From Candidatus Latescibacterota bacterium (GTDB lineage: Bacteria > Latescibacterota > UBA2968): a DNA stretch of 64,000 nt. The translations under genes and the position numbers were made by a program. Below are positions 1 to 64,000 of the stretch, one piece after another. The notes below the pieces were generated by a model that saw only the letters and a program-made list of their open reading frames with translations, was not told the DNA's origin and searched no databases. The stretch is from assembly GCA_965207885.1 (NCBI GenBank), contig OZ242311.1:704001-768000 (forward strand). The letters run 5' to 3'. How positions within the stretch are numbered: position 1 is the stretch's first letter; every line of letters begins with the position of its first letter.

Positions 1-705
1 CTTTTGGGCGCGTTGTTCGCGTTATTTGCGGCATTGCTCACGCAACAGCCGGTCTGGTTGCCTGGGGTGGTCCTCGATTTCCGCTACTATGTGGCGGCGT
101 TGCCCCTGCTCCTGGCGATGAAGGGGTTGTTTGCCGAATGGGTATGGCGCAAGTCGAGAATCGCCAGTGGGGCGGTCATCGCTGTCTTGCTGTTTACGAG
201 CGCGGGAGCTGCGCCGTTTAATATAACGATGGCTTTTACTGGAGAACGAACGCTTGGGGTACACTTTTTCCCATTTATCCGCGAAATTCATCGACCTTAC
301 CCCGATGCCATACAAGGGGCTTCCGATTATCTGTTGCAACACGCCGAACAGGATGACCAGGTGTATGTTCCGGGTTTTGCTGACCGCGAGGTGCTGACGT
401 TCTACACTGGGCATCGCGTTCTGTTTTGCGGTGTGCTCAAAGAGGATTCGTCCTTGCCGCGTGCTCGCGTGGAGGCATTGCGCAAGTCTCTTTACACTGG
501 GCAATGTAGTCCCGACTGGATCGCGGTTTTCGGACCGTTGTCGAGAGAATACTGGAATAATATCAAGGCGCACTACGCCGTGGCCACTGTATTGGATGTC
601 CATTATTATCCGACACAAAGGCCCGAAATTCCATGGCACGCCTTTGAACCCCTGCCGGCACGGGGTGGTGTGCATATTTTTCGCCGTAAGAGTACCGATC
701 CTTGA
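1..705 (+). CDS. C-terminal part of a membrane protein, probably a GT-C (ArnT/PMT-like) glycosyltransferase; truncated by window edge
   Basis: Hydrophobic segments with 'DFRYYVAALPLLL' followed by a soluble domain; lies in a sugar-biosynthesis cluster. Confidence 0.5.
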   Translation, partial: LLGALFALFAALLTQQPVWLPGVVLDFRYYVAALPLLLAMKGLFAEWVWRKSRIASGAVIAVLLFTSAGAAPFNITMAFTGERTLGVHFFPFIREIHRPYPDAIQGASDYLLQHAEQDDQVYVPGFADREVLTFYTGHRVLFCGVLKEDSSLPRARVEALRKSLYTGQCSPDWIAVFGPLSREYWNNIKAHYAVATVLDVHYYPTQRPEIPWHAFEPLPARGGVHIFRRKSTDP

Positions 706-767
706 GGCCTGCGAAAGTCCGTGCTGTGATATTCGGGTGACAATTTTTATTGGACTTGATTCAGGAT

Positions 768-1868
768 ATGAATACCAGCGATTCCAGCATAGCGATCCAC
801 CCGGATCCCATCATTGCGGGCGATATAGCCCGGATTATATCTTCCGATCTCGAGTGGTGCCGTTTGGCGGGGTGCTCGGTTCTGATTACGGGGGCGACTG
901 GTTTTTTGCCCGCCTATCTCGTCGAGGTTGTCCTGGCTCTTCGGCATTATCCCGCGCTCGTAGGGAACGATCCGCCGCGGGTTGTTGCTCTGGTGCGGTC
1001 GGAAGATCGCGCGCGGGCCAAATTTGGACGTCATTTGCAGGATCCCAATTTTACGCTTCTGGTGCAGGATGTTTGTACGCGGTTGCCCGTCGATATCCGG
1101 CCTGATTTTATTATTCACGCGGCGAGTCCGGCAAGTCCCAAATACTACCGGGACGATCCGGTCGGTACTATAGGGCCCAATACGGTGGGTACTGAATACC
1201 TTCTTGAGCGCGCCACAGATGTGGATGCAAAGGGTTTTTTGTTTTTTAGTTCGTCGGAGATATATGGCGATCTGCCGGAGACTATGATTCCGACGGGGGA
1301 GTCCGATGTGGGTGTGCTGGATCCGATTGATCCGCGCAACTGTTACGCCGAGTCGAAGCGTTTGGGCGAGGCGCTGTGCATTGCCTATCACCGGCAGTTC
1401 GGGGTTGCGGCTTCGATTGTGCGGCCTTTCCATGTGTATGGACCGGGCATGCGGTTTGACGATGGGCGCGTGTTCGCGGATTTTGCCGCCGCTGTTGTGC
1501 AGGGTCGGGATATTGAACTTCTGAGCGCGGGTACGGCGCGTCGGTCATTTTGTTATTTGGGGGATGCAATCGAGGGGTTTTTCCGCATTTTGTTGTGCGG
1601 TGAGTCCGGGACGGCGTATAATCTCGGCAATCCCGATTGCGAAGTTTCGATTGCAGAATTGGCGGAGATACTGACTGCGCTTTATCCCGAGAAGGGTTTG
1701 AAGGTGATCCGCGCTGTCCGGAAAGCAGGGGATCCCTATATGCCGAGTAAGGTCGAGCGGTCGTGTCCAGATATTGGGCGACTCAGGTCGCTTGGATGGA
1801 GGCCCTCGATTGATATTGGGACGGGATTTCGACGCGCTATCGATAGTTTGTCTTTGGGTGCTTTGTAA
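768..1868 (+). CDS. NAD-dependent NDP-sugar epimerase/dehydratase (extended SDR, UDP-glucuronate decarboxylase-like)
   Basis: ITGATGFL Rossmann motif, HAASPASP, SSSEIYG, catalytic YAESK, RPFHVYGP. Confidence 0.9.
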   Translation: MNTSDSSIAIHPDPIIAGDIARIISSDLEWCRLAGCSVLITGATGFLPAYLVEVVLALRHYPALVGNDPPRVVALVRSEDRARAKFGRHLQDPNFTLLVQDVCTRLPVDIRPDFIIHAASPASPKYYRDDPVGTIGPNTVGTEYLLERATDVDAKGFLFFSSSEIYGDLPETMIPTGESDVGVLDPIDPRNCYAESKRLGEALCIAYHRQFGVAASIVRPFHVYGPGMRFDDGRVFADFAAAVVQGRDIELLSAGTARRSFCYLGDAIEGFFRILLCGESGTAYNLGNPDCEVSIAELAEILTALYPEKGLKVIRAVRKAGDPYMPSKVERSCPDIGRLRSLGWRPSIDIGTGFRRAIDSLSLGAL

Positions 1869-2806
1869 TGAAGGATTTGGATATCCAGGCGCTTTGTGAT
1901 CTGCGGCTGGCTTATGAGCGAGGTGATCTGGATCGGCAGAAGTTCTGGGAATTGATGCGGGATTACCATCTTCGTTTGCGCGCCTATCTGCCGCTTTTGG
2001 CAAAGGGCGAGGTCGCGTCCATACAGATCGGTGAGACGGGTTTGATCGCTCAGCTCAAGTCGGGGTTGAAATTTTTCTGGAATCCCGAGAATCTTCGAGA
2101 GCCTGTTTCCGAGGCGATCAATCACGGTGCTTATGAACGGTTTGCCGGTCGCGTGATTGTCCGATGCGCCAGGCGCGCTTCTCTCTCGGTTGACGCTGGC
2201 GCGAATATAGGCTGGTATTCGGTTAAGATGGCAATGGGGGGTGGACGGGTTATTGCCTATGAACCGGTGGGGGATACAGCCGCGGTGTTGAAGGCGAATA
2301 TCGCGCTCAATGGCTTTTCTGATCGCATAACTGTGATATCTCAGGGTCTCGCCGCCCGTCCGGGTCAGGGCGAAATTTTTTTGCCGCGGGATACGGGGCA
2401 TGTCGGTGCCTCGCTGCGGGAGTTGCATCCCGGGGAGATGGGTCGCAAGTTGACTGTTCGTCTGACGACGCTCGACGAGTCTCTGCAGGGCAATACGGGG
2501 GTTCCGCTCGATCTTTTGAAGTGCGATGTAGAAGGTGCAGAGTTGATGGTTCTGCAAGGGGGGGCTGGGGTTATAGCGCGCGACCGACCGGTACTGTTTT
2601 TGGAGCTTCTCCGCAAGTGGTCGGCTGCGTTTGGCTATCATCCCAACGAGGTGATTGCATGGACGAAAGCTCTCGGCTATGACTGCTGGGCGGTTGGTGA
2701 AGGGCAGCTTCGGTACTGTGAAACGATTGCGGATGATACCGTTGAGACGAATTTTTTGTTTGTGCAGTTAGAGCGCGATGCCGCGCTGATTGAGGGGTTG
2801 ACTTAG
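1868..2806 (+). CDS. FkbM-family SAM-dependent methyltransferase
   Basis: [14 protein letters not shown], and [11 protein letters not shown] motifs; start overlaps the upstream stop. Confidence 0.9.
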
Positions 2807-2816
2807 GGGGTTGCGT

Positions 2817-4148
2817 ATGTCTTCATTGGAGAATTCCGGATCGAGAGCGGATGTGCTGCGGTCCGAGATATTGAGGCTTACAGCAGAGTATGCCGCGCTG
2901 GCTCATCCTCCGGGTGTATTTGATGCCGAGCGCAGTCCGGTTCCGGTTTCGGGACGGGTGTACGGTGGGGAGGATATGGTGTCGCTGGTCGATTCTGCAC
3001 TCGATTTCTGGCTTACTACGGGGCGGTTCAATGCGGAGTTCGAGCGGCGGCTTGGCGATTTTCTGGGGCGCAAGCATGTGCTTACTGTCAATTCTGGATC
3101 TTCTGCCAATCTGGTTGCGTTCGCTTCCCTGACGTCGCATTTGCTCAGGGATCGCGCACTGCGGGCGGGCGACGAGGTCATTACGTGTGCGACCGGATTT
3201 CCGACGACGGTGAATCCCATCATGTTATATGGTATGGTGCCGGTTTTTGTCGATGTGGATATTCCTACTTATAATATTGATCCTTCAGGGCTGGAAGAAG
3301 CTGTTACCGATAAGACCAGGGCGATTATGCTGGCGCATACGCTGGGCAACCCATTTGATCTGGGGCGCGTGATGGAGGTCGCCGATCGCCACGATTTGTT
3401 CGTGATTGAAGATTGTTGCGACGCGCTCGGCGCGCGCTATGACGGTCAACTCGTGGGTACTTTTGGGGCTATTGGGACGCTGAGTTTTTATCCGGCGCAT
3501 CACATCACGATGGGCGAAGGTGGTGCCGTGTTCACGAATAGAGCCATTTTGCGCCGGGCTATGGAGTCGATTCGCGACTGGGGCAGGGATTGCTTTTGCG
3601 CGCCGGGTATGGACAATACTTGTGGTCGCCGGTTTGATTGGCAACTCGGCAATCTGCCGTATGGGTTCGACCATAAATACATTTACTCACATCTCGGTTT
3701 TAATTTGAAGATTACGGATATGCAGGCCGCTGTTGGGGTGGCACAGCTTTCTCATCTGGACGGGTTTCTCGAGAAGCGGCAGCACAATGCGGAACGGTTG
3801 TTGCGCGGTCTCGCTCCGCTTCGGGAATATTTTATTTTGCCCGAAGCGACGCCGGGTAGCGAACCGTCCTGGTTCGGATTGCCCCTTACCGTGCGCGATG
3901 GCGCGCCTTTTTCCCGCGACGAACTGGTGCGGCATCTAAATGCGCGGCGAATAGGTACTCGCTTTCTCTTTGGCGGCAATCTGGTGCATCAACCCTATAT
4001 GATTGGCAGGGAATACCGGGTCGCTGGCGATCTGGACAATGCGGATGTTGTTATGAATCGGACGTTCTGGATTGGCGTTTATCCCGGTCTGGACGATGCC
4101 CACATTGATTATATGCTCGAAGTGATTGCCGATTTTGTGCGCGTTTGA
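2817..4148 (+). CDS. rfbH: CDP-4-keto-6-deoxyglucose 3-dehydrase (RfbH/DdhC, PMP- and Fe-S-dependent E1)
   Basis: [31 protein letters not shown] (His instead of the Schiff-base Lys), RDWGRDCFC...NTCG..F, DHKY. Confidence 0.93.
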
Positions 4149-4159
4149 GGACATGTGCT

Positions 4160-5137
4160 ATGACGGCGAGAAAAAAAATCGGCATTGTCACGCCTTGCTA
4201 CAATGAAGAAGATACCGTCGATGAGTGCCATGCGACGGTGAAAGCCCTGTTTGCTGGTCCTCTATCTGATTATGCCTATGAACACCTTTTTTGTGACAAC
4301 TGTTCTACAGACGCTACGCTTGAGCGATTGAAAGTCATTGCCAGTGCCGATGCCAATGTGCGGGTGATTGCCAATTCGCGGAATTTTGGGGCTTTTCGCA
4401 ATTTGTTCAATGGCACGATGGCTGTTGGCGGGGATGCTGTGGTGCCGTTTTTGCCGGCTGATCTGCAGGACCCTCCTGATCTTTTGCCCACTTTTGTCCA
4501 GCATTGGGAAGATGGATATAAGGTGGTCTATGGTATTCGCGCCAATCGGGAGGAGTCGTGGCCGATGCGTACTATGCGCCGGTGGTTTTACAAGTTGGTC
4601 AACCACTGGTCGCCTTTTGAGATTCCCCAAAATGCCGGGGAGTTTCAGTTGATTGATCGCGTTGTGGTGGAGAATCTCCGCGCTTTTGACGACCACTTTC
4701 CCTATTTGCGAGGGATGATTGCCTATTGTGGTTTTGATTCGATTGGCGTGCCCTATACTTGGAAGAAGCGCGGGCGCGGTTTGTCCAAGTCATCGGCGTC
4801 TTCGCTGATTGAAGACGGGTTGAACGGTCTCATTTCTTTTAGTATGATGCCTATCCGGATCGCGCTGTTCGCCGGGTTTTCTCTGGCGTCACTCAGCATT
4901 CTGGTCGCTTTGATTATGCTGATTATCAATTTGATCTACTATAGAGAATTGGCGCCGCCCGGGATTCCACTGCTGACTGTTTCTCTGTTTTTTTTCGCTG
5001 GTTTCCAGCTTTTTTTTATGGGTCTTCTCGGCGAGTATATTCTCGCTATCCATTCCCAGGTGCGCCGCCGCCCATTGGTGATTGAACGAGAGCGCGTAAA
5101 TTTTTCGGATGATTCGCAACGGGAACAAGAGGTATAA
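4160..5137 (+). CDS. GT2 polyprenol-phosphate glycosyltransferase (GtrB/ArnC-like)
   Basis: VTPCYNEE, SRNFG, ADLQDPP, two C-terminal TM helices, GLLGEYI..I...RRP. Confidence 0.9.
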   Translation: MTARKKIGIVTPCYNEEDTVDECHATVKALFAGPLSDYAYEHLFCDNCSTDATLERLKVIASADANVRVIANSRNFGAFRNLFNGTMAVGGDAVVPFLPADLQDPPDLLPTFVQHWEDGYKVVYGIRANREESWPMRTMRRWFYKLVNHWSPFEIPQNAGEFQLIDRVVVENLRAFDDHFPYLRGMIAYCGFDSIGVPYTWKKRGRGLSKSSASSLIEDGLNGLISFSMMPIRIALFAGFSLASLSILVALIMLIINLIYYRELAPPGIPLLTVSLFFFAGFQLFFMGLLGEYILAIHSQVRRRPLVIERERVNFSDDSQREQEV

Positions 5138-5195
5138 ATGGTGAGACGACGAGATACGCGAATTGCCGAGGATGATCGGCGGATTGGAAGCGCGC

Positions 5196-6872
5196 ATGGG
5201 TAAGGGCACGCGGAGAGGTAGGCGCCGGGGTAGGCGAGAACGCACACGCGCTTTGACTTTGCGATCTTTGCCGGATATACTGCTGCATCCACAGGGGACC
5301 GATGCACCTGTTTGGAAATACTTCGTCCCCATATTGGTGCTGGCGTTTGCGGCACGCGCCGCTATCGTTCTTTCCGGCGACTTTTTTTTACATGCTGACG
5401 AACTCTATCAAATCCTGGAGCAGGGGCATCGCCTCGCTTTTGGCAATGGGTTAGTCCCCTGGGAGCACTTCTACGGCGTACGTCCATTGCTGCTACCTGT
5501 GGTGATCGCGGGGATGTTGATGGTGTTCGATGCACTCGGCCTTGGTCAACCGGTGTGGTATGTGGATGGCGTCAAATTGCTGTTTTGTGCGATTTCCCTG
5601 TTGATTCCAGCGGGAATGTACTTTTTTGCACGACAGCATTTTGGCGAAACTACGGGGCGGATCGCGCTGTTGGTCGGGGCGTTTTGGTACGAATTTGTCG
5701 GTTTTGCACACAAGCCGATGGCTGAATTTGTGGCAACCGAACTCCTGATGGTTGCGCTCGCTGTTTGTGTATATCCCTCGTGGGACAAGACCAGGATAAA
5801 AATTTGGTTGCTGGCATTTCTGCCGGTCGTGCTGGCGGCTGTGCGCATACAATACACACCAATCGCGTTTATGCTGCTCGGCCTGTTCTTTTTGCGCACA
5901 GAAAGGAAAATAGAGTTCGGGATGGTTGTGGTTGCGTCTGTGCTTATGGTTGGCGTGTTTGATGCAGTAACATGGGGTGGCGAGTTATTTCACTCTTATA
6001 TCTCCTATTTTCGCTACCACAATGCATATCAAACACTTGTTGCCAGTCACACCGCTAACTATCCCGGTTACCAATATTTGATTTGGCTGGCGATTGCCAG
6101 TGTCGGGTTGGGTTTGCTGTGCGTTGCACTGGCTCTGCGGGATGTGCGTCGCTACGGATTCCTGTTGGCACTGCTGATCGCGCTCGTGGTCTTGCACTCG
6201 GTGCCGGGCCACAAGGAATATCGCTATATCTTTCTCGCCCTTCCCCTCTGTCTCATGATCGGTGCAGACATTGTGGCGCAGTTCACAATGAGCCGCAAGT
6301 ACCTGTGCGCGGCTGTGGTGTTTGTCGTTGTTTCAGTGGGCGGCTTTTTAGAGCGGTTGCCGTATCAAGACAGGATGTATCTGGCGTTCTTTGGGCAAGA
6401 ACCGCGTAAAGTCGGCTTCATTGACAAGCAGGATCTGATTTTAGACGCTCAGCTATATCTTTTCGATGCCTACCGTTATCTCGCCCATGCGCCCGATGTG
6501 GTCGGGGTATGGCAGCTCGATAAGGCTTATGTTTCAACACCGGGGTATTATTATCTACACCAAAAAGTGCCGTTCTATGACCATGAAACAGGCATGGAGC
6601 ATGTAGGCACCAATTTGCAAAAGATACTTACCTCGGTCAGTCACATTGTATCTCTACAGGACAATTCCATACCCGCCTATGTGCTGGAAAAAAAATTTGG
6701 CCCTGTGCGGATTTATTGCCGGGAGCAAAAAGATCTGGCCGTGCGTCAGTGGGAACACTATACGCCTGTTTTTGGGGAGGATTTCGCAAAGCTTATGCTC
6801 AGGGCAGATTCCGACGCGCGTCCTTTTCCGCCCAACGCGGGCATTCGCTTTGTAGATGAAGATCGGCGTTGA
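5196..6872 (+). CDS. GT-C integral membrane glycosyltransferase, Alg9/PIG-B (GT22)-like
   Basis: HADELYQILEQGHRLAFG..VPWE and HSVPGHKEYRYI motifs typical of GT22; many TM helices; start uncertain (5163/5196). Confidence 0.8.
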   Translation: MGKGTRRGRRRGRRERTRALTLRSLPDILLHPQGTDAPVWKYFVPILVLAFAARAAIVLSGDFFLHADELYQILEQGHRLAFGNGLVPWEHFYGVRPLLLPVVIAGMLMVFDALGLGQPVWYVDGVKLLFCAISLLIPAGMYFFARQHFGETTGRIALLVGAFWYEFVGFAHKPMAEFVATELLMVALAVCVYPSWDKTRIKIWLLAFLPVVLAAVRIQYTPIAFMLLGLFFLRTERKIEFGMVVVASVLMVGVFDAVTWGGELFHSYISYFRYHNAYQTLVASHTANYPGYQYLIWLAIASVGLGLLCVALALRDVRRYGFLLALLIALVVLHSVPGHKEYRYIFLALPLCLMIGADIVAQFTMSRKYLCAAVVFVVVSVGGFLERLPYQDRMYLAFFGQEPRKVGFIDKQDLILDAQLYLFDAYRYLAHAPDVVGVWQLDKAYVSTPGYYYLHQKVPFYDHETGMEHVGTNLQKILTSVSHIVSLQDNSIPAYVLEKKFGPVRIYCREQKDLAVRQWEHYTPVFGEDFAKLMLRADSDARPFPPNAGIRFVDEDRR

Positions 6873-6904
6873 TCTGTTGCTTTGATGGAGGGTGGGAGAT
6901 TTTT

Positions 6905-7720
6905 ATGAACATTGAAGACATCGCCACATTTGCCGCGGGGATTCGCCGCCACGCCCTGTGTATGGTGCATCACGCGGGGGCTTCGCATATCGGTACCTGT
7001 TTGTCTATGGCCGATTTGCTGGCGGTGCTGTATTGCCGCACGCTGAGGATTGATCCGCGGCGGCCCGATTGGCCGGGGCGCGACCGATTTGTTTTGAGCA
7101 AGGGGCACGGTACCGCGATTTTGTATGCGGCGCTGGCAGAGCGCGGGTTTTTTCCGGTGGAATGGTTGGACCGCTATTGCGCGGATGGTTCTCCTTTGAC
7201 CGGGCATATCAACCATCTGGGCGTGCCGGGGGTGGAGGTGTCAACGGGTTCGCTTGGGCACGGGCTTTCTATCGGCTGTGGCATGGCATTGGCCGGGCGC
7301 GCGGCGTCCGATCCGTACCGCTGTTTTGTTTTGCTGAGTGACGGAGAGTGCGACGAGGGGTCTATCTGGGAGGCGGCGCTTTTTGCTCCGCACCATCGGC
7401 TCGGCAATTTGACGGTTATAATTGATTATAATAAGATTCAGAGTTTTGGCACGGTTGCAGAGGTTCTCGACCTGGAGCCGCTTGCAGATAAGTGGCGGGC
7501 TTTTGGCTGGCGGGTTTTGGAGATTGACGGTCACGATCTGGTCGCTATTGAAGACGCTTTGCACGGTGTGGATGCCAGTGCGGATCGTCCCCTGGCGTTG
7601 ATCGCGCATACGGTGAAGGGCAAGGGCGTGAGTTTTATGGAGGACGATTTGCTCTGGCATTACCGCAATCCCGATGACGATCAACTCGCCGCGGCACTGC
7701 GAGAGGTGGGGGGTGCGTGA
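6905..7720 (+). CDS. Transketolase-like, N-terminal (TPP-binding) subunit
   Basis: SHIG, DRFVLSKGH, STGSLGHG, SDGECDEGSIWE, HTVKGKGVSFME. Confidence 0.93.
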   Translation: MNIEDIATFAAGIRRHALCMVHHAGASHIGTCLSMADLLAVLYCRTLRIDPRRPDWPGRDRFVLSKGHGTAILYAALAERGFFPVEWLDRYCADGSPLTGHINHLGVPGVEVSTGSLGHGLSIGCGMALAGRAASDPYRCFVLLSDGECDEGSIWEAALFAPHHRLGNLTVIIDYNKIQSFGTVAEVLDLEPLADKWRAFGWRVLEIDGHDLVAIEDALHGVDASADRPLALIAHTVKGKGVSFMEDDLLWHYRNPDDDQLAAALREVGGA

Positions 7721-8646
7721 TGCGGACGATGTTTATTAATACGTTGCTGGAACTGGCTGACGAGGATGATCGCATCTTTTTGTTGTGCGGGGATCTGGGT
7801 TATTCTGTGCTGGAGCCGTTTTTCGAGCGGTTTCCCGACCGGTTTGTCAATGTGGGGGTTGCCGAGCAGAATATGATCGGTATTGCAGCCGGGCTGGCGC
7901 AGGGCGGCTATGTCGCGTTTTGCTATTCTATTGCAAATTTTCCGACGTTGCGCTGTCTCGAGCAGATCAGGAATGATGTTTGCTATCACGATTGCAATGT
8001 TACTGTTGTGTCTGTCGGAGGGGGCGTGGCTTATGGTGCCCAGGGGTATAGCCATCACGCGGTTGAAGATCTGGCGGTGATGCGGGCGTTGCCGAATATG
8101 GTGGTGGCCGCGCCGGGCGATCCCTTAGAGGTTCGCGCGTTGAACCGTGCGCTGGTCGATCATCCGGGTCCGGGGTTTTTGCGCCTGGGCAAGGCGGGCG
8201 AAGCGATTTTGCACGATGCGGTGCCATCGCTTGAGATGGGAGAGGTGATCGAGATGCGAGATGGGGACGATGTGGTCCTGCTGAGTACTGGTGGCATGCT
8301 GGAAACTGCATTGCAGGTCGCCGATCAGCTCGCCCAACAGGGCATTGATGCGGGGGTGACGAGTGTGCCATTTCTCAAGCCGCTGAATACGGCTTATGTC
8401 ACCGAGGCTGCGCGACGGGCCGCGCTTTTGTGTACGCTCGAAGAGCACGGGCCTATAGGTGGCCTGGGCGAAGCCGTGGCGTCTTGTCTGGCGCAGTTGG
8501 CAGGAGACCGCGCCGCGTTGTTGCCATTTAGCCTGCCAGAGGGCAGCACAAAAGGCGTGTCTGGCGATCAACACTATTTGCGGGCACGCGGCGGTCTCGA
8601 TCTCGATAGCATTTTCGCGGCTGTTACCGACGCCATTCGTCTTTGA
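7717..8646 (+). CDS. Transketolase-like, C-terminal (pyrimidine-binding) subunit
   Basis: NVGVAEQNMIGIAAGLA, EQIRND, SHHAVED, TLEEH..GGLGE; overlaps upstream stop (GTGA). Confidence 0.93.
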   Translation: MMRTMFINTLLELADEDDRIFLLCGDLGYSVLEPFFERFPDRFVNVGVAEQNMIGIAAGLAQGGYVAFCYSIANFPTLRCLEQIRNDVCYHDCNVTVVSVGGGVAYGAQGYSHHAVEDLAVMRALPNMVVAAPGDPLEVRALNRALVDHPGPGFLRLGKAGEAILHDAVPSLEMGEVIEMRDGDDVVLLSTGGMLETALQVADQLAQQGIDAGVTSVPFLKPLNTAYVTEAARRAALLCTLEEHGPIGGLGEAVASCLAQLAGDRAALLPFSLPEGSTKGVSGDQHYLRARGGLDLDSIFAAVTDAIRL

Positions 8647-8660
8647 CTTTCGCCTTTGAC

Positions 8661-8756
8661 TTTCATCACTGGATAGAATCATTCCAGTGCAGGCTCTGTC
8701 CATCCTCTCATCCTGCCCATCACTGGATAGAATCACTCCAGTGCAGGCTCTGATCC
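8661..8756 (+). repeat. ATCCTG-type intergenic repeat carrying two 28-bp hairpin insertions (8668-8695, 8722-8749)
   Basis: ACTGGATAGAATCA(T/C)TCCAGTGCAGGCT occurs twice; removing both restores a sequence matching the element at 51268-51311. Confidence 0.85.
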
Positions 8757-8917
8757 TATTTGCTTTTGTTCTTTCCCTGTATTCTTTATATTCCTTATAT
8801 ATATTGAGGTTGAATTGAAATAAATGAGGCAGTTATTTTTCCCCAAACACAACAGGTTCAGGTATGGCCCTGCAAACCGTCCAGTTGATTGTTCACATTC
8901 ACTGAGGAGGTATCCCA

Positions 8918-9460
8918 ATGGCTGAGGTTGACGAAAGCCGTATTGAAACAGCTATTGAAACGATGTCCAAACAATTTGAGGGATACCATGAAACTCAGAT
9001 TGGCATATTTGAGAGGTTAGACGCCCATCGCGCGGTTCAGGATGAGGTGTTAAAGCGGTTGGACAAACAGATAACGCAGAATGAGGAACGCATCCGCCAG
9101 AATGAAATAGCTATCGCCAACCTTGACAAGCGTCTTGTGAGACTGGAAACAACGGTTGATCGTATTGACAACGCGGTAATGGAGATTCAAAAAGAGCAAA
9201 AAGAATTGAGAACTTATGTGGATAATAGGTTCGATAGGGTTGATGAGCGTTTTGATGCGATGGGGTTGCGTACGGATGTCAAGTTTAATAAGATTGATGA
9301 GAAGTTCGATAAGGTTGATGAGCGTTTCGATGCGATGGGGTTGCGTATGGACAATAGATTTGATGCGCTTGCGACGCGGATATATTGGAGTGCGGGCATT
9401 GTGACTGCTTGCCTGACAATCGTGTTGGCAATTATGACGTATATTTTGAAAGTTCTTTAA
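8918..9460 (+). CDS. Coiled-coil protein with C-terminal TM anchor and internal FD.VDERFDAMGLR repeat (Bdr/DUF1640-like)
   Basis: RBS GAGGAGG; heptad pattern; near-identical 35-nt segment repeated 75 nt apart; hydrophobic C-terminus. Confidence 0.75.
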   Translation: MAEVDESRIETAIETMSKQFEGYHETQIGIFERLDAHRAVQDEVLKRLDKQITQNEERIRQNEIAIANLDKRLVRLETTVDRIDNAVMEIQKEQKELRTYVDNRFDRVDERFDAMGLRTDVKFNKIDEKFDKVDERFDAMGLRMDNRFDALATRIYWSAGIVTACLTIVLAIMTYILKVL

Positions 9461-9505
9461 GAAGCTGGAATTTTACCATAATCCAGAAGATTTTGACTTT
9501 ATGCT

Positions 9506-9662
9506 GTCATTGCGGCGTGCAGTTAGCCGCAATCCAGAGATTTTGCCTTTGCTTTTCGCCTTTCATTCGTGTTCATCTGTGGATGCCTTTCGCCTTTGCC
9601 CTTGCCTTTCGCCTTTGCCTTTAATCCTGTCCATCCTTTCATCCTGTAAATCCTGATTCTGA
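9506..9662 (+). repeat. Composite intergenic repeat: GTCAT-hairpin (9506-9537), TTTGCC run, ATCYGTG unit and ATCCTG unit
   Basis: Same modules recur at many other spacers in the window. Confidence 0.85.
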
Positions 9663-9713
9663 TTGTGTTTGCATTTCTTTTTTATTATCATATCATTATG
9701 ATACAAAAAACGC

Positions 9714-9742
9714 TTGACACTATGTTTTTGATTGCATATAAT
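9714..9742 (+). promoter_or_regulatory. Consensus sigma70 promoter upstream of the surface-protein cluster
   Basis: TTGACA (9714-9719), 17-bp spacer, TATAAT (9737-9742), A/T-rich sequence upstream. Confidence 0.85.
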
Positions 9743-10093
9743 TAGCCCGTCGTATATTTAAGGTGGAGCAGTTCCCATGAACCAAACATCAAACAAAACA
9801 GAAGGGGTATTATTTTTTCCTAACGCATGGATCCTCAACGCGATTGTGAGGATGTTGTATTGGTGTGTGTTAGGCTGTTTTTGGAAGGAGGTACTAGAAT
9901 AAAATGCCGAGTTCATAAGTTGTTACGTAAATTGTTGTTTTTTAGAGGAATTTAAAGATATGAAAACAAGTTCGTTGAAGGGAGGGATATAAATTTGGAA
10001 TTGAGAAGTGCTTCTCCGTTGCTCCGCAAAGGTCGCGGCCCTCACCCTGTTCTGGGGTCCGGTCTCAAACAACACGAGGGACAGCGCGAGAAT

Positions 10094-10119
10094 GTAGGGG
10101 CAATCCCTTGTGGTTGCCC
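10094..10119 (+). repeat. GTAG-type REP-like palindrome
   Basis: GTAGGGGCAATCCCTTGTGGTTGCCC. Confidence 0.7.
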
Positions 10120-10196
10120 GCAGTTTCGCAGTAGATTTAAGATGTTCGTAAATAATCAGTTATTCGATCCTGACTTTTTTTTAGGAGGTCGATAGG

Positions 10197-13100
10197 ATGA
10201 ATTTTCACAAAACAATTGGCTTTTTGGCGACTCTTTTGCTGACACTCGGCATCGGAGTGCCAGATAGTTTTGCACAAACCCCAACTGTAGATTCGGTCAC
10301 GCTTACGATAACAACACCGGATCCTGCGACGATTCTTGACACGGCTGACCGCACGCTTGTAACATTGTCAGCGAACGTCTCTCTGAGCGCTGCTCTTGCG
10401 GCTGAGGCTGAGGCTATGACCGTGACATTGACCCTGGTAGATTCGACCGCAACCAGTGTTAAACCGGCGGCAAATCGGGCAGAGGCTTCGGATTATACAC
10501 TCTCTCCCGATATTTTTGGGACGACGATAGATGTGATCGTTGCACCTGGCTCAGATTCTGGTACGGCTGCGATGACAACCTTTTTAATTGATCCGAATAC
10601 CGATATAGATGATATGCACGAAAACTTGGCCATAGGTGCTGCGGTTGGTGATGAAGGTGATGCGGTGACAATTCAGATCACCGATACAGATAATCCTGTA
10701 GAGTCGGTCACGCTTACGATAACAACACCGGATCCTGCGACGATTCTTGACACGGCTGACCGCACTACTATTACATTGTCAGCGAACGTCTCTATGCGCA
10801 GTGCTGTTACTGAAGCTATGACCGTGACATTGACCCTCGTAGATTCGACCGCAACCAGTGTTAAACCGGCAAATACGCGGGCAGAGGCTTCGGATTATAC
10901 AATTTCTCCCGATATTTTTGGGACGACGATAGATGTGATCCTTGCAGATACCGAATCTGAAGCTGCTACGGCTGTGACGACAACCTTTTTAATTGATCCG
11001 CATACCGATACAGATACGATGCACGACCACCTGGCCATAGGTGCTGGGATTGGTAGTGTAGGTGATGCGGTGACAATTCAGATCACCGATACAGATAATC
11101 CTGTAGAGTCGGTCACGCTTACGATAACAACACCGGATCCTGCGACGATTCTTGACACGGCTGACCGCACTGCTGTGACAATGACAGCGAACGTCTCTAT
11201 GCGCAGTGCTGTTACTGAAGCTATGACCGTGACATTGACCCTGGTAGATTCGACCGCAACCAGTGTTAAACCGGCGGCAAATCGGGCAGAGGCTTCGGAT
11301 TATACACTTTCTCCCGATATTTTTGAGACGACGGTAGATGTGATCCTTGCAGAGACCGAATCTGAAGCTGCTACGGCTGTGCCGATACTCTTTTTCTTTG
11401 ATCCGAATACCGATACAGATACGATGCACGACCACCTGGCCATAGGTGCTGGGATTGGTAGTGTAGGTGATGCGGTGACAATTCAGATCACCGATACAGA
11501 TAATCCTGTAACGGAGGTCAGTCTTCAGATAACAGTTCCGGATGCGGATAGCGACACGGCGACGGAGGAGTTTGATGACACTGCTCCTCGCACGCTTGTG
11601 ACATTGTCAGCGAACGTCACGATGCGCAATGCTCTTGCGGCTGATGCTGAGGCTATGACCGTGACTTTGACCCTCGTAGATTCGACCGCAACCAGTGTTA
11701 AACCGGCGGCAGATCGGGCAGTGGCTTCGGATTATACACTTTCTCCCGATATTTTTGGGACGACGATAGATGTGATCGTTGCACCTGGCTCAGATTCTGG
11801 TACGGCTGTGACGGAAACCGTTTTCTTTGAGCCGAATGTCGATTCAGATAATAAGGACGAAACGCTAGCCATAGGTGCTGGGGTTGGTCGTGTAGGTGAT
11901 GCGGTGACAATTGTGATCGACGATACACAGGAAGAAACTGGTGAGATAACAAGTGTCGAGTTATCTCCTGCTGCGCTTTCTGTTAATGAAGGGGAAACAC
12001 TGACTGCGACAGTAACCGTGAAGGTCAATGCGGTAGCAGGAACGGCTCAGACTGTGGATGTGACATTGTCTGTTGATAGTGGTGACCTCGCAGCTCTTGG
12101 TATTACCTCCGCAACAGTCCCTGTGACTATTGACAACAGAAAAACATCTGGCATGGCAATGGTACCCATTGAGTACATGGCACCGGAAGACGACACTAAT
12201 ACTATCGACGAAATGATTACCATAACAGGTATGGCTGGTACGGTTGGAGGAGACGATAATACCTCGACAATCACCGCCATGGATAATGATGAAGCTATGG
12301 TAACAAGTGTCGCGTTATCTCCTGCTACGCTTTCCGTTGCTGAAGGGGTTACACTGGCTACAACAGTAACCGTGACGGTCAATATGGATTTGTCGAGAGA
12401 TGTTGAGAGTCAACAGGATGTGACATTGTCTGTTGATAGTGGTGACCTCGCAGCTCTTGGTATTGCCTCCGCAACAGTCCCTGTGACTATTCCGGCCGAC
12501 CAAACATCTGGCATGGCAATGGTACCCATTGAGTACATGGCACCGGAAGACGATAATAGTGTCAGCGAAATGATTACCATAACAGGTATGGTTGGTATGG
12601 TTGGGGGAGACGCTAATACCACGACAATCACCGCCATGGATAATGAGACACTTGCATTAGCAAGTGTCGAGTTATCTCTTGCTCCTGTTGCTGGTGGGAC
12701 CTTGGATGATACTGCTGGTAATACTGCTTTTAGACTAACAGCGAATGTCAATATGACAGGTCCTGCTGCTGCTGCTGCTGATCACGTTATAACCTTGTCG
12801 TTGGATGATACTCATATGAGTGATTTTACACTCGCTAACCTGGGTATAACACAGCTTACAGTGAATGTTGCCGCTGGAGCGTCCGCAGGCACAGCAGTGA
12901 CACATGACTTTCTTTACGATCCACAGGAAGACGCCGATGCTACAGACGAAGTGATAGCAATTAAAGGTATGTCTGGTGGCATGGAAGCTGTTGGGTCCTT
13001 TACTATAACCGATACGGATATCGGTGTAGCCGGTGTCACGCTCACGCTTACTCGTGCTGATGGTAGCACCGCCCAGTTGTCTGACACGGCTGGTCCTACT

Positions 13101-16100
13101 ACGCTTAGACTAACAGCGAATGTTACCGCGGATGAGATGGCTCCTGCTGGCGGTCTTGATTTCGTTGTGGACTTGTCGTTGGCTGATACTCATATGAGTG
13201 GTCTTACACTCGCTGACCTGGGTATAACCAATAACCAGCTTACAGTGAATGTTGCCGCTGGAATGACCGCGGGCACAGCAATGACAAAGGATTTTGTTTT
13301 CGATCCACAGGAAGACGCCGATGCTGCAGACGAAGTGATAGCAATTAAAGGTATGTCTGGTGGCATGGAAGCTGTTGGGTCCCTTACTATAAAAGATACT
13401 GGCGCGGCTGCAGCTGGTGCAGTAGCCAGTGTCGGGTTATCTCCTGCTATGCTTTCCGTGGATGAAGGGAGTTCACTTGCTGATGGGACGATGATAACCG
13501 TGACGGTCAATGTGGCTGCAGGAGCCGCTACTTCCCATTCTGTGGATTTGACTGCTATGGGTGCTGACCTTATGGATCTTGGTCTTCCCGCCTCAGTCAT
13601 GGTGGATGTTATGCAAAATGCAACATCTGGCACGGCGATGGTACCCATTGAGTACATGGCAGCGGAAGACGATGATAATACTGTCAGTGAAATGATTACC
13701 ATAACAGGTATGGTTGGTACGGTTGGGGGAACCGCTAATACCGTGACAATCACCGCAGTAGATAATGATATGAGTTCAGTAACAAGTGTCGTGTTATCTG
13801 CTGATCCTGAGATGCTTTCCGCGATGGAAGAAGGGACGCCACTCTCTACGACAGTAACCGTGACGGTCTTGGTGGATTTGGCGCCGGCAGCCGATGCTAC
13901 CCATGATGTGGTCTTGACTTCTATGGGTGCTACCCTCGCTGAGCTTGGTGTTACCTCCCCAGTCAGTGTGATGGTTAATGCAGGCGACAAGACGGGCACG
14001 GCGGCGGTACCCGTTACCATAACAGGGGTAGCCGATGCTGATACTGACGACGAAACCATTACCTTAACAGGTACTTATGGGACATTCACCAGTACTGTGA
14101 CATTCACCGTGGTAGATGATGATAAAGGTGCTGTCTCAAGTGTCGCGTTATCTCCTTCTATGCTTTCCGCGACTGAAGGAATGCCACTCGCTACGACAGT
14201 AACCGTGACGGTCACTGTGGCTGCAGGATCTGGTGGTACCTATAACGTGAATTTGTCGAGTAGTCTTCCCACTGGTAGTATTGCTACGCCAGTCGCTGTT
14301 TCTGTTGCGAAAGATGCAACAACTGGCATGGCGGAGGTAGCGCTTAATTACACGCCGCCGCAAGATGATAATACTACCGACGAAATGATTACTATAACAG
14401 GTATGGTTGGTACGGTTGGATCAGACGATGGTAGTAATGTCGTGACAATCACCGTCGCAGATGATGATATGGGTGCTGTAACAGGTCTTATGTTATCTCC
14501 TGCTACGATTCCTTTGACTGAAGGGGTTGCATTCAGTGGGATGGTAACCGTGACAGTCAATGTAGAAGCGGGAGCCGCTTCTACCCATTCTGTGGCATTG
14601 TCGAGTAGTCTTCCTACTGGTAGTATTGCTACGCCAGTCGTTGTATCTGTTGATCAAGGCGCAACATCAGGCATGGCGGAGGTCGCGCTTAATTACACGC
14701 CACCGACAGACGCCGATGTTGACGACGAAGAGATTGTCATAACAGGTACGCTTGGGGACAAAATGGCGACCGTGACACTCAACGTAACAGATAATACTGC
14801 ATCTAAGGGGACGGTCAAGGTTACTACCAGTATGGAAAGCATCAGAGAGAACAGTCGCACGAGAAGTGTGGTTGTGACTGCGACGTTGCCTGCAGCACCG
14901 GGTGCAGGGAATACGGTGACGGTCAATGTCGTGGTAACCGGAGGTACGGCAGATGAGCCAGCTACGATTACAATAGCGGACGCTAATACCTCAGGCACAG
15001 CCACGGTGCGAATTACGCCAGTTAATGATGCGGTCTTTACGACCAGTGCATTCACAGTAACTGGTGGTGCTACTGGCTATAAAAGTGGCACGGCGATGAT
15101 TGATATCATCGATGATGATGCTTCTTTGGGTACGCTTTCGATCACTTCTGCTCCGCCCAGTGCGACACTAAGTGGTGGTGCTCAGGATTTGACGTTGACA
15201 GTGACGCTCTGGTTGGCAACGCCAGATACGCCGATTCCGCCTTCGTTGGTCGTGAATGTGGCTACCGACAAAGGAACGCTTGCGTCCAACACAGTGACAA
15301 TCACGAATACAAGGAAGCATCCTGACCACGATCCTGCCACCAGGCGGGCCGATGGCAACGCCAAGGTTGTCCTGTCTCTTGCTGCGGGTGATGTAAGTGC
15401 AGCAGGAAACATTACCGTGACTGCTTCGGCAGATATGTATGAGACGGGTACGCGCGAGATTCCCATAAGAGCGCGAGGCGCACTTGATATCGCTGGTTAT
15501 CGTGCTGTCATAGTCACGCCAACAGGGACTAATTGGGCGAACGTGGGCAATGATAAGGTCAAGGTTGATGTGACCCGCTACGGTGATGTGGCTTATCCCT
15601 GGACGGATTTTGAGAGCATTAAGGTTTCGGTGCGCGATACGGCTCATGCAGCTTTTGAACTCGAGCAAGTCACCGCATCTGGTTTTAACCGGGAAGATGG
15701 CGGATCCGTTACTTTCCTCGAACCGGCAAGTCCCAGTAGAGGTGACGTTATCTGGCGCGGCAATGACACGATCCGATTTGAGATCCGGATAAGAGGCTAC
15801 TCTGCCAGTCGAGATCCGGCGGACAATGGTCAATATCTGGGCGCGTATGCGCATGTTGAGTTCAAGTCTGGACAAGACACAGACGCGATCGAAACCAGGG
15901 ATGACGAGACATCGGTGTATGCTGCTAATCCCTCCCTTGTGGACGACGCGAAGGTCGGTGATGGCAGGCTTATAAGGATCGATAATCAGGTGCCTGCACA
16001 CTCTGGCGTTGCTGATATTGTGGTTACGTCAGGGGATGAAGTTGGCAGCGATATTGATGCTACCGTTGGCGATGAGATTCGCGTAGCTGTCGCGCTTAGC

Positions 16101-19100
16101 CAGACCAATCTTTTCCGGGAAACTGGTTTGCGGATTCAGCTCCAGATTGTTGATGGTTCGGGATCGGTGAACGGGCAAACACTCACTGCCGCACAGAGGA
16201 ATGCCCCGAGTAAGAACAAAGACTTTACCACTTCTCAGGTTATTGCTGCCGCCAACGATTCCTTGATTCACACCTATAAGGTAACTGAAGGCTTCTTCAC
16301 AATTACGCTCGACGATTTTGTAGAGGGTGTAGGAGCGAAAGGTTCCAAGGTTGATCTAAACAACGCGCAGGCGCGAGTTCGCGCAGGGGTAAGGGATCAG
16401 GCCGCCAACTTTAAATGGTTCGGGTGGACGACGTTTGACATAGATTCTCGTTTGCCGAGCGTTTCGATCCTGTATCCGTCTGCAGATCCCGACAGTATCT
16501 ATGCCCATACGCATCCTCTGCGCTTTACAGGTAATGTGGAGGATATTGAGCAGGGCCAGAACGTAGATGCGCATCTCAATCCTCTGGCAATCCTGGTGGA
16601 TGAAGACCTTTCAAAGCTCGAAGTCTTTGCAGTCGGCGCGGATACCCTGAATATCACTGGTCAAATGCCCAGCGATGCTATAGGGGACTCGATGGCTGTT
16701 TATGACACGAGTGATCTCAGTTCTCCGAAGAAAGACGGGGAAGGCGATGATGATAAATATCCGGGCGCCTTCGTACCATCGAGCGCGAATAGGGCCGGTA
16801 CAGCGATAGATCTGGTTGTTTTGGCGACCGATGAGTTGGGTAACGTAAACTCAGCGAAGATTTCTGGTGTTACGCACGATGCATCACCGCCAGAGATTAC
16901 GGAGTGGTTCCCCAAGAACCGTCTGCTCCCGGAGGACCAGATTAACGATGAGACACCGCCGATCTTTACGGTGCCGGAAGACGTGGATTCGATTGCCGTT
17001 ACGTTTGAAGGTTCAAATGGATCCGATGTCACCAAGCAACGTGGTGAGGCGGCAAAGGGTGAACATAGCATTGATTTCTCTGGTGCGTTAGTGGATGAGG
17101 TGTTGTATGATATGACGATATTTGCCCGCGATCTCGCGGGGAATGTTTTCATCACGCCTGCTGATTCCTCTGCGAGTATGCGATTTAACGCGCAGTTCGA
17201 TAATCCGGTGGCGAACAGGTACAATATCTCTACTGGGACTGACTCTGTGATTGCTGGTCAGGCAAATATCCTGACGATTCAGGCTGAAGATCACGATGCT
17301 GGGTCTGATACGGCTCGCAATGCGCTGACGTATAAGAACGCGGCTCGTATCAGTGCCTGGGATGCGTCGGGCGGTGCTGCCGAGTCCGTGTGGTTTGTAG
17401 GCGCGGGCGTGACAGATGATGCCGATAATCCCGATGGCGTGGCTATGCTGAATGCTGCTGATTGGAGTATTGGTAAGCGCACAGTTGAGGTCAAGTCGAA
17501 CAAGGCTGTTGGTTCCATTAAAATTCTGGTCCAACACATGAGTGCTGGAGTTGTGGGATTCGAGAGCGCCAAAGAGGGTCTCTACGTTGGTGCTGCCGAC
17601 TTTGCCGCGTTTGAAATAACCGCCTGGGAAGAAGGCGTCGAAGGCGCTGCTGAGGAGATTTGGGGCGATTACACCCTCCGGGTGGTCCCGACCGATAGGC
17701 ACGGCAATCCTTCGGTGAGAGCCTTTAAGGCAGATCCAGCCGGTGATGATGCAGACTCCCTGGATGTGCTGGATACCCGAGCGGGAGACAATGCCTTCGA
17801 GTATAAGGATGGCATTGATGTCGAGATTGTTGGCGTTCCCACGATCGAAGACTTTGCTCTGTTGATCTTGAGTGTCGAGAAGGAAGGTGCTTCTTATGAT
17901 CTCGTAGCACCTGCCGATAGACGCAGTCAGACGGTCCAGGTCAGGGTAGTGAATGGGTCCTTGAAAGAGGGCGATACCCGAAGCCAGAACGTCAGAAGTT
18001 CTGCGAGGTTCGTCATTTCTGAGCCTTTGACACCTGTGCTTACGGTCTGGGTGGAAGGTATGGAAGGCGATCAGGCGGGTAATGATGTTGTGGTTCCCGC
18101 TACGGTAACGGTCGCAGCCGAAGGCTATAATGCTGGTGACATGGTTACCTTTACCCAGAACGGTCAGACTGTAGGGACCCTTCGAGCAAATGACGAAGGC
18201 GTTGCCAAGGCGCCGCCGATTACCGTGAATATGGCAGGCATGGCGGTAGTGTCGGCTACGAATGGTCGGTATGCGACGGACGCGCTTACCATCACGTTTG
18301 TCGATGCACCTGCTGAGCCAGCGCGCAAGAGCTATGCCGACGCAAACGGCGATCCGGTTTATCTCATCTATACAGGGGATGCTGCGCCAGATATGACAGT
18401 TGGCGTGAATGACTTCCTCGCTCTGGTTGCTGCGTTTATGAGCTCGATGGGTGATGATAATTACAATGCTCTGGCTGATGTCAATGACGATGGCACTGTT
18501 GATGTCGCTGACTTCCTCGAGTTTCTCACATCCTGGGGCAGGACAGCTGCTGGTCCTGCGACGAAGCCTCTCGTTTTGCTTCCCGGCATAAACGAGAATG
18601 CCGAGTTCTCGCTGAGTCTGGGTAGTGAGCGCGTGATCGCTGGCGAGCTGGTGGTTGTCGATGTGTCGCTTGCCAATGTCGCTGCTCTGGTCGGTTATGG
18701 GTTCGCGCTCAATTACGAGACCGATAAGTTCGAGTTCGTGAGTGTGGCGCCTGCCGATGAAGATTTGCTCAAGTCAACAGGTGGTGAGACGCTGTTCCAT
18801 CACGTTGTTGCCGACGGTCAGGTTACCGTTGCCAATGGTTTGTTTAATGGCACGGCGGTTTCCGGCGGTGGCGATGTGGTTCAGTTTGTCTTCCGCGTGT
18901 TGCGCGAGTTTGAGGATAACGCCAGGTTTGAAGTTGCCGACGGTCTGGTCTTTGATCCAGGTCAACTTTCCAACCCGGCGGTGGTCGCGGGTGTGTTGGA
19001 ATTGCAGAGCACACCCAGAGAGTTCGCTTTGCACCAGAACTTCCCCAATCCATTTAACCCGGATACGACCATTAAGTACGATTTGGCCGAGTCCGCTGAC

Positions 19101-19301
19101 GTGACGCTCCAGATTTACAATGTGTTGGGTCAGGTGATTCGGACGCTGGTCGCTTCCGAGGCGCAGAATGCGGGTCGCTATCAGATTCGCTGGAACGGGA
19201 TGGATGATCGCGGTGTGCCGGTTTCGAGTGGAATTTACTTCTACCAGATTTCGGCAGACGGGAAGTTCAGTGATGTGCGGAAGCTGATGCTGCTCAAGTA
19301 A
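10197..19301 (+). CDS. Giant secreted surface protein (3034 aa): signal peptide, tandem Ig/Calx-beta-like repeats, dockerin/EF-hand-like pair, cohesin-like domain, FlgD-Ig/T9SS-type C-terminal domain
   Basis: RBS AGGAGG; signal ending DSFA|Q; T/V/A/D-rich repeats with DxD..DE.I motifs; ADVNDDGTVDVADFLEF; VDVSLANV..L.GYGF.LNY; QNFPNPFNP...IYNVLGQ.IRTL...W.G.DD.G.PVSSGIYFY...KLMLLK. Confidence 0.9.
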   Translation: MNFHKTIGFLATLLLTLGIGVPDSFAQTPTVDSVTLTITTPDPATILDTADRTLVTLSANVSLSAALAAEAEAMTVTLTLVDSTATSVKPAANRAEASDYTLSPDIFGTTIDVIVAPGSDSGTAAMTTFLIDPNTDIDDMHENLAIGAAVGDEGDAVTIQITDTDNPVESVTLTITTPDPATILDTADRTTITLSANVSMRSAVTEAMTVTLTLVDSTATSVKPANTRAEASDYTISPDIFGTTIDVILADTESEAATAVTTTFLIDPHTDTDTMHDHLAIGAGIGSVGDAVTIQITDTDNPVESVTLTITTPDPATILDTADRTAVTMTANVSMRSAVTEAMTVTLTLVDSTATSVKPAANRAEASDYTLSPDIFETTVDVILAETESEAATAVPILFFFDPNTDTDTMHDHLAIGAGIGSVGDAVTIQITDTDNPVTEVSLQITVPDADSDTATEEFDDTAPRTLVTLSANVTMRNALAADAEAMTVTLTLVDSTATSVKPAADRAVASDYTLSPDIFGTTIDVIVAPGSDSGTAVTETVFFEPNVDSDNKDETLAIGAGVGRVGDAVTIVIDDTQEETGEITSVELSPAALSVNEGETLTATVTVKVNAVAGTAQTVDVTLSVDSGDLAALGITSATVPVTIDNRKTSGMAMVPIEYMAPEDDTNTIDEMITITGMAGTVGGDDNTSTITAMDNDEAMVTSVALSPATLSVAEGVTLATTVTVTVNMDLSRDVESQQDVTLSVDSGDLAALGIASATVPVTIPADQTSGMAMVPIEYMAPEDDNSVSEMITITGMVGMVGGDANTTTITAMDNETLALASVELSLAPVAGGTLDDTAGNTAFRLTANVNMTGPAAAAADHVITLSLDDTHMSDFTLANLGITQLTVNVAAGASAGTAVTHDFLYDPQEDADATDEVIAIKGMSGGMEAVGSFTITDTDIGVAGVTLTLTRADGSTAQLSDTAGPTTLRLTANVTADEMAPAGGLDFVVDLSLADTHMSGLTLADLGITNNQLTVNVAAGMTAGTAMTKDFVFDPQEDADAADEVIAIKGMSGGMEAVGSLTIKDTGAAAAGAVASVGLSPAMLSVDEGSSLADGTMITVTVNVAAGAATSHSVDLTAMGADLMDLGLPASVMVDVMQNATSGTAMVPIEYMAAEDDDNTVSEMITITGMVGTVGGTANTVTITAVDNDMSSVTSVVLSADPEMLSAMEEGTPLSTTVTVTVLVDLAPAADATHDVVLTSMGATLAELGVTSPVSVMVNAGDKTGTAAVPVTITGVADADTDDETITLTGTYGTFTSTVTFTVVDDDKGAVSSVALSPSMLSATEGMPLATTVTVTVTVAAGSGGTYNVNLSSSLPTGSIATPVAVSVAKDATTGMAEVALNYTPPQDDNTTDEMITITGMVGTVGSDDGSNVVTITVADDDMGAVTGLMLSPATIPLTEGVAFSGMVTVTVNVEAGAASTHSVALSSSLPTGSIATPVVVSVDQGATSGMAEVALNYTPPTDADVDDEEIVITGTLGDKMATVTLNVTDNTASKGTVKVTTSMESIRENSRTRSVVVTATLPAAPGAGNTVTVNVVVTGGTADEPATITIADANTSGTATVRITPVNDAVFTTSAFTVTGGATGYKSGTAMIDIIDDDASLGTLSITSAPPSATLSGGAQDLTLTVTLWLATPDTPIPPSLVVNVATDKGTLASNTVTITNTRKHPDHDPATRRADGNAKVVLSLAAGDVSAAGNITVTASADMYETGTREIPIRARGALDIAGYRAVIVTPTGTNWANVGNDKVKVDVTRYGDVAYPWTDFESIKVSVRDTAHAAFELEQVTASGFNREDGGSVTFLEPASPSRGDVIWRGNDTIRFEIRIRGYSASRDPADNGQYLGAYAHVEFKSGQDTDAIETRDDETSVYAANPSLVDDAKVGDGRLIRIDNQVPAHSGVADIVVTSGDEVGSDIDATVGDEIRVAVALSQTNLFRETGLRIQLQIVDGSGSVNGQTLTAAQRNAPSKNKDFTTSQVIAAANDSLIHTYKVTEGFFTITLDDFVEGVGAKGSKVDLNNAQARVRAGVRDQAANFKWFGWTTFDIDSRLPSVSILYPSADPDSIYAHTHPLRFTGNVEDIEQGQNVDAHLNPLAILVDEDLSKLEVFAVGADTLNITGQMPSDAIGDSMAVYDTSDLSSPKKDGEGDDDKYPGAFVPSSANRAGTAIDLVVLATDELGNVNSAKISGVTHDASPPEITEWFPKNRLLPEDQINDETPPIFTVPEDVDSIAVTFEGSNGSDVTKQRGEAAKGEHSIDFSGALVDEVLYDMTIFARDLAGNVFITPADSSASMRFNAQFDNPVANRYNISTGTDSVIAGQANILTIQAEDHDAGSDTARNALTYKNAARISAWDASGGAAESVWFVGAGVTDDADNPDGVAMLNAADWSIGKRTVEVKSNKAVGSIKILVQHMSAGVVGFESAKEGLYVGAADFAAFEITAWEEGVEGAAEEIWGDYTLRVVPTDRHGNPSVRAFKADPAGDDADSLDVLDTRAGDNAFEYKDGIDVEIVGVPTIEDFALLILSVEKEGASYDLVAPADRRSQTVQVRVVNGSLKEGDTRSQNVRSSARFVISEPLTPVLTVWVEGMEGDQAGNDVVVPATVTVAAEGYNAGDMVTFTQNGQTVGTLRANDEGVAKAPPITVNMAGMAVVSATNGRYATDALTITFVDAPAEPARKSYADANGDPVYLIYTGDAAPDMTVGVNDFLALVAAFMSSMGDDNYNALADVNDDGTVDVADFLEFLTSWGRTAAGPATKPLVLLPGINENAEFSLSLGSERVIAGELVVVDVSLANVAALVGYGFALNYETDKFEFVSVAPADEDLLKSTGGETLFHHVVADGQVTVANGLFNGTAVSGGGDVVQFVFRVLREFEDNARFEVADGLVFDPGQLSNPAVVAGVLELQSTPREFALHQNFPNPFNPDTTIKYDLAESADVTLQIYNVLGQVIRTLVASEAQNAGRYQIRWNGMDDRGVPVSSGIYFYQISADGKFSDVRKLMLLK
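10287..11930 (+). repeat. Four tandem ~405-420 bp in-frame domain repeats
   Basis: Units start at 10287, 10698, 11103 and 11508; units 1-3 are nearly identical at DNA level. Confidence 0.9.
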
Positions 19302-19373
19302 TTCGCCGATGGATGGGGAAGTCTTCCAATTGAGGGGGCTTCCCTGTCCATTTTTCAACTATAGGAGTTTGTA

Positions 19374-22300
19374 ATGTTTTTGAAAAAAAGTCTTTTGTTT
19401 ATGACTGCTTTGGCATTGCTGATGTTTGCAGGGCAGGCTTCTGCACAGTTGTCGCTCTCTCTTAGTGAGGGTGGCTCTACTACGGTTTCTGGAGCAGGCA
19501 CGGAAATTTCGGTTGATGTGTCCCAGATGGGTGTTACCCAATCCGTAAATGCCATACAGATTGTGTTTGATATTGATACAGATGTTGTCACGCTTACGGG
19601 TGCTGTTCCCTTTATTATATCCGGTGGCAATACGGCTTCCCTGTTGTCCCTTACGCCAGCACCGGTGCCCCCAGGTGCGAGTTTTACCTTTACCACAGCC
19701 AAAGATGTAACGGGTGTGGAATTTTCTATTGGTATTAGCAGCATTTCACTTGATAATGTTCCTCTCCCTGTTCCACTTCCCGCTGCGATCTCGTTTAATG
19801 GTCTTGAAGCTGCTCTGACGAGTGATGGCGAGGTCAATGACGATGGCGAACTCGTCGTCAATGTCTCTGTTCCCGGCTTAACATCAACGACGGGTGCTGA
19901 GATTATGTTTATGGTTTCCGATGGGGCAGCGACGATCAAAAGTGTGACGCCTGCTGCGACGTTGCAATTATCTCCGGACGGGATAGAAGGTATGGGCTTT
20001 GTACTTCTCATCATTCCGCCGGCGATGTTGATGGACGGCAATTACGGCTCTGTGACGTTTGACGTGGATCCCAATGCGACTGAGTTTACGATTGGTGTTG
20101 CTTCGTTGACGGTGTTTACGGCAGATGGGAAGAAGCGGGCTGTGGGTGGTGGTGAGGCTTTGACGGTCACTCAGTTCGCGCCCTTTCTCGAGGCGAGTGC
20201 AACCGAGGTTACGGTTCCCCACGGCGAGACAGCTACGGCGACGGTGACCGCGATGGATACGCAGGGTGAAGCGGTTGAGTTTACCGTAGATCCCGCCGAT
20301 GCGGGCACGGTGTCGGATGATGGTAATTCTGTGACACTGTCCGCAACGGGCGATGCCACCGTGACGGTGACGGCTATGGCTGGCGGCGTTGCGATGGGTC
20401 CGGTTACGGTTGTTTTTTCAAAGCCTCCGCCAGAACTACAGACTGAGAGCACCGAGGTGACGTTTGAAGATTTTGGTGCCGAAGCTTCGGTGTCGGTTAT
20501 GGCTGTTGGTTTTGACGAAGGTGCTGTGATCAAGTTTTCTTATGAAGCGACTGCTGATTTTCAGGCGATGGAAGATGGTGCCAGCCTGATGATTACGACG
20601 GCTTCGGCCGGTACTGTGACGGTGACGGCGACCGATGGCACGGATTCTGCTTCGCTGATGATTACGTTCTCGGATCCCGCTCCTTATCTGACGGCAAGTG
20701 CAACCGATGTTATTATCCCCGAGGGTGGGGAGATGTCGGTGACGGTTTCGGCAACGGGTCTCGAGGGTGTTATTACTTATATGATAAGCAAGACCTCTGG
20801 CACTGCTTCGATTGCCTCCGATACCGATGGTGATATGGTGACGATTACGGCGAGCGGTGAGGAGTCTGCAATGGTGTCTGTGACGGCCTCTGCCGGTGGG
20901 ATGACGACCGAGGCGGTCGATATCCTGTTCCGGGCGATGCCCTCTGTTGGGTCAGATATGCCTGAGGTTATGGTTCCGCAAGCTACTGTTCCCAGTGGCA
21001 CGTCAATGGTCGTTGCAACTGGTTTCCCCGAAGGTGCCGAGATTACGTTCGATGTCGAGGTGACGAGCGGTTCGGCAAGTGATCTCACAAAGTCACAGGA
21101 TGGCAATGTGCTGACGCTGACGGCTACGGGTACGGTTAGTGTGTCGGTGACGGCTTCTGGCGCGGGCGTTACGACGTCTGCGGTTGAGGTTGTGTTTACG
21201 CAAGATACACCCGCTGCACCTGCCAGTGTGGCTGTGGAAGATCAGGCTGGGGATAATGGTTATTACGTGATGGTGAGTTTTGCCAATTCGGCAAATCACG
21301 GAGATGTGAGTCAGTATCGCGTGTATCGCGAGATGATGGTGACGACCACGATGGATGCCGATGGCAATGTGGTGGTGTCCGATACGCCGATGGCGGCGTG
21401 GGTTCCCTGGGCTGTTGTCGATGCGATGGATAATGATGGTATGACGCGAGCCGTTGTTCCGGTTACGGATGCGATGGCGACGCGCTGGGGCGTTGCTGCC
21501 GAGAGTGGTATGGATTCGGCAGAGGAAATGATTACGCCTGCTGGCAAGCGCGTGTTCTCCAAGGAGAGCGTGCAGCAGTTGGCTCAGTTCCTGGGTTTGG
21601 ATCCCAATCGGCTGGTCAACGAGGATGAACTCAGCGCGATGTTTATGCCTTCTGCTGATTATATTAATTCGATTATTGGCGGCAGGAAGAATGTGGTGTT
21701 TGCGGCGCTGGATCCCGATTTGAGTGTTCTGATCGGCAGTGTAGCTGTTCCGCAGAATATCCGCACGAGTGGGCATCCCATTGTTTCATCGACAATTACG
21801 GCGGCAGATGGTATCGTGGCTGCGATTGACGATACAGCTCCTGCTGCTGTGACCGATGTTGCCGCTGATGTGGAAACCGGGATGGTTACCTGGACGGCGT
21901 CCGCCGATGATATGATTGTTGGTATGATCAATTATCGCGGCTTCTCGCTGCCGATCCCCGGTGTGATAGGCTACGTGGTCCGGGGTGGTGCCAGCCCAGA
22001 AGCGATGATCGATATCGGGGCTGTTCCCGCTGGTTCGTCCAGTTTCCAAGTTCCCCAGGCTTTGATCGAGTCTCTGATTAATCAGGGTCTGCCCGCGGTG
22101 CTGGTCGATGTGGTTGCGATGGACGGTACCAATATGACGTCGATTGTACCACCTCTGGTGGTCGAGCTTGTCCCGACGCGCAAGCCGTTTGTGGATGCAG
22201 ACGGTGGTCCCGTTTATATCGTGAAGCTCGACAGGCACGGGGCTATGACGCCGAATGTCGTTGACTTTGAAGATTTTGTGGCCTTTACGATGGCATTTAA

Positions 22301-23171
22301 TACAGACGAGACGCACGAGAACTGGAGAGTCTTTGTTCAGGCTGACCTGAATGACGACAAGATGGTCAATTTCGATGACTTTATTCTGTTCTTCGGCTCT
22401 TATGGCAAAGAAGCGGCAGGTCCGGCTGGCAAATCTCTGGTTACGCCTATGCTTGGCGTGAATGAGGCTGCCGAGTTGTCGTTGCGTTTGGGCAGTGATC
22501 GCGTGGTGGCTGGCGAGACGATGTTTGTGGATGTGTCTCTGGCCAATGTGCAGGCTCTGATGGGTTACGGGTTTGTGCTTAACTACGATGCCGAGAAGTT
22601 CGAGTTTGTAGAAGTGATGCCGGCTGCTGAGGATTTGCTTGTGTCTTCGGGTGGTGAGACGCCGCTGTTGAGGGGTTGGTCGCCTGAGGCCGGGCAGGTT
22701 CACGTTATGAATGCGATCGTCAATGGTTCGGAGGTTTCTGGCGGTGGCGATATTGTTCGGTTGGTGTTCCGCGTGTTGCGCGATTTTGAAGATAATGCGC
22801 GGTTTGAGATTGCCGAGGGTCTGGTTTTCGATCCGAGTCAACTCGCCAATCCATTGGCTGGCGGTGTGCTGGATATTCAGACGACGCCTACAGAGTTTGC
22901 ACTGCTCCAGAATTTCCCCAATCCGTTTAACCCCGATACAACGATCGGGTACGAATTGGCCGAGTCCGCCGATGTGACGCTCCAGATTTACAATGTGGTG
23001 GGTCAGGTCGTTCGGACGCTGATTGCTGCTGAACCGCAGTCGGTTGGTCGTTATCAGGTCCGTTGGGACGGTATGGATGATCGCGGGACGCCGGTTTCGA
23101 GTGGTATTTATTTCTACCAGATCTCGGCAGGGAAGTTCCAGGATGTGCGGAAGCTGATGCTGCTCAAGTAA
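19374..23171 (+). CDS. Secreted surface protein (1265 aa): N-terminal cohesin-like/Ig domains, dockerin-like pair, cohesin-like domain, FlgD-Ig/T9SS-type CTD
   Basis: Signal ending AGQASA; ADLNDDKMVNFDDFILF; C-terminal ~240 aa highly similar to the preceding protein, ending KLMLLK. Confidence 0.88.
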   Translation: MFLKKSLLFMTALALLMFAGQASAQLSLSLSEGGSTTVSGAGTEISVDVSQMGVTQSVNAIQIVFDIDTDVVTLTGAVPFIISGGNTASLLSLTPAPVPPGASFTFTTAKDVTGVEFSIGISSISLDNVPLPVPLPAAISFNGLEAALTSDGEVNDDGELVVNVSVPGLTSTTGAEIMFMVSDGAATIKSVTPAATLQLSPDGIEGMGFVLLIIPPAMLMDGNYGSVTFDVDPNATEFTIGVASLTVFTADGKKRAVGGGEALTVTQFAPFLEASATEVTVPHGETATATVTAMDTQGEAVEFTVDPADAGTVSDDGNSVTLSATGDATVTVTAMAGGVAMGPVTVVFSKPPPELQTESTEVTFEDFGAEASVSVMAVGFDEGAVIKFSYEATADFQAMEDGASLMITTASAGTVTVTATDGTDSASLMITFSDPAPYLTASATDVIIPEGGEMSVTVSATGLEGVITYMISKTSGTASIASDTDGDMVTITASGEESAMVSVTASAGGMTTEAVDILFRAMPSVGSDMPEVMVPQATVPSGTSMVVATGFPEGAEITFDVEVTSGSASDLTKSQDGNVLTLTATGTVSVSVTASGAGVTTSAVEVVFTQDTPAAPASVAVEDQAGDNGYYVMVSFANSANHGDVSQYRVYREMMVTTTMDADGNVVVSDTPMAAWVPWAVVDAMDNDGMTRAVVPVTDAMATRWGVAAESGMDSAEEMITPAGKRVFSKESVQQLAQFLGLDPNRLVNEDELSAMFMPSADYINSIIGGRKNVVFAALDPDLSVLIGSVAVPQNIRTSGHPIVSSTITAADGIVAAIDDTAPAAVTDVAADVETGMVTWTASADDMIVGMINYRGFSLPIPGVIGYVVRGGASPEAMIDIGAVPAGSSSFQVPQALIESLINQGLPAVLVDVVAMDGTNMTSIVPPLVVELVPTRKPFVDADGGPVYIVKLDRHGAMTPNVVDFEDFVAFTMAFNTDETHENWRVFVQADLNDDKMVNFDDFILFFGSYGKEAAGPAGKSLVTPMLGVNEAAELSLRLGSDRVVAGETMFVDVSLANVQALMGYGFVLNYDAEKFEFVEVMPAAEDLLVSSGGETPLLRGWSPEAGQVHVMNAIVNGSEVSGGGDIVRLVFRVLRDFEDNARFEIAEGLVFDPSQLANPLAGGVLDIQTTPTEFALLQNFPNPFNPDTTIGYELAESADVTLQIYNVVGQVVRTLIAAEPQSVGRYQVRWDGMDDRGTPVSSGIYFYQISAGKFQDVRKLMLLK

Positions 23172-23175
23172 TTCG

Positions 23176-23202
23176 GTAAGGGCGAGGCATGCCTCGCCCT
23201 TA
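23176..23202. repeat. Intact REP-like palindrome between surface-protein genes
   Basis: GTAAGGGCGAGGCATGCCTCGCCCTTA. Confidence 0.75.
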
Positions 23203-23248
23203 ATTTGTCATTTAGAACTTACAAGGAGTAGTTTTCAGCGAAGGAGTC

Positions 23249-25348
23249 TTGCAAATGTTTTTGAAAAGAGGATTGTTATTTTTTTCTGCCCTTGCATTTC
23301 TGGCGTTTGCGGGTCAAGCTTCTGCTGGTCCCAATGCAAATGCGACGGTGACGATTGATTTGATTACCGATGGCGGGGCAGGCAATCAGATGGATGATGG
23401 CGTTCATTCTGGTAATGTCTCTGGACAGGGCACAAAAATTGCCGTTGAGGTTTTCGCCAAGGGCGTGACCACGTCGCTGGTCGGTGTGAAGATCGAATTT
23501 GATTTTAAATCTGAAGAGTTAAAGCTCGATAAGGTCGAGAATAGCGCGTTTCTGTTTGCTATTCCCGAGCCGACGGGCGTAAATTTTGCAGCGACTGCGC
23601 CTGTTACACTGCCGGAGTCCGGTTTTCTTGGACGCGCCGAGTTTTCTACTGTGGCGGATGTAACGAATCAGGAATTTTATCTGGGCATTAAGGCGGTTGT
23701 GCTTGCCGAAAGTGCAGCGTCGAGCGATATCATTGCGCCAGAGATGATGGCGATGATGAGTACGATTAACTTTAATGTCAAGCCCAGGCTGATGACAGAT
23801 ATGTCTATGATGGATATGTCTATGATGATTCCGGTGCCGCCGGGTGGCACGGGGTCGGTCGTGGTAACGGCTGTGAATTTCCCCGCGGATGCGACGATTA
23901 CGTTTGATGTGCAGGGCGAAATGATTGAGATGGTTCAGTCCATGATGGATGGTGCCAAGTTGACGTTGACGGCGAGTGGCCCGGCAAAGGTGACGGTGAC
24001 GGCGAGTGATGGCATGACGACGACCGATCCGATTACGATTGAGTTTGTCGAGGTGCGGCTCCCCACACTGGATGCCGCAGGCATGGACATGATGAATATG
24101 ATGGATGATGGCATGCTTGCAGCCAGTGCCGGTGCCAATGAAGAGATCGCTATTGAGGTGTTTGCAGGTGATATAGAAGGTGGTCTCGGCGGTGCGAGTA
24201 TTGTGTTTACGATTGATCCGGCTGGTGCTGCGGCGATCACGGATTTTGCGCCTGCTGAGGGTCTGACGCTGCTGGGTATTTCCGGTAATCAGGTCGATAT
24301 CGGTGCCGAACAGGCAGTGATGCTGTCCAATGGTGGTTTTTTGGGCACGCTGAAGCTGATGACGGGCGCCGAGGAGATGCCTTTTGCGGTCGGGGTTGCG
24401 TCGTTTAGAGCCGTTCTCGCTTCCGGCGATGAGTCTATGCTACCTGTGCCTGCTCCGGTGTTGTATAACCACGGTCCGGCTCTGGATGTGTCACCTGGTC
24501 TCATCAATACAATCCCGCGCGGTGGCACTGCGGTGGTTACGGTTACAGCCGTGCGTTTTCCCGAAGGGGCTACGGTTACGTTCACTGTAGATCTCCTGGA
24601 AGGTGTGGGCGATGATCCACAATCCACGATTGAACATTCGGTCGATGGTCATGTCCTGACTTTGACAGCCGCTGGTTATGTTTCTTCGGTTGTGAAGGTG
24701 ACAGCCTCGGATGGTATGATGGAAGCTCTTGAGGTCACCATTCAATTTACCGAGCAGGTGGCGGTTGAGTTGTCGTCATTTGTCGGTTCGGTGGTTGAAG
24801 ACCGCGTGGTGATCAATTGGACCACGGCTTCGCAGACCAATAATGCGGGTTTCCGCGTGCTTCGCAGCACGGATGGAGAGACCTACGAGGCGGTGAGCGA
24901 GCTTATCTCTGGTGCTGGTACGACCGATCAGTTGATGGATTATATGTTTGAGGATAATAGTCTTCCCGCTGCTGAGATCGTTTATTATGTTCTCGAGCAG
25001 ATTGATCTGGATGGGACAGTTAATCTTTCGAATCCGATTGAGGTGCTGTTGGGCGCGCGTTTCACCCTGCCCACAGAGTTTTCTTCGGCTGTTTATCCCA
25101 ATCCGTTTAACCCGAGGACGACGATTTCCTACGAGTTGCCCACTGACACAGCTGTGTCCGTCATTATTTACGATGCGATTGGGCAGGAGATTCGTCAACT
25201 CGTGAGCCAGCATTATACGGCGGGTCGCTATAGTGTCCAGTGGGATGCTAAAGACCATATGGGCCGCAGCGTTGGTAGTGGCGTTTATATCGCCAAGATC
25301 AAAGCGGGTCCAAATACCGCGATCCAGAAGATGCTGCTGTTGAAGTAG
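23249..25348 (+). CDS. Secreted Met-rich surface protein (699 aa) with cohesin-like/Ig domains and FlgD-Ig/T9SS-type CTD
   Basis: Signal paralogous to the previous gene (MFLKRG...AGQASA); VELSSF...W.TASQTNNAGF.V.RS pre-CTD module; YPNPFNP...IYDAIGQ.IR...SGVY...KMLLLK. Confidence 0.88.
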   Translation: MQMFLKRGLLFFSALAFLAFAGQASAGPNANATVTIDLITDGGAGNQMDDGVHSGNVSGQGTKIAVEVFAKGVTTSLVGVKIEFDFKSEELKLDKVENSAFLFAIPEPTGVNFAATAPVTLPESGFLGRAEFSTVADVTNQEFYLGIKAVVLAESAASSDIIAPEMMAMMSTINFNVKPRLMTDMSMMDMSMMIPVPPGGTGSVVVTAVNFPADATITFDVQGEMIEMVQSMMDGAKLTLTASGPAKVTVTASDGMTTTDPITIEFVEVRLPTLDAAGMDMMNMMDDGMLAASAGANEEIAIEVFAGDIEGGLGGASIVFTIDPAGAAAITDFAPAEGLTLLGISGNQVDIGAEQAVMLSNGGFLGTLKLMTGAEEMPFAVGVASFRAVLASGDESMLPVPAPVLYNHGPALDVSPGLINTIPRGGTAVVTVTAVRFPEGATVTFTVDLLEGVGDDPQSTIEHSVDGHVLTLTAAGYVSSVVKVTASDGMMEALEVTIQFTEQVAVELSSFVGSVVEDRVVINWTTASQTNNAGFRVLRSTDGETYEAVSELISGAGTTDQLMDYMFEDNSLPAAEIVYYVLEQIDLDGTVNLSNPIEVLLGARFTLPTEFSSAVYPNPFNPRTTISYELPTDTAVSVIIYDAIGQEIRQLVSQHYTAGRYSVQWDAKDHMGRSVGSGVYIAKIKAGPNTAIQKMLLLK

Positions 25349-25371
25349 GGGCGTAAAATTTTACGCCCTAC
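25345..25371. repeat. GTAG REP-like palindrome overlapping the stop codon
   Basis: GTAGGGGCGTAAAATTTTACGCCCTAC. Confidence 0.7.
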
Positions 25372-25406
25372 GGCACGGCGCCGATTCCTGGGACGGTGCC
25401 AAATTC

Positions 25407-25444
25407 AAAGGCCATTGGACATTTTGTCCAGTGGCCTTTTTTTT
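25407..25444 (+). terminator. Rho-independent terminator of the surface-protein operon
   Basis: AAAGGCCATTGGAC-ATTTT-GTCCAGTGGCC followed by T8. Confidence 0.85.
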
Positions 25445-25513
25445 GTTATTGCGGTATTATATATGTGAAACTATATTCGAGCACGAAACGTCGGTTACAA
25501 AAAAGGAGAAAGT

Positions 25514-25744
25514 ATGCAGATTCCGACACCACAAGATAAGTTCGCAGAATTTGATGCGCGCCTGGCGCGGATCGAAGGTATTGTTGAGCAAATGGACAAA
25601 CGCATGACCAGCATGGAGACGCGCTTGGCCAACCTTGAATTGCGCGTTGATAGCGGTTTCAAATGGGTTATTGGTCTGCTGATTACATTGCTGATTGCCA
25701 ATGTCGGTACGGCTATCACAATCGTTTTGACGCTGAATAAATAA
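25514..25744 (+). CDS. Small coiled-coil protein with C-terminal TM helix (XhlA/DUF1640-like)
   Basis: RBS AAGGAG; RLARIEG.VEQMDKRM..METRL..LE; FKWVIGLLITLL. Confidence 0.7.
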   Translation: MQIPTPQDKFAEFDARLARIEGIVEQMDKRMTSMETRLANLELRVDSGFKWVIGLLITLLIANVGTAITIVLTLNK

Positions 25745-25755
25745 AGGAGATTTTG

Positions 25756-26769
25756 ATGGAGAAGGTGCGAATGGGCTTGATCGGGTGCGGTGGCAATATG
25801 AGCGGTCATATCAGGCGTTTGATGAATATGCAGGATGTGGAGATTGTGGCGCTGGCGGATCCGAGTGATGAGAGTTTTGCGCGGTTGTACGAGCGCGTGC
25901 CAGAGACAGAGGCGTTGCCGAGGTTTGCAGATCACAGGGAGATGCTGAATGAGGTGGAGATGGATGCGACCGAGATTTCTACGCCGCATACTTTGCATTT
26001 TGAACAGATTATGGATAGTCTGGATAAGGGTCTGCATGTGCTGACGGAGAAGCCGATGGTTTGTACGGTTGATCACGCGTTTCAGGTGATGGATAAGGCA
26101 GAGGAGGTGGACCGCGTTTTGATGGTGTCTTATCAACGGCATCTGGCGCCGACGTTTCGGTTTATTCGGAATCAGATTCAGGCTGGGGAGATCGGAGAGG
26201 TTCAGTTTATTCAGGCGATGCAAGACCAGCACTGGTATCAGAATCAACAGGGGAAGTGGCGACAGGTTCACGCGCTGTCGGGCGGGGGTCAGTTGAACGA
26301 TTCGGGGAGTCATTTGCTGGATATTGTGCTGTGGATGGTGGATCAGGCGCCTGCGCGCGTGTCGGCGTTTATGGATAATCTGGATACAGAGGTGGATATC
26401 AATTCGGCGCTGTCGATTGTGTTTGAGAATGGCGCGCTGGCGAATTTTTCTATTGTGGGTACAGGTCCGGGTCCTGGGATGTGGGAAGATATTACGATTT
26501 GGGGCACGAAGGGGGCGATTTATTCTCGCAATGGGAAGTTGACGTGTAAATACGGTGGCAGCGCACCCGTGGAGGTCGATGCAGATAGTTTGCCTTCGCG
26601 GTTTGTGAGTCCAGATCAAAATTTTGTGGATGCAATTTTGGGACGCGATGAAGTTCAGGTGCCGCCGGTGTGCGGTTTGCGCGTGATTCAGTTGACGGAG
26701 GCCGCATGGGAGTCGGCAGAAAAAAACGGGCGCCCGGTGCGGGTGAAGCGGACGAGAAGTAGGAAGTAG
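25756..26769 (+). CDS. Gfo/Idh/MocA family oxidoreductase
   Basis: GLIGCG, TPHTLH, HVLTEKP, GGGQLNDSGSHLLD. Confidence 0.93.
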   Translation: MEKVRMGLIGCGGNMSGHIRRLMNMQDVEIVALADPSDESFARLYERVPETEALPRFADHREMLNEVEMDATEISTPHTLHFEQIMDSLDKGLHVLTEKPMVCTVDHAFQVMDKAEEVDRVLMVSYQRHLAPTFRFIRNQIQAGEIGEVQFIQAMQDQHWYQNQQGKWRQVHALSGGGQLNDSGSHLLDIVLWMVDQAPARVSAFMDNLDTEVDINSALSIVFENGALANFSIVGTGPGPGMWEDITIWGTKGAIYSRNGKLTCKYGGSAPVEVDADSLPSRFVSPDQNFVDAILGRDEVQVPPVCGLRVIQLTEAAWESAEKNGRPVRVKRTRSRK

Positions 26770-26799
26770 GGAACGGTGTATGAAGGCGAGTGAGCGGTG

Positions 26800-26957
26800 T
26801 ACAACTGCGCCAGCAGTTCAATCGAGCATGACTGGTCGCAGTTCAGACCAGTTCACTGTGAAGTGTGAAGGAGGAAGTGTGAAGGGTGAAGGGTGAGACC
26901 AATTGTTGTAGGGGCGAGGCATGCGTCATCGCGGTATGATTCTGAGCCGCGATCCAG
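26800..26957 (+). repeat. Composite repeat: AACTG-hairpins, GAAGTGT-like heptamers, half GTAG-REP (26908) and GTCAT-hairpin (26925-26957)
   Basis: Module order similar to 39369-39524. Confidence 0.8.
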
Positions 26958-26966
26958 GAGGTTCTT

Positions 26967-27899
26967 ATGTATTGGAAATTACCAATTCTTTTTGGTTTGC
27001 TCATCAGCATGGTTGCCGATTGTTGGGCGCAGCCCACGGCGCTGGCGCTGAAGTTTCCAGAGGGGCGCAAGGCGCGATATAAGCACAAGTTCCGGGTGGA
27101 GTATTACAGCAATATGGGCGAGCAGATTGTGATGCAGAGCGGGCATATTCGCGTGATTATAGATAATGAGTGGCGCAGCCATGAAGAGGTGGTTGTGCCC
27201 CAGGCGTTGCCGGGGAAGACGATTCCCGAAGGGGTGATGGGGGTTCGCGCTGAGATTAAAAAGGGTGCGAGTGCAGCGATTTTTCTGGGCGAGAAGCAGA
27301 CGTATGAGCAGTTTCCGTTTACGTTTGATATGTTTAATGACAGGGTTTTTACCTGGCAGGTGACGCCCGAGGGCGTGGTGCAGAAGTTCGAGCCAGATTT
27401 TCCCGCGTTTCGCGTGGAGCGACAGGATTTGATTACGGATATGTTCCAGGGCGCGATACCCGCGTTTGCGCCCGTTTTGCCAGAGGGTCCGGTTAATAAG
27501 GGCGATACCTGGACGGGCGAGCGCGATTTCTGGCGTCCTTTTGCGAGTATGGATATGATGGGGCGCGATTCGCAGATTAAGATCAAGAGTACTTATGAGG
27601 TGAAGAATATCAAGAATGAGAAGGGGCGCGTGGAGGTGCATATTGATGAAGAGAGTGAGGTGGAGTACGCGGGATGGATTGAGGTGAGTGCGGCTTCTCT
27701 GTATTACAATGGGAAGGGTAAAGGCGGGGGGTCGTGGGTGATCGATGCGACGCGCGGGCTGGTGCTGGAGCACAAGATGCATTTTGATATTACTAAGCCT
27801 GTTGTGATTAAAGCGGGGAAGAAGGACCCGATTCTCAATATTGTCGCCGAGATTAAAATTGATATGGAGCGCAAGTTGGAGAAGCTCGAAAAGGAGTAG
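26967..27899 (+). CDS. Secreted hypothetical protein, beta-rich
   Basis: RBS AGGAGG; signal peptide ending CWA|Q; LPEGPV.KGDTW motif; codon usage like neighbouring + strand genes. Confidence 0.7.
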   Translation: MYWKLPILFGLLISMVADCWAQPTALALKFPEGRKARYKHKFRVEYYSNMGEQIVMQSGHIRVIIDNEWRSHEEVVVPQALPGKTIPEGVMGVRAEIKKGASAAIFLGEKQTYEQFPFTFDMFNDRVFTWQVTPEGVVQKFEPDFPAFRVERQDLITDMFQGAIPAFAPVLPEGPVNKGDTWTGERDFWRPFASMDMMGRDSQIKIKSTYEVKNIKNEKGRVEVHIDEESEVEYAGWIEVSAASLYYNGKGKGGGSWVIDATRGLVLEHKMHFDITKPVVIKAGKKDPILNIVAEIKIDMERKLEKLEKE

Positions 27900-27908
27900 G
27901 TTCACGGC

Positions 27909-27937
27909 TTGACACGGGTTTTGAGATATGGTATTCT
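27909..27937 (+). promoter_or_regulatory. Putative sigma70 promoter upstream of the heptamer array and brnT
   Basis: TTGACA-17 bp-TATTCT with an extended -10 TG. Confidence 0.6.
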
Positions 27938-27942
27938 TGGTT

Positions 27943-28061
27943 GAAGTGTGAAGTGGGAAGTGTGAAGTGTGAAGTGTGAAGTGTGAAGTGGGAAGTGTGA
28001 AGTGGGAAGTGTGAAGTGTGAAGTGGGAAGTGGGAAGTGGGAAGTGGGAAGGATGAAGTAG
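27943..28061 (+). repeat. Tandem heptamer array GAAGTG(T/G), about 17 units, followed by a GTCAT-hairpin (28076-28108)
   Basis: Read directly from the sequence. Confidence 0.95.
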
Positions 28062-28140
28062 GAATAATAGTACCCGTCATCGCGGCATGGGGTTGAGCCG
28101 CGATCCAGTGGTTGTATCCAATGATGGACGGGATGGGTAG

Positions 28141-28425
28141 ATGGATATCGGTTTTGTATGGGACGAAAACAAATATCGAGAAGTCCAGGAGAAGCATGAA
28201 GTCCAGTTTTATGAGGCTGTTGCGGCATTTGATGATCCAAATGGATTCGAGGTTCCAGATCCAGAGGGACATGAAGACCGGTGGATGTGGATAGGAGCAA
28301 CAATCGCTGGTCGGGTATTAGCTCTGGTCTATTCAGAAGAAGATGTACCCCTCCATCGTTTAATCACCGCCTTTGATGCTACCGAGAGCTTACGTGATGA
28401 ATACTACAGCAGACGCGGAATTTGA
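28141..28425 (+). CDS. brnT: BrnT-family (DUF497) ribonuclease toxin
   Basis: FVWDENK......KH.V.F.EA...FDDP......D....EDRW..IG......LALVYSE.....RLITA. Confidence 0.82.
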   Translation: MDIGFVWDENKYREVQEKHEVQFYEAVAAFDDPNGFEVPDPEGHEDRWMWIGATIAGRVLALVYSEEDVPLHRLITAFDATESLRDEYYSRRGI

Positions 28426-29335
28426 TTATGAAACTTATATGAACGAAATCTCGTTAGATTCAGTCAAAATTCATCGTGGAACAGAGGCGCGTGAAAAACG
28501 ACGAAAGGCCGCTATGCGTGCCTTGGCCTGCTTCAATCGCGGTTCTGCTTATAGCACCATACGTGATTATGACCGTGCCATAGAAGAGTACAGCAAGGCC
28601 ATAGAATTGAAATCGAATTATGTCAATGCCTATCATAGTCGAGGCAATGCTTACATGCAAAAAGGTGCGTATGACCGTGCCATTTTGGATTTTGACAAAG
28701 TGATCGCGCTGAAACCAGATGATGCCATGACTTTTTTTAGTCGCGGCTTGGCTTATTTCATCAAAGACGAGGTTGACCTTGCCATCAAGGATCTGAATAG
28801 AGCGGTCGCACTTGACTCAGAGTTTGCTGTAGCCTATTTCATTCGAGGTAGTGCCTACTTAAAAAAAGGTGCGTATGATCTTGCTATCGCAGAGTACAAT
28901 AAGGCGATAGAATTGAATCCAGATTATACCGATGCCTATAATAATCGCGGCAATGCTTACAGCAATAAAGGCGAGGTTGACCTTGCTATCGCAGATTACA
29001 ACAAAGCGGTAGCACTTAAGCCAGAACTTGCTGTGGCCTATTTCATTCGAGGTAATGAGTACGTAACAAAAGGCATGTACGATCGGGCTACCGCAGAGTA
29101 CAATAGGGCGATAGAATTGGACCCAAAACTTGCTGTGGCCAATTTTGGTCTTGGTATATGTTCGCTACTGAGCCGGACAGATTGGCAAGTAGCCAAATCA
29201 TATTTGACACTTGCCAGGCGCGAGGGCATGGATATTATCGCAGCATTTCGCAAAAATTACGAAAATGTTGCGGCATTTGAACGAAGACATGGTGTTCGGT
29301 TGCCGAAAGATATCGCGGCTATGTTGACGCCATAG
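28397..29335 (+). CDS. TPR-repeat protein with an N-terminal ~40-aa BrnA-antitoxin-like segment
   Basis: ATG overlaps the brnT 3' end; N-term EFDY....IHRG...R.KRRK; about 6-7 TPRs (AY.NRG.AY...G.YD.AI.DY.KAIEL.P). Confidence 0.75.
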   Translation: MNTTADAEFDYETYMNEISLDSVKIHRGTEAREKRRKAAMRALACFNRGSAYSTIRDYDRAIEEYSKAIELKSNYVNAYHSRGNAYMQKGAYDRAILDFDKVIALKPDDAMTFFSRGLAYFIKDEVDLAIKDLNRAVALDSEFAVAYFIRGSAYLKKGAYDLAIAEYNKAIELNPDYTDAYNNRGNAYSNKGEVDLAIADYNKAVALKPELAVAYFIRGNEYVTKGMYDRATAEYNRAIELDPKLAVANFGLGICSLLSRTDWQVAKSYLTLARREGMDIIAAFRKNYENVAAFERRHGVRLPKDIAAMLTP

Positions 29336-29394
29336 ACAGAGTCCTGTACCCGCGCAACTCAATACCAGTAATCCAGATTCATCTGTGTTTATCC

Positions 29395-31167
29395 GTGTTC
29401 ATCTGTGGTTGCTTTTTTGGTTTTTCTGTGGTTGCTTCTTTATCCGAGAGGGGGTCAGCTATCAATACCAATGATTCTGATCGTCAGAGAAAGTCACCTG
29501 AAGATTTTCTTCAGGACTATGTGGATATGCAGCATACGTTTCAGTCGCTGTCGATTATCGATCAAATTTTGATGACGATGGATGAGACGGATCGACGGCG
29601 GCCCCTGTTGTACCAGTTGCGCCGGCAGCTTCAGGAAGATGAGATTACGTTTGAGGATGCGAGGCGCACGATTGTGGAGCTGGAAGGGGCGCTGGAGAAG
29701 GTGACGGCGCCGGCAAATCGGGTTGGTACGTTGCTGTCGCCGCCGGAAAATGGCATCGCGTACATTACGGTGGGGGGGGCGGAGTATTACGCCAATGTGG
29801 ATTCCCGGTTGGATGAGCGACGTTTGAAGGTGGGGACGCGGGTGCTGGTGAATGAGGCGTTTGCCGTGGTGGGCGATATGGGCGAGTCTCCGTCGGGTAC
29901 GGTGGGTAAAATTGTCGATGTGCTGGACGATGGGCGTTTGCAGGTGGGGCAAGAACACGGTTCGCAGACGCATGTTTTGCTGCGGGGGGCCGATCTGGAG
30001 GCCGAGGCTTTGAAGGCGGGCGAAGAGGTGCGGATCGATCCGCATTTTCGCGTGGCGCTGGAGAAGATGCCTCATTCCGAGGTTAAGGATTTTTATCTGG
30101 AGGAAGTTCCGGATTTGCCGTGGGAGAAGATCGGTGGGCAAAAGGATGCGATTCAGGCGATTAAGGATACGATTGAGATGCCGGTGTTGCACCCAGAGTT
30201 GTTTAAGCGGTTTCAGTACAGTACGCCCAAGGGGTTTTTGTTGTACGGTCCGCCGGGGTGCGGCAAGACGCTGATTGGGAAGGCGACGGCGTACAATCTG
30301 GAGAAGCAGGTGCAGGAAGACGGTTTGAATCTCAAGGCGTGTTTTATGCATATTAAGGGTCCTGAGATTTTGAATATGTGGTTGGGAGAGTCCGAGCGCA
30401 AGGTGCGCGAGATTTTTTCTCAGGCGCGCGAGAAGCGGCGCGAGGGGTTTTTGCCGGTGGTGTTTATCGACGAGGCAGAGTCGGTGTTAGGGACGCGGCG
30501 GGCGATTCGGTCGCACAATATTTCAAATACGGTTGTGCCGATGTTCTGCTCCGAGATGGACGGGATCGATTCCCTGCAAGATGTGGTGATTATTTTGACG
30601 TCCAATCGTCCAGATTTGATCGATCCGGCAATTTTGCGCCCGGGGCGTATTGATCGCAAGATCAAGGTGCTGCGTCCGGATGAGGATGCCGCGCGCGAGA
30701 TTCTGGGTATTTATTTGACGGCCAATTTGCCGCTGTCAGAGGATGCGTTAAACGCGCACGATGGCGATGTACGGGCAGCGGTTGACGATCTTGTGGCGCG
30801 CACGATAGCAGAGATATATGCCAGGCGCGATGATACGCGCTTTTTAGAGGTGTTGCTCAGAAGCGGTCGCAAGGAGGTGTTGAGCCGCGGAGATCTGTGT
30901 AGCGGGGCTATTCTCGAGTCTATTGTGCAGCGCGCGAAGGAGATTGCGATTAAGCGGTGTATTGCGTCGGGCGCAGAAGATGGGATTGGTTTTGACGATT
31001 TGCTCGTGGGAATAGAGACCGAGTACAGCGAGAATGAGATTTTCCCGCCGACGGATAATACAGAGGATTGGTTGAAGTTGCTGGATTACGATCCGGAAAA
31101 TGTGGTGCGCGCAGTACCGATTCGCCCCAGGCGAGAGCGACGCATCTCAAGGCATGGCGTGGTTTGA
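29395..31167 (+). CDS. arc: Proteasome-associated AAA+ ATPase ARC/Mpa; true start probably downstream of the repeat-derived 29395 GTG
   Basis: N-terminal coiled coil and OB region, GPPGCGKT, HIKGPEILNMWLGESERKVREIF, FIDEAE, SNRPDLIDPAILRPGRIDRKI. Confidence 0.92.
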   Translation: MFICGCFFGFSVVASLSERGSAINTNDSDRQRKSPEDFLQDYVDMQHTFQSLSIIDQILMTMDETDRRRPLLYQLRRQLQEDEITFEDARRTIVELEGALEKVTAPANRVGTLLSPPENGIAYITVGGAEYYANVDSRLDERRLKVGTRVLVNEAFAVVGDMGESPSGTVGKIVDVLDDGRLQVGQEHGSQTHVLLRGADLEAEALKAGEEVRIDPHFRVALEKMPHSEVKDFYLEEVPDLPWEKIGGQKDAIQAIKDTIEMPVLHPELFKRFQYSTPKGFLLYGPPGCGKTLIGKATAYNLEKQVQEDGLNLKACFMHIKGPEILNMWLGESERKVREIFSQAREKRREGFLPVVFIDEAESVLGTRRAIRSHNISNTVVPMFCSEMDGIDSLQDVVIILTSNRPDLIDPAILRPGRIDRKIKVLRPDEDAAREILGIYLTANLPLSEDALNAHDGDVRAAVDDLVARTIAEIYARRDDTRFLEVLLRSGRKEVLSRGDLCSGAILESIVQRAKEIAIKRCIASGAEDGIGFDDLLVGIETEYSENEIFPPTDNTEDWLKLLDYDPENVVRAVPIRPRRERRISRHGVV

Positions 31168-31257
31168 AGTGAGAAGTGAGAAGTGTGAAGTGAGAAGTGT
31201 GAACAACTGTAGGGGCGAGGCATGCGTCATTGCGGCGTGTTGTTAGCCGCAATCCAG
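31165..31257 (+). repeat. Heptamer run, half GTAG-REP (31209) and GTCAT-hairpin (31226-31257)
   Basis: Read directly from the sequence. Confidence 0.85.
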
Positions 31258-31290
31258 AAGGTTTTGTCATTACTGGCGTTGTGAGATAAT

Positions 31291-32814
31291 ATGACGCGTT
31301 TATTCGGTATAGAAACGGAATATGGGATCACGATTGACGAGGTGGATAAGGTCGATGTGGTCGAAGAGTCGATGCAGTTGATTCGATGCTATCAGCAAGG
31401 GGCTTTTGTTCCGTTGTGGGATTATCGGCTGGAGAATCCCCGGCGGGATGAGCGGGGGTTTGAGGTCAAAAATCTGTTGAATGATGCCGATGAAAAGGTG
31501 CATTTGCAACAGGACCGCAAGCGCAAGATTCCGTTTAAAGAATTGAAGAGCGATTTGATTATTTACAATGGTTCCCGGTTTTACAACGATCACACGCATC
31601 CGGAGTATTCAACGGGTGAGTGCACGAGTTTGTTCGAGCTTGTGGCGCAGGATAAGGCGGGGGAGCGCATTGTGGATATTTGCGCGCAGCGGCGCACGGA
31701 GATGCTCGATCAGGGCGTTGTGCGGATGTATAAGAATAATACGGATTTCGAAGGGCACAGCTATGGATGTCACGAGAATTATTTGATGGATCGCTCGGTG
31801 CCTTTCGAGCGTATATTAGAGGGGTTGTTGCTGTTTTTTCCCACGCGGCAGATTTTTTGTGGGGCTGGGAAGGTGGGTGTTGAGCGGGAGGATCGCGCGC
31901 CGATTTATCAGTTGTCGCAACGCGCGGAGTTTTTTGAGGTGATCGCGAGTGTGGATACGATGCACAAGCGTCCGGTTGTGAATACGCGCGATGAACCCCA
32001 CGCAGATGCGGCGCAATATCGCCGGTTGCACGTGATTGTGGGCGATGCCAATATGTCGGAGTATATGACGGCGCTCAAGGTGGGGTCAACGGCGCTGGTG
32101 ATCGATTTGATTGAGGCGGATTGTTTGCCCGATTATCGGCTGAAGGATCCGATTGCGGCGATGAAGAATATCGCCCGGGATCAGTCGCATGCGTGGCTGG
32201 TAGAGGTCGAGGGCCCCGGCCATCGCCTCGTTCCTGCGGTTGAAATTCAGGATGCGTTTTTGACTCTGGCACGACGCGAGTTTGCCGGGCGGGATCGAGA
32301 GACGGATTGGGTGTTGTCTGCGTGGGAAGATGTGATAGAGAAGTTGAGCCGCGATCCAATGGATCTGGTGGGGGTGTGCGATTGGGTGACGAAGAAGTGG
32401 CTGATCGATAGTTTTTGCGAGGCGGAGAATCTGGCGTGGGATAATCCCGATGATTTGTTCTGGATGCAGAGTCAGGATCTGGAATATAGCAATGTGGATC
32501 GGGATGCGGGGTTGTATTATTTGCTGGAGTCGCAGGGGCAGATGGTGCGTCTGGTGGGCGATGATGAGGTGGCAGCGGCAATGTCGGAACCGCCTTCGGG
32601 TACGCGGGCGTATTTTCGAGGACGCAGTTTGGAGAAGTTCGGCGATTATGTGTCGTCGATTAACTGGGATCGCATTGTGTTTAAACGCAATGGTCGCCAG
32701 CATGCGGTGGATATGAAATTATTGGTGGATGAAGAGCGGGTGCAGCGTTATAATGAGGTACTCGATAGTTCGGAGACGTTGGAGAGTTTTTTAGAGGCGT
32801 TGGAGAAAGTGTGA
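31291..32814 (+). CDS. dop: Dop-like depupylase/deamidase
   Basis: GIETEYG, Dop-loop WDY..ENPRRDERGF, NDHTHPEYST, GHSYGCHENY, NTRDEPHAD, RRLHVIVGDANMSE. Confidence 0.9.
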   Translation: MTRLFGIETEYGITIDEVDKVDVVEESMQLIRCYQQGAFVPLWDYRLENPRRDERGFEVKNLLNDADEKVHLQQDRKRKIPFKELKSDLIIYNGSRFYNDHTHPEYSTGECTSLFELVAQDKAGERIVDICAQRRTEMLDQGVVRMYKNNTDFEGHSYGCHENYLMDRSVPFERILEGLLLFFPTRQIFCGAGKVGVEREDRAPIYQLSQRAEFFEVIASVDTMHKRPVVNTRDEPHADAAQYRRLHVIVGDANMSEYMTALKVGSTALVIDLIEADCLPDYRLKDPIAAMKNIARDQSHAWLVEVEGPGHRLVPAVEIQDAFLTLARREFAGRDRETDWVLSAWEDVIEKLSRDPMDLVGVCDWVTKKWLIDSFCEAENLAWDNPDDLFWMQSQDLEYSNVDRDAGLYYLLESQGQMVRLVGDDEVAAAMSEPPSGTRAYFRGRSLEKFGDYVSSINWDRIVFKRNGRQHAVDMKLLVDEERVQRYNEVLDSSETLESFLEALEKV

Positions 32815-32925
32815 AGTAGGAAGTGTGAAGTGTGAGGGGTGATTGTCATCGCGGCAGGGTGTAAGCCGCGATCCAGAAGATTTTGCCTTTTACTCTGTGT
32901 TCATCGGTGTTCATCGGTGGTTGCT
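32808..32925 (+). repeat. Heptamers, GTCAT-hairpin (32845-32876) and TTCATCGGTG units
   Basis: Read directly from the sequence. Confidence 0.8.
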
Positions 32926-32947
32926 TTTTTCATTAAGGAGGCCGTAG

Positions 32948-33139
32948 ATGGATAAGGTCTTACAGTTTGAACGACGGACGAAGCCGGTCGATCCGGGAGG
33001 ACCTGGTCCGGGTGATGATGGCGATGGTGGCCCCGCGCGCCCGAAGGTGGAGCGGCCAGACACACGCGATTTGCTGCGGCGCATGCGGCGCGTTGATCCC
33101 AATCAGGCGCGGCGCTATCGCCAGCGTACAGGCGAGTAG
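32948..33139 (+). CDS. ubact: UBact, ubiquitin-like (Pup-analogous) modifier
   Basis: 63 aa, Gly/Pro-rich disordered N-half, LLRRMRRVDP.QARRYRQRTGE C-terminus (R[T/S]G[E/Q]); RBS AAGGAGG; sits between dop and prcB. Confidence 0.92.
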   Translation: MDKVLQFERRTKPVDPGGPGPGDDGDGGPARPKVERPDTRDLLRRMRRVDPNQARRYRQRTGE

Positions 33140-33142
33140 CTT

Positions 33143-33946
33143 ATGCAATCGGGTGGGGATTTTGTCGATTTGTTGCGGCAATCGGGCTACCGGTTTCCGG
33201 GTGAGAATTTGGGCGATGTACAGGCCGAGCGCGCGTTGCCTTTTGAGCCTACGGATGCGACGACGATTCTGGCATTTCAATATGCCGATGGGGTGCTCGT
33301 TGCAGGCGATCGCCGCGCCACTGCGGGCAATATGGTGCTTTACGACCGCGCGGATAAGGTGATCGATCTGGATGCGTTTTCGGTGATGGCGATTTCAGGG
33401 TCGCCTTCGATTGCGTTTGAGATTGCGCGTATTCTGGAGCATGCGTTTCAGTATTATCGCCGCCGTTTGCTTCAGGAGATGAGTTTGCAGGCGAAGTTGC
33501 GCCGGTTGTCGCTGTTGATCAAGGATAATTTGCCGATGGCGATGCAGGGTATTGGCGCTGTGATTCCCATTTTTGCGACGTATGACCGGGTGGATGCGCG
33601 GGGTAAAATTTATTTTTACGATGCGCTGGGGGCGCAGTTCGAGAGTGCGGATTTTACGACGACGGGGTCGGGGTCGCCGGCGATTCGCGGGGCGATGTAT
33701 TATTTGAATCGCTGGGGCGGTCGGCGGTTTGTGGATATGGATCGCGATGCGGCTATCGGGCACGCGCTCCAGCTTCTGGATACGGCGTCGGAATACGATT
33801 CGGCGACGGGTCGATACGAGCGGTCGGCTGATATTTTTCCGTCGGTGAAGACGATTACGGCGTCGGGTTTGGAAGAGATCGAGACCGAGGCGTTGCGACA
33901 GCTCTATGTTCAATATGTGGATGGGGAGGAGGCGGGACGCGCATGA
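33143..33946 (+). CDS. prcB: 20S proteasome beta subunit (Ntn Thr protease with propeptide)
   Basis: Propeptide|TTILAFQY.DGVLVAGDRRATAGN...DKV, GSGS, D..TG. Confidence 0.92.
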   Translation: MQSGGDFVDLLRQSGYRFPGENLGDVQAERALPFEPTDATTILAFQYADGVLVAGDRRATAGNMVLYDRADKVIDLDAFSVMAISGSPSIAFEIARILEHAFQYYRRRLLQEMSLQAKLRRLSLLIKDNLPMAMQGIGAVIPIFATYDRVDARGKIYFYDALGAQFESADFTTTGSGSPAIRGAMYYLNRWGGRRFVDMDRDAAIGHALQLLDTASEYDSATGRYERSADIFPSVKTITASGLEEIETEALRQLYVQYVDGEEAGRA

Positions 33947-34740
33947 TGTTGTCTGATGAGCCGTATCGCTGGGCAGAGGCTGTTGCGAATCGGCGCGATT
34001 ATATTGAAGATCAGATCCGGACGGGGAGTCCGGTCGTGGGTGTGGGTTACGAGGGCGGTGTTTTGTTGTTGACGCTGTCGCAGAGTCAGCAGAAGGTGTT
34101 TGAGGTGTACGATCGCCTCTTGCTCGCGGGGATTGGGCATTCGACGGATATCGAGAATCTGCGGCAGGCTGCGATTGATATGGCGCATTCGATTGGGTTT
34201 AATTATTCAGAAGACGATGTGACACTGCGCCAGATTGTGTATTTTGGTCTCGGTCCTGCGATTAAGGCGGGGTTTGACGATGTGGTGCGGTCTCCTTTTT
34301 TGGCGCGGGTGCTTCTCGCGGAGTTAGATGGGCAGGAGGGCGCGCATATTTTTTATTCTGTGGATTACGATGGCGCGTTTCACCGGCACGAGAAATGGGC
34401 TGCTGTGGGGGGCGTTGTGGAGGCGGATGTGATGATGGTGCGCGAGTTGTCGGGTTTGGATACGGAGGCGTTGTCACTATCTGATGCCGCAGGTGCCGCG
34501 CTTCGCGCATGGGCAATGGGGCGATGGATTGGGAAGATGGATGAGGTGCCCACCGATGCCGACGCGTTGGATCAGGTGGTCGGGGAGGTCGATGTGGCTG
34601 ATGTGCTTGGGACGGAGTTGAAGGATCTGGAGGTGGAGGCGGTGGTGCTCGAGCGGTCGCGGGTAGGTAAAAACAAGTACCGCAATGTCGATGCAGAAGA
34701 AATTGCGCCCGCGCTGGCGCAGTTCATTGAGAATGCGTAA
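33943..34740 (+). CDS. prcA: 20S proteasome alpha subunit
   Basis: EPYRWAEAV.NRRDYI...I..GSPVV, KVFEVYDRL..AGIG...DIE.LR. Confidence 0.9.
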   Translation: MMLSDEPYRWAEAVANRRDYIEDQIRTGSPVVGVGYEGGVLLLTLSQSQQKVFEVYDRLLLAGIGHSTDIENLRQAAIDMAHSIGFNYSEDDVTLRQIVYFGLGPAIKAGFDDVVRSPFLARVLLAELDGQEGAHIFYSVDYDGAFHRHEKWAAVGGVVEADVMMVRELSGLDTEALSLSDAAGAALRAWAMGRWIGKMDEVPTDADALDQVVGEVDVADVLGTELKDLEVEAVVLERSRVGKNKYRNVDAEEIAPALAQFIENA

Positions 34741-34769
34741 GAAGCGGTCAACGGTCGGCAATTAGAGCC

Positions 34770-34801
34770 GTCATTGCGGCATGCTTAAAGCCGCAATCCA
34801 G
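34770..34801 (+). repeat. GTCAT-hairpin element
   Basis: GTCATTGCGGCATGCTTAAAGCCGCAATCCAG. Confidence 0.85.
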
Positions 34802-34848
34802 TGGGTGGTGGAAGGGAAGGGCTGAAAGCTGAAAATTGAGGGGTCCCA

Positions 34849-36309
34849 ATGAGAGATCGCATTTTTGGCATAGAAACCGAGTATGGGTGTTTGGCTCCCG
34901 AGCACGAGGGTTTTGTGAGTCCCGATACCATTTCGGTGAAGGTTAAGGATCACATTTTTCACGTTGACCGTATCGGGATTGTGGATATTCACTATCGCGG
35001 ACGGGATGAACCCCCGGGCAATGGGGGTTTTTTGTTTAATGCCGGGCGGGTTTATATCGATATGGGGCATCTGGAATACGCGACGCCGGAGTGTATGGGG
35101 TTGTGGGATATTGTGGCTTTTGATCGGGCTGGCGATCTCATTTTGCACCGGGCATTGCACGCGCTGGGGTTGGCTAAAGAAGCGGCGTTTTTGAAGAATA
35201 ATATCGATCACTATACGGGCGCGACGTTTGGCTGTCACGAAAATTATCTGGTCAGGCGCAATGTGCCTTTTTCAACGGTTGTCATTCCCGCGCTGTTGCC
35301 GTTTTTGGTGACGCGCCAGATTTTTTGCGGTGCAGGTCGCGTGGGCAGTTATGACGACAGTTTTTATTATTATGGGCACAATGCGCGCGATGTGACCAAC
35401 CGGGAAGATCCGGTGGATTTCCAGATTTCTCAGCGTGCGGATCATATTGTGACTGAGATTTATCAGTGGATTCAGTTTTCTCGCGCGATTATCAATACGC
35501 GAGATGAACCGCTGGCCGATCACAGCAAGTACCGCCGTTTGCACCTTCTGGTGGGCGATTCAAATATGTCGGAGTATGCGACGGCACTGAAGGTTGGCAC
35601 GACTGCGATGGTGCTGAATCTTCTGGAGCGGAAGATTTTTCCGGGGGATGTGGTGGAGTTGGGCGATCCGGTGTGGGCACTGAAGGAGATTTCGCGCGAT
35701 CCAACACATAAGTGGATTCTGGACCGGCAGAATGGGCGGTCTATTTCGGCTATTGATATACAGCGCGTTTATCTGGATTTGTCGCAGCGCTATTTGAGGG
35801 GTCTGGATGAGGAGTCGGATTGGGTGCTGGATGAGTGGGAGCGCACGCTGGATGATCTGGAGTCCGATCCGATGCAGTTGACAGATCGTCTGGACTGGGT
35901 GGCGAAGAAGTGGTTGTTGGATGCGTTTCGCGAGTCGGAGAATTTGAGCTGGGACGATCCGTGGTTGCAGAGTTTGGATCTGGAGTATCACAATATCGAT
36001 CCCAATCGCGGGTTGTATTTCGATCTGGAGCAACAGGGTAAGATGAAGCGCGTGTTGACCGATGATCGCGTTGAAGAGGCTTGTGGGACGCCTCCGGCTG
36101 ATACGCGGGCAAAGGCGCGGGCGGCAATGGTGAAGACGTTGTCGCAAAATCGGGTGCGGTATATTGTGGATTGGGATTCGGTGTATTTGGAAAATGATTA
36201 CCATTTGAGTTTTCGCGATCCGTTTGATACGTATGACGAGGCGGTAGAGGCGTTTGCCGAGGAGGTCGAGATCGCGTCGAAGATGATGGGGTTGAGAAGG
36301 GGGAAGTAG
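34849..36309 (+). CDS. pafA: PafA-like Pup/UBact-protein ligase
   Basis: RIFGIETEYG, FLFNAGRVYIDMGHLEYATPEC, FGCHENY, RAIINTRDEPLAD, RRLHLLVGDSNMSE, DLEYH. Confidence 0.9.
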   Translation: MRDRIFGIETEYGCLAPEHEGFVSPDTISVKVKDHIFHVDRIGIVDIHYRGRDEPPGNGGFLFNAGRVYIDMGHLEYATPECMGLWDIVAFDRAGDLILHRALHALGLAKEAAFLKNNIDHYTGATFGCHENYLVRRNVPFSTVVIPALLPFLVTRQIFCGAGRVGSYDDSFYYYGHNARDVTNREDPVDFQISQRADHIVTEIYQWIQFSRAIINTRDEPLADHSKYRRLHLLVGDSNMSEYATALKVGTTAMVLNLLERKIFPGDVVELGDPVWALKEISRDPTHKWILDRQNGRSISAIDIQRVYLDLSQRYLRGLDEESDWVLDEWERTLDDLESDPMQLTDRLDWVAKKWLLDAFRESENLSWDDPWLQSLDLEYHNIDPNRGLYFDLEQQGKMKRVLTDDRVEEACGTPPADTRAKARAAMVKTLSQNRVRYIVDWDSVYLENDYHLSFRDPFDTYDEAVEAFAEEVEIASKMMGLRRGK

Positions 36310-36422
36310 GAAGGGTGAAGGAGGAAGTAGGAAGTGAGAAGTAGGAAGTGAGAAGGGGGAAGTAGGAAGGGTGAAGTGGGAAGGATGTAGGGGCGACCCC
36401 CTGTGGTCGCCCGTTTTTTTTT
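36294..36422 (+). repeat. Degenerate heptamer array and GTAG-REP hairpin with T-tract (probable terminator of the proteasome operon)
   Basis: GAAG(T/G)NN run, then GTAGGGGCGACCCCCTGTGGTCGCCCG-T9. Confidence 0.75.
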
Positions 36423-36424
36423 GC

Positions 36425-36655
36425 TTATCTCTTTCCCAAAACTACAACTTCTTCGTCTTTTTTCATTCGTTCTATGACTATGAACATTTCCAATGCTGTT
36501 TGGCATTCATTAGGGTCTTCAAATGTGACAGACGACCTTATAACTTCGGTCTGTGAAAAAAAGTCTTTTCCTGCCCATACATATTTGTGGGGCCCTTGAT
36601 TTGTGTAGTCTTCTAAAGACGACTCTTCATCATCAATAACGTAAAATTGTATCAT
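36425..36655 (-). CDS. Small low-GC hypothetical protein (weak YegP/DUF1508 resemblance)
   Basis: RBS AGGAGAGAAGGA before MIQFYV; KYVW.......EVIRSS..F.....C...L pattern. Confidence 0.45.
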   Translation of the reverse strand: MIQFYVIDDEESSLEDYTNQGPHKYVWAGKDFFSQTEVIRSSVTFEDPNECQTALEMFIVIERMKKDEEVVVLGKR

Positions 36656-36761
36656 TCCTTCTCTCCTATTTTTGCGCATGGGCATGAGTGAGCCTATCGG
36701 CATGGTATAGATTTCCCTTTGCAAAGTCAACCTATATTTGACAAAACACCAGGAGGATTGC

Positions 36762-36830
36762 ATATCAATAAATGTAGCAAACCGTACGATTTTCGAGCAC
36801 GACAGCATCGACATTCTGCGGGAAATCAAC
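36762..36830 (+). pseudogene. 5' remnant of an N4/N6 DNA methyltransferase gene
   Basis: AGGAGG, then ATA (possible decayed start) SINVANRTIFEHDSIDILREIN, resembling the NRT.F.GDNL.ILR.IN start of these MTases; no DPPF/Y follows. Confidence 0.4.
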
Positions 36831-36892
36831 TTTTTGAAACTCTTGATGAGTCTTCTAAATAATCTAAAAGCCTTCTACATCATCCCGCTTTT

Positions 36893-37438
36893 TTAGCCCC
36901 GCCTGCTTCTTCCGCCGCGTCGTCCAGAGTAGTGGCGAGAGCTCATGGGCAGGTACGCGCGGGCGATTTTTTGACTGGCGCGGTCGAGTTTGGTATAGTC
37001 GGGGATTTTGTAGCGTTTGCGCGTTATGGCGTCGGTGAATACGATTTCGGGAAATGCGTTGAGGTTGAGGTTCTGATCGCCGCGGATTGTGAAGCGCATA
37101 GGTCCCGCGTCGGTGTTGATGTCCCAGGTTGTGCCGCCTTCTTTGTTGCTTTCGATGTTGAGTATGGTCTGGATTTTGGGGATGTCATAGCGGTTTTTGA
37201 GGTGTTCTTCAACGCGTGTCCGGGATTGTGGGTTTAATCCGTCGAGTGTGGGCAACAGGCCCAGTTCGGTTCCGTCCCGGTCGCGGAGGCTGATCCATTG
37301 GTCGGGCGTGGAAAAGGGGAAGCAGCGCGCGATGTGATCGATGTGTAGTTCTTCTCCGTCGGCACAGAGGATCAGGCTGTCGCCGTTTTGACGTATGTCA
37401 ATGGTTTCGGGGATGAGTTGTTGTATCATGATATCCAT
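36893..37438 (-). CDS. DUF1854-domain protein
   Basis: RCFPFSTPDQWISL.D.DG.ELG...L..RY.IP.I..I.......W...TD.G...F; downstream of an ABC exporter. Confidence 0.75.
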   Translation of the reverse strand: MDIMIQQLIPETIDIRQNGDSLILCADGEELHIDHIARCFPFSTPDQWISLRDRDGTELGLLPTLDGLNPQSRTRVEEHLKNRYDIPKIQTILNIESNKEGGTTWDINTDAGPMRFTIRGDQNLNLNAFPEIVFTDAITRKRYKIPDYTKLDRASQKIARAYLPMSSRHYSGRRGGRSRRG

Positions 37439-37450
37439 GTGGAGGTCTCC

Positions 37451-37580
37451 GTAGGGGACGGCCCCTGTGCCGTCCCGTCTGTCATCGCGGCATGGTGTTA
37501 GCCGCGATCCAGAGGTTTTGATTTTGCCTTTCGCTTTTTGCCTTTCATCCGTGTTTATCTGTGTTCATCGGTGGTTGCTT
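37451..37580 (+). repeat. GTAG-REP, GTCAT-hairpin (37481-37512), TTTGCC run and ATCYGTG units
   Basis: Read directly from the sequence. Confidence 0.85.
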
Positions 37581-37582
37581 TT

Positions 37583-39367
37583 TTACGCTTCTTCCAACGC
37601 GAATTGCATGTCGCACAGGCGGGCGTAGAGGCCGTCGCTGGCGAGTAGCTGGGTGTGTGTGCCGTATTCGACGATTTTGCCGCGGTCGATGACGTAGAGG
37701 CAGTCGGCGCGGCGCACGGTGGATAGGCGATGGGCGATCGCAAAGGTGGTGCGGCCTTCCATGAGGCGTTCGAGTGCTTTTTGGATGAGCATTTCGGTTT
37801 CGGTGTCAACAGAAGATGTGGCTTCGTCCAGGATGAGGATGCGCGGGTTGTTGAGGATGGCGCGGGCTATGGATATGCGCTGTTTTTCGCCGCCGGATAA
37901 GCGCACGCCCCGTTCGCCTATGTGGGTGTCATAAGCGTCCGGGAATCCGCAGACGAAGTCGTGGGCGTTGGCCATCATGGCGGCGTTGATGATGTCGGTT
38001 TCGGTGGCGTTGAGTTTGCCATAAGCGATGTTTTCGCGGATGGTTCCGTTGAAGAGGAAGGGTTCTTGTAAGACCATGCCGATTTGGCTGCGCAAAGATG
38101 CGCGTTGCATGTTTTTGAGGTCATGACCGTCAACGCATACGGTGCCAGAGTCGGGGTCGTAGAATCGGCAGATGAGGTTGATGATGGTGGTTTTGCCCGC
38201 GCCGCTGGGCCCGACGAGGCCGATGAGTTGCCCGGGTTGTGCGATGAGGGATACGCCCTGGAGGACGGGGGGTCCGTGTTCGTAGGCAAAGGTGACGTTT
38301 TGAAATTCAACGCGGCCGTTCAGGCGGTCAAAGGGGAGGGCGTTGGGGGTGTCTTTTATTTCGGGCTGGGTGTCCAGGATTTCAAAGATGCGACGCGCTG
38401 AGGCGGCTGCGCGCACGATGGTGTCGTTGATGCGGGTAAGGCTTTCTACGGGTCCGTAGAAGCGCCAGAGAAAGCTTTGAAAGGCGAAGAGGGTGCCGAT
38501 GGTGAGGTCGCCCGAGATGATTTGTCGCCCGCCAAAGAGGAGGACGAGGAGGGGTCCCATGGAGATGATGAATCGGGCGAGGGGAAAGAAGGCGACGCGG
38601 GTTTTGATGATGGTGATGCTGATGGTGAGGAAGGCTTTGCATTTTTGGGTGAAGCGAGAGAGTTCGTGGCCTTCGCGGGCAAAGCATTTGATGACGCGGA
38701 TGCCGGAGAGGTTGTCTTGCAAGAGGGCGCTGATGTCGGCTATGCGTTCGCGCGCCATGGTGTAATAGGGGCGTATGGTGCGGTTGTAGAAGATGATGAG
38801 GATGCTGTATAGGGGCATGGGCAACAGGGTGATGAGGGCGAGTTCAAAGCTGAGGCCAAAGAGGATGCTGCCGTAGATGACGATGGTTGCGATATTGACG
38901 AGTACGCGTTCCAGGGTGTCTGTGACGGTGTATTGGAGGGATTCGACGTCGGCGGTTACGCGCGACATGAGTTCGCCCGTGCTGCGGTCGTTGTAGAAGC
39001 GCAGGCCCAGGTGCTGGAGGTGGTCATAGACCTGGACGCGGAGGCTGAAGAGGATGTCCTGGCCCGTTCGGTTGAGGAGGTAGCGGTTGATGAAGCTGAA
39101 GATGGTGTGGAGGATATAGACGCCGAGGAGGAGCAGGGCGTAGTATTGGAGGAGGTCGAAGTCGGTTGCGATTTTTGTGTCGGAGAAGTCGTCGCCAATA
39201 TAATTCCCTTCTGTGAAGTAGGGGGTTAAGATGTTGTCGATGACTTCGCGCATGAGCAGGGGTTGCGCGGCATCCAGGCCGATCATGACGAGGGTGGCGC
39301 CGATGCCGATGCTCACGCGGCCCAGGTAAGGGCGAACATAGGTGACGAGGCGGAGGAAGACGTTCAT
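37583..39367 (-). CDS. ABC exporter, fused permease/ATPase (MsbA/MdlB-like)
   Basis: TMD followed by GPSGAGKT, LSGGEKQR, ILDEATSSVD, AHRLST; true start MNVFLRL. Confidence 0.93.
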   Translation of the reverse strand: MNVFLRLVTYVRPYLGRVSIGIGATLVMIGLDAAQPLLMREVIDNILTPYFTEGNYIGDDFSDTKIATDFDLLQYYALLLLGVYILHTIFSFINRYLLNRTGQDILFSLRVQVYDHLQHLGLRFYNDRSTGELMSRVTADVESLQYTVTDTLERVLVNIATIVIYGSILFGLSFELALITLLPMPLYSILIIFYNRTIRPYYTMARERIADISALLQDNLSGIRVIKCFAREGHELSRFTQKCKAFLTISITIIKTRVAFFPLARFIISMGPLLVLLFGGRQIISGDLTIGTLFAFQSFLWRFYGPVESLTRINDTIVRAAASARRIFEILDTQPEIKDTPNALPFDRLNGRVEFQNVTFAYEHGPPVLQGVSLIAQPGQLIGLVGPSGAGKTTIINLICRFYDPDSGTVCVDGHDLKNMQRASLRSQIGMVLQEPFLFNGTIRENIAYGKLNATETDIINAAMMANAHDFVCGFPDAYDTHIGERGVRLSGGEKQRISIARAILNNPRILILDEATSSVDTETEMLIQKALERLMEGRTTFAIAHRLSTVRRADCLYVIDRGKIVEYGTHTQLLASDGLYARLCDMQFALEEA

Positions 39368-39368
39368 G

Positions 39369-39524
39369 GGAAGTGTGAAGTGTGAAGGTTGAAGTGTGAA
39401 ACGGTTTACAACTGGTCGTTTCTCAGACCAGTTCACGTTGAAGGTTGAAGGTTGAAGTGTGAAGGTTGAAGTGTGTAGGGGCGAGGCATGCGTCATCGCG
39501 GTATGGTTTTTAGCCGCGATCCAG
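39369..39524 (+). repeat. Heptamers, AACTG-hairpin, half GTAG-REP (39475) and GTCAT-hairpin (39492-39524)
   Basis: Read directly from the sequence. Confidence 0.85.
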
Positions 39525-39536
39525 AGGTTTTGTTTG

Positions 39537-40160
39537 TTACGCGTTGATAATCTGATCGGTGGATACAATTTCAACGCCCTGTTGCTGCCATTCATCTACC
39601 AGGCGGTCCCCGCGTTCGGGGTTGATGGCTTGTGCGGCGTCCAGGACGAGCTGTATGGGCGCTGTGTTGCGGTTTAAGAAGCCGTTGATGGCGTAGGCGT
39701 TGCATACGTCGAGGGCTACGCCATAGAGGACGATGCGGTCGGGTTTGATGGCGTTGAGTACAGGTTCGACGTTGGGGTTGGTGAAGACATCGAAACGCTG
39801 TTTGCGAAAGATGATTTCACCGCGGTGTTTTTGTACCCGGCTGATGAGGTCGCCCGGGGCGTCCGGGTCGATCCAGAGGGGATTTTGCGGTTGGGTTTCG
39901 GGTACTTTTTTTTGTCCTTCTGTGCCGGCGATGCAGTGGGGCGGAAAGGTTTCCAGGAAGTCCGGGTTGTCTGAGATTTCAGGGTCGTCTATCTGGTGGT
40001 TGTCAACCGAGCCGTAGATGGGGATGTCCCGTTGTCTGGCATGGTCTGTGAGTTTTTTGAGGTTCGGCAAGCGCTTTTCCGATGCGGTGACGTAGAGTTT
40101 GCCGTCGGGCATGATGAAGTCGTATTGGGTATCGACATCCCAGAATATGACGCCGGGCAT
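39537..40160 (-). CDS. Isochorismatase/nicotinamidase-family cysteine hydrolase
   Basis: DVDTQYDF, D.H, FPPHC, RKQRFDVF, GVALDVC. Confidence 0.85.
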   Translation of the reverse strand: MPGVIFWDVDTQYDFIMPDGKLYVTASEKRLPNLKKLTDHARQRDIPIYGSVDNHQIDDPEISDNPDFLETFPPHCIAGTEGQKKVPETQPQNPLWIDPDAPGDLISRVQKHRGEIIFRKQRFDVFTNPNVEPVLNAIKPDRIVLYGVALDVCNAYAINGFLNRNTAPIQLVLDAAQAINPERGDRLVDEWQQQGVEIVSTDQIINA

Positions 40161-40192
40161 GGGGTACTCCTTTATTGATCTGCGATCAGATT

Positions 40193-40356
40193 GTAGGGGA
40201 CGGCCCCTGTGCCGTCCCGTCATTGCGGCATGGTCCCCTGCTTAAAGCATGCAGGGGCATGCTTAGCCGCAATCCAGAGGTTTTGGGTGGTGGGGCAGGG
40301 TTCGTCTATGAACTGGCCTGAGAAGCGGTCAGTTGTACCCCGCTCCGTCTATTCGT
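40193..40356 (+). repeat. GTAG-REP, GTCAT-hairpin with loop insertion (40219-40277) and inverted AACTG-hairpin
   Basis: Read directly from the sequence. Confidence 0.8.
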
Positions 40357-41564
40357 GTTTTGTACAAAAAGTATTTTTCCCTCACAGTAGCGAATTCCTC
40401 CAATTCCCCTTCCCATCGCTCCCATATTTCCCGCGCGCTGTCGCCTTTTAGGAGGGCTTCGCGCACGGTGCTGGTTCCCATGGCCTGGTCAAAGCGGTCA
40501 TACCGGTCTTTTGGGATTTTGAATTCGGGATATGTTGCCACGAGGTGTGCGAGTATGGATATTTCTGTGCGCGTGGGTCGAAAGGCGATGGGGTCTGTTA
40601 TGTGCAGGCATATAGCCTGTACTTTTTTGTCGCGAAACAGCCATGTGTCGGGTTCAAATATTATGGGTTGAAATTCTACGCCGGGCAGTTGCAGGGCGTT
40701 CAGGTCGCGGGCTGTTTTTTCTGCGTTGATCCACGGCGCGCCAGCGATTTGAAAGGGCATGTCGGTTCCTATGCCGATGTGCAGGGTTCCCAATGCGCCA
40801 ATGGTTCCGGTTGCAGCAAAGGTTATGGCAGATTCGGGCGATGGGATGTTGGGCGATGGCTCGACCCAGTCGCGTCCGATGTCCGCCCAGCGCGTGTTGC
40901 GCTGGTAGCCTTCCATGGGGACGACGGTGAGGGAACAGGCGAGCAGGTGTTCGCGGTTGAGATATCGGGCGAGTTCTCCTGCTGTGAGTCCATACGCGCG
41001 GGGTACTGGATAGAGTCCTCCAACTAATGATCGCCATTTTTCTTCGGTTATGGGTCCATCTACGGTTAGTCCGCCGAGGGGATTGGGGCGGTCGAGGACG
41101 ATGACGCGCTTGTCGTGTTCGCCCGCCGCTTTTATGACTTTGGTCAGGCTCCAGATGTAGGTGTAGGCTCTGCTGCCCACGTCCTGTATGTCGTAGATTA
41201 TGACGTCGATGTTGTCCAGTGCGGATTTTAAGGAACGGTCACTTCCGTAGAGGGAATATACGGGCAGGCTGTCCATTTGCGTGTCGCGCACGTGTTCGCC
41301 CGCTTTTGCCTCTGCTTTGATTCCGTGTTCAAGTGCGAATAGGGCGACGAGATTTACGTCCGGGTGCTGTTGCAGGGCGGCGATTGTTGTGATGCCTGTT
41401 TTTGTGCGTCCCGTGGGGTTGGTGATCAGGCCGACCCGTGCATTTTCTGTTAGATGGGTGTGGTGTTCCAAAAATACATCTACACCCATTTGTAGCTCCT
41501 GTTTTTGCGAGGTGCAGTTGAGACAGATGGAAAGAAGGAGTATGGAGGTACACAATCTACCCAT
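40329..41564 (-). CDS. namZ: DUF1343 / exo-beta-N-acetylmuramidase NamZ-like protein
   Basis: VGLITNPTG, EHG, SLYG, DIQDVGSRAYTY, LDRPNP, PSPNIP; N-terminal signal. Confidence 0.85.
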   Translation of the reverse strand: MGRLCTSILLLSICLNCTSQKQELQMGVDVFLEHHTHLTENARVGLITNPTGRTKTGITTIAALQQHPDVNLVALFALEHGIKAEAKAGEHVRDTQMDSLPVYSLYGSDRSLKSALDNIDVIIYDIQDVGSRAYTYIWSLTKVIKAAGEHDKRVIVLDRPNPLGGLTVDGPITEEKWRSLVGGLYPVPRAYGLTAGELARYLNREHLLACSLTVVPMEGYQRNTRWADIGRDWVEPSPNIPSPESAITFAATGTIGALGTLHIGIGTDMPFQIAGAPWINAEKTARDLNALQLPGVEFQPIIFEPDTWLFRDKKVQAICLHITDPIAFRPTRTEISILAHLVATYPEFKIPKDRYDRFDQAMGTSTVREALLKGDSAREIWERWEGELEEFATVREKYFLYKTRIDGAGYN

Positions 41565-41580
41565 TTTTACGCTTCCAGAT

Positions 41581-41618
41581 AAAAAACGGGCAGTTGCACA
41601 CATGCGACTGCCCGTTTT
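41581..41618 (-). terminator. Probable intrinsic terminator of the small upstream ORF
   Basis: AAAAAACGGGCAGTTGCA..TGCGACTGCCCGTTTT hairpin. Confidence 0.65.
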
Positions 41619-41644
41619 GTTACATCAACCCGTTTTTGCTTTTT

Positions 41645-41857
41645 CTATACAGTCTCAACAGTTCGCGCCAGTTTTTTCCATTTCCCAAAGGCTTTCCAGT
41701 TGATGGTTTCGCGTTCACCATTGCAATTTAATATGCCTGCTTGCAAATATTCTCTAATTCGTCCTTTTACCTGTTGGGGAGATATGTTCAATTGTGTAGC
41801 AGCAACTTCTTCACCAATCCCAGCCTCCAGCAGTTTTAACAATGCCGTGTCGTCCAT
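41645..41857 (-). CDS. Small hypothetical protein, possible HTH
   Basis: GIGEEVAATQLNISPQQVKGRIREY; RBS GAGGA. Confidence 0.5.
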   Translation of the reverse strand: MDDTALLKLLEAGIGEEVAATQLNISPQQVKGRIREYLQAGILNCNGERETINWKAFGKWKKLARTVETV

Positions 41858-42162
41858 GGCAGGGTTCCTCAAGAGATGTGAAACACACTACACCGCTCTC
41901 TGATAGAAAGAGAGAATCGGAACGAATTGTAGAGGAAAAAAAGCGAGATACTCGGAAGGTGAGGAAGGGCACAGTTAGCAAAGATAGGGGAAGCTCTACA
42001 AAAGAATGGCTAATACCCGAAATTCCGCGTTCTCACTCAATATGCAATATAGTCATTCTCCACTTATATGCAAGGTAAATCATAAAGGTGAAGATATTGT
42101 TAATCCGCGATTCGTTGATGAACTGCTGGCGCAGTTGTACCCCGTTCCGTCTATTCGTTGAC

Positions 42163-43593
42163 TCAAACCGCAGGCAAGGACGCGTGGTCGTTTGTTTCGT
42201 GTTGCCACAGTCGAATGCGGGCTGCGATTTCCCGCGCCCGGTCGCGGTGCGCAGGGTCGTCGAAGAGGTTGGTTTCTTCATAGGGGTCGTTGTTCAGGTC
42301 GAATAATTCGCACTGGTCGCCGGCACATAAGTTGAGTTTCCACCGGTCTCCGGTTACGGCACAGCGCCAGGGCAAGGTTGACATGAGGTTGATTTTGGGA
42401 TTGCCCAGGTTGCGGTCGCCAATGCCGTTCCATTCCATGAATGCGGTGTGGTCGCGCAGGTCGGCATCGCCGTTTAAGACGTCGGCACACGGGCGGCCCG
42501 GGAGGGTTTCTAATAGTGGCTGATTGGCGAGTTCCACAAGGGTGGCGATCAGGTCCGCGTGTCCAAAGACGCCGTCGATACGCTTTTGCGATTGGGTGAG
42601 CCACGGGACGCTTAAGATCATGGGTACGCGCGCGGATTCTTCGTAGAATGCGCGTTTTTCGAACATGGCGTGGTCGCCTGCCATTTCACCGTGGTCGCTG
42701 GTGACGGCAAGGATGGTGTTTTCCATTTGTCCGGTTTCTTCCAGTGCCTGTACCATGCGGCCTATGGCGTCGTCGATGATTTTTACGTTGCCGTAGTATT
42801 GCGCCCGCAGTTTTCGCCAGGATTTTTCTTGTCGCATGTCATGACCTTCAACTCTGTTGCTGAGGTAGTGTTCTGCGCGCGCGCGGTTAAATAAGGCGTG
42901 TCCTTCTGATTTTTTCATAAAGGTGGGACCTACGGGTAGGGCATCGGGGTCGTACATGCCGTCGTAGGGGCCGGTCATTGGGGGGTGTGGCTCAAATGTG
43001 CTGAATACGAGGAGCCAGGGGCGGTCTGTGTTTTCCCGGATGAATCGCTCGGAGTGGTTGGCGATGAAGGTGCCCATCTGGTATTCTGCGGGGAGTTGGG
43101 ATCGCTGGCGCGGTGAGTAGATGATTTCTCCAGTGGCGCTGTTGTTTTGGGGTTCTATGCCCTGTTCTTTCATCCAGTAGTAATAGCTGCTGAAGGGCAG
43201 GCCAGGGCGGGAGTATTTGTTGCGGTGGTCGTCTTCTGTGCTGATCCATTCGTCGAATCCGTGTTGTCGCACGGAGTCGTCGCCGAGGTGCCATTTTCCA
43301 AACATGGCTTTTCGATAGGTGTCGGGTAGCATTTCTGCGATGGATGGGATTTCATCGCGCAATATGTCCCGGTTGACCATGCATTCGTGATTGTGCGGGT
43401 ACAGGCCCGTCATGAGGGATCCGCGCGCAGGGGTGCATACGGGTTGTGTGACGTAGGTGTTTTCAAAGACGAAGCTGCGCTCTGCCAATGCGTCTTGATG
43501 CGGCGATTGTATCCAGTCGTTGCCGTAACACCGCAGGGTGTCCGTGCGCTGTTGGTCGCTGATGAAGAGCAGGATGTTCGGTTGTTCTGCCAT
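42163..43593 (-). CDS. Formylglycine-dependent sulfatase
   Basis: PNILLFISDQQR, CTPARGSLMTG, GKWHLG, SDHGE. Confidence 0.93.
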   Translation of the reverse strand: MAEQPNILLFISDQQRTDTLRCYGNDWIQSPHQDALAERSFVFENTYVTQPVCTPARGSLMTGLYPHNHECMVNRDILRDEIPSIAEMLPDTYRKAMFGKWHLGDDSVRQHGFDEWISTEDDHRNKYSRPGLPFSSYYYWMKEQGIEPQNNSATGEIIYSPRQRSQLPAEYQMGTFIANHSERFIRENTDRPWLLVFSTFEPHPPMTGPYDGMYDPDALPVGPTFMKKSEGHALFNRARAEHYLSNRVEGHDMRQEKSWRKLRAQYYGNVKIIDDAIGRMVQALEETGQMENTILAVTSDHGEMAGDHAMFEKRAFYEESARVPMILSVPWLTQSQKRIDGVFGHADLIATLVELANQPLLETLPGRPCADVLNGDADLRDHTAFMEWNGIGDRNLGNPKINLMSTLPWRCAVTGDRWKLNLCAGDQCELFDLNNDPYEETNLFDDPAHRDRAREIAARIRLWQHETNDHASLPAV

Positions 43594-43732
43594 GCGGTTA
43601 CTCCTTTTTGTGGGTGAGATAATTTGTGTAAATTTACACAAAAAATGATCCTATATCAAAGGTCATATTTTGTCGCCTGCTTTGCGAATTATTGTTTATA
43701 TTGTGCAGTCCATTTTTTTTGAGGAGAGCATT

Positions 43733-44257
43733 TTGCAGGTGTTAAGAGCATATATCCGATTTGTCGATGGATTAAACGAGCGCGTTGGGCGTGTTGTTTC
43801 GTGGCTTACTGCTGTGCTGGTGGCGGTGGTGTGTTACGATGTTTTTACCCGCTATGTGCTGAAGAATAGCCTGGTGGCTGTTCAGGAGTTGGAATGGCAT
43901 TTGTTCGCGCTCATTTTTCTTTTGGGCGCTGCGTATTCGCTCAAGCACGATCAACACGTGCGCGTGGATGTGTTTTATAGCCGGTTTTCTCCGCGCAAAC
44001 AGGCGTGGGTGAATTTGATTGGTAGTGTTCTGTTTTTGATTCCGTTTTGCGTTATTGTGATTGTGAGTTCGCGGTATTTTGTGGTTAGTGCTTTCCACAT
44101 TGGGGAGACGTCACCCGATCCGGGAGGCCTACCCGCGCGTTGGGTGCTCAAGGCGGCTATTCCACTGGGTTTTGTTCTGCTTTTGCTACAGGGCCTAAGT
44201 CTGGCGTGTCGGTCTTTGCTTTCCGTCCTGGGGCACGATGAGGAGGTGGATGGATGA
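43733..44257 (+). CDS. dctQ: TRAP transporter small permease
   Basis: QELEWHLF, HVRVDVFY, GETSPDPGGLP; four TM helices. Confidence 0.9.
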   Translation: MQVLRAYIRFVDGLNERVGRVVSWLTAVLVAVVCYDVFTRYVLKNSLVAVQELEWHLFALIFLLGAAYSLKHDQHVRVDVFYSRFSPRKQAWVNLIGSVLFLIPFCVIVIVSSRYFVVSAFHIGETSPDPGGLPARWVLKAAIPLGFVLLLLQGLSLACRSLLSVLGHDEEVDG

Positions 44258-45573
44258 TTGAGGCGATGCCCCTGATTCTGTTTGGCGTTCTTTTTCTTCT
44301 TCTTTTGATCGGTTTTCCCGTTGCGTTTACGCTGGGTGGCGTTTCTTTTATTCTGGGCTATTTGACGTTTGGTCCGGCTTTTTTCAATCTTTTGCCCTTG
44401 CGTATCTGGGGTGTGATGACGAATTACGTGCTGATTGCCGTGCCTTTGTTTGTGTTTATGGGGGTGATGCTGGAGAAGTCCGGGCTGGCTGAGAATTTGC
44501 TGGAGACGATGGCGTTGCTTTTTGGGCATTTGCGCGGTGGACTGGCGATTTCTGTGGTTGCTGTGGGGGCGCTGTTCGGGGCTTCTACGGGGATTGTGGG
44601 CGCGACTGTGGTTACGATGGGTTTGCTGAGTTTGCCGACGATGCTGAAGCGGGGATACCGCCCCGAGGTTGCCGCAGGGACGATTTCAGCGTCGGGTACG
44701 CTGGGGCAGATTATTCCGCCGAGTATTGTGCTGGTGCTATTGGGTAGTGTGCTGAATGTTCCGATTGGGGATATGTTTGTGGGTGCTGTGTTGCCCGGGT
44801 TTATTCTGGTTGGTTTTTATGCGGTTTATCTGATTCTGGTTGCGATTTTTAAATCCGAGTGGGTACCGGCAATGCCAGAGGAGGAGCTCGCGCAATTTCA
44901 CGGCAGGGCGATGGTGAAGCGCGTTTTGCAGGCGTTTGTTCTGCCGGCTGTTCTGGTTGTTGCGGTGCTGGGTTCTATTTTTGCGGGGGTTGCTTCGCCT
45001 ACCGAGGCGGCAGCCGTGGGTGCGTTTGGCGCGACGCTTTTGACGGTGTTGCAAAAGCGGTTTTCATATCGGACGCTGAAGTCGGTGATGGTGGAGACGA
45101 CGCATCTGACGTGTATGGTTTTTCTTATTCTGGTGGGGGCTACGGCGTTTGGTCTGGTGTTTCGCGGTATGCACGGGGATGCGTATTTGACGAATCTGAT
45201 TCTGTCGGCGAATATGAGTCCGGGGGCGTTTCTCGCGCTTGTGATGGTTATGATTTTTGTGGCGGGATTTTTTATCGATTTTATCGAGATTACGTTTATT
45301 ATTGTTCCGGTTGTGGCGCCTATTTTTGTGACGTTGGGGGTGGATCCTCTGTGGTTGGGTATTTTGATTGCGATGAATTTGCAGACTTCTTTTTTGACGC
45401 CGCCGTTTGGTTTTGCGCTTTTTTATCTGAAGGGGGTCGCGCCGCCCGAGGTCCGCACGGGCCATATTTATCGGGGGATTATTCCGTTTATTATTATTCA
45501 GCTTATTGGGCTGGCGCTGGTTATTACGTTTCCCGAGATGGCGACGTCTTTGCCAAAATATTTGGGGGGATAG
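44254..45573 (+). CDS. dctM: TRAP transporter large permease
   Basis: GFPVAFTL, SGTLGQIIPPS, NLQTSFLTPPFG. Confidence 0.93.
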   Translation: MIEAMPLILFGVLFLLLLIGFPVAFTLGGVSFILGYLTFGPAFFNLLPLRIWGVMTNYVLIAVPLFVFMGVMLEKSGLAENLLETMALLFGHLRGGLAISVVAVGALFGASTGIVGATVVTMGLLSLPTMLKRGYRPEVAAGTISASGTLGQIIPPSIVLVLLGSVLNVPIGDMFVGAVLPGFILVGFYAVYLILVAIFKSEWVPAMPEEELAQFHGRAMVKRVLQAFVLPAVLVVAVLGSIFAGVASPTEAAAVGAFGATLLTVLQKRFSYRTLKSVMVETTHLTCMVFLILVGATAFGLVFRGMHGDAYLTNLILSANMSPGAFLALVMVMIFVAGFFIDFIEITFIIVPVVAPIFVTLGVDPLWLGILIAMNLQTSFLTPPFGFALFYLKGVAPPEVRTGHIYRGIIPFIIIQLIGLALVITFPEMATSLPKYLGG

Positions 45574-45649
45574 AAGTGTGAAGGAGGAAGTGTGAAGGAG
45601 GAAGGGGGAGGGTGGCTTTCTAACTTCTACCTTCTCACTTCACACTTCA
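45573..45649. repeat. Inverted pair of heptamer runs between convergent genes
   Basis: GAAGTGTGAAG... on the left, ...CTTCTCACTTCACACTTC on the right. Confidence 0.7.
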
Positions 45650-46759
45650 TCATGCACTCAAGTTCTCGTAATAGATTTTTTCCGATATCGCCGCCCAGCC
45701 GTGCATTTTTTTGCGAAATGATTCATATGCTTCATATACTTTTTTGCTCATGGCATCGGCTGCGACGAGTTCATCTATGACTTCTCTGGCGTATTTTTGA
45801 AGTATGTCGAGGACTTCGTCGGGGAATTTTTTCAGTATGACGTTGTGGTCTTTTATGAGGGTTTGCAGGTGCGCGTTGTTTTTGGCTTCAAATTCCGATA
45901 GTGCCCAGGCATTTGCGCGCGCTGCGGCGGTTCGCACGATGTCTTGCAGGTTTTTGGGCAGGGTTTGATATGCGGATTTGTTGACGATGAGTTCTATGAC
46001 GGTGCCGGGTTCGTGCCAGCCGGGATAATAATAGTATTTGGCGGCTTTGTAAAAGCCCATGAGTGTGTCGTGATAGGGTCCGATCCATTCGGTTGCGTCG
46101 ATGACGCCGCGTTCGAGGTTGGTGAAAATTTCTGCGCCGGCTGATAAGATAGCGGATCCGCCGGCTTTGGAGATGACTTTGCCGCCGAGGCCCGGGATGC
46201 GCATTTTGAGGCCCTGAAGGTCGCTTGTGGCGTTGATTTCGCGGTTGAACCAGCCGCCCATTTGCACGCCGGTGTTGCCTGCGGGGATGGGGATGAGGTT
46301 AAATGGGGCGTAGAGTTCTTCCCATAAGGCGAGGCCTCCGCCGCTGGTGATCCAGGCGTTCATTTGTTGGGCGTTCATGCCAAAGGGTACAGAGGCAAAG
46401 AATTGGGTTGCCTGCGCTTTTCCCGCCCAGTAATACGCGGCGCCGTGACACATTTCCGCGGTTCCCGCGCTGACGGCGTCAAAGCCTTCGAGGGGGGGTA
46501 TGAGTTCGCCGCCGCCATAGACCTGTATTTTGAGCTGGCCTTCGGACATTTCTTCTGTCCATTTGGCGATGTGTTCAGCGGATTCTCCCAGGATGGGGAA
46601 GTGCGGCGGCCAGGTTGTGACCATTTTCCATTCGTATTTTTTGCGCGTTTGTACAGCGGGTGCCCCGGTTTCCTGGGGGGATGCACAGCCCGCCAATAGC
46701 GCAGCACCGCCGGCAAGTCCGGCTTTTTTTATGAAGTCGCGTCGTTTTACTCGTTCCAT
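45650..46759 (-). CDS. dctP: TRAP substrate-binding protein (TakP-like) with Tat/lipoprotein signal
   Basis: KRRDFIK...LLAGC, WKMVTTWP, GNTGVQMGGWF, KMRIPGLG, YYYPGWHEPG. Confidence 0.92.
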   Translation of the reverse strand: MERVKRRDFIKKAGLAGGAALLAGCASPQETGAPAVQTRKKYEWKMVTTWPPHFPILGESAEHIAKWTEEMSEGQLKIQVYGGGELIPPLEGFDAVSAGTAEMCHGAAYYWAGKAQATQFFASVPFGMNAQQMNAWITSGGGLALWEELYAPFNLIPIPAGNTGVQMGGWFNREINATSDLQGLKMRIPGLGGKVISKAGGSAILSAGAEIFTNLERGVIDATEWIGPYHDTLMGFYKAAKYYYYPGWHEPGTVIELIVNKSAYQTLPKNLQDIVRTAAARANAWALSEFEAKNNAHLQTLIKDHNVILKKFPDEVLDILQKYAREVIDELVAADAMSKKVYEAYESFRKKMHGWAAISEKIYYENLSA

Positions 46760-46839
46760 TGTGTCTCCGATGTGTCTCCGATTTAATTGAGGGTTTTGTA
46801 CAAATCAAATTATACACCCTCTCAATATAAATAAAAAAT

Positions 46840-48036
46840 CATAGTACACGACAAAACCTAAATCGGGTTAAAATCTGGCGGATTAATCAGTAAACGAATG
46901 CATTTGAGGAACTGCTGGGCTTGTTGGTGTATATTGAGCAGGACATACTGCAAATAGTCCAACCCATATCGGAAGAGACTTTTTTCCATCCGTCCGTGGT
47001 TTTTGACCTTCAAAGGTTTTGTAAGGGCGATCCATTCGCCGATGATATGGGCCCAGGTGCAGGCAATAGCCAAAAGCGCGATGAGTTTTTCAATGCGATC
47101 TTGATGTATAAGGTGGGTCTCTTCCAGATTAAATCCTCGACTTTTCAAATTTGCAAAAAGGACTTCAATGCCCCAACGTTTTTTATACACCTCCAATGCG
47201 ACTTGACGTTGTTGGTTGCTTGCAAGAATGAGGTATTGATCCTTCAATCTTAGTGCAGACACATACACAGGTAGGTCATAAACGCGGCGAGGTCTTTGTA
47301 GGCTGACCTGCTGATGGATGTGCAAATTTTCAAAGAGTTTTTTTATGGGTATCTCTCTATCTGCCCTTGAGACAAGGGCATTTTCCTTGATGCGGATGAC
47401 AAAAGGGATGTTTTGTGTGTCTAACCACGCAAACCATTCTCTTCCAATGAATTCTCTATCTGCCAATACAACGCGGATATGAGACTTGGGAATGCGCGTA
47501 AGCACCTGTTTCATCAAATTGATACGCTCATCACTATTGGAATTGCCTCGTTTTTTTAACAAGTGCCAACACATAGGAAAGGCGACCCCTTCATAGATAA
47601 TGCCTGCGGTTAGGATGTTGATATTGAATTTGCCTAACTTCCAATTAGTGCGATCTATTGAGACTGCAAAATCGGTCTTTATAGGTAATAAGTGCAAGAT
47701 CAGTCGCGTCACGGCTTCATAAGGAATGTCAAACTCAGCGAAAAAACGCTGTATCCTGCGGTAATTTGATTGCGGTTTGACCTGTCCATTTAGCGCATTA
47801 GCCAATTTGGCGAAGTTGACCCTGCTCAGCTTGACCAAAGACAAGATGAAGGCCGCTGTGAAAGTGATGCGTGCTTTATGCCACCCAAAATGGCCTTGCA
47901 ATACATGGTGAAGTTGTATAACTTGACGAGACATAGACCTGTGCCTTGTTGAGATGAGAAGGTTCGTTTTCACACATTCAAACCTAACTCTTTTTCACGT
48001 TTTGCACAGGTCTTTTATTTTTTGTCGTGTACTTTA
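46840..48036 (-). mobile_element. IS4-family (IS10-like) insertion sequence
   Basis: Terminal IR core AGTACACGACAAAA (46843-46856) / TTTTGTCGTGTACT (48020-48033); 9-bp flanks ATAAAAAAT / ATAAAACAT; lower GC. Confidence 0.85.
46858..47934 (-). CDS. IS4-family DDE transposase
   Basis: IDRTNW, LADREFIG, Y..RW.IE..F..LK (YREK motif). Confidence 0.92.
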   Translation of the reverse strand: MSRQVIQLHHVLQGHFGWHKARITFTAAFILSLVKLSRVNFAKLANALNGQVKPQSNYRRIQRFFAEFDIPYEAVTRLILHLLPIKTDFAVSIDRTNWKLGKFNINILTAGIIYEGVAFPMCWHLLKKRGNSNSDERINLMKQVLTRIPKSHIRVVLADREFIGREWFAWLDTQNIPFVIRIKENALVSRADREIPIKKLFENLHIHQQVSLQRPRRVYDLPVYVSALRLKDQYLILASNQQRQVALEVYKKRWGIEVLFANLKSRGFNLEETHLIHQDRIEKLIALLAIACTWAHIIGEWIALTKPLKVKNHGRMEKSLFRYGLDYLQYVLLNIHQQAQQFLKCIRLLINPPDFNPI

Positions 48037-48102
48037 ATAAAACATAGAAAAAGTTTGAACCTTTTGGCATAATAGGATAAATCAAAATTTTTTTGTCCGC
48101 TC

Positions 48103-48132
48103 TTGACAAGTGTAACCGTATATGGTTACATT
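48103..48132 (+). promoter_or_regulatory. Promoter with overlapping palindromic operator for the DUF4160 pair
   Basis: TTGACA (48103), TGTAACC-N6-GGTTACA (48111-48130), TACATT; ATG at 48138 implies a near-leaderless mRNA. Confidence 0.7.
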
Positions 48133-48137
48133 TAAGA

Positions 48138-48332
48138 ATGGGTAGAATTCGGCGAGGAAATTTCATTTTTGTGTTTTGGGCTGGCGACCATCCCCCAAGA
48201 CACGTTCACGTCTATCGGTCGGGTAAGCTGGTCGTTAAATGGGATTTGGAAAATAATAGGGCGATGAAGGGAAAGCCGACGGGTCAAATTTTAAAATATA
48301 TACGAGAATTGCAAGATAGGGGAGCGCTTTGA
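48138..48332 (+). CDS. DUF4160 (HicA-like) putative toxin
   Basis: DHPPRHVHV motif, 64 aa, basic. Confidence 0.75.
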   Translation: MGRIRRGNFIFVFWAGDHPPRHVHVYRSGKLVVKWDLENNRAMKGKPTGQILKYIRELQDRGAL

Positions 48333-48802
48333 AAATTCGAAAAGTTGTGCCGAATAATCGGAAGAAGGCTTTTGAGGTTCACACGTACAATAATACCTAT
48401 CTGTTTCCCTATGCGGTTGTGCGACCAATACCGCAAAAAGGGCGCTGGGTTGTCAAAGTTTATGTCGATTCCGAGTTGGATAATGAAGGGTTTGTCTATG
48501 TGCTCGCTTCTGGAGATGAGGGGACGGTTCATATCGATCATGTGCTCGAATACAATCGCGATCCCGGTTATATGGCAGATTTGTTGCTCTATGAGTTGAC
48601 GTGCCGGGTTCGGGAGGCTGTGGAGAAGTCGCCGTTGAGTACCCGTGAGATTATTCGTCGGCTGGGTACATCACCCGCGCAATACTATCGTCTTCTGGAC
48701 CAGACCAATTATCGCAAATCCGTTCGGCAAATGTTCGCGTTATTTCATATTGTGAACTGTAAGGTCGAATTTGTGGTAGAAGCTGATTGCTTTGTCAAAT
48801 AA
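48329..48802 (+). CDS. Putative antitoxin with C-terminal HTH
   Basis: Overlaps the upstream stop; LSTREIIRRLGTSPAQYYRLLD. Confidence 0.65.
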   Translation: MKIRKVVPNNRKKAFEVHTYNNTYLFPYAVVRPIPQKGRWVVKVYVDSELDNEGFVYVLASGDEGTVHIDHVLEYNRDPGYMADLLLYELTCRVREAVEKSPLSTREIIRRLGTSPAQYYRLLDQTNYRKSVRQMFALFHIVNCKVEFVVEADCFVK

Positions 48803-48820
48803 GTTTTTTGCGTTAATCCA

Positions 48821-48891
48821 CTGGACTCCTGCTTTCGCAGGAGTGACGAACGCTGGTTGTCATTGCGGCATGATGTTGAGCCGCAATCCAG
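48821..48891. repeat. Divergent pair of GTCA-hairpin-CCAG elements
   Basis: CTGGACTCCTGCTTTCGCAGGAGTGAC (minus-strand variant) and GTCATTGCGG...CCGCAATCCAG (48859-48891). Confidence 0.8.
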
Positions 48892-49028
48892 TCTATCGGA
48901 AAAACATATCAGTAAATTTTTTTGACAGACTATGATGTTACGCAGTAAAAAAGTTTGAACCTTTTGATACAACAGGTGTATGCTATGGATAGAGACGCGC
49001 AGGTAAATCACGTATTGTTTGGTTTTTT

Positions 49029-49616
49029 ATGTTCCTGAAAAAATATCACACGCTTTCCGATGAAAAGCTCATGTCCCGCATTCAGCGGGGCGATACGGCC
49101 GCTTTTGACGAACTCTATACCCGATATAGCAAGCGGATGCTTTATTATTTTCATCGCATGCTGGGGGGGGACGAGGAGAAGGCGCAGGATTTTTTGCAGG
49201 ATTTGTTTTTGAAAATTGTCGAGAAGCCCGCCCGTTTTAAGCGGGGGAATGCGTTTGCGTCCTGGCTTTATACGGTTGCACACAATATGTGCAAGAATGA
49301 GTATCGCAAGCAGAGTGTGCGGAAGGTTGTGGTTAATGATCCCGATATCGATATGCATTGTGGGTGGGTTGATGGTGCTTATGCCATAGAAAAGGCGTGC
49401 GATGAACGGGCTTTTTTGCGCGCGCTGATGGATGAACTGGATAAGCTCAGTGTGGATCAGCGCACGACGTTTTTATTGCGGCATCAGGAGTGTCGCAGTA
49501 TTCGAGAGATTAGCGAGATTCTCCAGTGTCCCGAGGGGACGGTTAAATCGAGGCTGCACCATGTTACGCAGAAGCTGGCAGAAAGACTTCAGGGGCGAAA
49601 TTCCCTGTGTGGATGA
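49029..49616 (+). CDS. ECF sigma-70 factor
   Basis: SDE.LM......D..AF..LY.RY, AQD.LQD.F, WLY.VA.N, EISEIL.CPEGTVKSRLH. Confidence 0.92.
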   Translation: MFLKKYHTLSDEKLMSRIQRGDTAAFDELYTRYSKRMLYYFHRMLGGDEEKAQDFLQDLFLKIVEKPARFKRGNAFASWLYTVAHNMCKNEYRKQSVRKVVVNDPDIDMHCGWVDGAYAIEKACDERAFLRALMDELDKLSVDQRTTFLLRHQECRSIREISEILQCPEGTVKSRLHHVTQKLAERLQGRNSLCG

Positions 49617-49620
49617 GGAG

Positions 49621-50037
49621 ATGGATATGAGGCGGGTTATTCCGTTTAAAAGGAAAGAGAATGTGGATGAGTTGCTGAGCCAGGTGCTCGTGGTTCCCAG
49701 GTCCGGCGGTCTTGAACCCGATCCGGCGATTCGCAATGCTGTTGTTGCTCAGATGTCTGCACGAGAACGCGGTGGGTTCAATGTGTTGCGTTCTTTCAGG
49801 TTTTCGGTGCGCTTGCCCGTTTATCAGATGGCTTTTGCGATGGGGATTGTCCTGTTTGCTGTTTTGGGTATCCGCCAGTCGCAGCCCGATCCCGCGACGA
49901 CAGGGTCCCCCGAATCGCCAGTTGCGGTTATGGATACGAGCCGGACCGATTCTCCCCGGGTTTCGTTTTCGGATACGCTCTCACAACGCGCTATTACTAC
50001 TATTTTTTCCGCTTCGAGTCCTGTAGATAGTCTTTGA
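49621..50037 (+). CDS. Putative single-TM anti-sigma factor
   Basis: Immediately after the ECF sigma, RBS GAGGAG, one central TM helix. Confidence 0.55.
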   Translation: MDMRRVIPFKRKENVDELLSQVLVVPRSGGLEPDPAIRNAVVAQMSARERGGFNVLRSFRFSVRLPVYQMAFAMGIVLFAVLGIRQSQPDPATTGSPESPVAVMDTSRTDSPRVSFSDTLSQRAITTIFSASSPVDSL

Positions 50038-50038
50038 T

Positions 50039-51136
50039 TTAGAAGACGATCAGGCCTCGCGCGACTTCTCCAGCCGCCAGCGCGTCAAAGGCTTCGTTGG
50101 CTCCTTCGAGATCAAATCGCCGGGTTACGAGTTCGTCGATTTTTAGTTTTCCAGCGAGGTAGAGTTCTACCATGCGCGGGAAGTCGTCATAGATTCTCGC
50201 ACTTCCATACCTGCAGCCGCGCAGGATGCGTTCGTTGGACTGGAGGCTGCCGGTGTCAAATGTGACGGTGGAACCGGTGGGAGGCAGGCCGATGAGCAAG
50301 CACTGGCCCCTGGATGCGAGACAGTCCCAGGCTTGATTGATGACTTGCGCGTTGCCGACTGCTACAAATGAATAATCCGCGCCGCGTCCGGTGAGGTCTT
50401 TTATGGCTTCGACCGGATTTTCTTTGCTGGCGTCTATGGTGTGTGTTGCGCCAAAGGATTTCGCGTATTCCAGTTTGGCGGGGTTGATATCGACTGCTAT
50501 GATGGGGTGTGCCTGTACCAGGGTTCCGCCCTGTATGACGTTGAGGCCAATTCCCCCGGTGCCGAATACGGCCATGCTCGCTCCGGGCGTTACGGCTGCT
50601 GTGTTGATGACGGAGCCTACGCCGGTCATGACGGAGCAGCCGATTAAGGCGGCTACTTCGAGGGGCATGTCTTCCCGGATGGGGACGGCACAAGAGGCGG
50701 GCATGACGGAATATGAGGCGTAGCTACACGCGGGTCCGTAATGGTACACGGTTTGGCCTTTTATTTTCATTCTGGATGTGCCGTCCATTAATACGCCTTT
50801 GCCCGGTGGGGTGCGTTCACACAGGTGCGATAGTCCGGTTGCGCAGTAGTGACAGCGCCCGCATGTCGATGCCCAGGATAGGATGACGTGGTCGCCGGGT
50901 TTTACGTGTCGAACGCCGGGTCCCACTTCTTCGACGATTCCAGCCCCTTCATCGCCGAGTACCATGGGCATTGGATATCCGGTCCAGCTGCCATCTACGA
51001 CGTGCAAACAACTGTGACATACGCCAGTGGCGGTCATGCGTACCATGACTTCGTCTTCTTTCGGTCCTTCCAGGTCCAGGTCCGCTACTTCCAGCGGTCT
51101 TCCCGGCTCATAGAGTAGCGATGCTTGCATTTTCAT
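50039..51136 (-). CDS. Zn-dependent alcohol dehydrogenase (class III-like)
   Basis: GVCHS, GDEGAG (GHE variant), CGRCHYC.......C, GCSVMTG, GTGGIG. Confidence 0.9.
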   Translation of the reverse strand: MKMQASLLYEPGRPLEVADLDLEGPKEDEVMVRMTATGVCHSCLHVVDGSWTGYPMPMVLGDEGAGIVEEVGPGVRHVKPGDHVILSWASTCGRCHYCATGLSHLCERTPPGKGVLMDGTSRMKIKGQTVYHYGPACSYASYSVMPASCAVPIREDMPLEVAALIGCSVMTGVGSVINTAAVTPGASMAVFGTGGIGLNVIQGGTLVQAHPIIAVDINPAKLEYAKSFGATHTIDASKENPVEAIKDLTGRGADYSFVAVGNAQVINQAWDCLASRGQCLLIGLPPTGSTVTFDTGSLQSNERILRGCRYGSARIYDDFPRMVELYLAGKLKIDELVTRRFDLEGANEAFDALAAGEVARGLIVF

Positions 51137-51196
51137 GGGGTGTCTCCTTAAAAAATGATGTGTTTCTTGTTTTAATTCATGCCTATCAACAGAGCC

Positions 51197-51311
51197 GTCA
51201 TCGCGGCATGTTTTTAGCCGCGATCCAGAAGGTTTTATCTGCCTTTGATTTCGCCTTTGATTTTGCCTTTCATCCTGTCCATCCTTTCATCCTGCCCATC
51301 CTGATTCAGAC
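51197..51311 (+). repeat. GTCAT-hairpin (51197-51228), TTTGCC run and uninterrupted ATCCTG element
   Basis: Read directly from the sequence. Confidence 0.85.
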
Positions 51312-51326
51312 TGTGGTTGACTTCCC

Positions 51327-52658
51327 CTACACCATAACCTCCGGCGTCTCATTCGGCGAGCGGCCGTCGGAATTGTTGACCTTGGATCCGCTCGGTGCAG
51401 CGATGTGCCCCTCTGGCAAGAGGGGATCATTTGTTTCTTCCATCCATGTGTGCAATCGATGGCTCAGACCTTTCCGCACAGTTGCCATGTCTTCCCGGTC
51501 GATGATGTTGTGCGTTTCATCGGGGTCGAATATGAGGTCGTACAACATTTCCTGATCGCGCGGCAATTTTTCCCAGTTTTGATTGAGTAGGTACGCTTTT
51601 GTAGGTGTGTCATCTACGTTGGGCAATACGAGTTTGTCGCGGTTGTCGTATCGCCGGATATATTTGTATCTTTCGGTGCGGATGCTCCGCATGGGTTCGT
51701 ACGCGGCGTGATAGGTGACTTCTGAAAAGATTTCTTCCCGATGGCGGTCTTCGTTTATCAGAGGGTGCAGGGATTTTCCCTGTACGTGGTCGGGTGTTTC
51801 TATGCCGGCAGCGCGATATGCCGTGGGTAACAGGTCCATCAGGCTGACCATCGCGTTTATGACTTTTCCGCCTTCAAATCCGCCGGGTCCGCGTATGATG
51901 AGGTACACGCCGATGCCGTGGTCTGTCAGGTTGCACATGTTGCGCGGAAATTGCAGGCCGTGATCGGCAAAGCAGAATACGAGGGTGTTGTCGGATAGGC
52001 CGGTTTCTTCGAGTGCTGCGAGTACGTTGCCGTAGTGGTTGTCCATGATGCGCGCAGAGGCTTTGTAGTCGGCTGTGTCTGCCCGGGTTTCCGGTGTGTC
52101 GGGCAGGGGACGAGGTGGGGTGCAGTATTGTTCGCGTTCTGCGGGGTATTTGTCGGGTTCGGCACTGTGAAATGGTCGGTGCGTTTCGTTTAGGCCGAGG
52201 TTGAGGAAGAAGGGTTGTTGGGGTGCGTTTTTTATGAAATCCACGACGGCGTCCGCGGGTTCGATCCATTTGGGCTGTCCGGGGTAATTTGTGTCCAGTC
52301 CGGAGAGGATTTCGTCGTATCCAATGGTGTCCAGGTCCGGTGCGGTATGTTCCACGCCAGCGGTTGCGGTGAAATAGCCATGTGTCTTGAAGATGCGGGC
52401 TGCATGCCAGTCGTAATTCGTCATGGCAAAGCCGCGGTGTGCAAGGCCTGTCATGCCACAGGTGTGGGGGTACATGCCGGTTAAGAAGCTGGCTCTGCTG
52501 GGCGAACAGGTGGGGGCTGTGGCATACGCCCGCCGAAATAAGACGCCTTGTTCTGACAGTTGCTGCATGTGCGGCGTTGGTACGGCGTGTCCGTAGGGTT
52601 CAATATAGGTTCCGGTGTTGTGCGAGTGCATAAATAAGATGTTTGGTCGGTCGTTCAT
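51327..52658 (-). CDS. Sulfatase (N-sulfoglucosamine sulfohydrolase-like)
   Basis: CSPSRASFLTG, HRPF, ADHG, PMRSIRTERYKYI. Confidence 0.9.
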   Translation of the reverse strand: MNDRPNILFMHSHNTGTYIEPYGHAVPTPHMQQLSEQGVLFRRAYATAPTCSPSRASFLTGMYPHTCGMTGLAHRGFAMTNYDWHAARIFKTHGYFTATAGVEHTAPDLDTIGYDEILSGLDTNYPGQPKWIEPADAVVDFIKNAPQQPFFLNLGLNETHRPFHSAEPDKYPAEREQYCTPPRPLPDTPETRADTADYKASARIMDNHYGNVLAALEETGLSDNTLVFCFADHGLQFPRNMCNLTDHGIGVYLIIRGPGGFEGGKVINAMVSLMDLLPTAYRAAGIETPDHVQGKSLHPLINEDRHREEIFSEVTYHAAYEPMRSIRTERYKYIRRYDNRDKLVLPNVDDTPTKAYLLNQNWEKLPRDQEMLYDLIFDPDETHNIIDREDMATVRKGLSHRLHTWMEETNDPLLPEGHIAAPSGSKVNNSDGRSPNETPEVMV

Positions 52659-52801
52659 GCAATCCTTCCTTGTGGTGGGGCTTGTTTGTTTATATCTTAA
52701 TCCGCCCATTGTAATGGATTTGTCGCGGAATTGAAATAGTTTTTTCACTTTTAACTTCACATCCTGAAAATTCAGGGCTATTTCGCAGGAGAATTGGATC
52801 A

Positions 52802-53416
52802 ATGAAGAAGGTTTTTATCTATTTGGATAATTCCAATATTTTTATTAGCGCACAAGAGGCCGCTGCAGAGCGTGAGGGGGAGGCCGCTCGCTCGCGCGTG
52901 CGTATTCATTTTCGCAATCTTCTCGCTCTGGCACATGCAGGCCGACCGATTGAGCGGGCGATAGCTGTTGGCTCTATTCCACCAGAGTTGCGTCAGATGT
53001 GGAATCGCCTCGAGAATGAGGATGTTGAGGTGCAGTTGTTGGAACGCGGGGCATTGCAGGGTAGCGAACAGGGCGTGGATCAAGTTTTGCAAACGATTAT
53101 GCTTCGAGATACTGTAGATTATAATGGCGTACCGGGCATTGCTGTTCTCCTTACCGGCGATGGTAGTGGCTTTGTCGATGGCGTTGGATTTCACGCGGAC
53201 ATAGAGCGCATGCATGGCAGGGGCTGGGATATAGAAGTGCTGTCTTGGCGTCACAGTTGCAACCGCCGCATGCGGGAATGGGCAGAGGAGAACGGAAAGT
53301 TTATCGCATTGGATGATTTCTACAATAGCATTACGTTCCTGGAAGGCGCGTGGCCGGGACAACCCGTTGCAGACCCGCGGTATGCAGAGCCATTGCAACT
53401 CGACTTGCGCTCATAA
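52802..53416 (+). CDS. NYN-domain (PIN-like) protein
   Basis: IYLDNSNI, EQGVD, LLTGDG.GF. Confidence 0.82.
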   Translation: MKKVFIYLDNSNIFISAQEAAAEREGEAARSRVRIHFRNLLALAHAGRPIERAIAVGSIPPELRQMWNRLENEDVEVQLLERGALQGSEQGVDQVLQTIMLRDTVDYNGVPGIAVLLTGDGSGFVDGVGFHADIERMHGRGWDIEVLSWRHSCNRRMREWAEENGKFIALDDFYNSITFLEGAWPGQPVADPRYAEPLQLDLRS

Positions 53417-53439
53417 AGAAAACGATCTCATCTCCCGTC

Positions 53440-53925
53440 ATGGATATTCACCCTCTTGTTACACACTTTCCCATTGTCTTGTTGGTCATTGGCGTTGTTT
53501 GTGATGCGATTGGCATATTGCGTCACCGCGATTTTTTTGTGCGAGTGGGGTTTTTGCTCTTTTCGCTCGGTGCTTTGACCGCGATTCCGGTCGCACTCAC
53601 AGGGGATAGTGCTGCCGAGGTTGCGCAACATATCGATGGTATTGCCGCAGATTTAGAGGTTCACGATACGCTGGGTACGGTCACCGCGTTTCTGGCTGTT
53701 GCGCTGGCACTGGTACGCACGCATTTTGTTTTGAAGAAGAAATTTGTCGGGTTTGTTCGCTATGTGTATCTCGTTTTTGGTCTTGTTACTGCGGGTCTGG
53801 TGTGCGCGGCGGGATATACGGGTGGATATCTGGTTTATTTTTACGGCGCTGGAACAGAGCCAGTCACGTCGCAGATTGAGTTGGAAAAGCGCGTGCCGCG
53901 AGTCGATAAATTTGAGAGCAGGTAG
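53440..53925 (+). CDS. DUF2231 membrane protein
   Basis: HPLVTHFPIVLL ... H ... GY.GG.LVY.YGAG. Confidence 0.8.
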   Translation: MDIHPLVTHFPIVLLVIGVVCDAIGILRHRDFFVRVGFLLFSLGALTAIPVALTGDSAAEVAQHIDGIAADLEVHDTLGTVTAFLAVALALVRTHFVLKKKFVGFVRYVYLVFGLVTAGLVCAAGYTGGYLVYFYGAGTEPVTSQIELEKRVPRVDKFESR

Positions 53926-53930
53926 AGACA

Positions 53931-54647
53931 ATGCCGATTTATCTCAAAAATCCGCACAGTATTCTGGCGGTGCTGAAAAAGCGTCCGCAGGATATTTTCG
54001 AGATTCGATTGCCTGCCAAACCGAGCGGTGATGCGTGGCGGACTGTGCGGGAACGGGCAGAGGAGATCGGTGTGCGCGTGTTTTTCGGGCGGGGCGAACA
54101 GGGGTCTGTGCGGCAGGGTCGGTCTCGTGGAGGAGACGCTGAAGCTGCGGTTAAAGAACATCCGGGTTGTGATCTCGCGGAGCTGTTTGCCGATAATGGG
54201 GGTCTTTTTTTGGCGCTGGATACGGTTCAGGATCCGCAAAATTTGGGGGCGGTTTTTCGCACGGCGGCTTTTTTTGGGGTGCGCGGTGTTTTGCTTAGTC
54301 GAGATCGTTCCGCTTCGATGACGGGCGCGGTTTACGATGTTGCTTCGGGGGGTGTCGAGTATGTTCCGTTTTCTGTTCAGACAAATTTGAGCCGGGCGTT
54401 GGATGTGGCGAAGGATGCGGGGTTGTGGGTTTTGGGGACTTCTGAGCATGCGGAGAAGGATCTGAGCGCGTTTTCGGCGGATCGCCCCTGGCTTCTGGTG
54501 CTGGGGAATGAGGAGAGCGGGATGCGACGCCTTACGCGCGATAAGTGCGACGAGGTATGCCGCATTGCCCCCCGCGGCGCTATCGGGTCTCTGAATGTGT
54601 CTGCCGCTGCCGCGATTTGTATGCATCATTTTACAAGGGATGAGTAA
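53931..54647 (+). CDS. TrmH/RlmB-family RNA 2'-O-methyltransferase
   Basis: LDTVQDPQNLGAVFRTA, LGNEESG, SLNVSAA. Confidence 0.88.
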   Translation: MPIYLKNPHSILAVLKKRPQDIFEIRLPAKPSGDAWRTVRERAEEIGVRVFFGRGEQGSVRQGRSRGGDAEAAVKEHPGCDLAELFADNGGLFLALDTVQDPQNLGAVFRTAAFFGVRGVLLSRDRSASMTGAVYDVASGGVEYVPFSVQTNLSRALDVAKDAGLWVLGTSEHAEKDLSAFSADRPWLLVLGNEESGMRRLTRDKCDEVCRIAPRGAIGSLNVSAAAAICMHHFTRDE

Positions 54648-54668
54648 TAACAGAGACGTATCCAATAT

Positions 54669-54726
54669 GTAGGGGCGGGCCCCGTGCCCGCCCGTCATCG
54701 CGGCATGTTTTTGAGCCGCGATCCAG
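54669..54726 (+). repeat. GTAG-REP and GTCAT-hairpin (54694-54726)
   Basis: Read directly from the sequence. Confidence 0.85.
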
Positions 54727-54775
54727 AAGGTTTTTATTTTCGATTGTACCATAAAACTCATAATAGGAGATTATA

Positions 54776-56203
54776 ATGCCAGATAACAGACCAAATATTT
54801 TACTTATTATGACGGATCAGCAGCGCGGCGATTGCCTGGGGATTGAGGGCCATCCCGTGTTGCAGACGCCCAATCTGGACTATATGGCTGCGTCGGGGGT
54901 GCGTTTTCGCCACGCTTATTCGGCTTGTCCGGTGTGTGTGCCGGCTCGCCGTACGGTGATTACGGGGCGCAAGCCGAGCAATCACGGTGCGCTTCAAAAT
55001 GCCCAGGCACCGCTGCCGTGGCCGACTTTGCCCGGGGTTTTGCGCGATGCGGGATATCGCACCCATCTTTCGGGCAAGGCCCACTGGGGTCCGCCTGCGA
55101 GGGAGTTGGGGTTTGATTCTGCGGAATGGGCAGATAGTCCGATTTCAGGGGTTGATAATGATTATCAGAAGTATGTGCGGGAGAATGGTGCGGCGTGGCA
55201 CCGGGCTTCCGATGCGCACGGGATGTATAGCAATGGTTTTCCAGGGCGTCCGTGGCATTTGGATGAGCATTTGCATTTTACGAACTGGTGTACGCAGAAG
55301 GGGCTGGAGTTTATCGATTCGCAAAGGGGGGATCAGCCGTGGTTTTTGGCGGTTAATTTTATCCATCCGCACCAGCCGGTTACGCCGCCTGCGCATTATT
55401 TTGATAAGTATATGGCGATGGATTTGCCCGAGCCTTATGTGGGGGATTGGGCGCGGGTTTTTGACGGTCCCGTGCGGGGGTTGCAGCCGGAGTGCTGGCG
55501 CTTGTGTCTGGATCCTCCGGTTATGAAGGCGACGCGCGCGGGTTATTACGGGTGTGTCGAACATATTGATCATCAGATTGCGCGTCTGGTGAGTGGTCGC
55601 GTGTTGCCGGATAATACGATTGTGGTGTTTGCTTCTGATCACGGAGAGATGCTGGGGGATCATCAGTGGCTGCGTAAGCGCAATCCCTTTGAGCCGTCTG
55701 CGCGGGTTCCGCTGTTGATGAAGTTTCCCGATGGTTTAGGGTTGCCGCAGGAGCAGGTGATCGAGCGTCCGGTTGAGTTGATGGATATTATGCCGACGTT
55801 GCTCGATGCGGTGGGGGTTCCGATTCCGGATACGGTGGATGGGGAGAGTGTTTTGCCGATTATTCGCGATTCACAAGCAGAATGGCGAGATTATGTGCAT
55901 GGCGAGTGCGCGAGTGTGCCTACGTCGAATAGCGGGATGCAATACGTGACGGATGGCAAGCGCAAGTTCGCGTATTTGCCCGGGCAGGGGCGGGAGTTGT
56001 TTTTCGATGTGGAAAATGATCCATGTGAGATGACCAATCTGGCGGATGATCCAGGGTGGGCGGATGAGATCGCAATGTGGCGGTCCCGTCTTATTGGGGA
56101 GCTGATCGGGTGCCCCGAGGGCTTTACTGATGGCGAACAGCTTCTGGTGAAAGACGGCCCAACTGCGGGGACGATTCCGGTTTGGGAAGGGTATGAAGGG
56201 TGA
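54776..56203 (+). CDS. Sulfatase (arylsulfatase/choline-sulfatase-like)
   Basis: TDQQRGD, CVPARR, GKAH, SDHGEMLGDH. Confidence 0.92.
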   Translation: MPDNRPNILLIMTDQQRGDCLGIEGHPVLQTPNLDYMAASGVRFRHAYSACPVCVPARRTVITGRKPSNHGALQNAQAPLPWPTLPGVLRDAGYRTHLSGKAHWGPPARELGFDSAEWADSPISGVDNDYQKYVRENGAAWHRASDAHGMYSNGFPGRPWHLDEHLHFTNWCTQKGLEFIDSQRGDQPWFLAVNFIHPHQPVTPPAHYFDKYMAMDLPEPYVGDWARVFDGPVRGLQPECWRLCLDPPVMKATRAGYYGCVEHIDHQIARLVSGRVLPDNTIVVFASDHGEMLGDHQWLRKRNPFEPSARVPLLMKFPDGLGLPQEQVIERPVELMDIMPTLLDAVGVPIPDTVDGESVLPIIRDSQAEWRDYVHGECASVPTSNSGMQYVTDGKRKFAYLPGQGRELFFDVENDPCEMTNLADDPGWADEIAMWRSRLIGELIGCPEGFTDGEQLLVKDGPTAGTIPVWEGYEG

Positions 56204-56210
56204 AGCACTC

Positions 56211-56242
56211 GTCATCGCGGTATGTTTTTAGCCGCGATCCAG
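56211..56242 (+). repeat. GTCAT-hairpin overlapping the gpmI stop codon
   Basis: Read directly from the sequence. Confidence 0.85.
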
Positions 56243-57799
56243 AAGGTTTTGCTTTTGCCTTAGATCCTTCCCAGTCATTTCATCGGGTTTTGGCAGGTTG
56301 AGGAGGGAGAGCAGGGTGGGGGCGACGTCGCGCAAGGTGCCGCCTTCGCGGAGTTTTCCCCTGTAGGTGGGGTCAGCGAGTACAAAGGGTACGGGGTTGG
56401 TGGTGTGTGCGGTGTGGGGTTCGCCGGTGTCGTAGTGGATCATTTGTTCGGCGTTGCCATGATCAGCGGTGACGATGGCTGCGCCGTTTGCGTTTTCTAT
56501 GGCTTGGAGGACGCGGTCCAGGCAGGTGTCAACTGTGGTGACGGCGTGTATGGCGGCTTTGAGGATGCCGGTGTGGCCCACCATGTCGGGGTTGGCGAAG
56601 TTGCATATTGCGGTGTCGTATTGGTTGGTTGCGATGGCCTCTGTGAATCGGTCTGCGATTTCAGGTGCGCTCATTTCGGGTTTGTGGTCGTAGGTGGGGA
56701 CGTCTTTGGGGGATGGTACGAGGATGCGTTCTTCTCCGTCAAAGGGCGTTTCTTGTTGGCCGTTAAAGAAGAAGGTGACGTGGGCGTATTTTTCTGTTTC
56801 TGCGATGCGTAGTTGTCGTTTGTTGGCCCGGGCGATGACCGATCCGCAGATGTTGGGCATGTTTTGCGAGAGGGTTTCGGGGGGGTAGGCGATGCCCGTG
56901 ACGGGTACGTCGGCTTCGTATCGGGTGAGGGTGGTGAAGTGGGTGTTGGGCCAGGTGTGGCGTTGAAAGCCGTCGAAGTTTTTGAGTGCAAAGGCGCGGG
57001 TGATTTGCCGGGGTCTGTCTCCTCGGAAGTTGAAGAAGATGACGCTGTCCCCGTCTTTTATGGTGGGGTTGCCAGCGATGGCGATGGGTTTGATGAATTC
57101 GTCGGTTTCACCGCGGTTATAGGCGTTTTGTATGGCTGTGATGGGATGGGTTTCTGTGATGCCTTTGCCCTGTGTGAGGAGGTCATAGGCGATTTGGGTG
57201 CGTTCCCAGCGGTGGTCGCGATCCATGGCGTAATACCGCCCGGATATGGAGGCTATGCGGCCTATGCCATGGGTTTTGAACATGGCGAGGAGCTCGCTCA
57301 TGCGGTGGATTGCGCTTTGGGGCGGTGTGTCGCGCCCATCTGTGAAGGCGTGGATATAGACGCGGTCTGAGGGGAGGCCGCGCTCGGCTGCCATTTTGAT
57401 GAGGCTCTCGTAGTGACTGGGCCAGGCGTGTACGCCGCCGTCAGAGACGAGGCCGATGAGATGGAGGTTGCGGTTGTGGTTTTTGATGCGGTCTATGGCG
57501 GCGATTAGAGCTTCGTTTTTGTACAGGCTGCCGTCTCGTATGCGGTCGTCGATCTGGGTCATGGCTTGCATGACGGTGCGTCCCGCACCGAGGTTGAGGT
57601 GCCCGACTTCGGAGTTGCCCATGAGTCCGTCGGGTAGTCCGACTGCGCGTCCAGAAGTGTTGAGGGTGGTGTGGGCGCAATTGGCCCAGATGCGGTCCAT
57701 TGTCGGGGTGCTGGCAAGGGCCACGGCGTTGTGGTCCCGGCGCGGGTTTATTCCCCAGCCGTCGAGGATGATGAGTGCGACAAAGCGTTGGTTGGTCAT
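56228..57799 (-). CDS. gpmI: 2,3-bisphosphoglycerate-independent phosphoglycerate mutase
   Basis: ILDGWG, GNSEVGH, AETEKYAHVTFF, ANPDMVGHTG, TADHGN, HTAHT. Confidence 0.96.
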   Translation of the reverse strand: MTNQRFVALIILDGWGINPRRDHNAVALASTPTMDRIWANCAHTTLNTSGRAVGLPDGLMGNSEVGHLNLGAGRTVMQAMTQIDDRIRDGSLYKNEALIAAIDRIKNHNRNLHLIGLVSDGGVHAWPSHYESLIKMAAERGLPSDRVYIHAFTDGRDTPPQSAIHRMSELLAMFKTHGIGRIASISGRYYAMDRDHRWERTQIAYDLLTQGKGITETHPITAIQNAYNRGETDEFIKPIAIAGNPTIKDGDSVIFFNFRGDRPRQITRAFALKNFDGFQRHTWPNTHFTTLTRYEADVPVTGIAYPPETLSQNMPNICGSVIARANKRQLRIAETEKYAHVTFFFNGQQETPFDGEERILVPSPKDVPTYDHKPEMSAPEIADRFTEAIATNQYDTAICNFANPDMVGHTGILKAAIHAVTTVDTCLDRVLQAIENANGAAIVTADHGNAEQMIHYDTGEPHTAHTTNPVPFVLADPTYRGKLREGGTLRDVAPTLLSLLNLPKPDEMTGKDLRQKQNLLDRG

Positions 57800-57819
57800 G
57801 GTGGTGTCAGTTGTCCGTT

Positions 57820-57868
57820 GTAGGGGCGAGGCATGCGTCATCGCGGCATGCTTAAAGCCGCGATCCAG
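57820..57868 (+). repeat. Half GTAG-REP fused to a GTCAT-hairpin (57837-57868)
   Basis: Read directly from the sequence. Confidence 0.85.
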
Positions 57869-58004
57869 AAATTTAACGAGAGAAAATATATATTCTTCCC
57901 AATCCAATCAAGTGCGAAGCGTACAAAAAGAGTTTGAAAATACGGGTTGTTGTGGTATTTTTCTCATCCTGTGCAATTAAATAACACGAAAAGAGGAACT
58001 GTTT

Positions 58005-60686
58005 ATGAGTCAAACGCATAATCCTTTGAATTCGCGCGATACACTTTCTACAATGGCGGGTGATCTCGCAATTTTTCGGCTGGATCGGTTGGAGGTTGAT
58101 GGGGTTGGGGCTGTGTCGAGTTTGCCGTTTTCCGTGCGGGTGCTGCTCGAGGCGGCACTGCGAAATCTGGATGGGTATCAGGTGCGGGAGGAAGATGTGG
58201 AGACGCTGGCGAATTGGAATGCGGCCAATCCCAATCCGATAGAGATACCGTTTAAGCCCGCGCGGGTGGTGTTGCAAGATTTTACGGGTGTGCCTTCGCT
58301 GGTGGATCTGGCGGCGTTGCGTTCGGCTATGGGGCGCATGGGGGGCGATGCAAGTCGGGTTGAGCCGTTGATTCCGGTGGATCTGGTTGTGGATCATTCG
58401 GTACAGGTGGATAGTTTTGCAAATTCGGATGCGTTGCGGAGAAATGCAGAGATCGAGTTTGAGCGCAATCGGGAGCGGTATGAGTTTTTGCGCTGGGGTG
58501 CGAATGCGTTTGAGAGTTTCAGGGTGGTGCCGCCGCTGACGGGTATTGTGCATCAGGTCAATCTCGAGTATCTGGCGAAGGGGGTTATTGCCCGGGATGG
58601 CGTGGCTTTTCCCGATAGTCTGGTGGGGGCAGATTCACATACGACGATGATTAATGGCCTGGGTGTGGTGGGCTGGGGTGTGGGGGGTATTGAGGCAGAG
58701 GCGGTGATGCTGGGGCAGCCGATTTATATGCTGACGCCCGAGGTTGTCGGGTTCAAATTGGATGGGCAGTTGCCCGAGGGTACGACGGCGACGGATTTGA
58801 CGTTGACGGTGGTTCAGATGTTGCGCGAGAAGGGCGTGGTGGATAAGTTTGTCGAGTTTTACGGCACGGGGTTGACGGGTATTGGGCTGGCAGATCGCGC
58901 GACGATTGCCAATATGGCGCCGGAATACGGGGCGACGATGGGGTTTTTCCCGGTGGATGATGAGACGTTGCGTTATCTGGCGCGTACGGGTCGCACGGCG
59001 GCAGAGGTGGATGTGGTTGAGCGGTATGCGAAGGAGCAGGGTTTGTTTCGTACAGATGATACGCCGGAGCCGCGGTTTACGGATACGCTTGAACTGGATT
59101 TGAGTACGGTGGAGCCGAGTTTGGCCGGTCCAAAACGGCCGCAGGATCGCATTGCGCTGGGGCAGATGAAGGATGCTTTTGAGGGCGCGTTGCGCGCACC
59201 CGTGGGCAATAGTGGTTTTGGGCTGGATGATGAGGCGGTTCAAAAGAGGACGAATGGCGCGCTCGGGCACGGGGCAGTGGTGATTGCGGCGATTACGAGT
59301 TGTACCAATACGAGCAATCCTTCTGTGATGGTGGCCGCTGGTTTGTTGGCGAAGAAGGCGGCGGAGAAGGGGTTGAAGGTTCACGCTCATGTGAAGACGA
59401 GTCTGGCGCCGGGTTCGCGCGTGGTGTCGGATTATCTCGATCAGGCGGGTTTGACGCCGTATCTGGAGCAGTTGGGTTTTCACACGGTGGGTTATGGCTG
59501 TACGACGTGTATTGGCAATAGCGGGCCGTTGCCCGATCCGGTGGTTGCCGCGATTCACGAGGATGATCTGGTTGCGGCGTCGGTGTTGAGTGGGAATCGC
59601 AATTTTGAAGGTCGCGTGCATCCGCATGTGAAGGCGAATTATCTGGCTTCGCCGCCGCTGGTTGTGGCTTATGCTCTGGCGGGGCGGGTGGATCTGGATT
59701 TGACTGCGGAGCCGATAGGGGTAGATAGGGATGGCAATGCGGTGTTTTTGCGCGATCTCTGGCCCAGTCAGGATGAGATTGGCAATACGATTGCACGGGC
59801 GCTGAAGCCGGATATGTTTGAGGCGCGTTATGGCAATGTGTTTGAGGGCAATGAGATGTGGAATGCGGTTGGCGGGCAAGAGGGGGATCTCTATGGGTGG
59901 CAGGCGGAGAGTACTTATGTGCAGGAGCCGCCGTTTTTTGTGGATTTGTCGCCGGAGTTAGACGCGATTACAGATATTAGAGGTGCGCGGGTGCTGGCGC
60001 AATTGGGCGATTCGGTGACGACGGATCACATTTCTCCGGCGGGTTCGATTGCGGTGGATAGCCCGGCGGGACAGTTTTTGATCGCTCGAGGGGTTGAGCC
60101 GAAGGATTTCAATTCTTATGGTTCGCGGCGGGGCAATCACGAGGTGATGATGCGGGGTACGTTTGCGAATATTCGCATTCGCAATTCGCTGGTGCCAGGG
60201 ACAGAGGGCGGTGTGACGGTGCATCTGCCTTCGGGTGAGCAGATGAGTATTTACGATGCGGCGATGCGGTATGTGGATGAGGACGTGCCGTCGATTGTGA
60301 TCGCGGGCGCGGAATACGGTTCGGGATCGTCGCGCGATTGGGCGGCTAAGGGTCCGTTACTTCTGGGCGTGCGCGCGGTGCTTGTGGAGAGTTTTGAGCG
60401 CATTCATCGCAGCAATCTGGTGGGTATGGGGGTGTTGCCGCTGGAGTTTGTGGATGGTGAGAGTGCCGAGTCGCTGGGGCTTACGGGGCGGGAGGTGTAC
60501 GATATTACGGGTTTGAGCGATGATTTGCAGCCTTTGCAAGATGTGGCGGTGACGGCGACGGATGAGGATGGGAATGTGAAGTCGTTTTCTGCGACGGTGC
60601 GTATCGATACGCCTGTGGAGATCGATTATTATCGCAATGGGGGGATTTTGCATACGGTGTTGCGGGGGTTTTTGAAGGATCAATAA
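58005..60686 (+). CDS. acnA: Aconitate hydratase A
   Basis: [56 protein letters not shown]. Confidence 0.97.
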
Positions 60687-61273
60687 TGGAGATTGCAAAG
60701 ATGGAAACTGTCTTGCATTTTCAGCCGGTGATCGAGGTGAGTGATGAGGATTTTTATGCGTTTTGCCAACTCAATCGCGATGTTTGCATTGAGCGCAATG
60801 CGCAGGGAGATGTGATTATTATGCCACCAGCGGGGGGTGAGACGAGCGAGCGCAATGCAGAGATTACTATGCAGTTGCGGTTTTGGGCAAAAGGGGATGG
60901 TACGGGTGCGAGTTTTGATTCGTCAGGTGGATTTCAGTTGCCCAATGGGGCGGTGCGGTCGCCCGATGCCGCATGGATTGAATATACGCGGCTGATGGCA
61001 TTGTCTTCAGAAGACCGACGCAAGTTTGTTCCATTATGTCCCGATTTTGTCATTGAATTGCGGTCGGAAAGTGATCAGTTGGCCCCATTGCAGGAAAAGA
61101 TGCGGGAATATCTCGATAATGGCCTTAGTTTGGGGTGGTTGATTGATCCATATACACGGCGCGTTTATGTGTATCGCTCTGGATTGCCCATAGAGGAATT
61201 GGAGCAGCCTTCGCGCATTTCTGGCGATCCTGTTTTGCGGGGATTTGAGCTGGATCTGGATGAGATTTGGTGA
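60686..61273 (+). CDS. Uma2/DUF820 family putative endonuclease
   Basis: RSPDAAW, PDFVIELRS.SD, KMREY..NG..LGWLIDP. Confidence 0.9.
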   Translation: MEIAKMETVLHFQPVIEVSDEDFYAFCQLNRDVCIERNAQGDVIIMPPAGGETSERNAEITMQLRFWAKGDGTGASFDSSGGFQLPNGAVRSPDAAWIEYTRLMALSSEDRRKFVPLCPDFVIELRSESDQLAPLQEKMREYLDNGLSLGWLIDPYTRRVYVYRSGLPIEELEQPSRISGDPVLRGFELDLDEIW

Positions 61274-61325
61274 ATGGATACCCATTTAAAAAACCGAGTA
61301 CATTACAAAGATGTACTCGGTTTTT

Positions 61326-62690
61326 TTATTTTTGAAAATGCGCGTCCTGTTCTTTGCGTATTGTCCAGAGGGGGTCGTTGTCTTTGGGTTGTATCGCGCT
61401 TGCGGTGATGAATGCGCCAGCGGGGATGTCCTGGGTGAGGATATTGCCGTTGGCCATGTGGAAGGGGAGGGGGTTGTCGGGCGCGACAGGTAGCGCAGGG
61501 CGCATGAGGTATTCGATGTTTTTGCTGTGGTCGTTGCCGATCTGGTCGCCGGCTTTGAGGGGTTCTTTTGCACGGCCTACAACGTCGAAGGATGGGCGGT
61601 AGTCGGTGGTGCCCGTGGGCAGGTTTAAGAGGCCAGCGACGAGTGTTGTGATGGGTGTTTCGACGCCGCAGAGGTGATAGGGTCGGTAGATGAGGGCTGT
61701 GGTGCCTTTTTTGTTGGGGATGAGTCCTTTGGTGGTGAGGATGTGGCGGGAGTAGTCGTTTTCACAGGCGATGACGATGAAGACGCCGCCGCCCAGGCCG
61801 GGTTCGTTTGCCTGGCGCAGGCAGGAGACGCAGTCGATGACGCCGCGATGGGATAAGATGCCGCCGTCTTCTCTGGGCGCGAGGACTTCGGGTATTTCAA
61901 CGGTGCGGACTACGGGGGTGTGCAGGGTGTCTATATCGGGTATGAGGCCGGTGGCATTGGCGGCGATGGTGAGTTCGGTGACGTCATAACCGGCGATGGC
62001 GCCGAGTTCGCCCATGATTTGGCGGCGTTGTGCGATGTGAGCCGAGGGGTTTTGGGCAGAGAATATCCGTTCGTCGGGGATCTGGATTTTGCCTTTGGAC
62101 CAGACGATGGCGTTGGTTTGCGGGTCGTAAACGCGGTCGGAGTCCAGTGATTTGCCCCCGCAGAGGACTTCGAGGCCCAGGCTGCGCGCCCATTGCACGA
62201 GGCCCATGAGCAGGCCGTGCTGGTCGCCGTCAACAGCGGTATAGACGCGTCCGGCTTTGTCTGCGAGGTGTTTGAGGATGGGTCCGACGGTGACGTCGGT
62301 TTCTTTGGATACCATGGCGACGTGTTTGCCGTGTCGGATGGCTTCTATGCCGTGTTTTGCGCCTGCACTCGGGACGCCTGTGGATTCTACGATGACGTCG
62401 AGGGGCAGGTCCATCATTTGCATGGCGTCGGTGAGGATGACGTGTTTGCCCTGTTCTATGGCTTTGGTTGCCTGTTGGGTGGTGTCGCAGATGATGGTTT
62501 TGTCGGTGTCCAGGCCCGCGTGATGATATGCATTTTGGGCTGCGTCCGGGTTTGTGTCGCAGACGACGGGTACGTGGAGTTGATCGACGACGCGCGATTG
62601 CGTGACGAGGGCTGTGGCGTAGTGTCCGGTGCCGATGACGCCAACGCGTACGGTGCGGTCAATTTGGGCGAAGAGCTGGTGGTAGACCAT
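61326..62690 (-). CDS. NAD(P)-dependent oxidoreductase with C-terminal SAF domain (homoserine-dehydrogenase-like)
   Basis: GVIGTG, ETDVTVGP, DGDQ, ANATGL, YRPYHL.G.E, SAF-like tail. Confidence 0.8.
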   Translation of the reverse strand: MVYHQLFAQIDRTVRVGVIGTGHYATALVTQSRVVDQLHVPVVCDTNPDAAQNAYHHAGLDTDKTIICDTTQQATKAIEQGKHVILTDAMQMMDLPLDVIVESTGVPSAGAKHGIEAIRHGKHVAMVSKETDVTVGPILKHLADKAGRVYTAVDGDQHGLLMGLVQWARSLGLEVLCGGKSLDSDRVYDPQTNAIVWSKGKIQIPDERIFSAQNPSAHIAQRRQIMGELGAIAGYDVTELTIAANATGLIPDIDTLHTPVVRTVEIPEVLAPREDGGILSHRGVIDCVSCLRQANEPGLGGGVFIVIACENDYSRHILTTKGLIPNKKGTTALIYRPYHLCGVETPITTLVAGLLNLPTGTTDYRPSFDVVGRAKEPLKAGDQIGNDHSKNIEYLMRPALPVAPDNPLPFHMANGNILTQDIPAGAFITASAIQPKDNDPLWTIRKEQDAHFQK

Positions 62691-62706
62691 GGTGGTTTCC
62701 CGGGGG

Positions 62707-63366
62707 TTATGGTATTGCGATGACGCGAGCCGGTGCGCCATCGGCTTCGGGGATTTTTAAGGGCAGGGCGAAGAAGGATACGCGGTCTGTTGCTATCCTG
62801 CCCGTGTTGCAGATGTATTCGATGAGGATGATGCCTTCGCGCAAGAGTATGTCGTGGGTTACGAATTCGGAAAGGGGTGCTCTCTCGCCACTGAGCAACT
62901 GGCGAATGGGGTAGTCCTGGGGAAAGTCAAATGCGATGGCGCGGATGTTTTGTGCGCGTAGCCATTTTGCGGCGGCGCGCGACATGTAGGGTGCGCGGGT
63001 CCAGAATTCGGGGGTTTGATGCGATTCTACTTCGTCCCACCGCGTTTTCATGACGACGATGTCTCCAGGCCGTATGTGCTGTCCGGCAGCGCGAATCTGT
63101 GCTTCGGTGATCGGCGTTTCCGGCGCGATGCCCGAGAGATCGACGACTGCGGCTTGTCCCACGATTTGGTCGAGTTCGGTTTCGCTGGTGGTGGGTCCTT
63201 CCGGGAACATGTGGCGAGGCGCATCGACGTGCGTAAATCCGTGGACGGCCCATCCCATGTGGGTCACTTGCGCCATGTCGCCGGTTTCAAAACTGCTTTT
63301 GAGGCTGCGCTCAACGGGCCAGCGGAAGTGGTCGGCAATGGGCATGGTGAGGTCGATGATGGGCAT
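62707..63366 (-). CDS. Cyclase family metal-dependent hydrolase (KynB-like)
   Basis: IDLT, HGFTHVDAPRH, ALPLKI..ADGAPARVIA. Confidence 0.88.
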   Translation of the reverse strand: MPIIDLTMPIADHFRWPVERSLKSSFETGDMAQVTHMGWAVHGFTHVDAPRHMFPEGPTTSETELDQIVGQAAVVDLSGIAPETPITEAQIRAAGQHIRPGDIVVMKTRWDEVESHQTPEFWTRAPYMSRAAAKWLRAQNIRAIAFDFPQDYPIRQLLSGERAPLSEFVTHDILLREGIILIEYICNTGRIATDRVSFFALPLKIPEADGAPARVIAIP

Positions 63367-63368
63367 TG

Positions 63369-63974
63369 TTAGATGTTTTCACGCGTTTCGAGCAGGGCTA
63401 TGATTTGCAATGCGGCTTCTTGTGGGGTGGTGTCAACGGTGTGTATGACGAGTTCGGGGTTTTCAGGGGGTTCATAGGGGTCAGAGATGCCGGTGAAGTT
63501 GGGTATTTCACCTGTGCGCGCTTTTTTGTACAGGCCCTTTGGGTCGCGTTCTTCACATACGTCGAGCGGGGTGTTGATGAATACTTCGATGAAGTCTTTG
63601 TCTTCCATGAGTTCGCGCACGCCGTCGCGGTCGGTGCGATAGGGGCTTACAAAGCTGGATAGGGTGATGATGCCAGCGTCGGCAAAGAGTTTGCCGACTT
63701 CGCCGATGCGGCGGATGTTTTCAGCGCGGTCTTCGGCTGAGAATCCGAGGTTTTTGTTGAGTCCGTGGCGGATGTTGTCGCCGTCGAGTACGTAGGCCAT
63801 GCGCCCGCGTTCGATCAGGGCGTGTTCCGTGGTGAATGCGATGGTGCTTTTGCCGGAGCTGGGCAGTCCGGTGAGCCAGATGAGTGCGCCTTTTTGTTCG
63901 AGCAGGTCTTCGCGCTGTTTGCGCGCGACATGGCCTTCGTGCCAGACGATGTTGGTGGCTTTGACTTCGGTCAA
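63369..63974 (-). CDS. cysC: Adenylyl-sulfate kinase
   Basis: WLTGLPSSGKST, LDGDNIRHGL, RDPKGLYKKAR, FTGISDPYE. Confidence 0.95.
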   Translation of the reverse strand: MTEVKATNIVWHEGHVARKQREDLLEQKGALIWLTGLPSSGKSTIAFTTEHALIERGRMAYVLDGDNIRHGLNKNLGFSAEDRAENIRRIGEVGKLFADAGIITLSSFVSPYRTDRDGVRELMEDKDFIEVFINTPLDVCEERDPKGLYKKARTGEIPNFTGISDPYEPPENPELVIHTVDTTPQEAALQIIALLETRENI

Positions 63975-64000
63975 GAGATTCCTCCTGGTAAAGATTAAAA

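Follow-up and report, generated by a model that had tools for sequence, protein, structure and literature searches.

An intact UBact-proteasome operon in a sponge-associated Latescibacterota genome

Six neighboring genes of a Candidatus Latescibacterota bacterium resemble the Pup-proteasome genes of Actinobacteria, which raises the questions of whether they make up a working pathway of the same kind and of how far the locus differs from those already described. The genes lie in the window (the whole 64,000-nucleotide stretch of DNA that was analyzed), which belongs to a sponge-associated metagenome-assembled genome consisting of a single contig. The open frames of all six are intact on the + strand (ORF list of the window):

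29395-36309, + strand: UBact-proteasome operon, six co-directional genes (arc, dop-like, ubact, prcB, prcA, pafA-like)
29461-31167, + strand: ARC/Mpa-type proteasomal AAA ATPase (Pfam AAA and two proteasomal-ATPase OB domains)
31291-32814, + strand: Dop-type deconjugase of the Pup_ligase family, with Dop-loop and catalytic Asp100-His101 (PF03136, 506.8 bits)
32948-33139, + strand: ubact, 63 codons, protein ending ...RYRQRTGE (PF20513 and NF033388 above cut-off)
33143-33946, + strand: prcB, beta subunit of the 20S proteasome, propeptide of 39 aa (PF00227, 88.4 bits)
33943-34740, + strand: prcA, alpha subunit of the 20S proteasome; first 4 nt overlap the end of prcB (PF00227, 36.3 bits)
34849-36309, + strand: loop-less Pup_ligase paralog (PafA side), presumed UBact ligase (PF03136, 481.6 bits)

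This layout bears out the initial annotation, which had described a complete operon in actinobacterial Pup-proteasome gene order and had placed the six + strand ORFs where we find them. It had also called the host diderm, a description supported by 9 matches to Omp85 and 14 to TolC-type OEP on the single contig of the genome. LpxC, LpxB and LptD were sought in the same genome (completeness 97%) and were not found. The only UBact gene of the host, its only two Pup_ligase genes and its only two proteasome-family genes are all inside the operon.

The operon is an intact copy of an already described UBact (Pup-like) tagging and proteasome system, and not a discovery. We consider it likely (probability of roughly 0.8) that it is a working system that is run, by analogy, like the actinobacterial Pup-proteasome system, and we infer the following steps. 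UBact (63 aa, largely disordered) would be made with its Glu end already in place, and the loop-less PafA-side enzyme would activate this Glu with ATP and join it to target lysines. The Dop-type enzyme would take UBact off, and ARC would recognize and unfold tagged proteins and feed them to the 20S core (PrcA/PrcB).

The UBact tag is conserved and has no detectable similarity to Pup

Both curated family models and the ORF read-out confirm that the modifier is a 63-aa UBact with an RTGE end, as had been proposed: the protein scored 70.4 bits against Pfam PF20513 (cut-off 27.8) and 80.2 bits against NCBIfam NF033388 (cut-off 35). Its gene follows the dop-like gene and precedes prcB and prcA, a placement expected of UBact, and a ribosome site lies in front of it:

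32936-32942, + strand: Shine-Dalgarno sequence AAGGAGG of ubact (sequence inspection)

A gap of 5 nt separates this site from the ubact ATG, and prcB begins 4 nt past the ubact stop. Codon differences between the window and 17 near alleles of the genus comprised 194 synonymous and 28 non-synonymous changes, counted pairwise to the window, and hence non-independent, in ungapped comparisons with 14 more distant alleles left out. The ribosome site, the close prcB start and the predominance of synonymous differences together argue that the 63-codon ORF is a real gene, and the codon pattern indicates that purifying selection acts on it.

The C-terminus follows the pattern R-[TS]-G-[EQ], with RTGE in the window. 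Among the 120 homologs listed, 96 end in RTGE, 22 in RTGQ, one in RSGE and one otherwise, and across 76 loci the ends were RTGE in 48, RTGQ in 27 and RSGE in one. The earlier suggestion that a terminal Glu makes deamidation unnecessary is reasonable by analogy with Glu-ending Pup, as deamidation by Dop is described in part of PMC8223512 as required only for Gln-ending Pup. The C-terminal half of UBact (RPDTRDLLRRMRRVDPNQARRYRQRTGE) is basic, with 10 Arg versus 4 Asp/Glu in residues 36-63, and is nearly invariant in the family (alignment of 47 sequences).

None of these 47 UBact sequences matched Pfam Pup at E ≤10, and the only Pfam match beyond UBact at this threshold was a sub-threshold DUF3563. 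A search of the PDB with the UBact profile likewise returned no Pup chain among the matches. The top PDB match, a DNA-binding protein (4nb5_A) with ...RYSQRTGE near its end, had an E-value of 0.68 and was taken as chance. The small modifier had also been described as easily missed by gene callers, which does not fit the 257 homologs (E ≤0.001) in the predicted-protein collection.

The upstream enzyme resembles Dop and the downstream enzyme is less typical

Both Pup_ligase enzymes of the operon keep the N-terminal G-h-E-x-E, the catalytic Asp (D100 upstream and D71 downstream) and the NTRDEP Arg. The initial annotation had made the first a deconjugase (Dop) and the second the ligase (PafA), and the upstream half of this assignment stands. 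The Dop-like protein scored 450.1 bits against TIGR03688 (Dop), below the cut-off of 492.3, and 344 bits, 105 bits lower, against the PafA model. It aligns over its full length with Acidothermus Dop (4b0r), including the Dop-loop (WDYRLENPRRDERGFEV region), at 386 bits versus 253 bits for PafA. The catalytic Asp is followed by the His specific to Dop (D100-H101) in 15/15 operon Dop-likes and in 21/22 true Dop rows. The AF2 model (pLDDT 91.3) has Dop as its nearest fold (TMt 0.91-0.93, versus 0.76-0.79 for PafA), and the upstream paralog is, judged by sequence, a good Dop.

The downstream gene does not encode a clean PafA. Its product scored 378.2 bits against the PafA model TIGR03686 (cut-off 551.3) and 366.0 bits against the Dop model, both under cut-off, and among solved structures it matched Dop (292 bits) better than PafA (265 bits). 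The Dop-loop is absent: when the two paralogs are aligned, residues 1-60 cover residues 1-89 of the Dop-like one, and alignments to Dop pass over the loop. When scored for the PafA-specific residues given in Table 1 of PMC7947786, the operon PafA-likes had the PafA-type residue at Phe position 7 in 15/15, at Asp position 46 in 13/15, at His 25 in 11/15, at Ser 33 in 10/15 and at Ala position 13 in 8/15. They depart from the PafA type in lacking the single inserted residue behind the catalytic Asp and, in 12/15, in having a Pro at position 15. Moreover, their alpha-loop (positions 26-32) is of neither PafA nor Dop type: a Thr-Thr pair, described in part of PMC7947786 as conserved and functionally important in PafA and Dop alike, was sought there and found in 0/15, with I/V-Q instead. 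The downstream enzyme is thus best described as only a PafA-side relative with an active-site loop of its own.

This loop bears on who ligates. PMC7947786, where it treats the alpha-loop, names its conformation as the prime factor separating ligase from hydrolase, and its Discussion describes a mixed-conformation variant capable of both reactions. The roles of the two paralogs may accordingly not be split as in Actinobacteria: the loop-less paralog would not be the (sole) ligase, the Dop-like enzyme or a bifunctional one would ligate, and the second paralog would be a specialized deconjugase or regulator. The slightly better match to Dop structures and the unique loop fit this alternative, as does the AF2 model of the PafA-like enzyme (pLDDT 87.8 overall), in which the alpha-loop region (197-216) has no alpha-helix of at least 4 residues, albeit at a pLDDT of just 72-75. 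The models were nonetheless dropped as a ligase/hydrolase discriminator, since the secondary-structure pattern of the loop is identical in the PafA-like and Dop-like models and Foldseek comparisons of the PafA-like model (Dop TMt 0.84-0.86, PafA 0.78-0.80) amount to a tie. Unsplit roles appear improbable given the PafA-type Phe, His, Ser and Asp counted above, the lack of both the Dop-loop and the His next to the catalytic Asp that marks Dop, and the location of the loop-less gene at the pafA position. We retain the downstream enzyme as the presumed ligase.

Tag-contact columns decide the phylogeny of the two enzymes

Before the family scan and tree construction, 41 of 150 Pup_ligase representatives were dropped (<430 or >620 residues). 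The operon Dop-likes joined bona fide Dop in a FastTree phylogeny of 139 rows (98), whereas three trees paired the two operon paralogs with each other (IQ-TREE quick with 62 rows, 98, and with 139 rows, 97; LG+C20 with 38 rows, 94/96), which would suit the alternative of unsplit roles. After removal of the Dop-loop and the tag-contact columns (371/717 columns kept), the Dop-likes again grouped with true Dop and the PafA-likes fell on the PafA side (96/90). Overall, the Dop-likes group with bona fide Dop in 2/5 trees and not in 3/5, and any topology should be viewed with caution, as it hinges on keeping or dropping the tag-contact columns. The orthology tree was not rejected by the AU test (delta lnL 11.7, p 0.106), and its return in the reduced alignment further argues against unsplit roles. 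An independent duplication of the operon paralogs was rejected on the same two grounds. Because orthology appears once these columns are removed, we read the pairing in three trees as probable parallel co-evolution with the tag.

A complex model of the PafA-like enzyme with UBact scored 0.82, versus 0.01 for the best of three controls, a mark reached by 116/157 solved complexes and 2/215 mismatched pairs. At least 66% of contacts were common to the runs, and the UBact partner had a pLDDT of 51. In the model, UBact residues 38-60 lie against enzyme residues 356-398 and the active-site sheet. These results support binding of UBact by the PafA-like enzyme, and the pass may partly mirror likeness to the solved PafA-Pup complex (4bjr). 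Across 18 groove contact columns, the net charge was -3.2 in operon PafA-likes (n = 15) and -2.9 in operon Dop-likes (n = 15), versus +2.4 in PafA (n = 8) and +2.1 in Dop (n = 22) of NCBIfam grade. The predicted acidic grooves of both operon enzymes complement the basic C-terminal half of UBact.

The ARC ATPase carries a conserved aliphatic tail

The ARC frame of the ORF list is present at 29395-31167, as initially annotated. The start is a different matter: position 29395 is only where the first GTG in that frame occurs, and ARC probably starts at the ATC codon at 29461, because comparison with relatives points there. The protein scored 472 bits against TIGR03689, below the cut-off of 504.75, and its closest solved relatives are Mpa structures (5kwa/7px9, about 350 bits). 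PrcB scored 171 bits against TIGR03690 (cut-off 191.9) and PrcA 79 bits against TIGR03691 (cut-off 139). In an alignment of PrcB with the mature beta chain of Rhodococcus (1q5q_H), residue 1 of that chain falls on residue 40; Thr1 is accordingly T40, and counting from there gives Asp17 as D56 and Lys33 as K72.

The coupling of ARC to this core is less clear. The GQYL motif is described in part of PMC8223512 as the docking motif of Mpa and Bpa, and its penultimate aromatic residue was sought in 76 ARC homolog tails and found in none. This absence weakens the case for docking of ARC on the 20S core and would fit a system in which UBact tagging is uncoupled and mainly regulatory, ARC does not dock, and the 20S core acts alone or with another activator. 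We consider such uncoupling quite unlikely, as the six-gene cluster is complete and ordered alike in 70/79 loci from several phyla, both OB domains and the AAA module known from Mpa are retained in ARC, and the ARC tail is itself conserved. The window protein ends in ...RHGVV, and 75/76 tails end in two aliphatic residues ([V/A/I][V/I]). Under the coupled pathway, which we prefer, this conservation suggests that ARC docks through another kind of tail, one maintained by selection, which makes the aliphatic tail a candidate docking element.

The operon is standard in Latescibacterota and present in RNA libraries

Novelty of the operon, implied at the outset, is not borne out. UBact was found in 128/168 Latescibacterota genomes; Pup_ligase, nearly always as a pair of genes, was found in 131/168 and in those families that have UBact. 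The operon genes are near-universal in four families, and the operon is ordinary for the phylum and standard in one large class. The related loci with all six genes complete and in the same order range from Latescibacterota to Verrucomicrobiota, Armatimonadota and Methylacidiphilum; of the nine other loci, six are cut by contig ends.

In four metatranscriptome runs, drawn from three studies, RNA-library contigs covered 24-29 of 30 operon bins, although DNA may be present in these libraries. One contig (X17 record 20) spans 32964-33501, from ubact into prcB. The bins at 29000-29256 and 36453-36700 had nil or near-nil cover, which says nothing on transcript ends.

All five actinobacterial equivalog models (NCBIfam) score below their own cut-offs on the operon proteins, and part of PMC7947786 proposes that the pathway has moved from phylum to phylum. 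Both points would suit a horizontally acquired operon that has fallen silent or is decaying, yet open frames, intact catalytic residues, purifying selection, near-universal presence in four families and representation in RNA libraries make such a relic highly improbable.

UBact loci and the actinobacterial Pup system

UBact loci in Gram-negative phyla were reportedly defined by Lehmann, Udasin, Livneh and Ciechanover in 2017, and Latescibacterota are said to be absent from the phylum list of that original paper. The present operon is like these loci (PF20513/NF033388) in its tag models above cut-off, its RTGE end and its arc-dop-ubact-prcB-prcA-pafA order, and we find no difference of substance; some NCBI records are already titled 'ubiquitin-like protein UBact [Candidatus Latescibacteria bacterium]'. 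On its own, the locus changes nothing, being one more intact example of a system that has been described and is annotated in databases. The family matters as a widespread bacterial ubiquitin-like pathway, and no experimental work on UBact was found in the literature searched.

Loci of the same kind appear in older work under another name. Iyer, Burroughs and Aravind (2008; PMC2588565) predicted 'Pup orthologs' outside Actinobacteria, and parts of PMC2588565 and PMC3511204 describe, for Methylacidiphilum and Nitrospirae, small tags with G[EQ] ends encoded beside a pair of PafA paralogs and three genes of the proteasome. The tag is named Pup there; otherwise the loci appear to be of one kind, and a Methylacidiphilum locus in our set (L093) has the same six genes.

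The actinobacterial system (Mpa/ARC, Dop, Pup, PrcB, PrcA, PafA) shares with the operon its six components, their order and folds and the Dop-loop, and the C-terminal Glu/Gln that is the attachment point in Pup would serve likewise in UBact. In contrast, no similarity to Pup is detectable in the UBact sequence, which ends in TGE/TGQ rather than GGE/GGQ. Its tail is basic and the operon grooves acidic, whereas actinobacterial grooves are basic. The alpha-loop of the ligase-side enzyme is of a separate type, and ARC ends in [V/A/I][V/I] rather than GQYL. We tentatively suggest, at slightly less than even odds, that UBact and Pup are mutually orthogonal systems from one ancestor, with, in the UBact line, a basic tail, grooves charge-inverted in parallel (strongly enough for the tag-contact columns to decide tree topology), a ligase loop without Thr-Thr and docking without HbYX/GQYL. 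If so, PafA should refuse UBact and the UBact ligase should refuse Pup, the coexistence of both systems in one genome would be explained (e.g., Leptospirillum, described in part of PMC3511204 as carrying a second, divergent system), and a second, independent proximity-labeling pair would be at hand. Hypotheses for reconstitution are the choice of ligase paralog, orthogonality to Pup/PafA through charge-complementary grooves, and docking through the aliphatic ARC tail.

Spacers and operon ends

Tandem repeats (Tandem Repeats Finder) and a terminator-like hairpin mark the spacers and the downstream end:

31166-31203, + strand: heptamer tandem repeat (GAAGTGA-like, 5.4 copies), arc-dop spacer
32805-32839, + strand: heptamer tandem repeat, last 10 nt of dop into the dop-ubact spacer
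36294-36385, + strand: heptamer/14-mer tandem repeats, last 16 nt of pafA-like and beyond
36391-36422, + strand: terminator-like hairpin (8 pairs, 7 G-C), then T-rich tail (GTTTTTTTTT; consensus scan)

No inverted repeats of at least 10 bases were found in the five spacers, and the promoter scan, with 10 promoter-like sites versus 7.3 ± 2.6 in shuffles, was not above chance. The hairpin at 36391-36422 is likely the 3' end of the operon, from a terminator scan that overall was not clearly above chance (14 sites versus 9.0 ± 2.8 in shuffles). Metatranscriptome contigs and the contigs of relatives diverge at the arc-dop spacer repeat.

Content and conservation of the UBact-proteasome operon

Six consecutive open frames on the + strand are present between 29395 and 36309 in the ORF listing. 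Their family matches, together with UBact scores above the model cut-offs, bear out the complete UBact-proteasome operon proposed in the initial annotation.

Genes of the UBact-proteasome operon
From 29395, +: ARC (Mpa-type proteasomal AAA ATPase) frame, 590 codons; AAA domain and both proteasomal-ATPase OB domains
Second gene, +: Dop-like protein, 507 aa, Pup_ligase family
Third gene, +: UBact, 63 aa, C-terminus ...RRYRQRTGE
Fourth and fifth genes, +: PrcB and PrcA (20S core), Proteasome family, 267 and 265 aa; four-base overlap
Last gene, ending at 36309, +: PafA-like protein, 486 aa, second Pup_ligase-family member

The operon is genuine and intact, and is probably active. This kind of operon is already known and is ordinary in this phylum; such systems outside Actinobacteria were first predicted as 'Pup' in 2008 (PMC2588565). 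The mechanism suggested earlier, in which PafA would ligate UBact directly to lysines and Dop would remove it, appears reasonable by analogy with the Pup system.

In its 6.23-Mb genome, a single contig, UBact, Pup_ligase and proteasome-family genes occur nowhere but in this operon (one, two and two copies, respectively); no HslV-like gene was found, and PF00227 matched the two 20S genes only. The closest public relatives are Candidatus Latescibacterota MAGs (Dop-like protein 97% identical), and sponge metagenome runs contain DNA near-identical to the window. Across 168 species genomes of the phylum, UBact was detected in 128 and Pup_ligase in 131, the latter nearly always in two copies, and both were confined to identical families.

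UBact and Pup_ligase by family of the phylum (168 species genomes searched)
Family f1: UBact 30/30, Pup_ligase 30/30
Family f2: UBact and Pup_ligase 22/22
Family f3: UBact and Pup_ligase 3/3
Family f4: UBact 70/76, Pup_ligase 73/76
Family f9: UBact and Pup_ligase 2/2
Remaining families: UBact 0, Pup_ligase 0

All six genes were complete and in the window's order in 70 of 79 related loci, drawn from records titled Latescibacterota, Gemmatimonadota, Handelsmanbacteria, Planctomycetota, Armatimonadota, Verrucomicrobiota and Methylacidiphilum. Six of the nine incomplete loci were truncated at contig ends, and three (L021, L051 and L090) lacked genes despite the DNA being present. Two related loci, L049 and L066, carry an insert of ~2 kb between dop and ubact. 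Contigs from four metatranscriptome runs (three studies, sponge and coral) fell on 24–29 of 30 bins of the stretch, and one spans 32964–33501, from ubact into prcB, although such contigs denote presence in an RNA library rather than transcription.

The UBact tag

UBact scored 70.4 bits against the Pfam UBact model (cut-off 27.8) and 80.2 bits against NCBIfam NF033388 (cut-off 35), and proteins of this kind already carry the name 'ubiquitin-like protein UBact [Candidatus Latescibacteria bacterium]' at NCBI. An AAGGAGG motif lies five bases 5' of the ubact ATG, and prcB starts four bases past the ubact stop. Codon differences between the window and 17 near alleles comprised 194 synonymous and 28 non-synonymous changes. 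Across 47 aligned homologues the C-terminal half varies hardly at all (R-P-D-T-x-D-L-L-R-R-M-R-R-V-D-P-N-Q-A-R-R-Y-R-Q-R-T-G-[EQ]). Tryptic cleavage after Arg60 would leave T-G-E on a modified Lys, a calculated mass gain of about 287.11 Da. Since Glu and Gln ends both occur, with Glu in more homologues (97 E and 22 Q among the 120 homologues listed; 49 E and 27 Q across 76 loci), the Glu end of the window's UBact is the commoner of two normal states. None of the 47 UBact sequences matched Pfam Pup at E ≤10, and a UBact profile search of the PDB retrieved no Pup chain; at the sequence level, similarity of UBact to Pup is not detectable. A genome of the same class contains two adjacent UBact-like matches (L038, G038:C69:7179-7576; 80.6 and 53.9 bits); the tag gene may have been duplicated in tandem there.

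ARC unfoldase and 20S core

Among solved relatives, ARC is closest to Mpa (about 350 bits). Its tail in the window reads ...RHGVV, and the C-terminus is [V/A/I][V/I] in 75 of 76 homologues; the penultimate aromatic residue of the Mpa GQYL motif (PMC8223512) occurs in 0/76. A conserved N-terminal peptide (I-N-T-N-D-S-D-R...) begins ahead of the first ATG. Three relatives have an in-frame TGA immediately 5' of this peptide, inside a GGAGGTGA-like ribosome-binding site. Because the peptide precedes the first ATG and the relatives' TGA comes directly before it, the likely start of ARC is the ATC at 29461. Viewed over 29395–29530 of the window, ARC seemingly begins at a non-canonical ATC or ATT with a ribosome-binding site upstream. 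PrcB has a 39-residue propeptide, with Thr1 at T40.

Identity of the two Pup_ligase paralogues

The upstream paralogue is clearly Dop. It aligned end to end with Acidothermus Dop, including the Dop-loop (386 bits, versus 253 bits for PafA), retains Asp100-His101, and its AF2 model (pLDDT 91.3) has Dop as its nearest folds (TMt 0.91–0.93; PafA 0.76–0.79). The identity of the downstream paralogue is less clear. Its NCBIfam scores (PafA 378, Dop 366) both fall under cut-off, solved structures gave 292 bits for Dop and 265 bits for PafA, and Dop and PafA folds were tied in a Foldseek search with its AF2 model.

Hecht et al. 2020 (PMC7947786), who used a single-copy planctomycete outgroup for Dop and PafA, give the positions that convert Dop to a ligase in their Table 1, and we compared residues there among 22 NCBIfam-grade Dop, 8 NCBIfam-grade PafA and 15 operon pairs. 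The operon PafA-likes carry the PafA-type Phe (15/15), His (11/15), Ser (10/15) and Asp (13/15), and lack the Dop-specific His. The single residue inserted behind the catalytic Asp is also missing. Their alpha-loop (H-I-V-T-E-I-Y-Q-W-I-Q-F-S-R; Y205, Q206 and W207 conserved) is of neither type and is without the Thr-Thr pair that PafA and Dop share (0/15). The 'PafA' label of the initial annotation agrees with the residues at some positions, but, given the scores under the PafA cut-off and the alpha-loop, is firmer than the evidence warrants.

Tag-enzyme fit and phylogeny

A complex model of the PafA-like protein with UBact scored 0.82 (best control 0.01) and passed a mark that was attained for 116 of 157 solved complexes and for 2 of 215 mismatched pairs; runs had at least 66% of contacts in common, with a partner pLDDT of 51. 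This pass may partly reflect likeness to the PafA-Pup complex, since that complex has already been solved. In the model, UBact residues 38–60 would rest on PafA-like residues 356–398 and the active-site sheet. Groove charge was compared over 18 tag contact columns. Groove positions that align to PafA-like residues 363, 372 and 379 are candidates for setting tag preference through their charge.

Net charge of the tag groove
NCBIfam-grade PafA: +2.4
NCBIfam-grade Dop: +2.1
Operon PafA-likes: -3.2
Operon Dop-likes: -2.9

The acidic grooves of both operon enzymes match the basic tail of UBact. The binding helices of Pup are acidic.

Three IQ-TREE analyses grouped the two operon paralogues together, a rival to the orthology tree, in which the operon Dop-likes fall with true Dop and the PafA-likes on the PafA side. 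FastTree did not group them together, and the orthology tree was not rejected by an AU test (p 0.106). In a careful tree without the Dop-loop and contact columns, the operon Dop-likes joined true Dop (96/90); the tag contact columns drive the Dop/PafA phylogeny. We interpret the pattern as a single ancient duplication, after which the two grooves were re-tuned in parallel.

Cell envelope

The window's own genome (single contig, 97% completeness) has 9 matches to Omp85 and 14 to TolC-type OEP; LpxC, LpxB and LptD were not found in it. An outer membrane is likely present and classical lipid A synthesis is doubtful, such that the organism's outer membrane may lack lipid A of the classical type.

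Repeats and neighbouring genes

Heptamer tandem repeats occur at 26858–26896, 27942–28060, 31166–31203, 32805–32839, 36294–36385, 39369–39479 and 45579–45613, within or bordering gaps between ORFs. The arrays are G-rich and (T)GAAGTG-like, with up to 17 copies. In a regular-expression scan the + strand carried 8 arrays and the - strand none, regardless of the direction of the neighbouring gene, and GC skew is strongly positive across the whole window. Contigs of relatives diverge or falsely join at these repeats.

A 94-aa ORF of the BrnT ribonuclease toxin family (type II toxin-antitoxin; 28141–28425, +; 62 bits) overlaps the listed start of the next ORF, a 320-aa TPR-repeat protein (28373–29335). 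A DUF1854 protein (36893–37438, -) adjoins an ABC exporter with transmembrane and ATPase domains (37583–39595, -), whose true start is probably further in, because the listed frame enters a heptamer repeat at its 5' end. A very long frame, open for 3034 codons (10197–19301, +), precedes the operon region.
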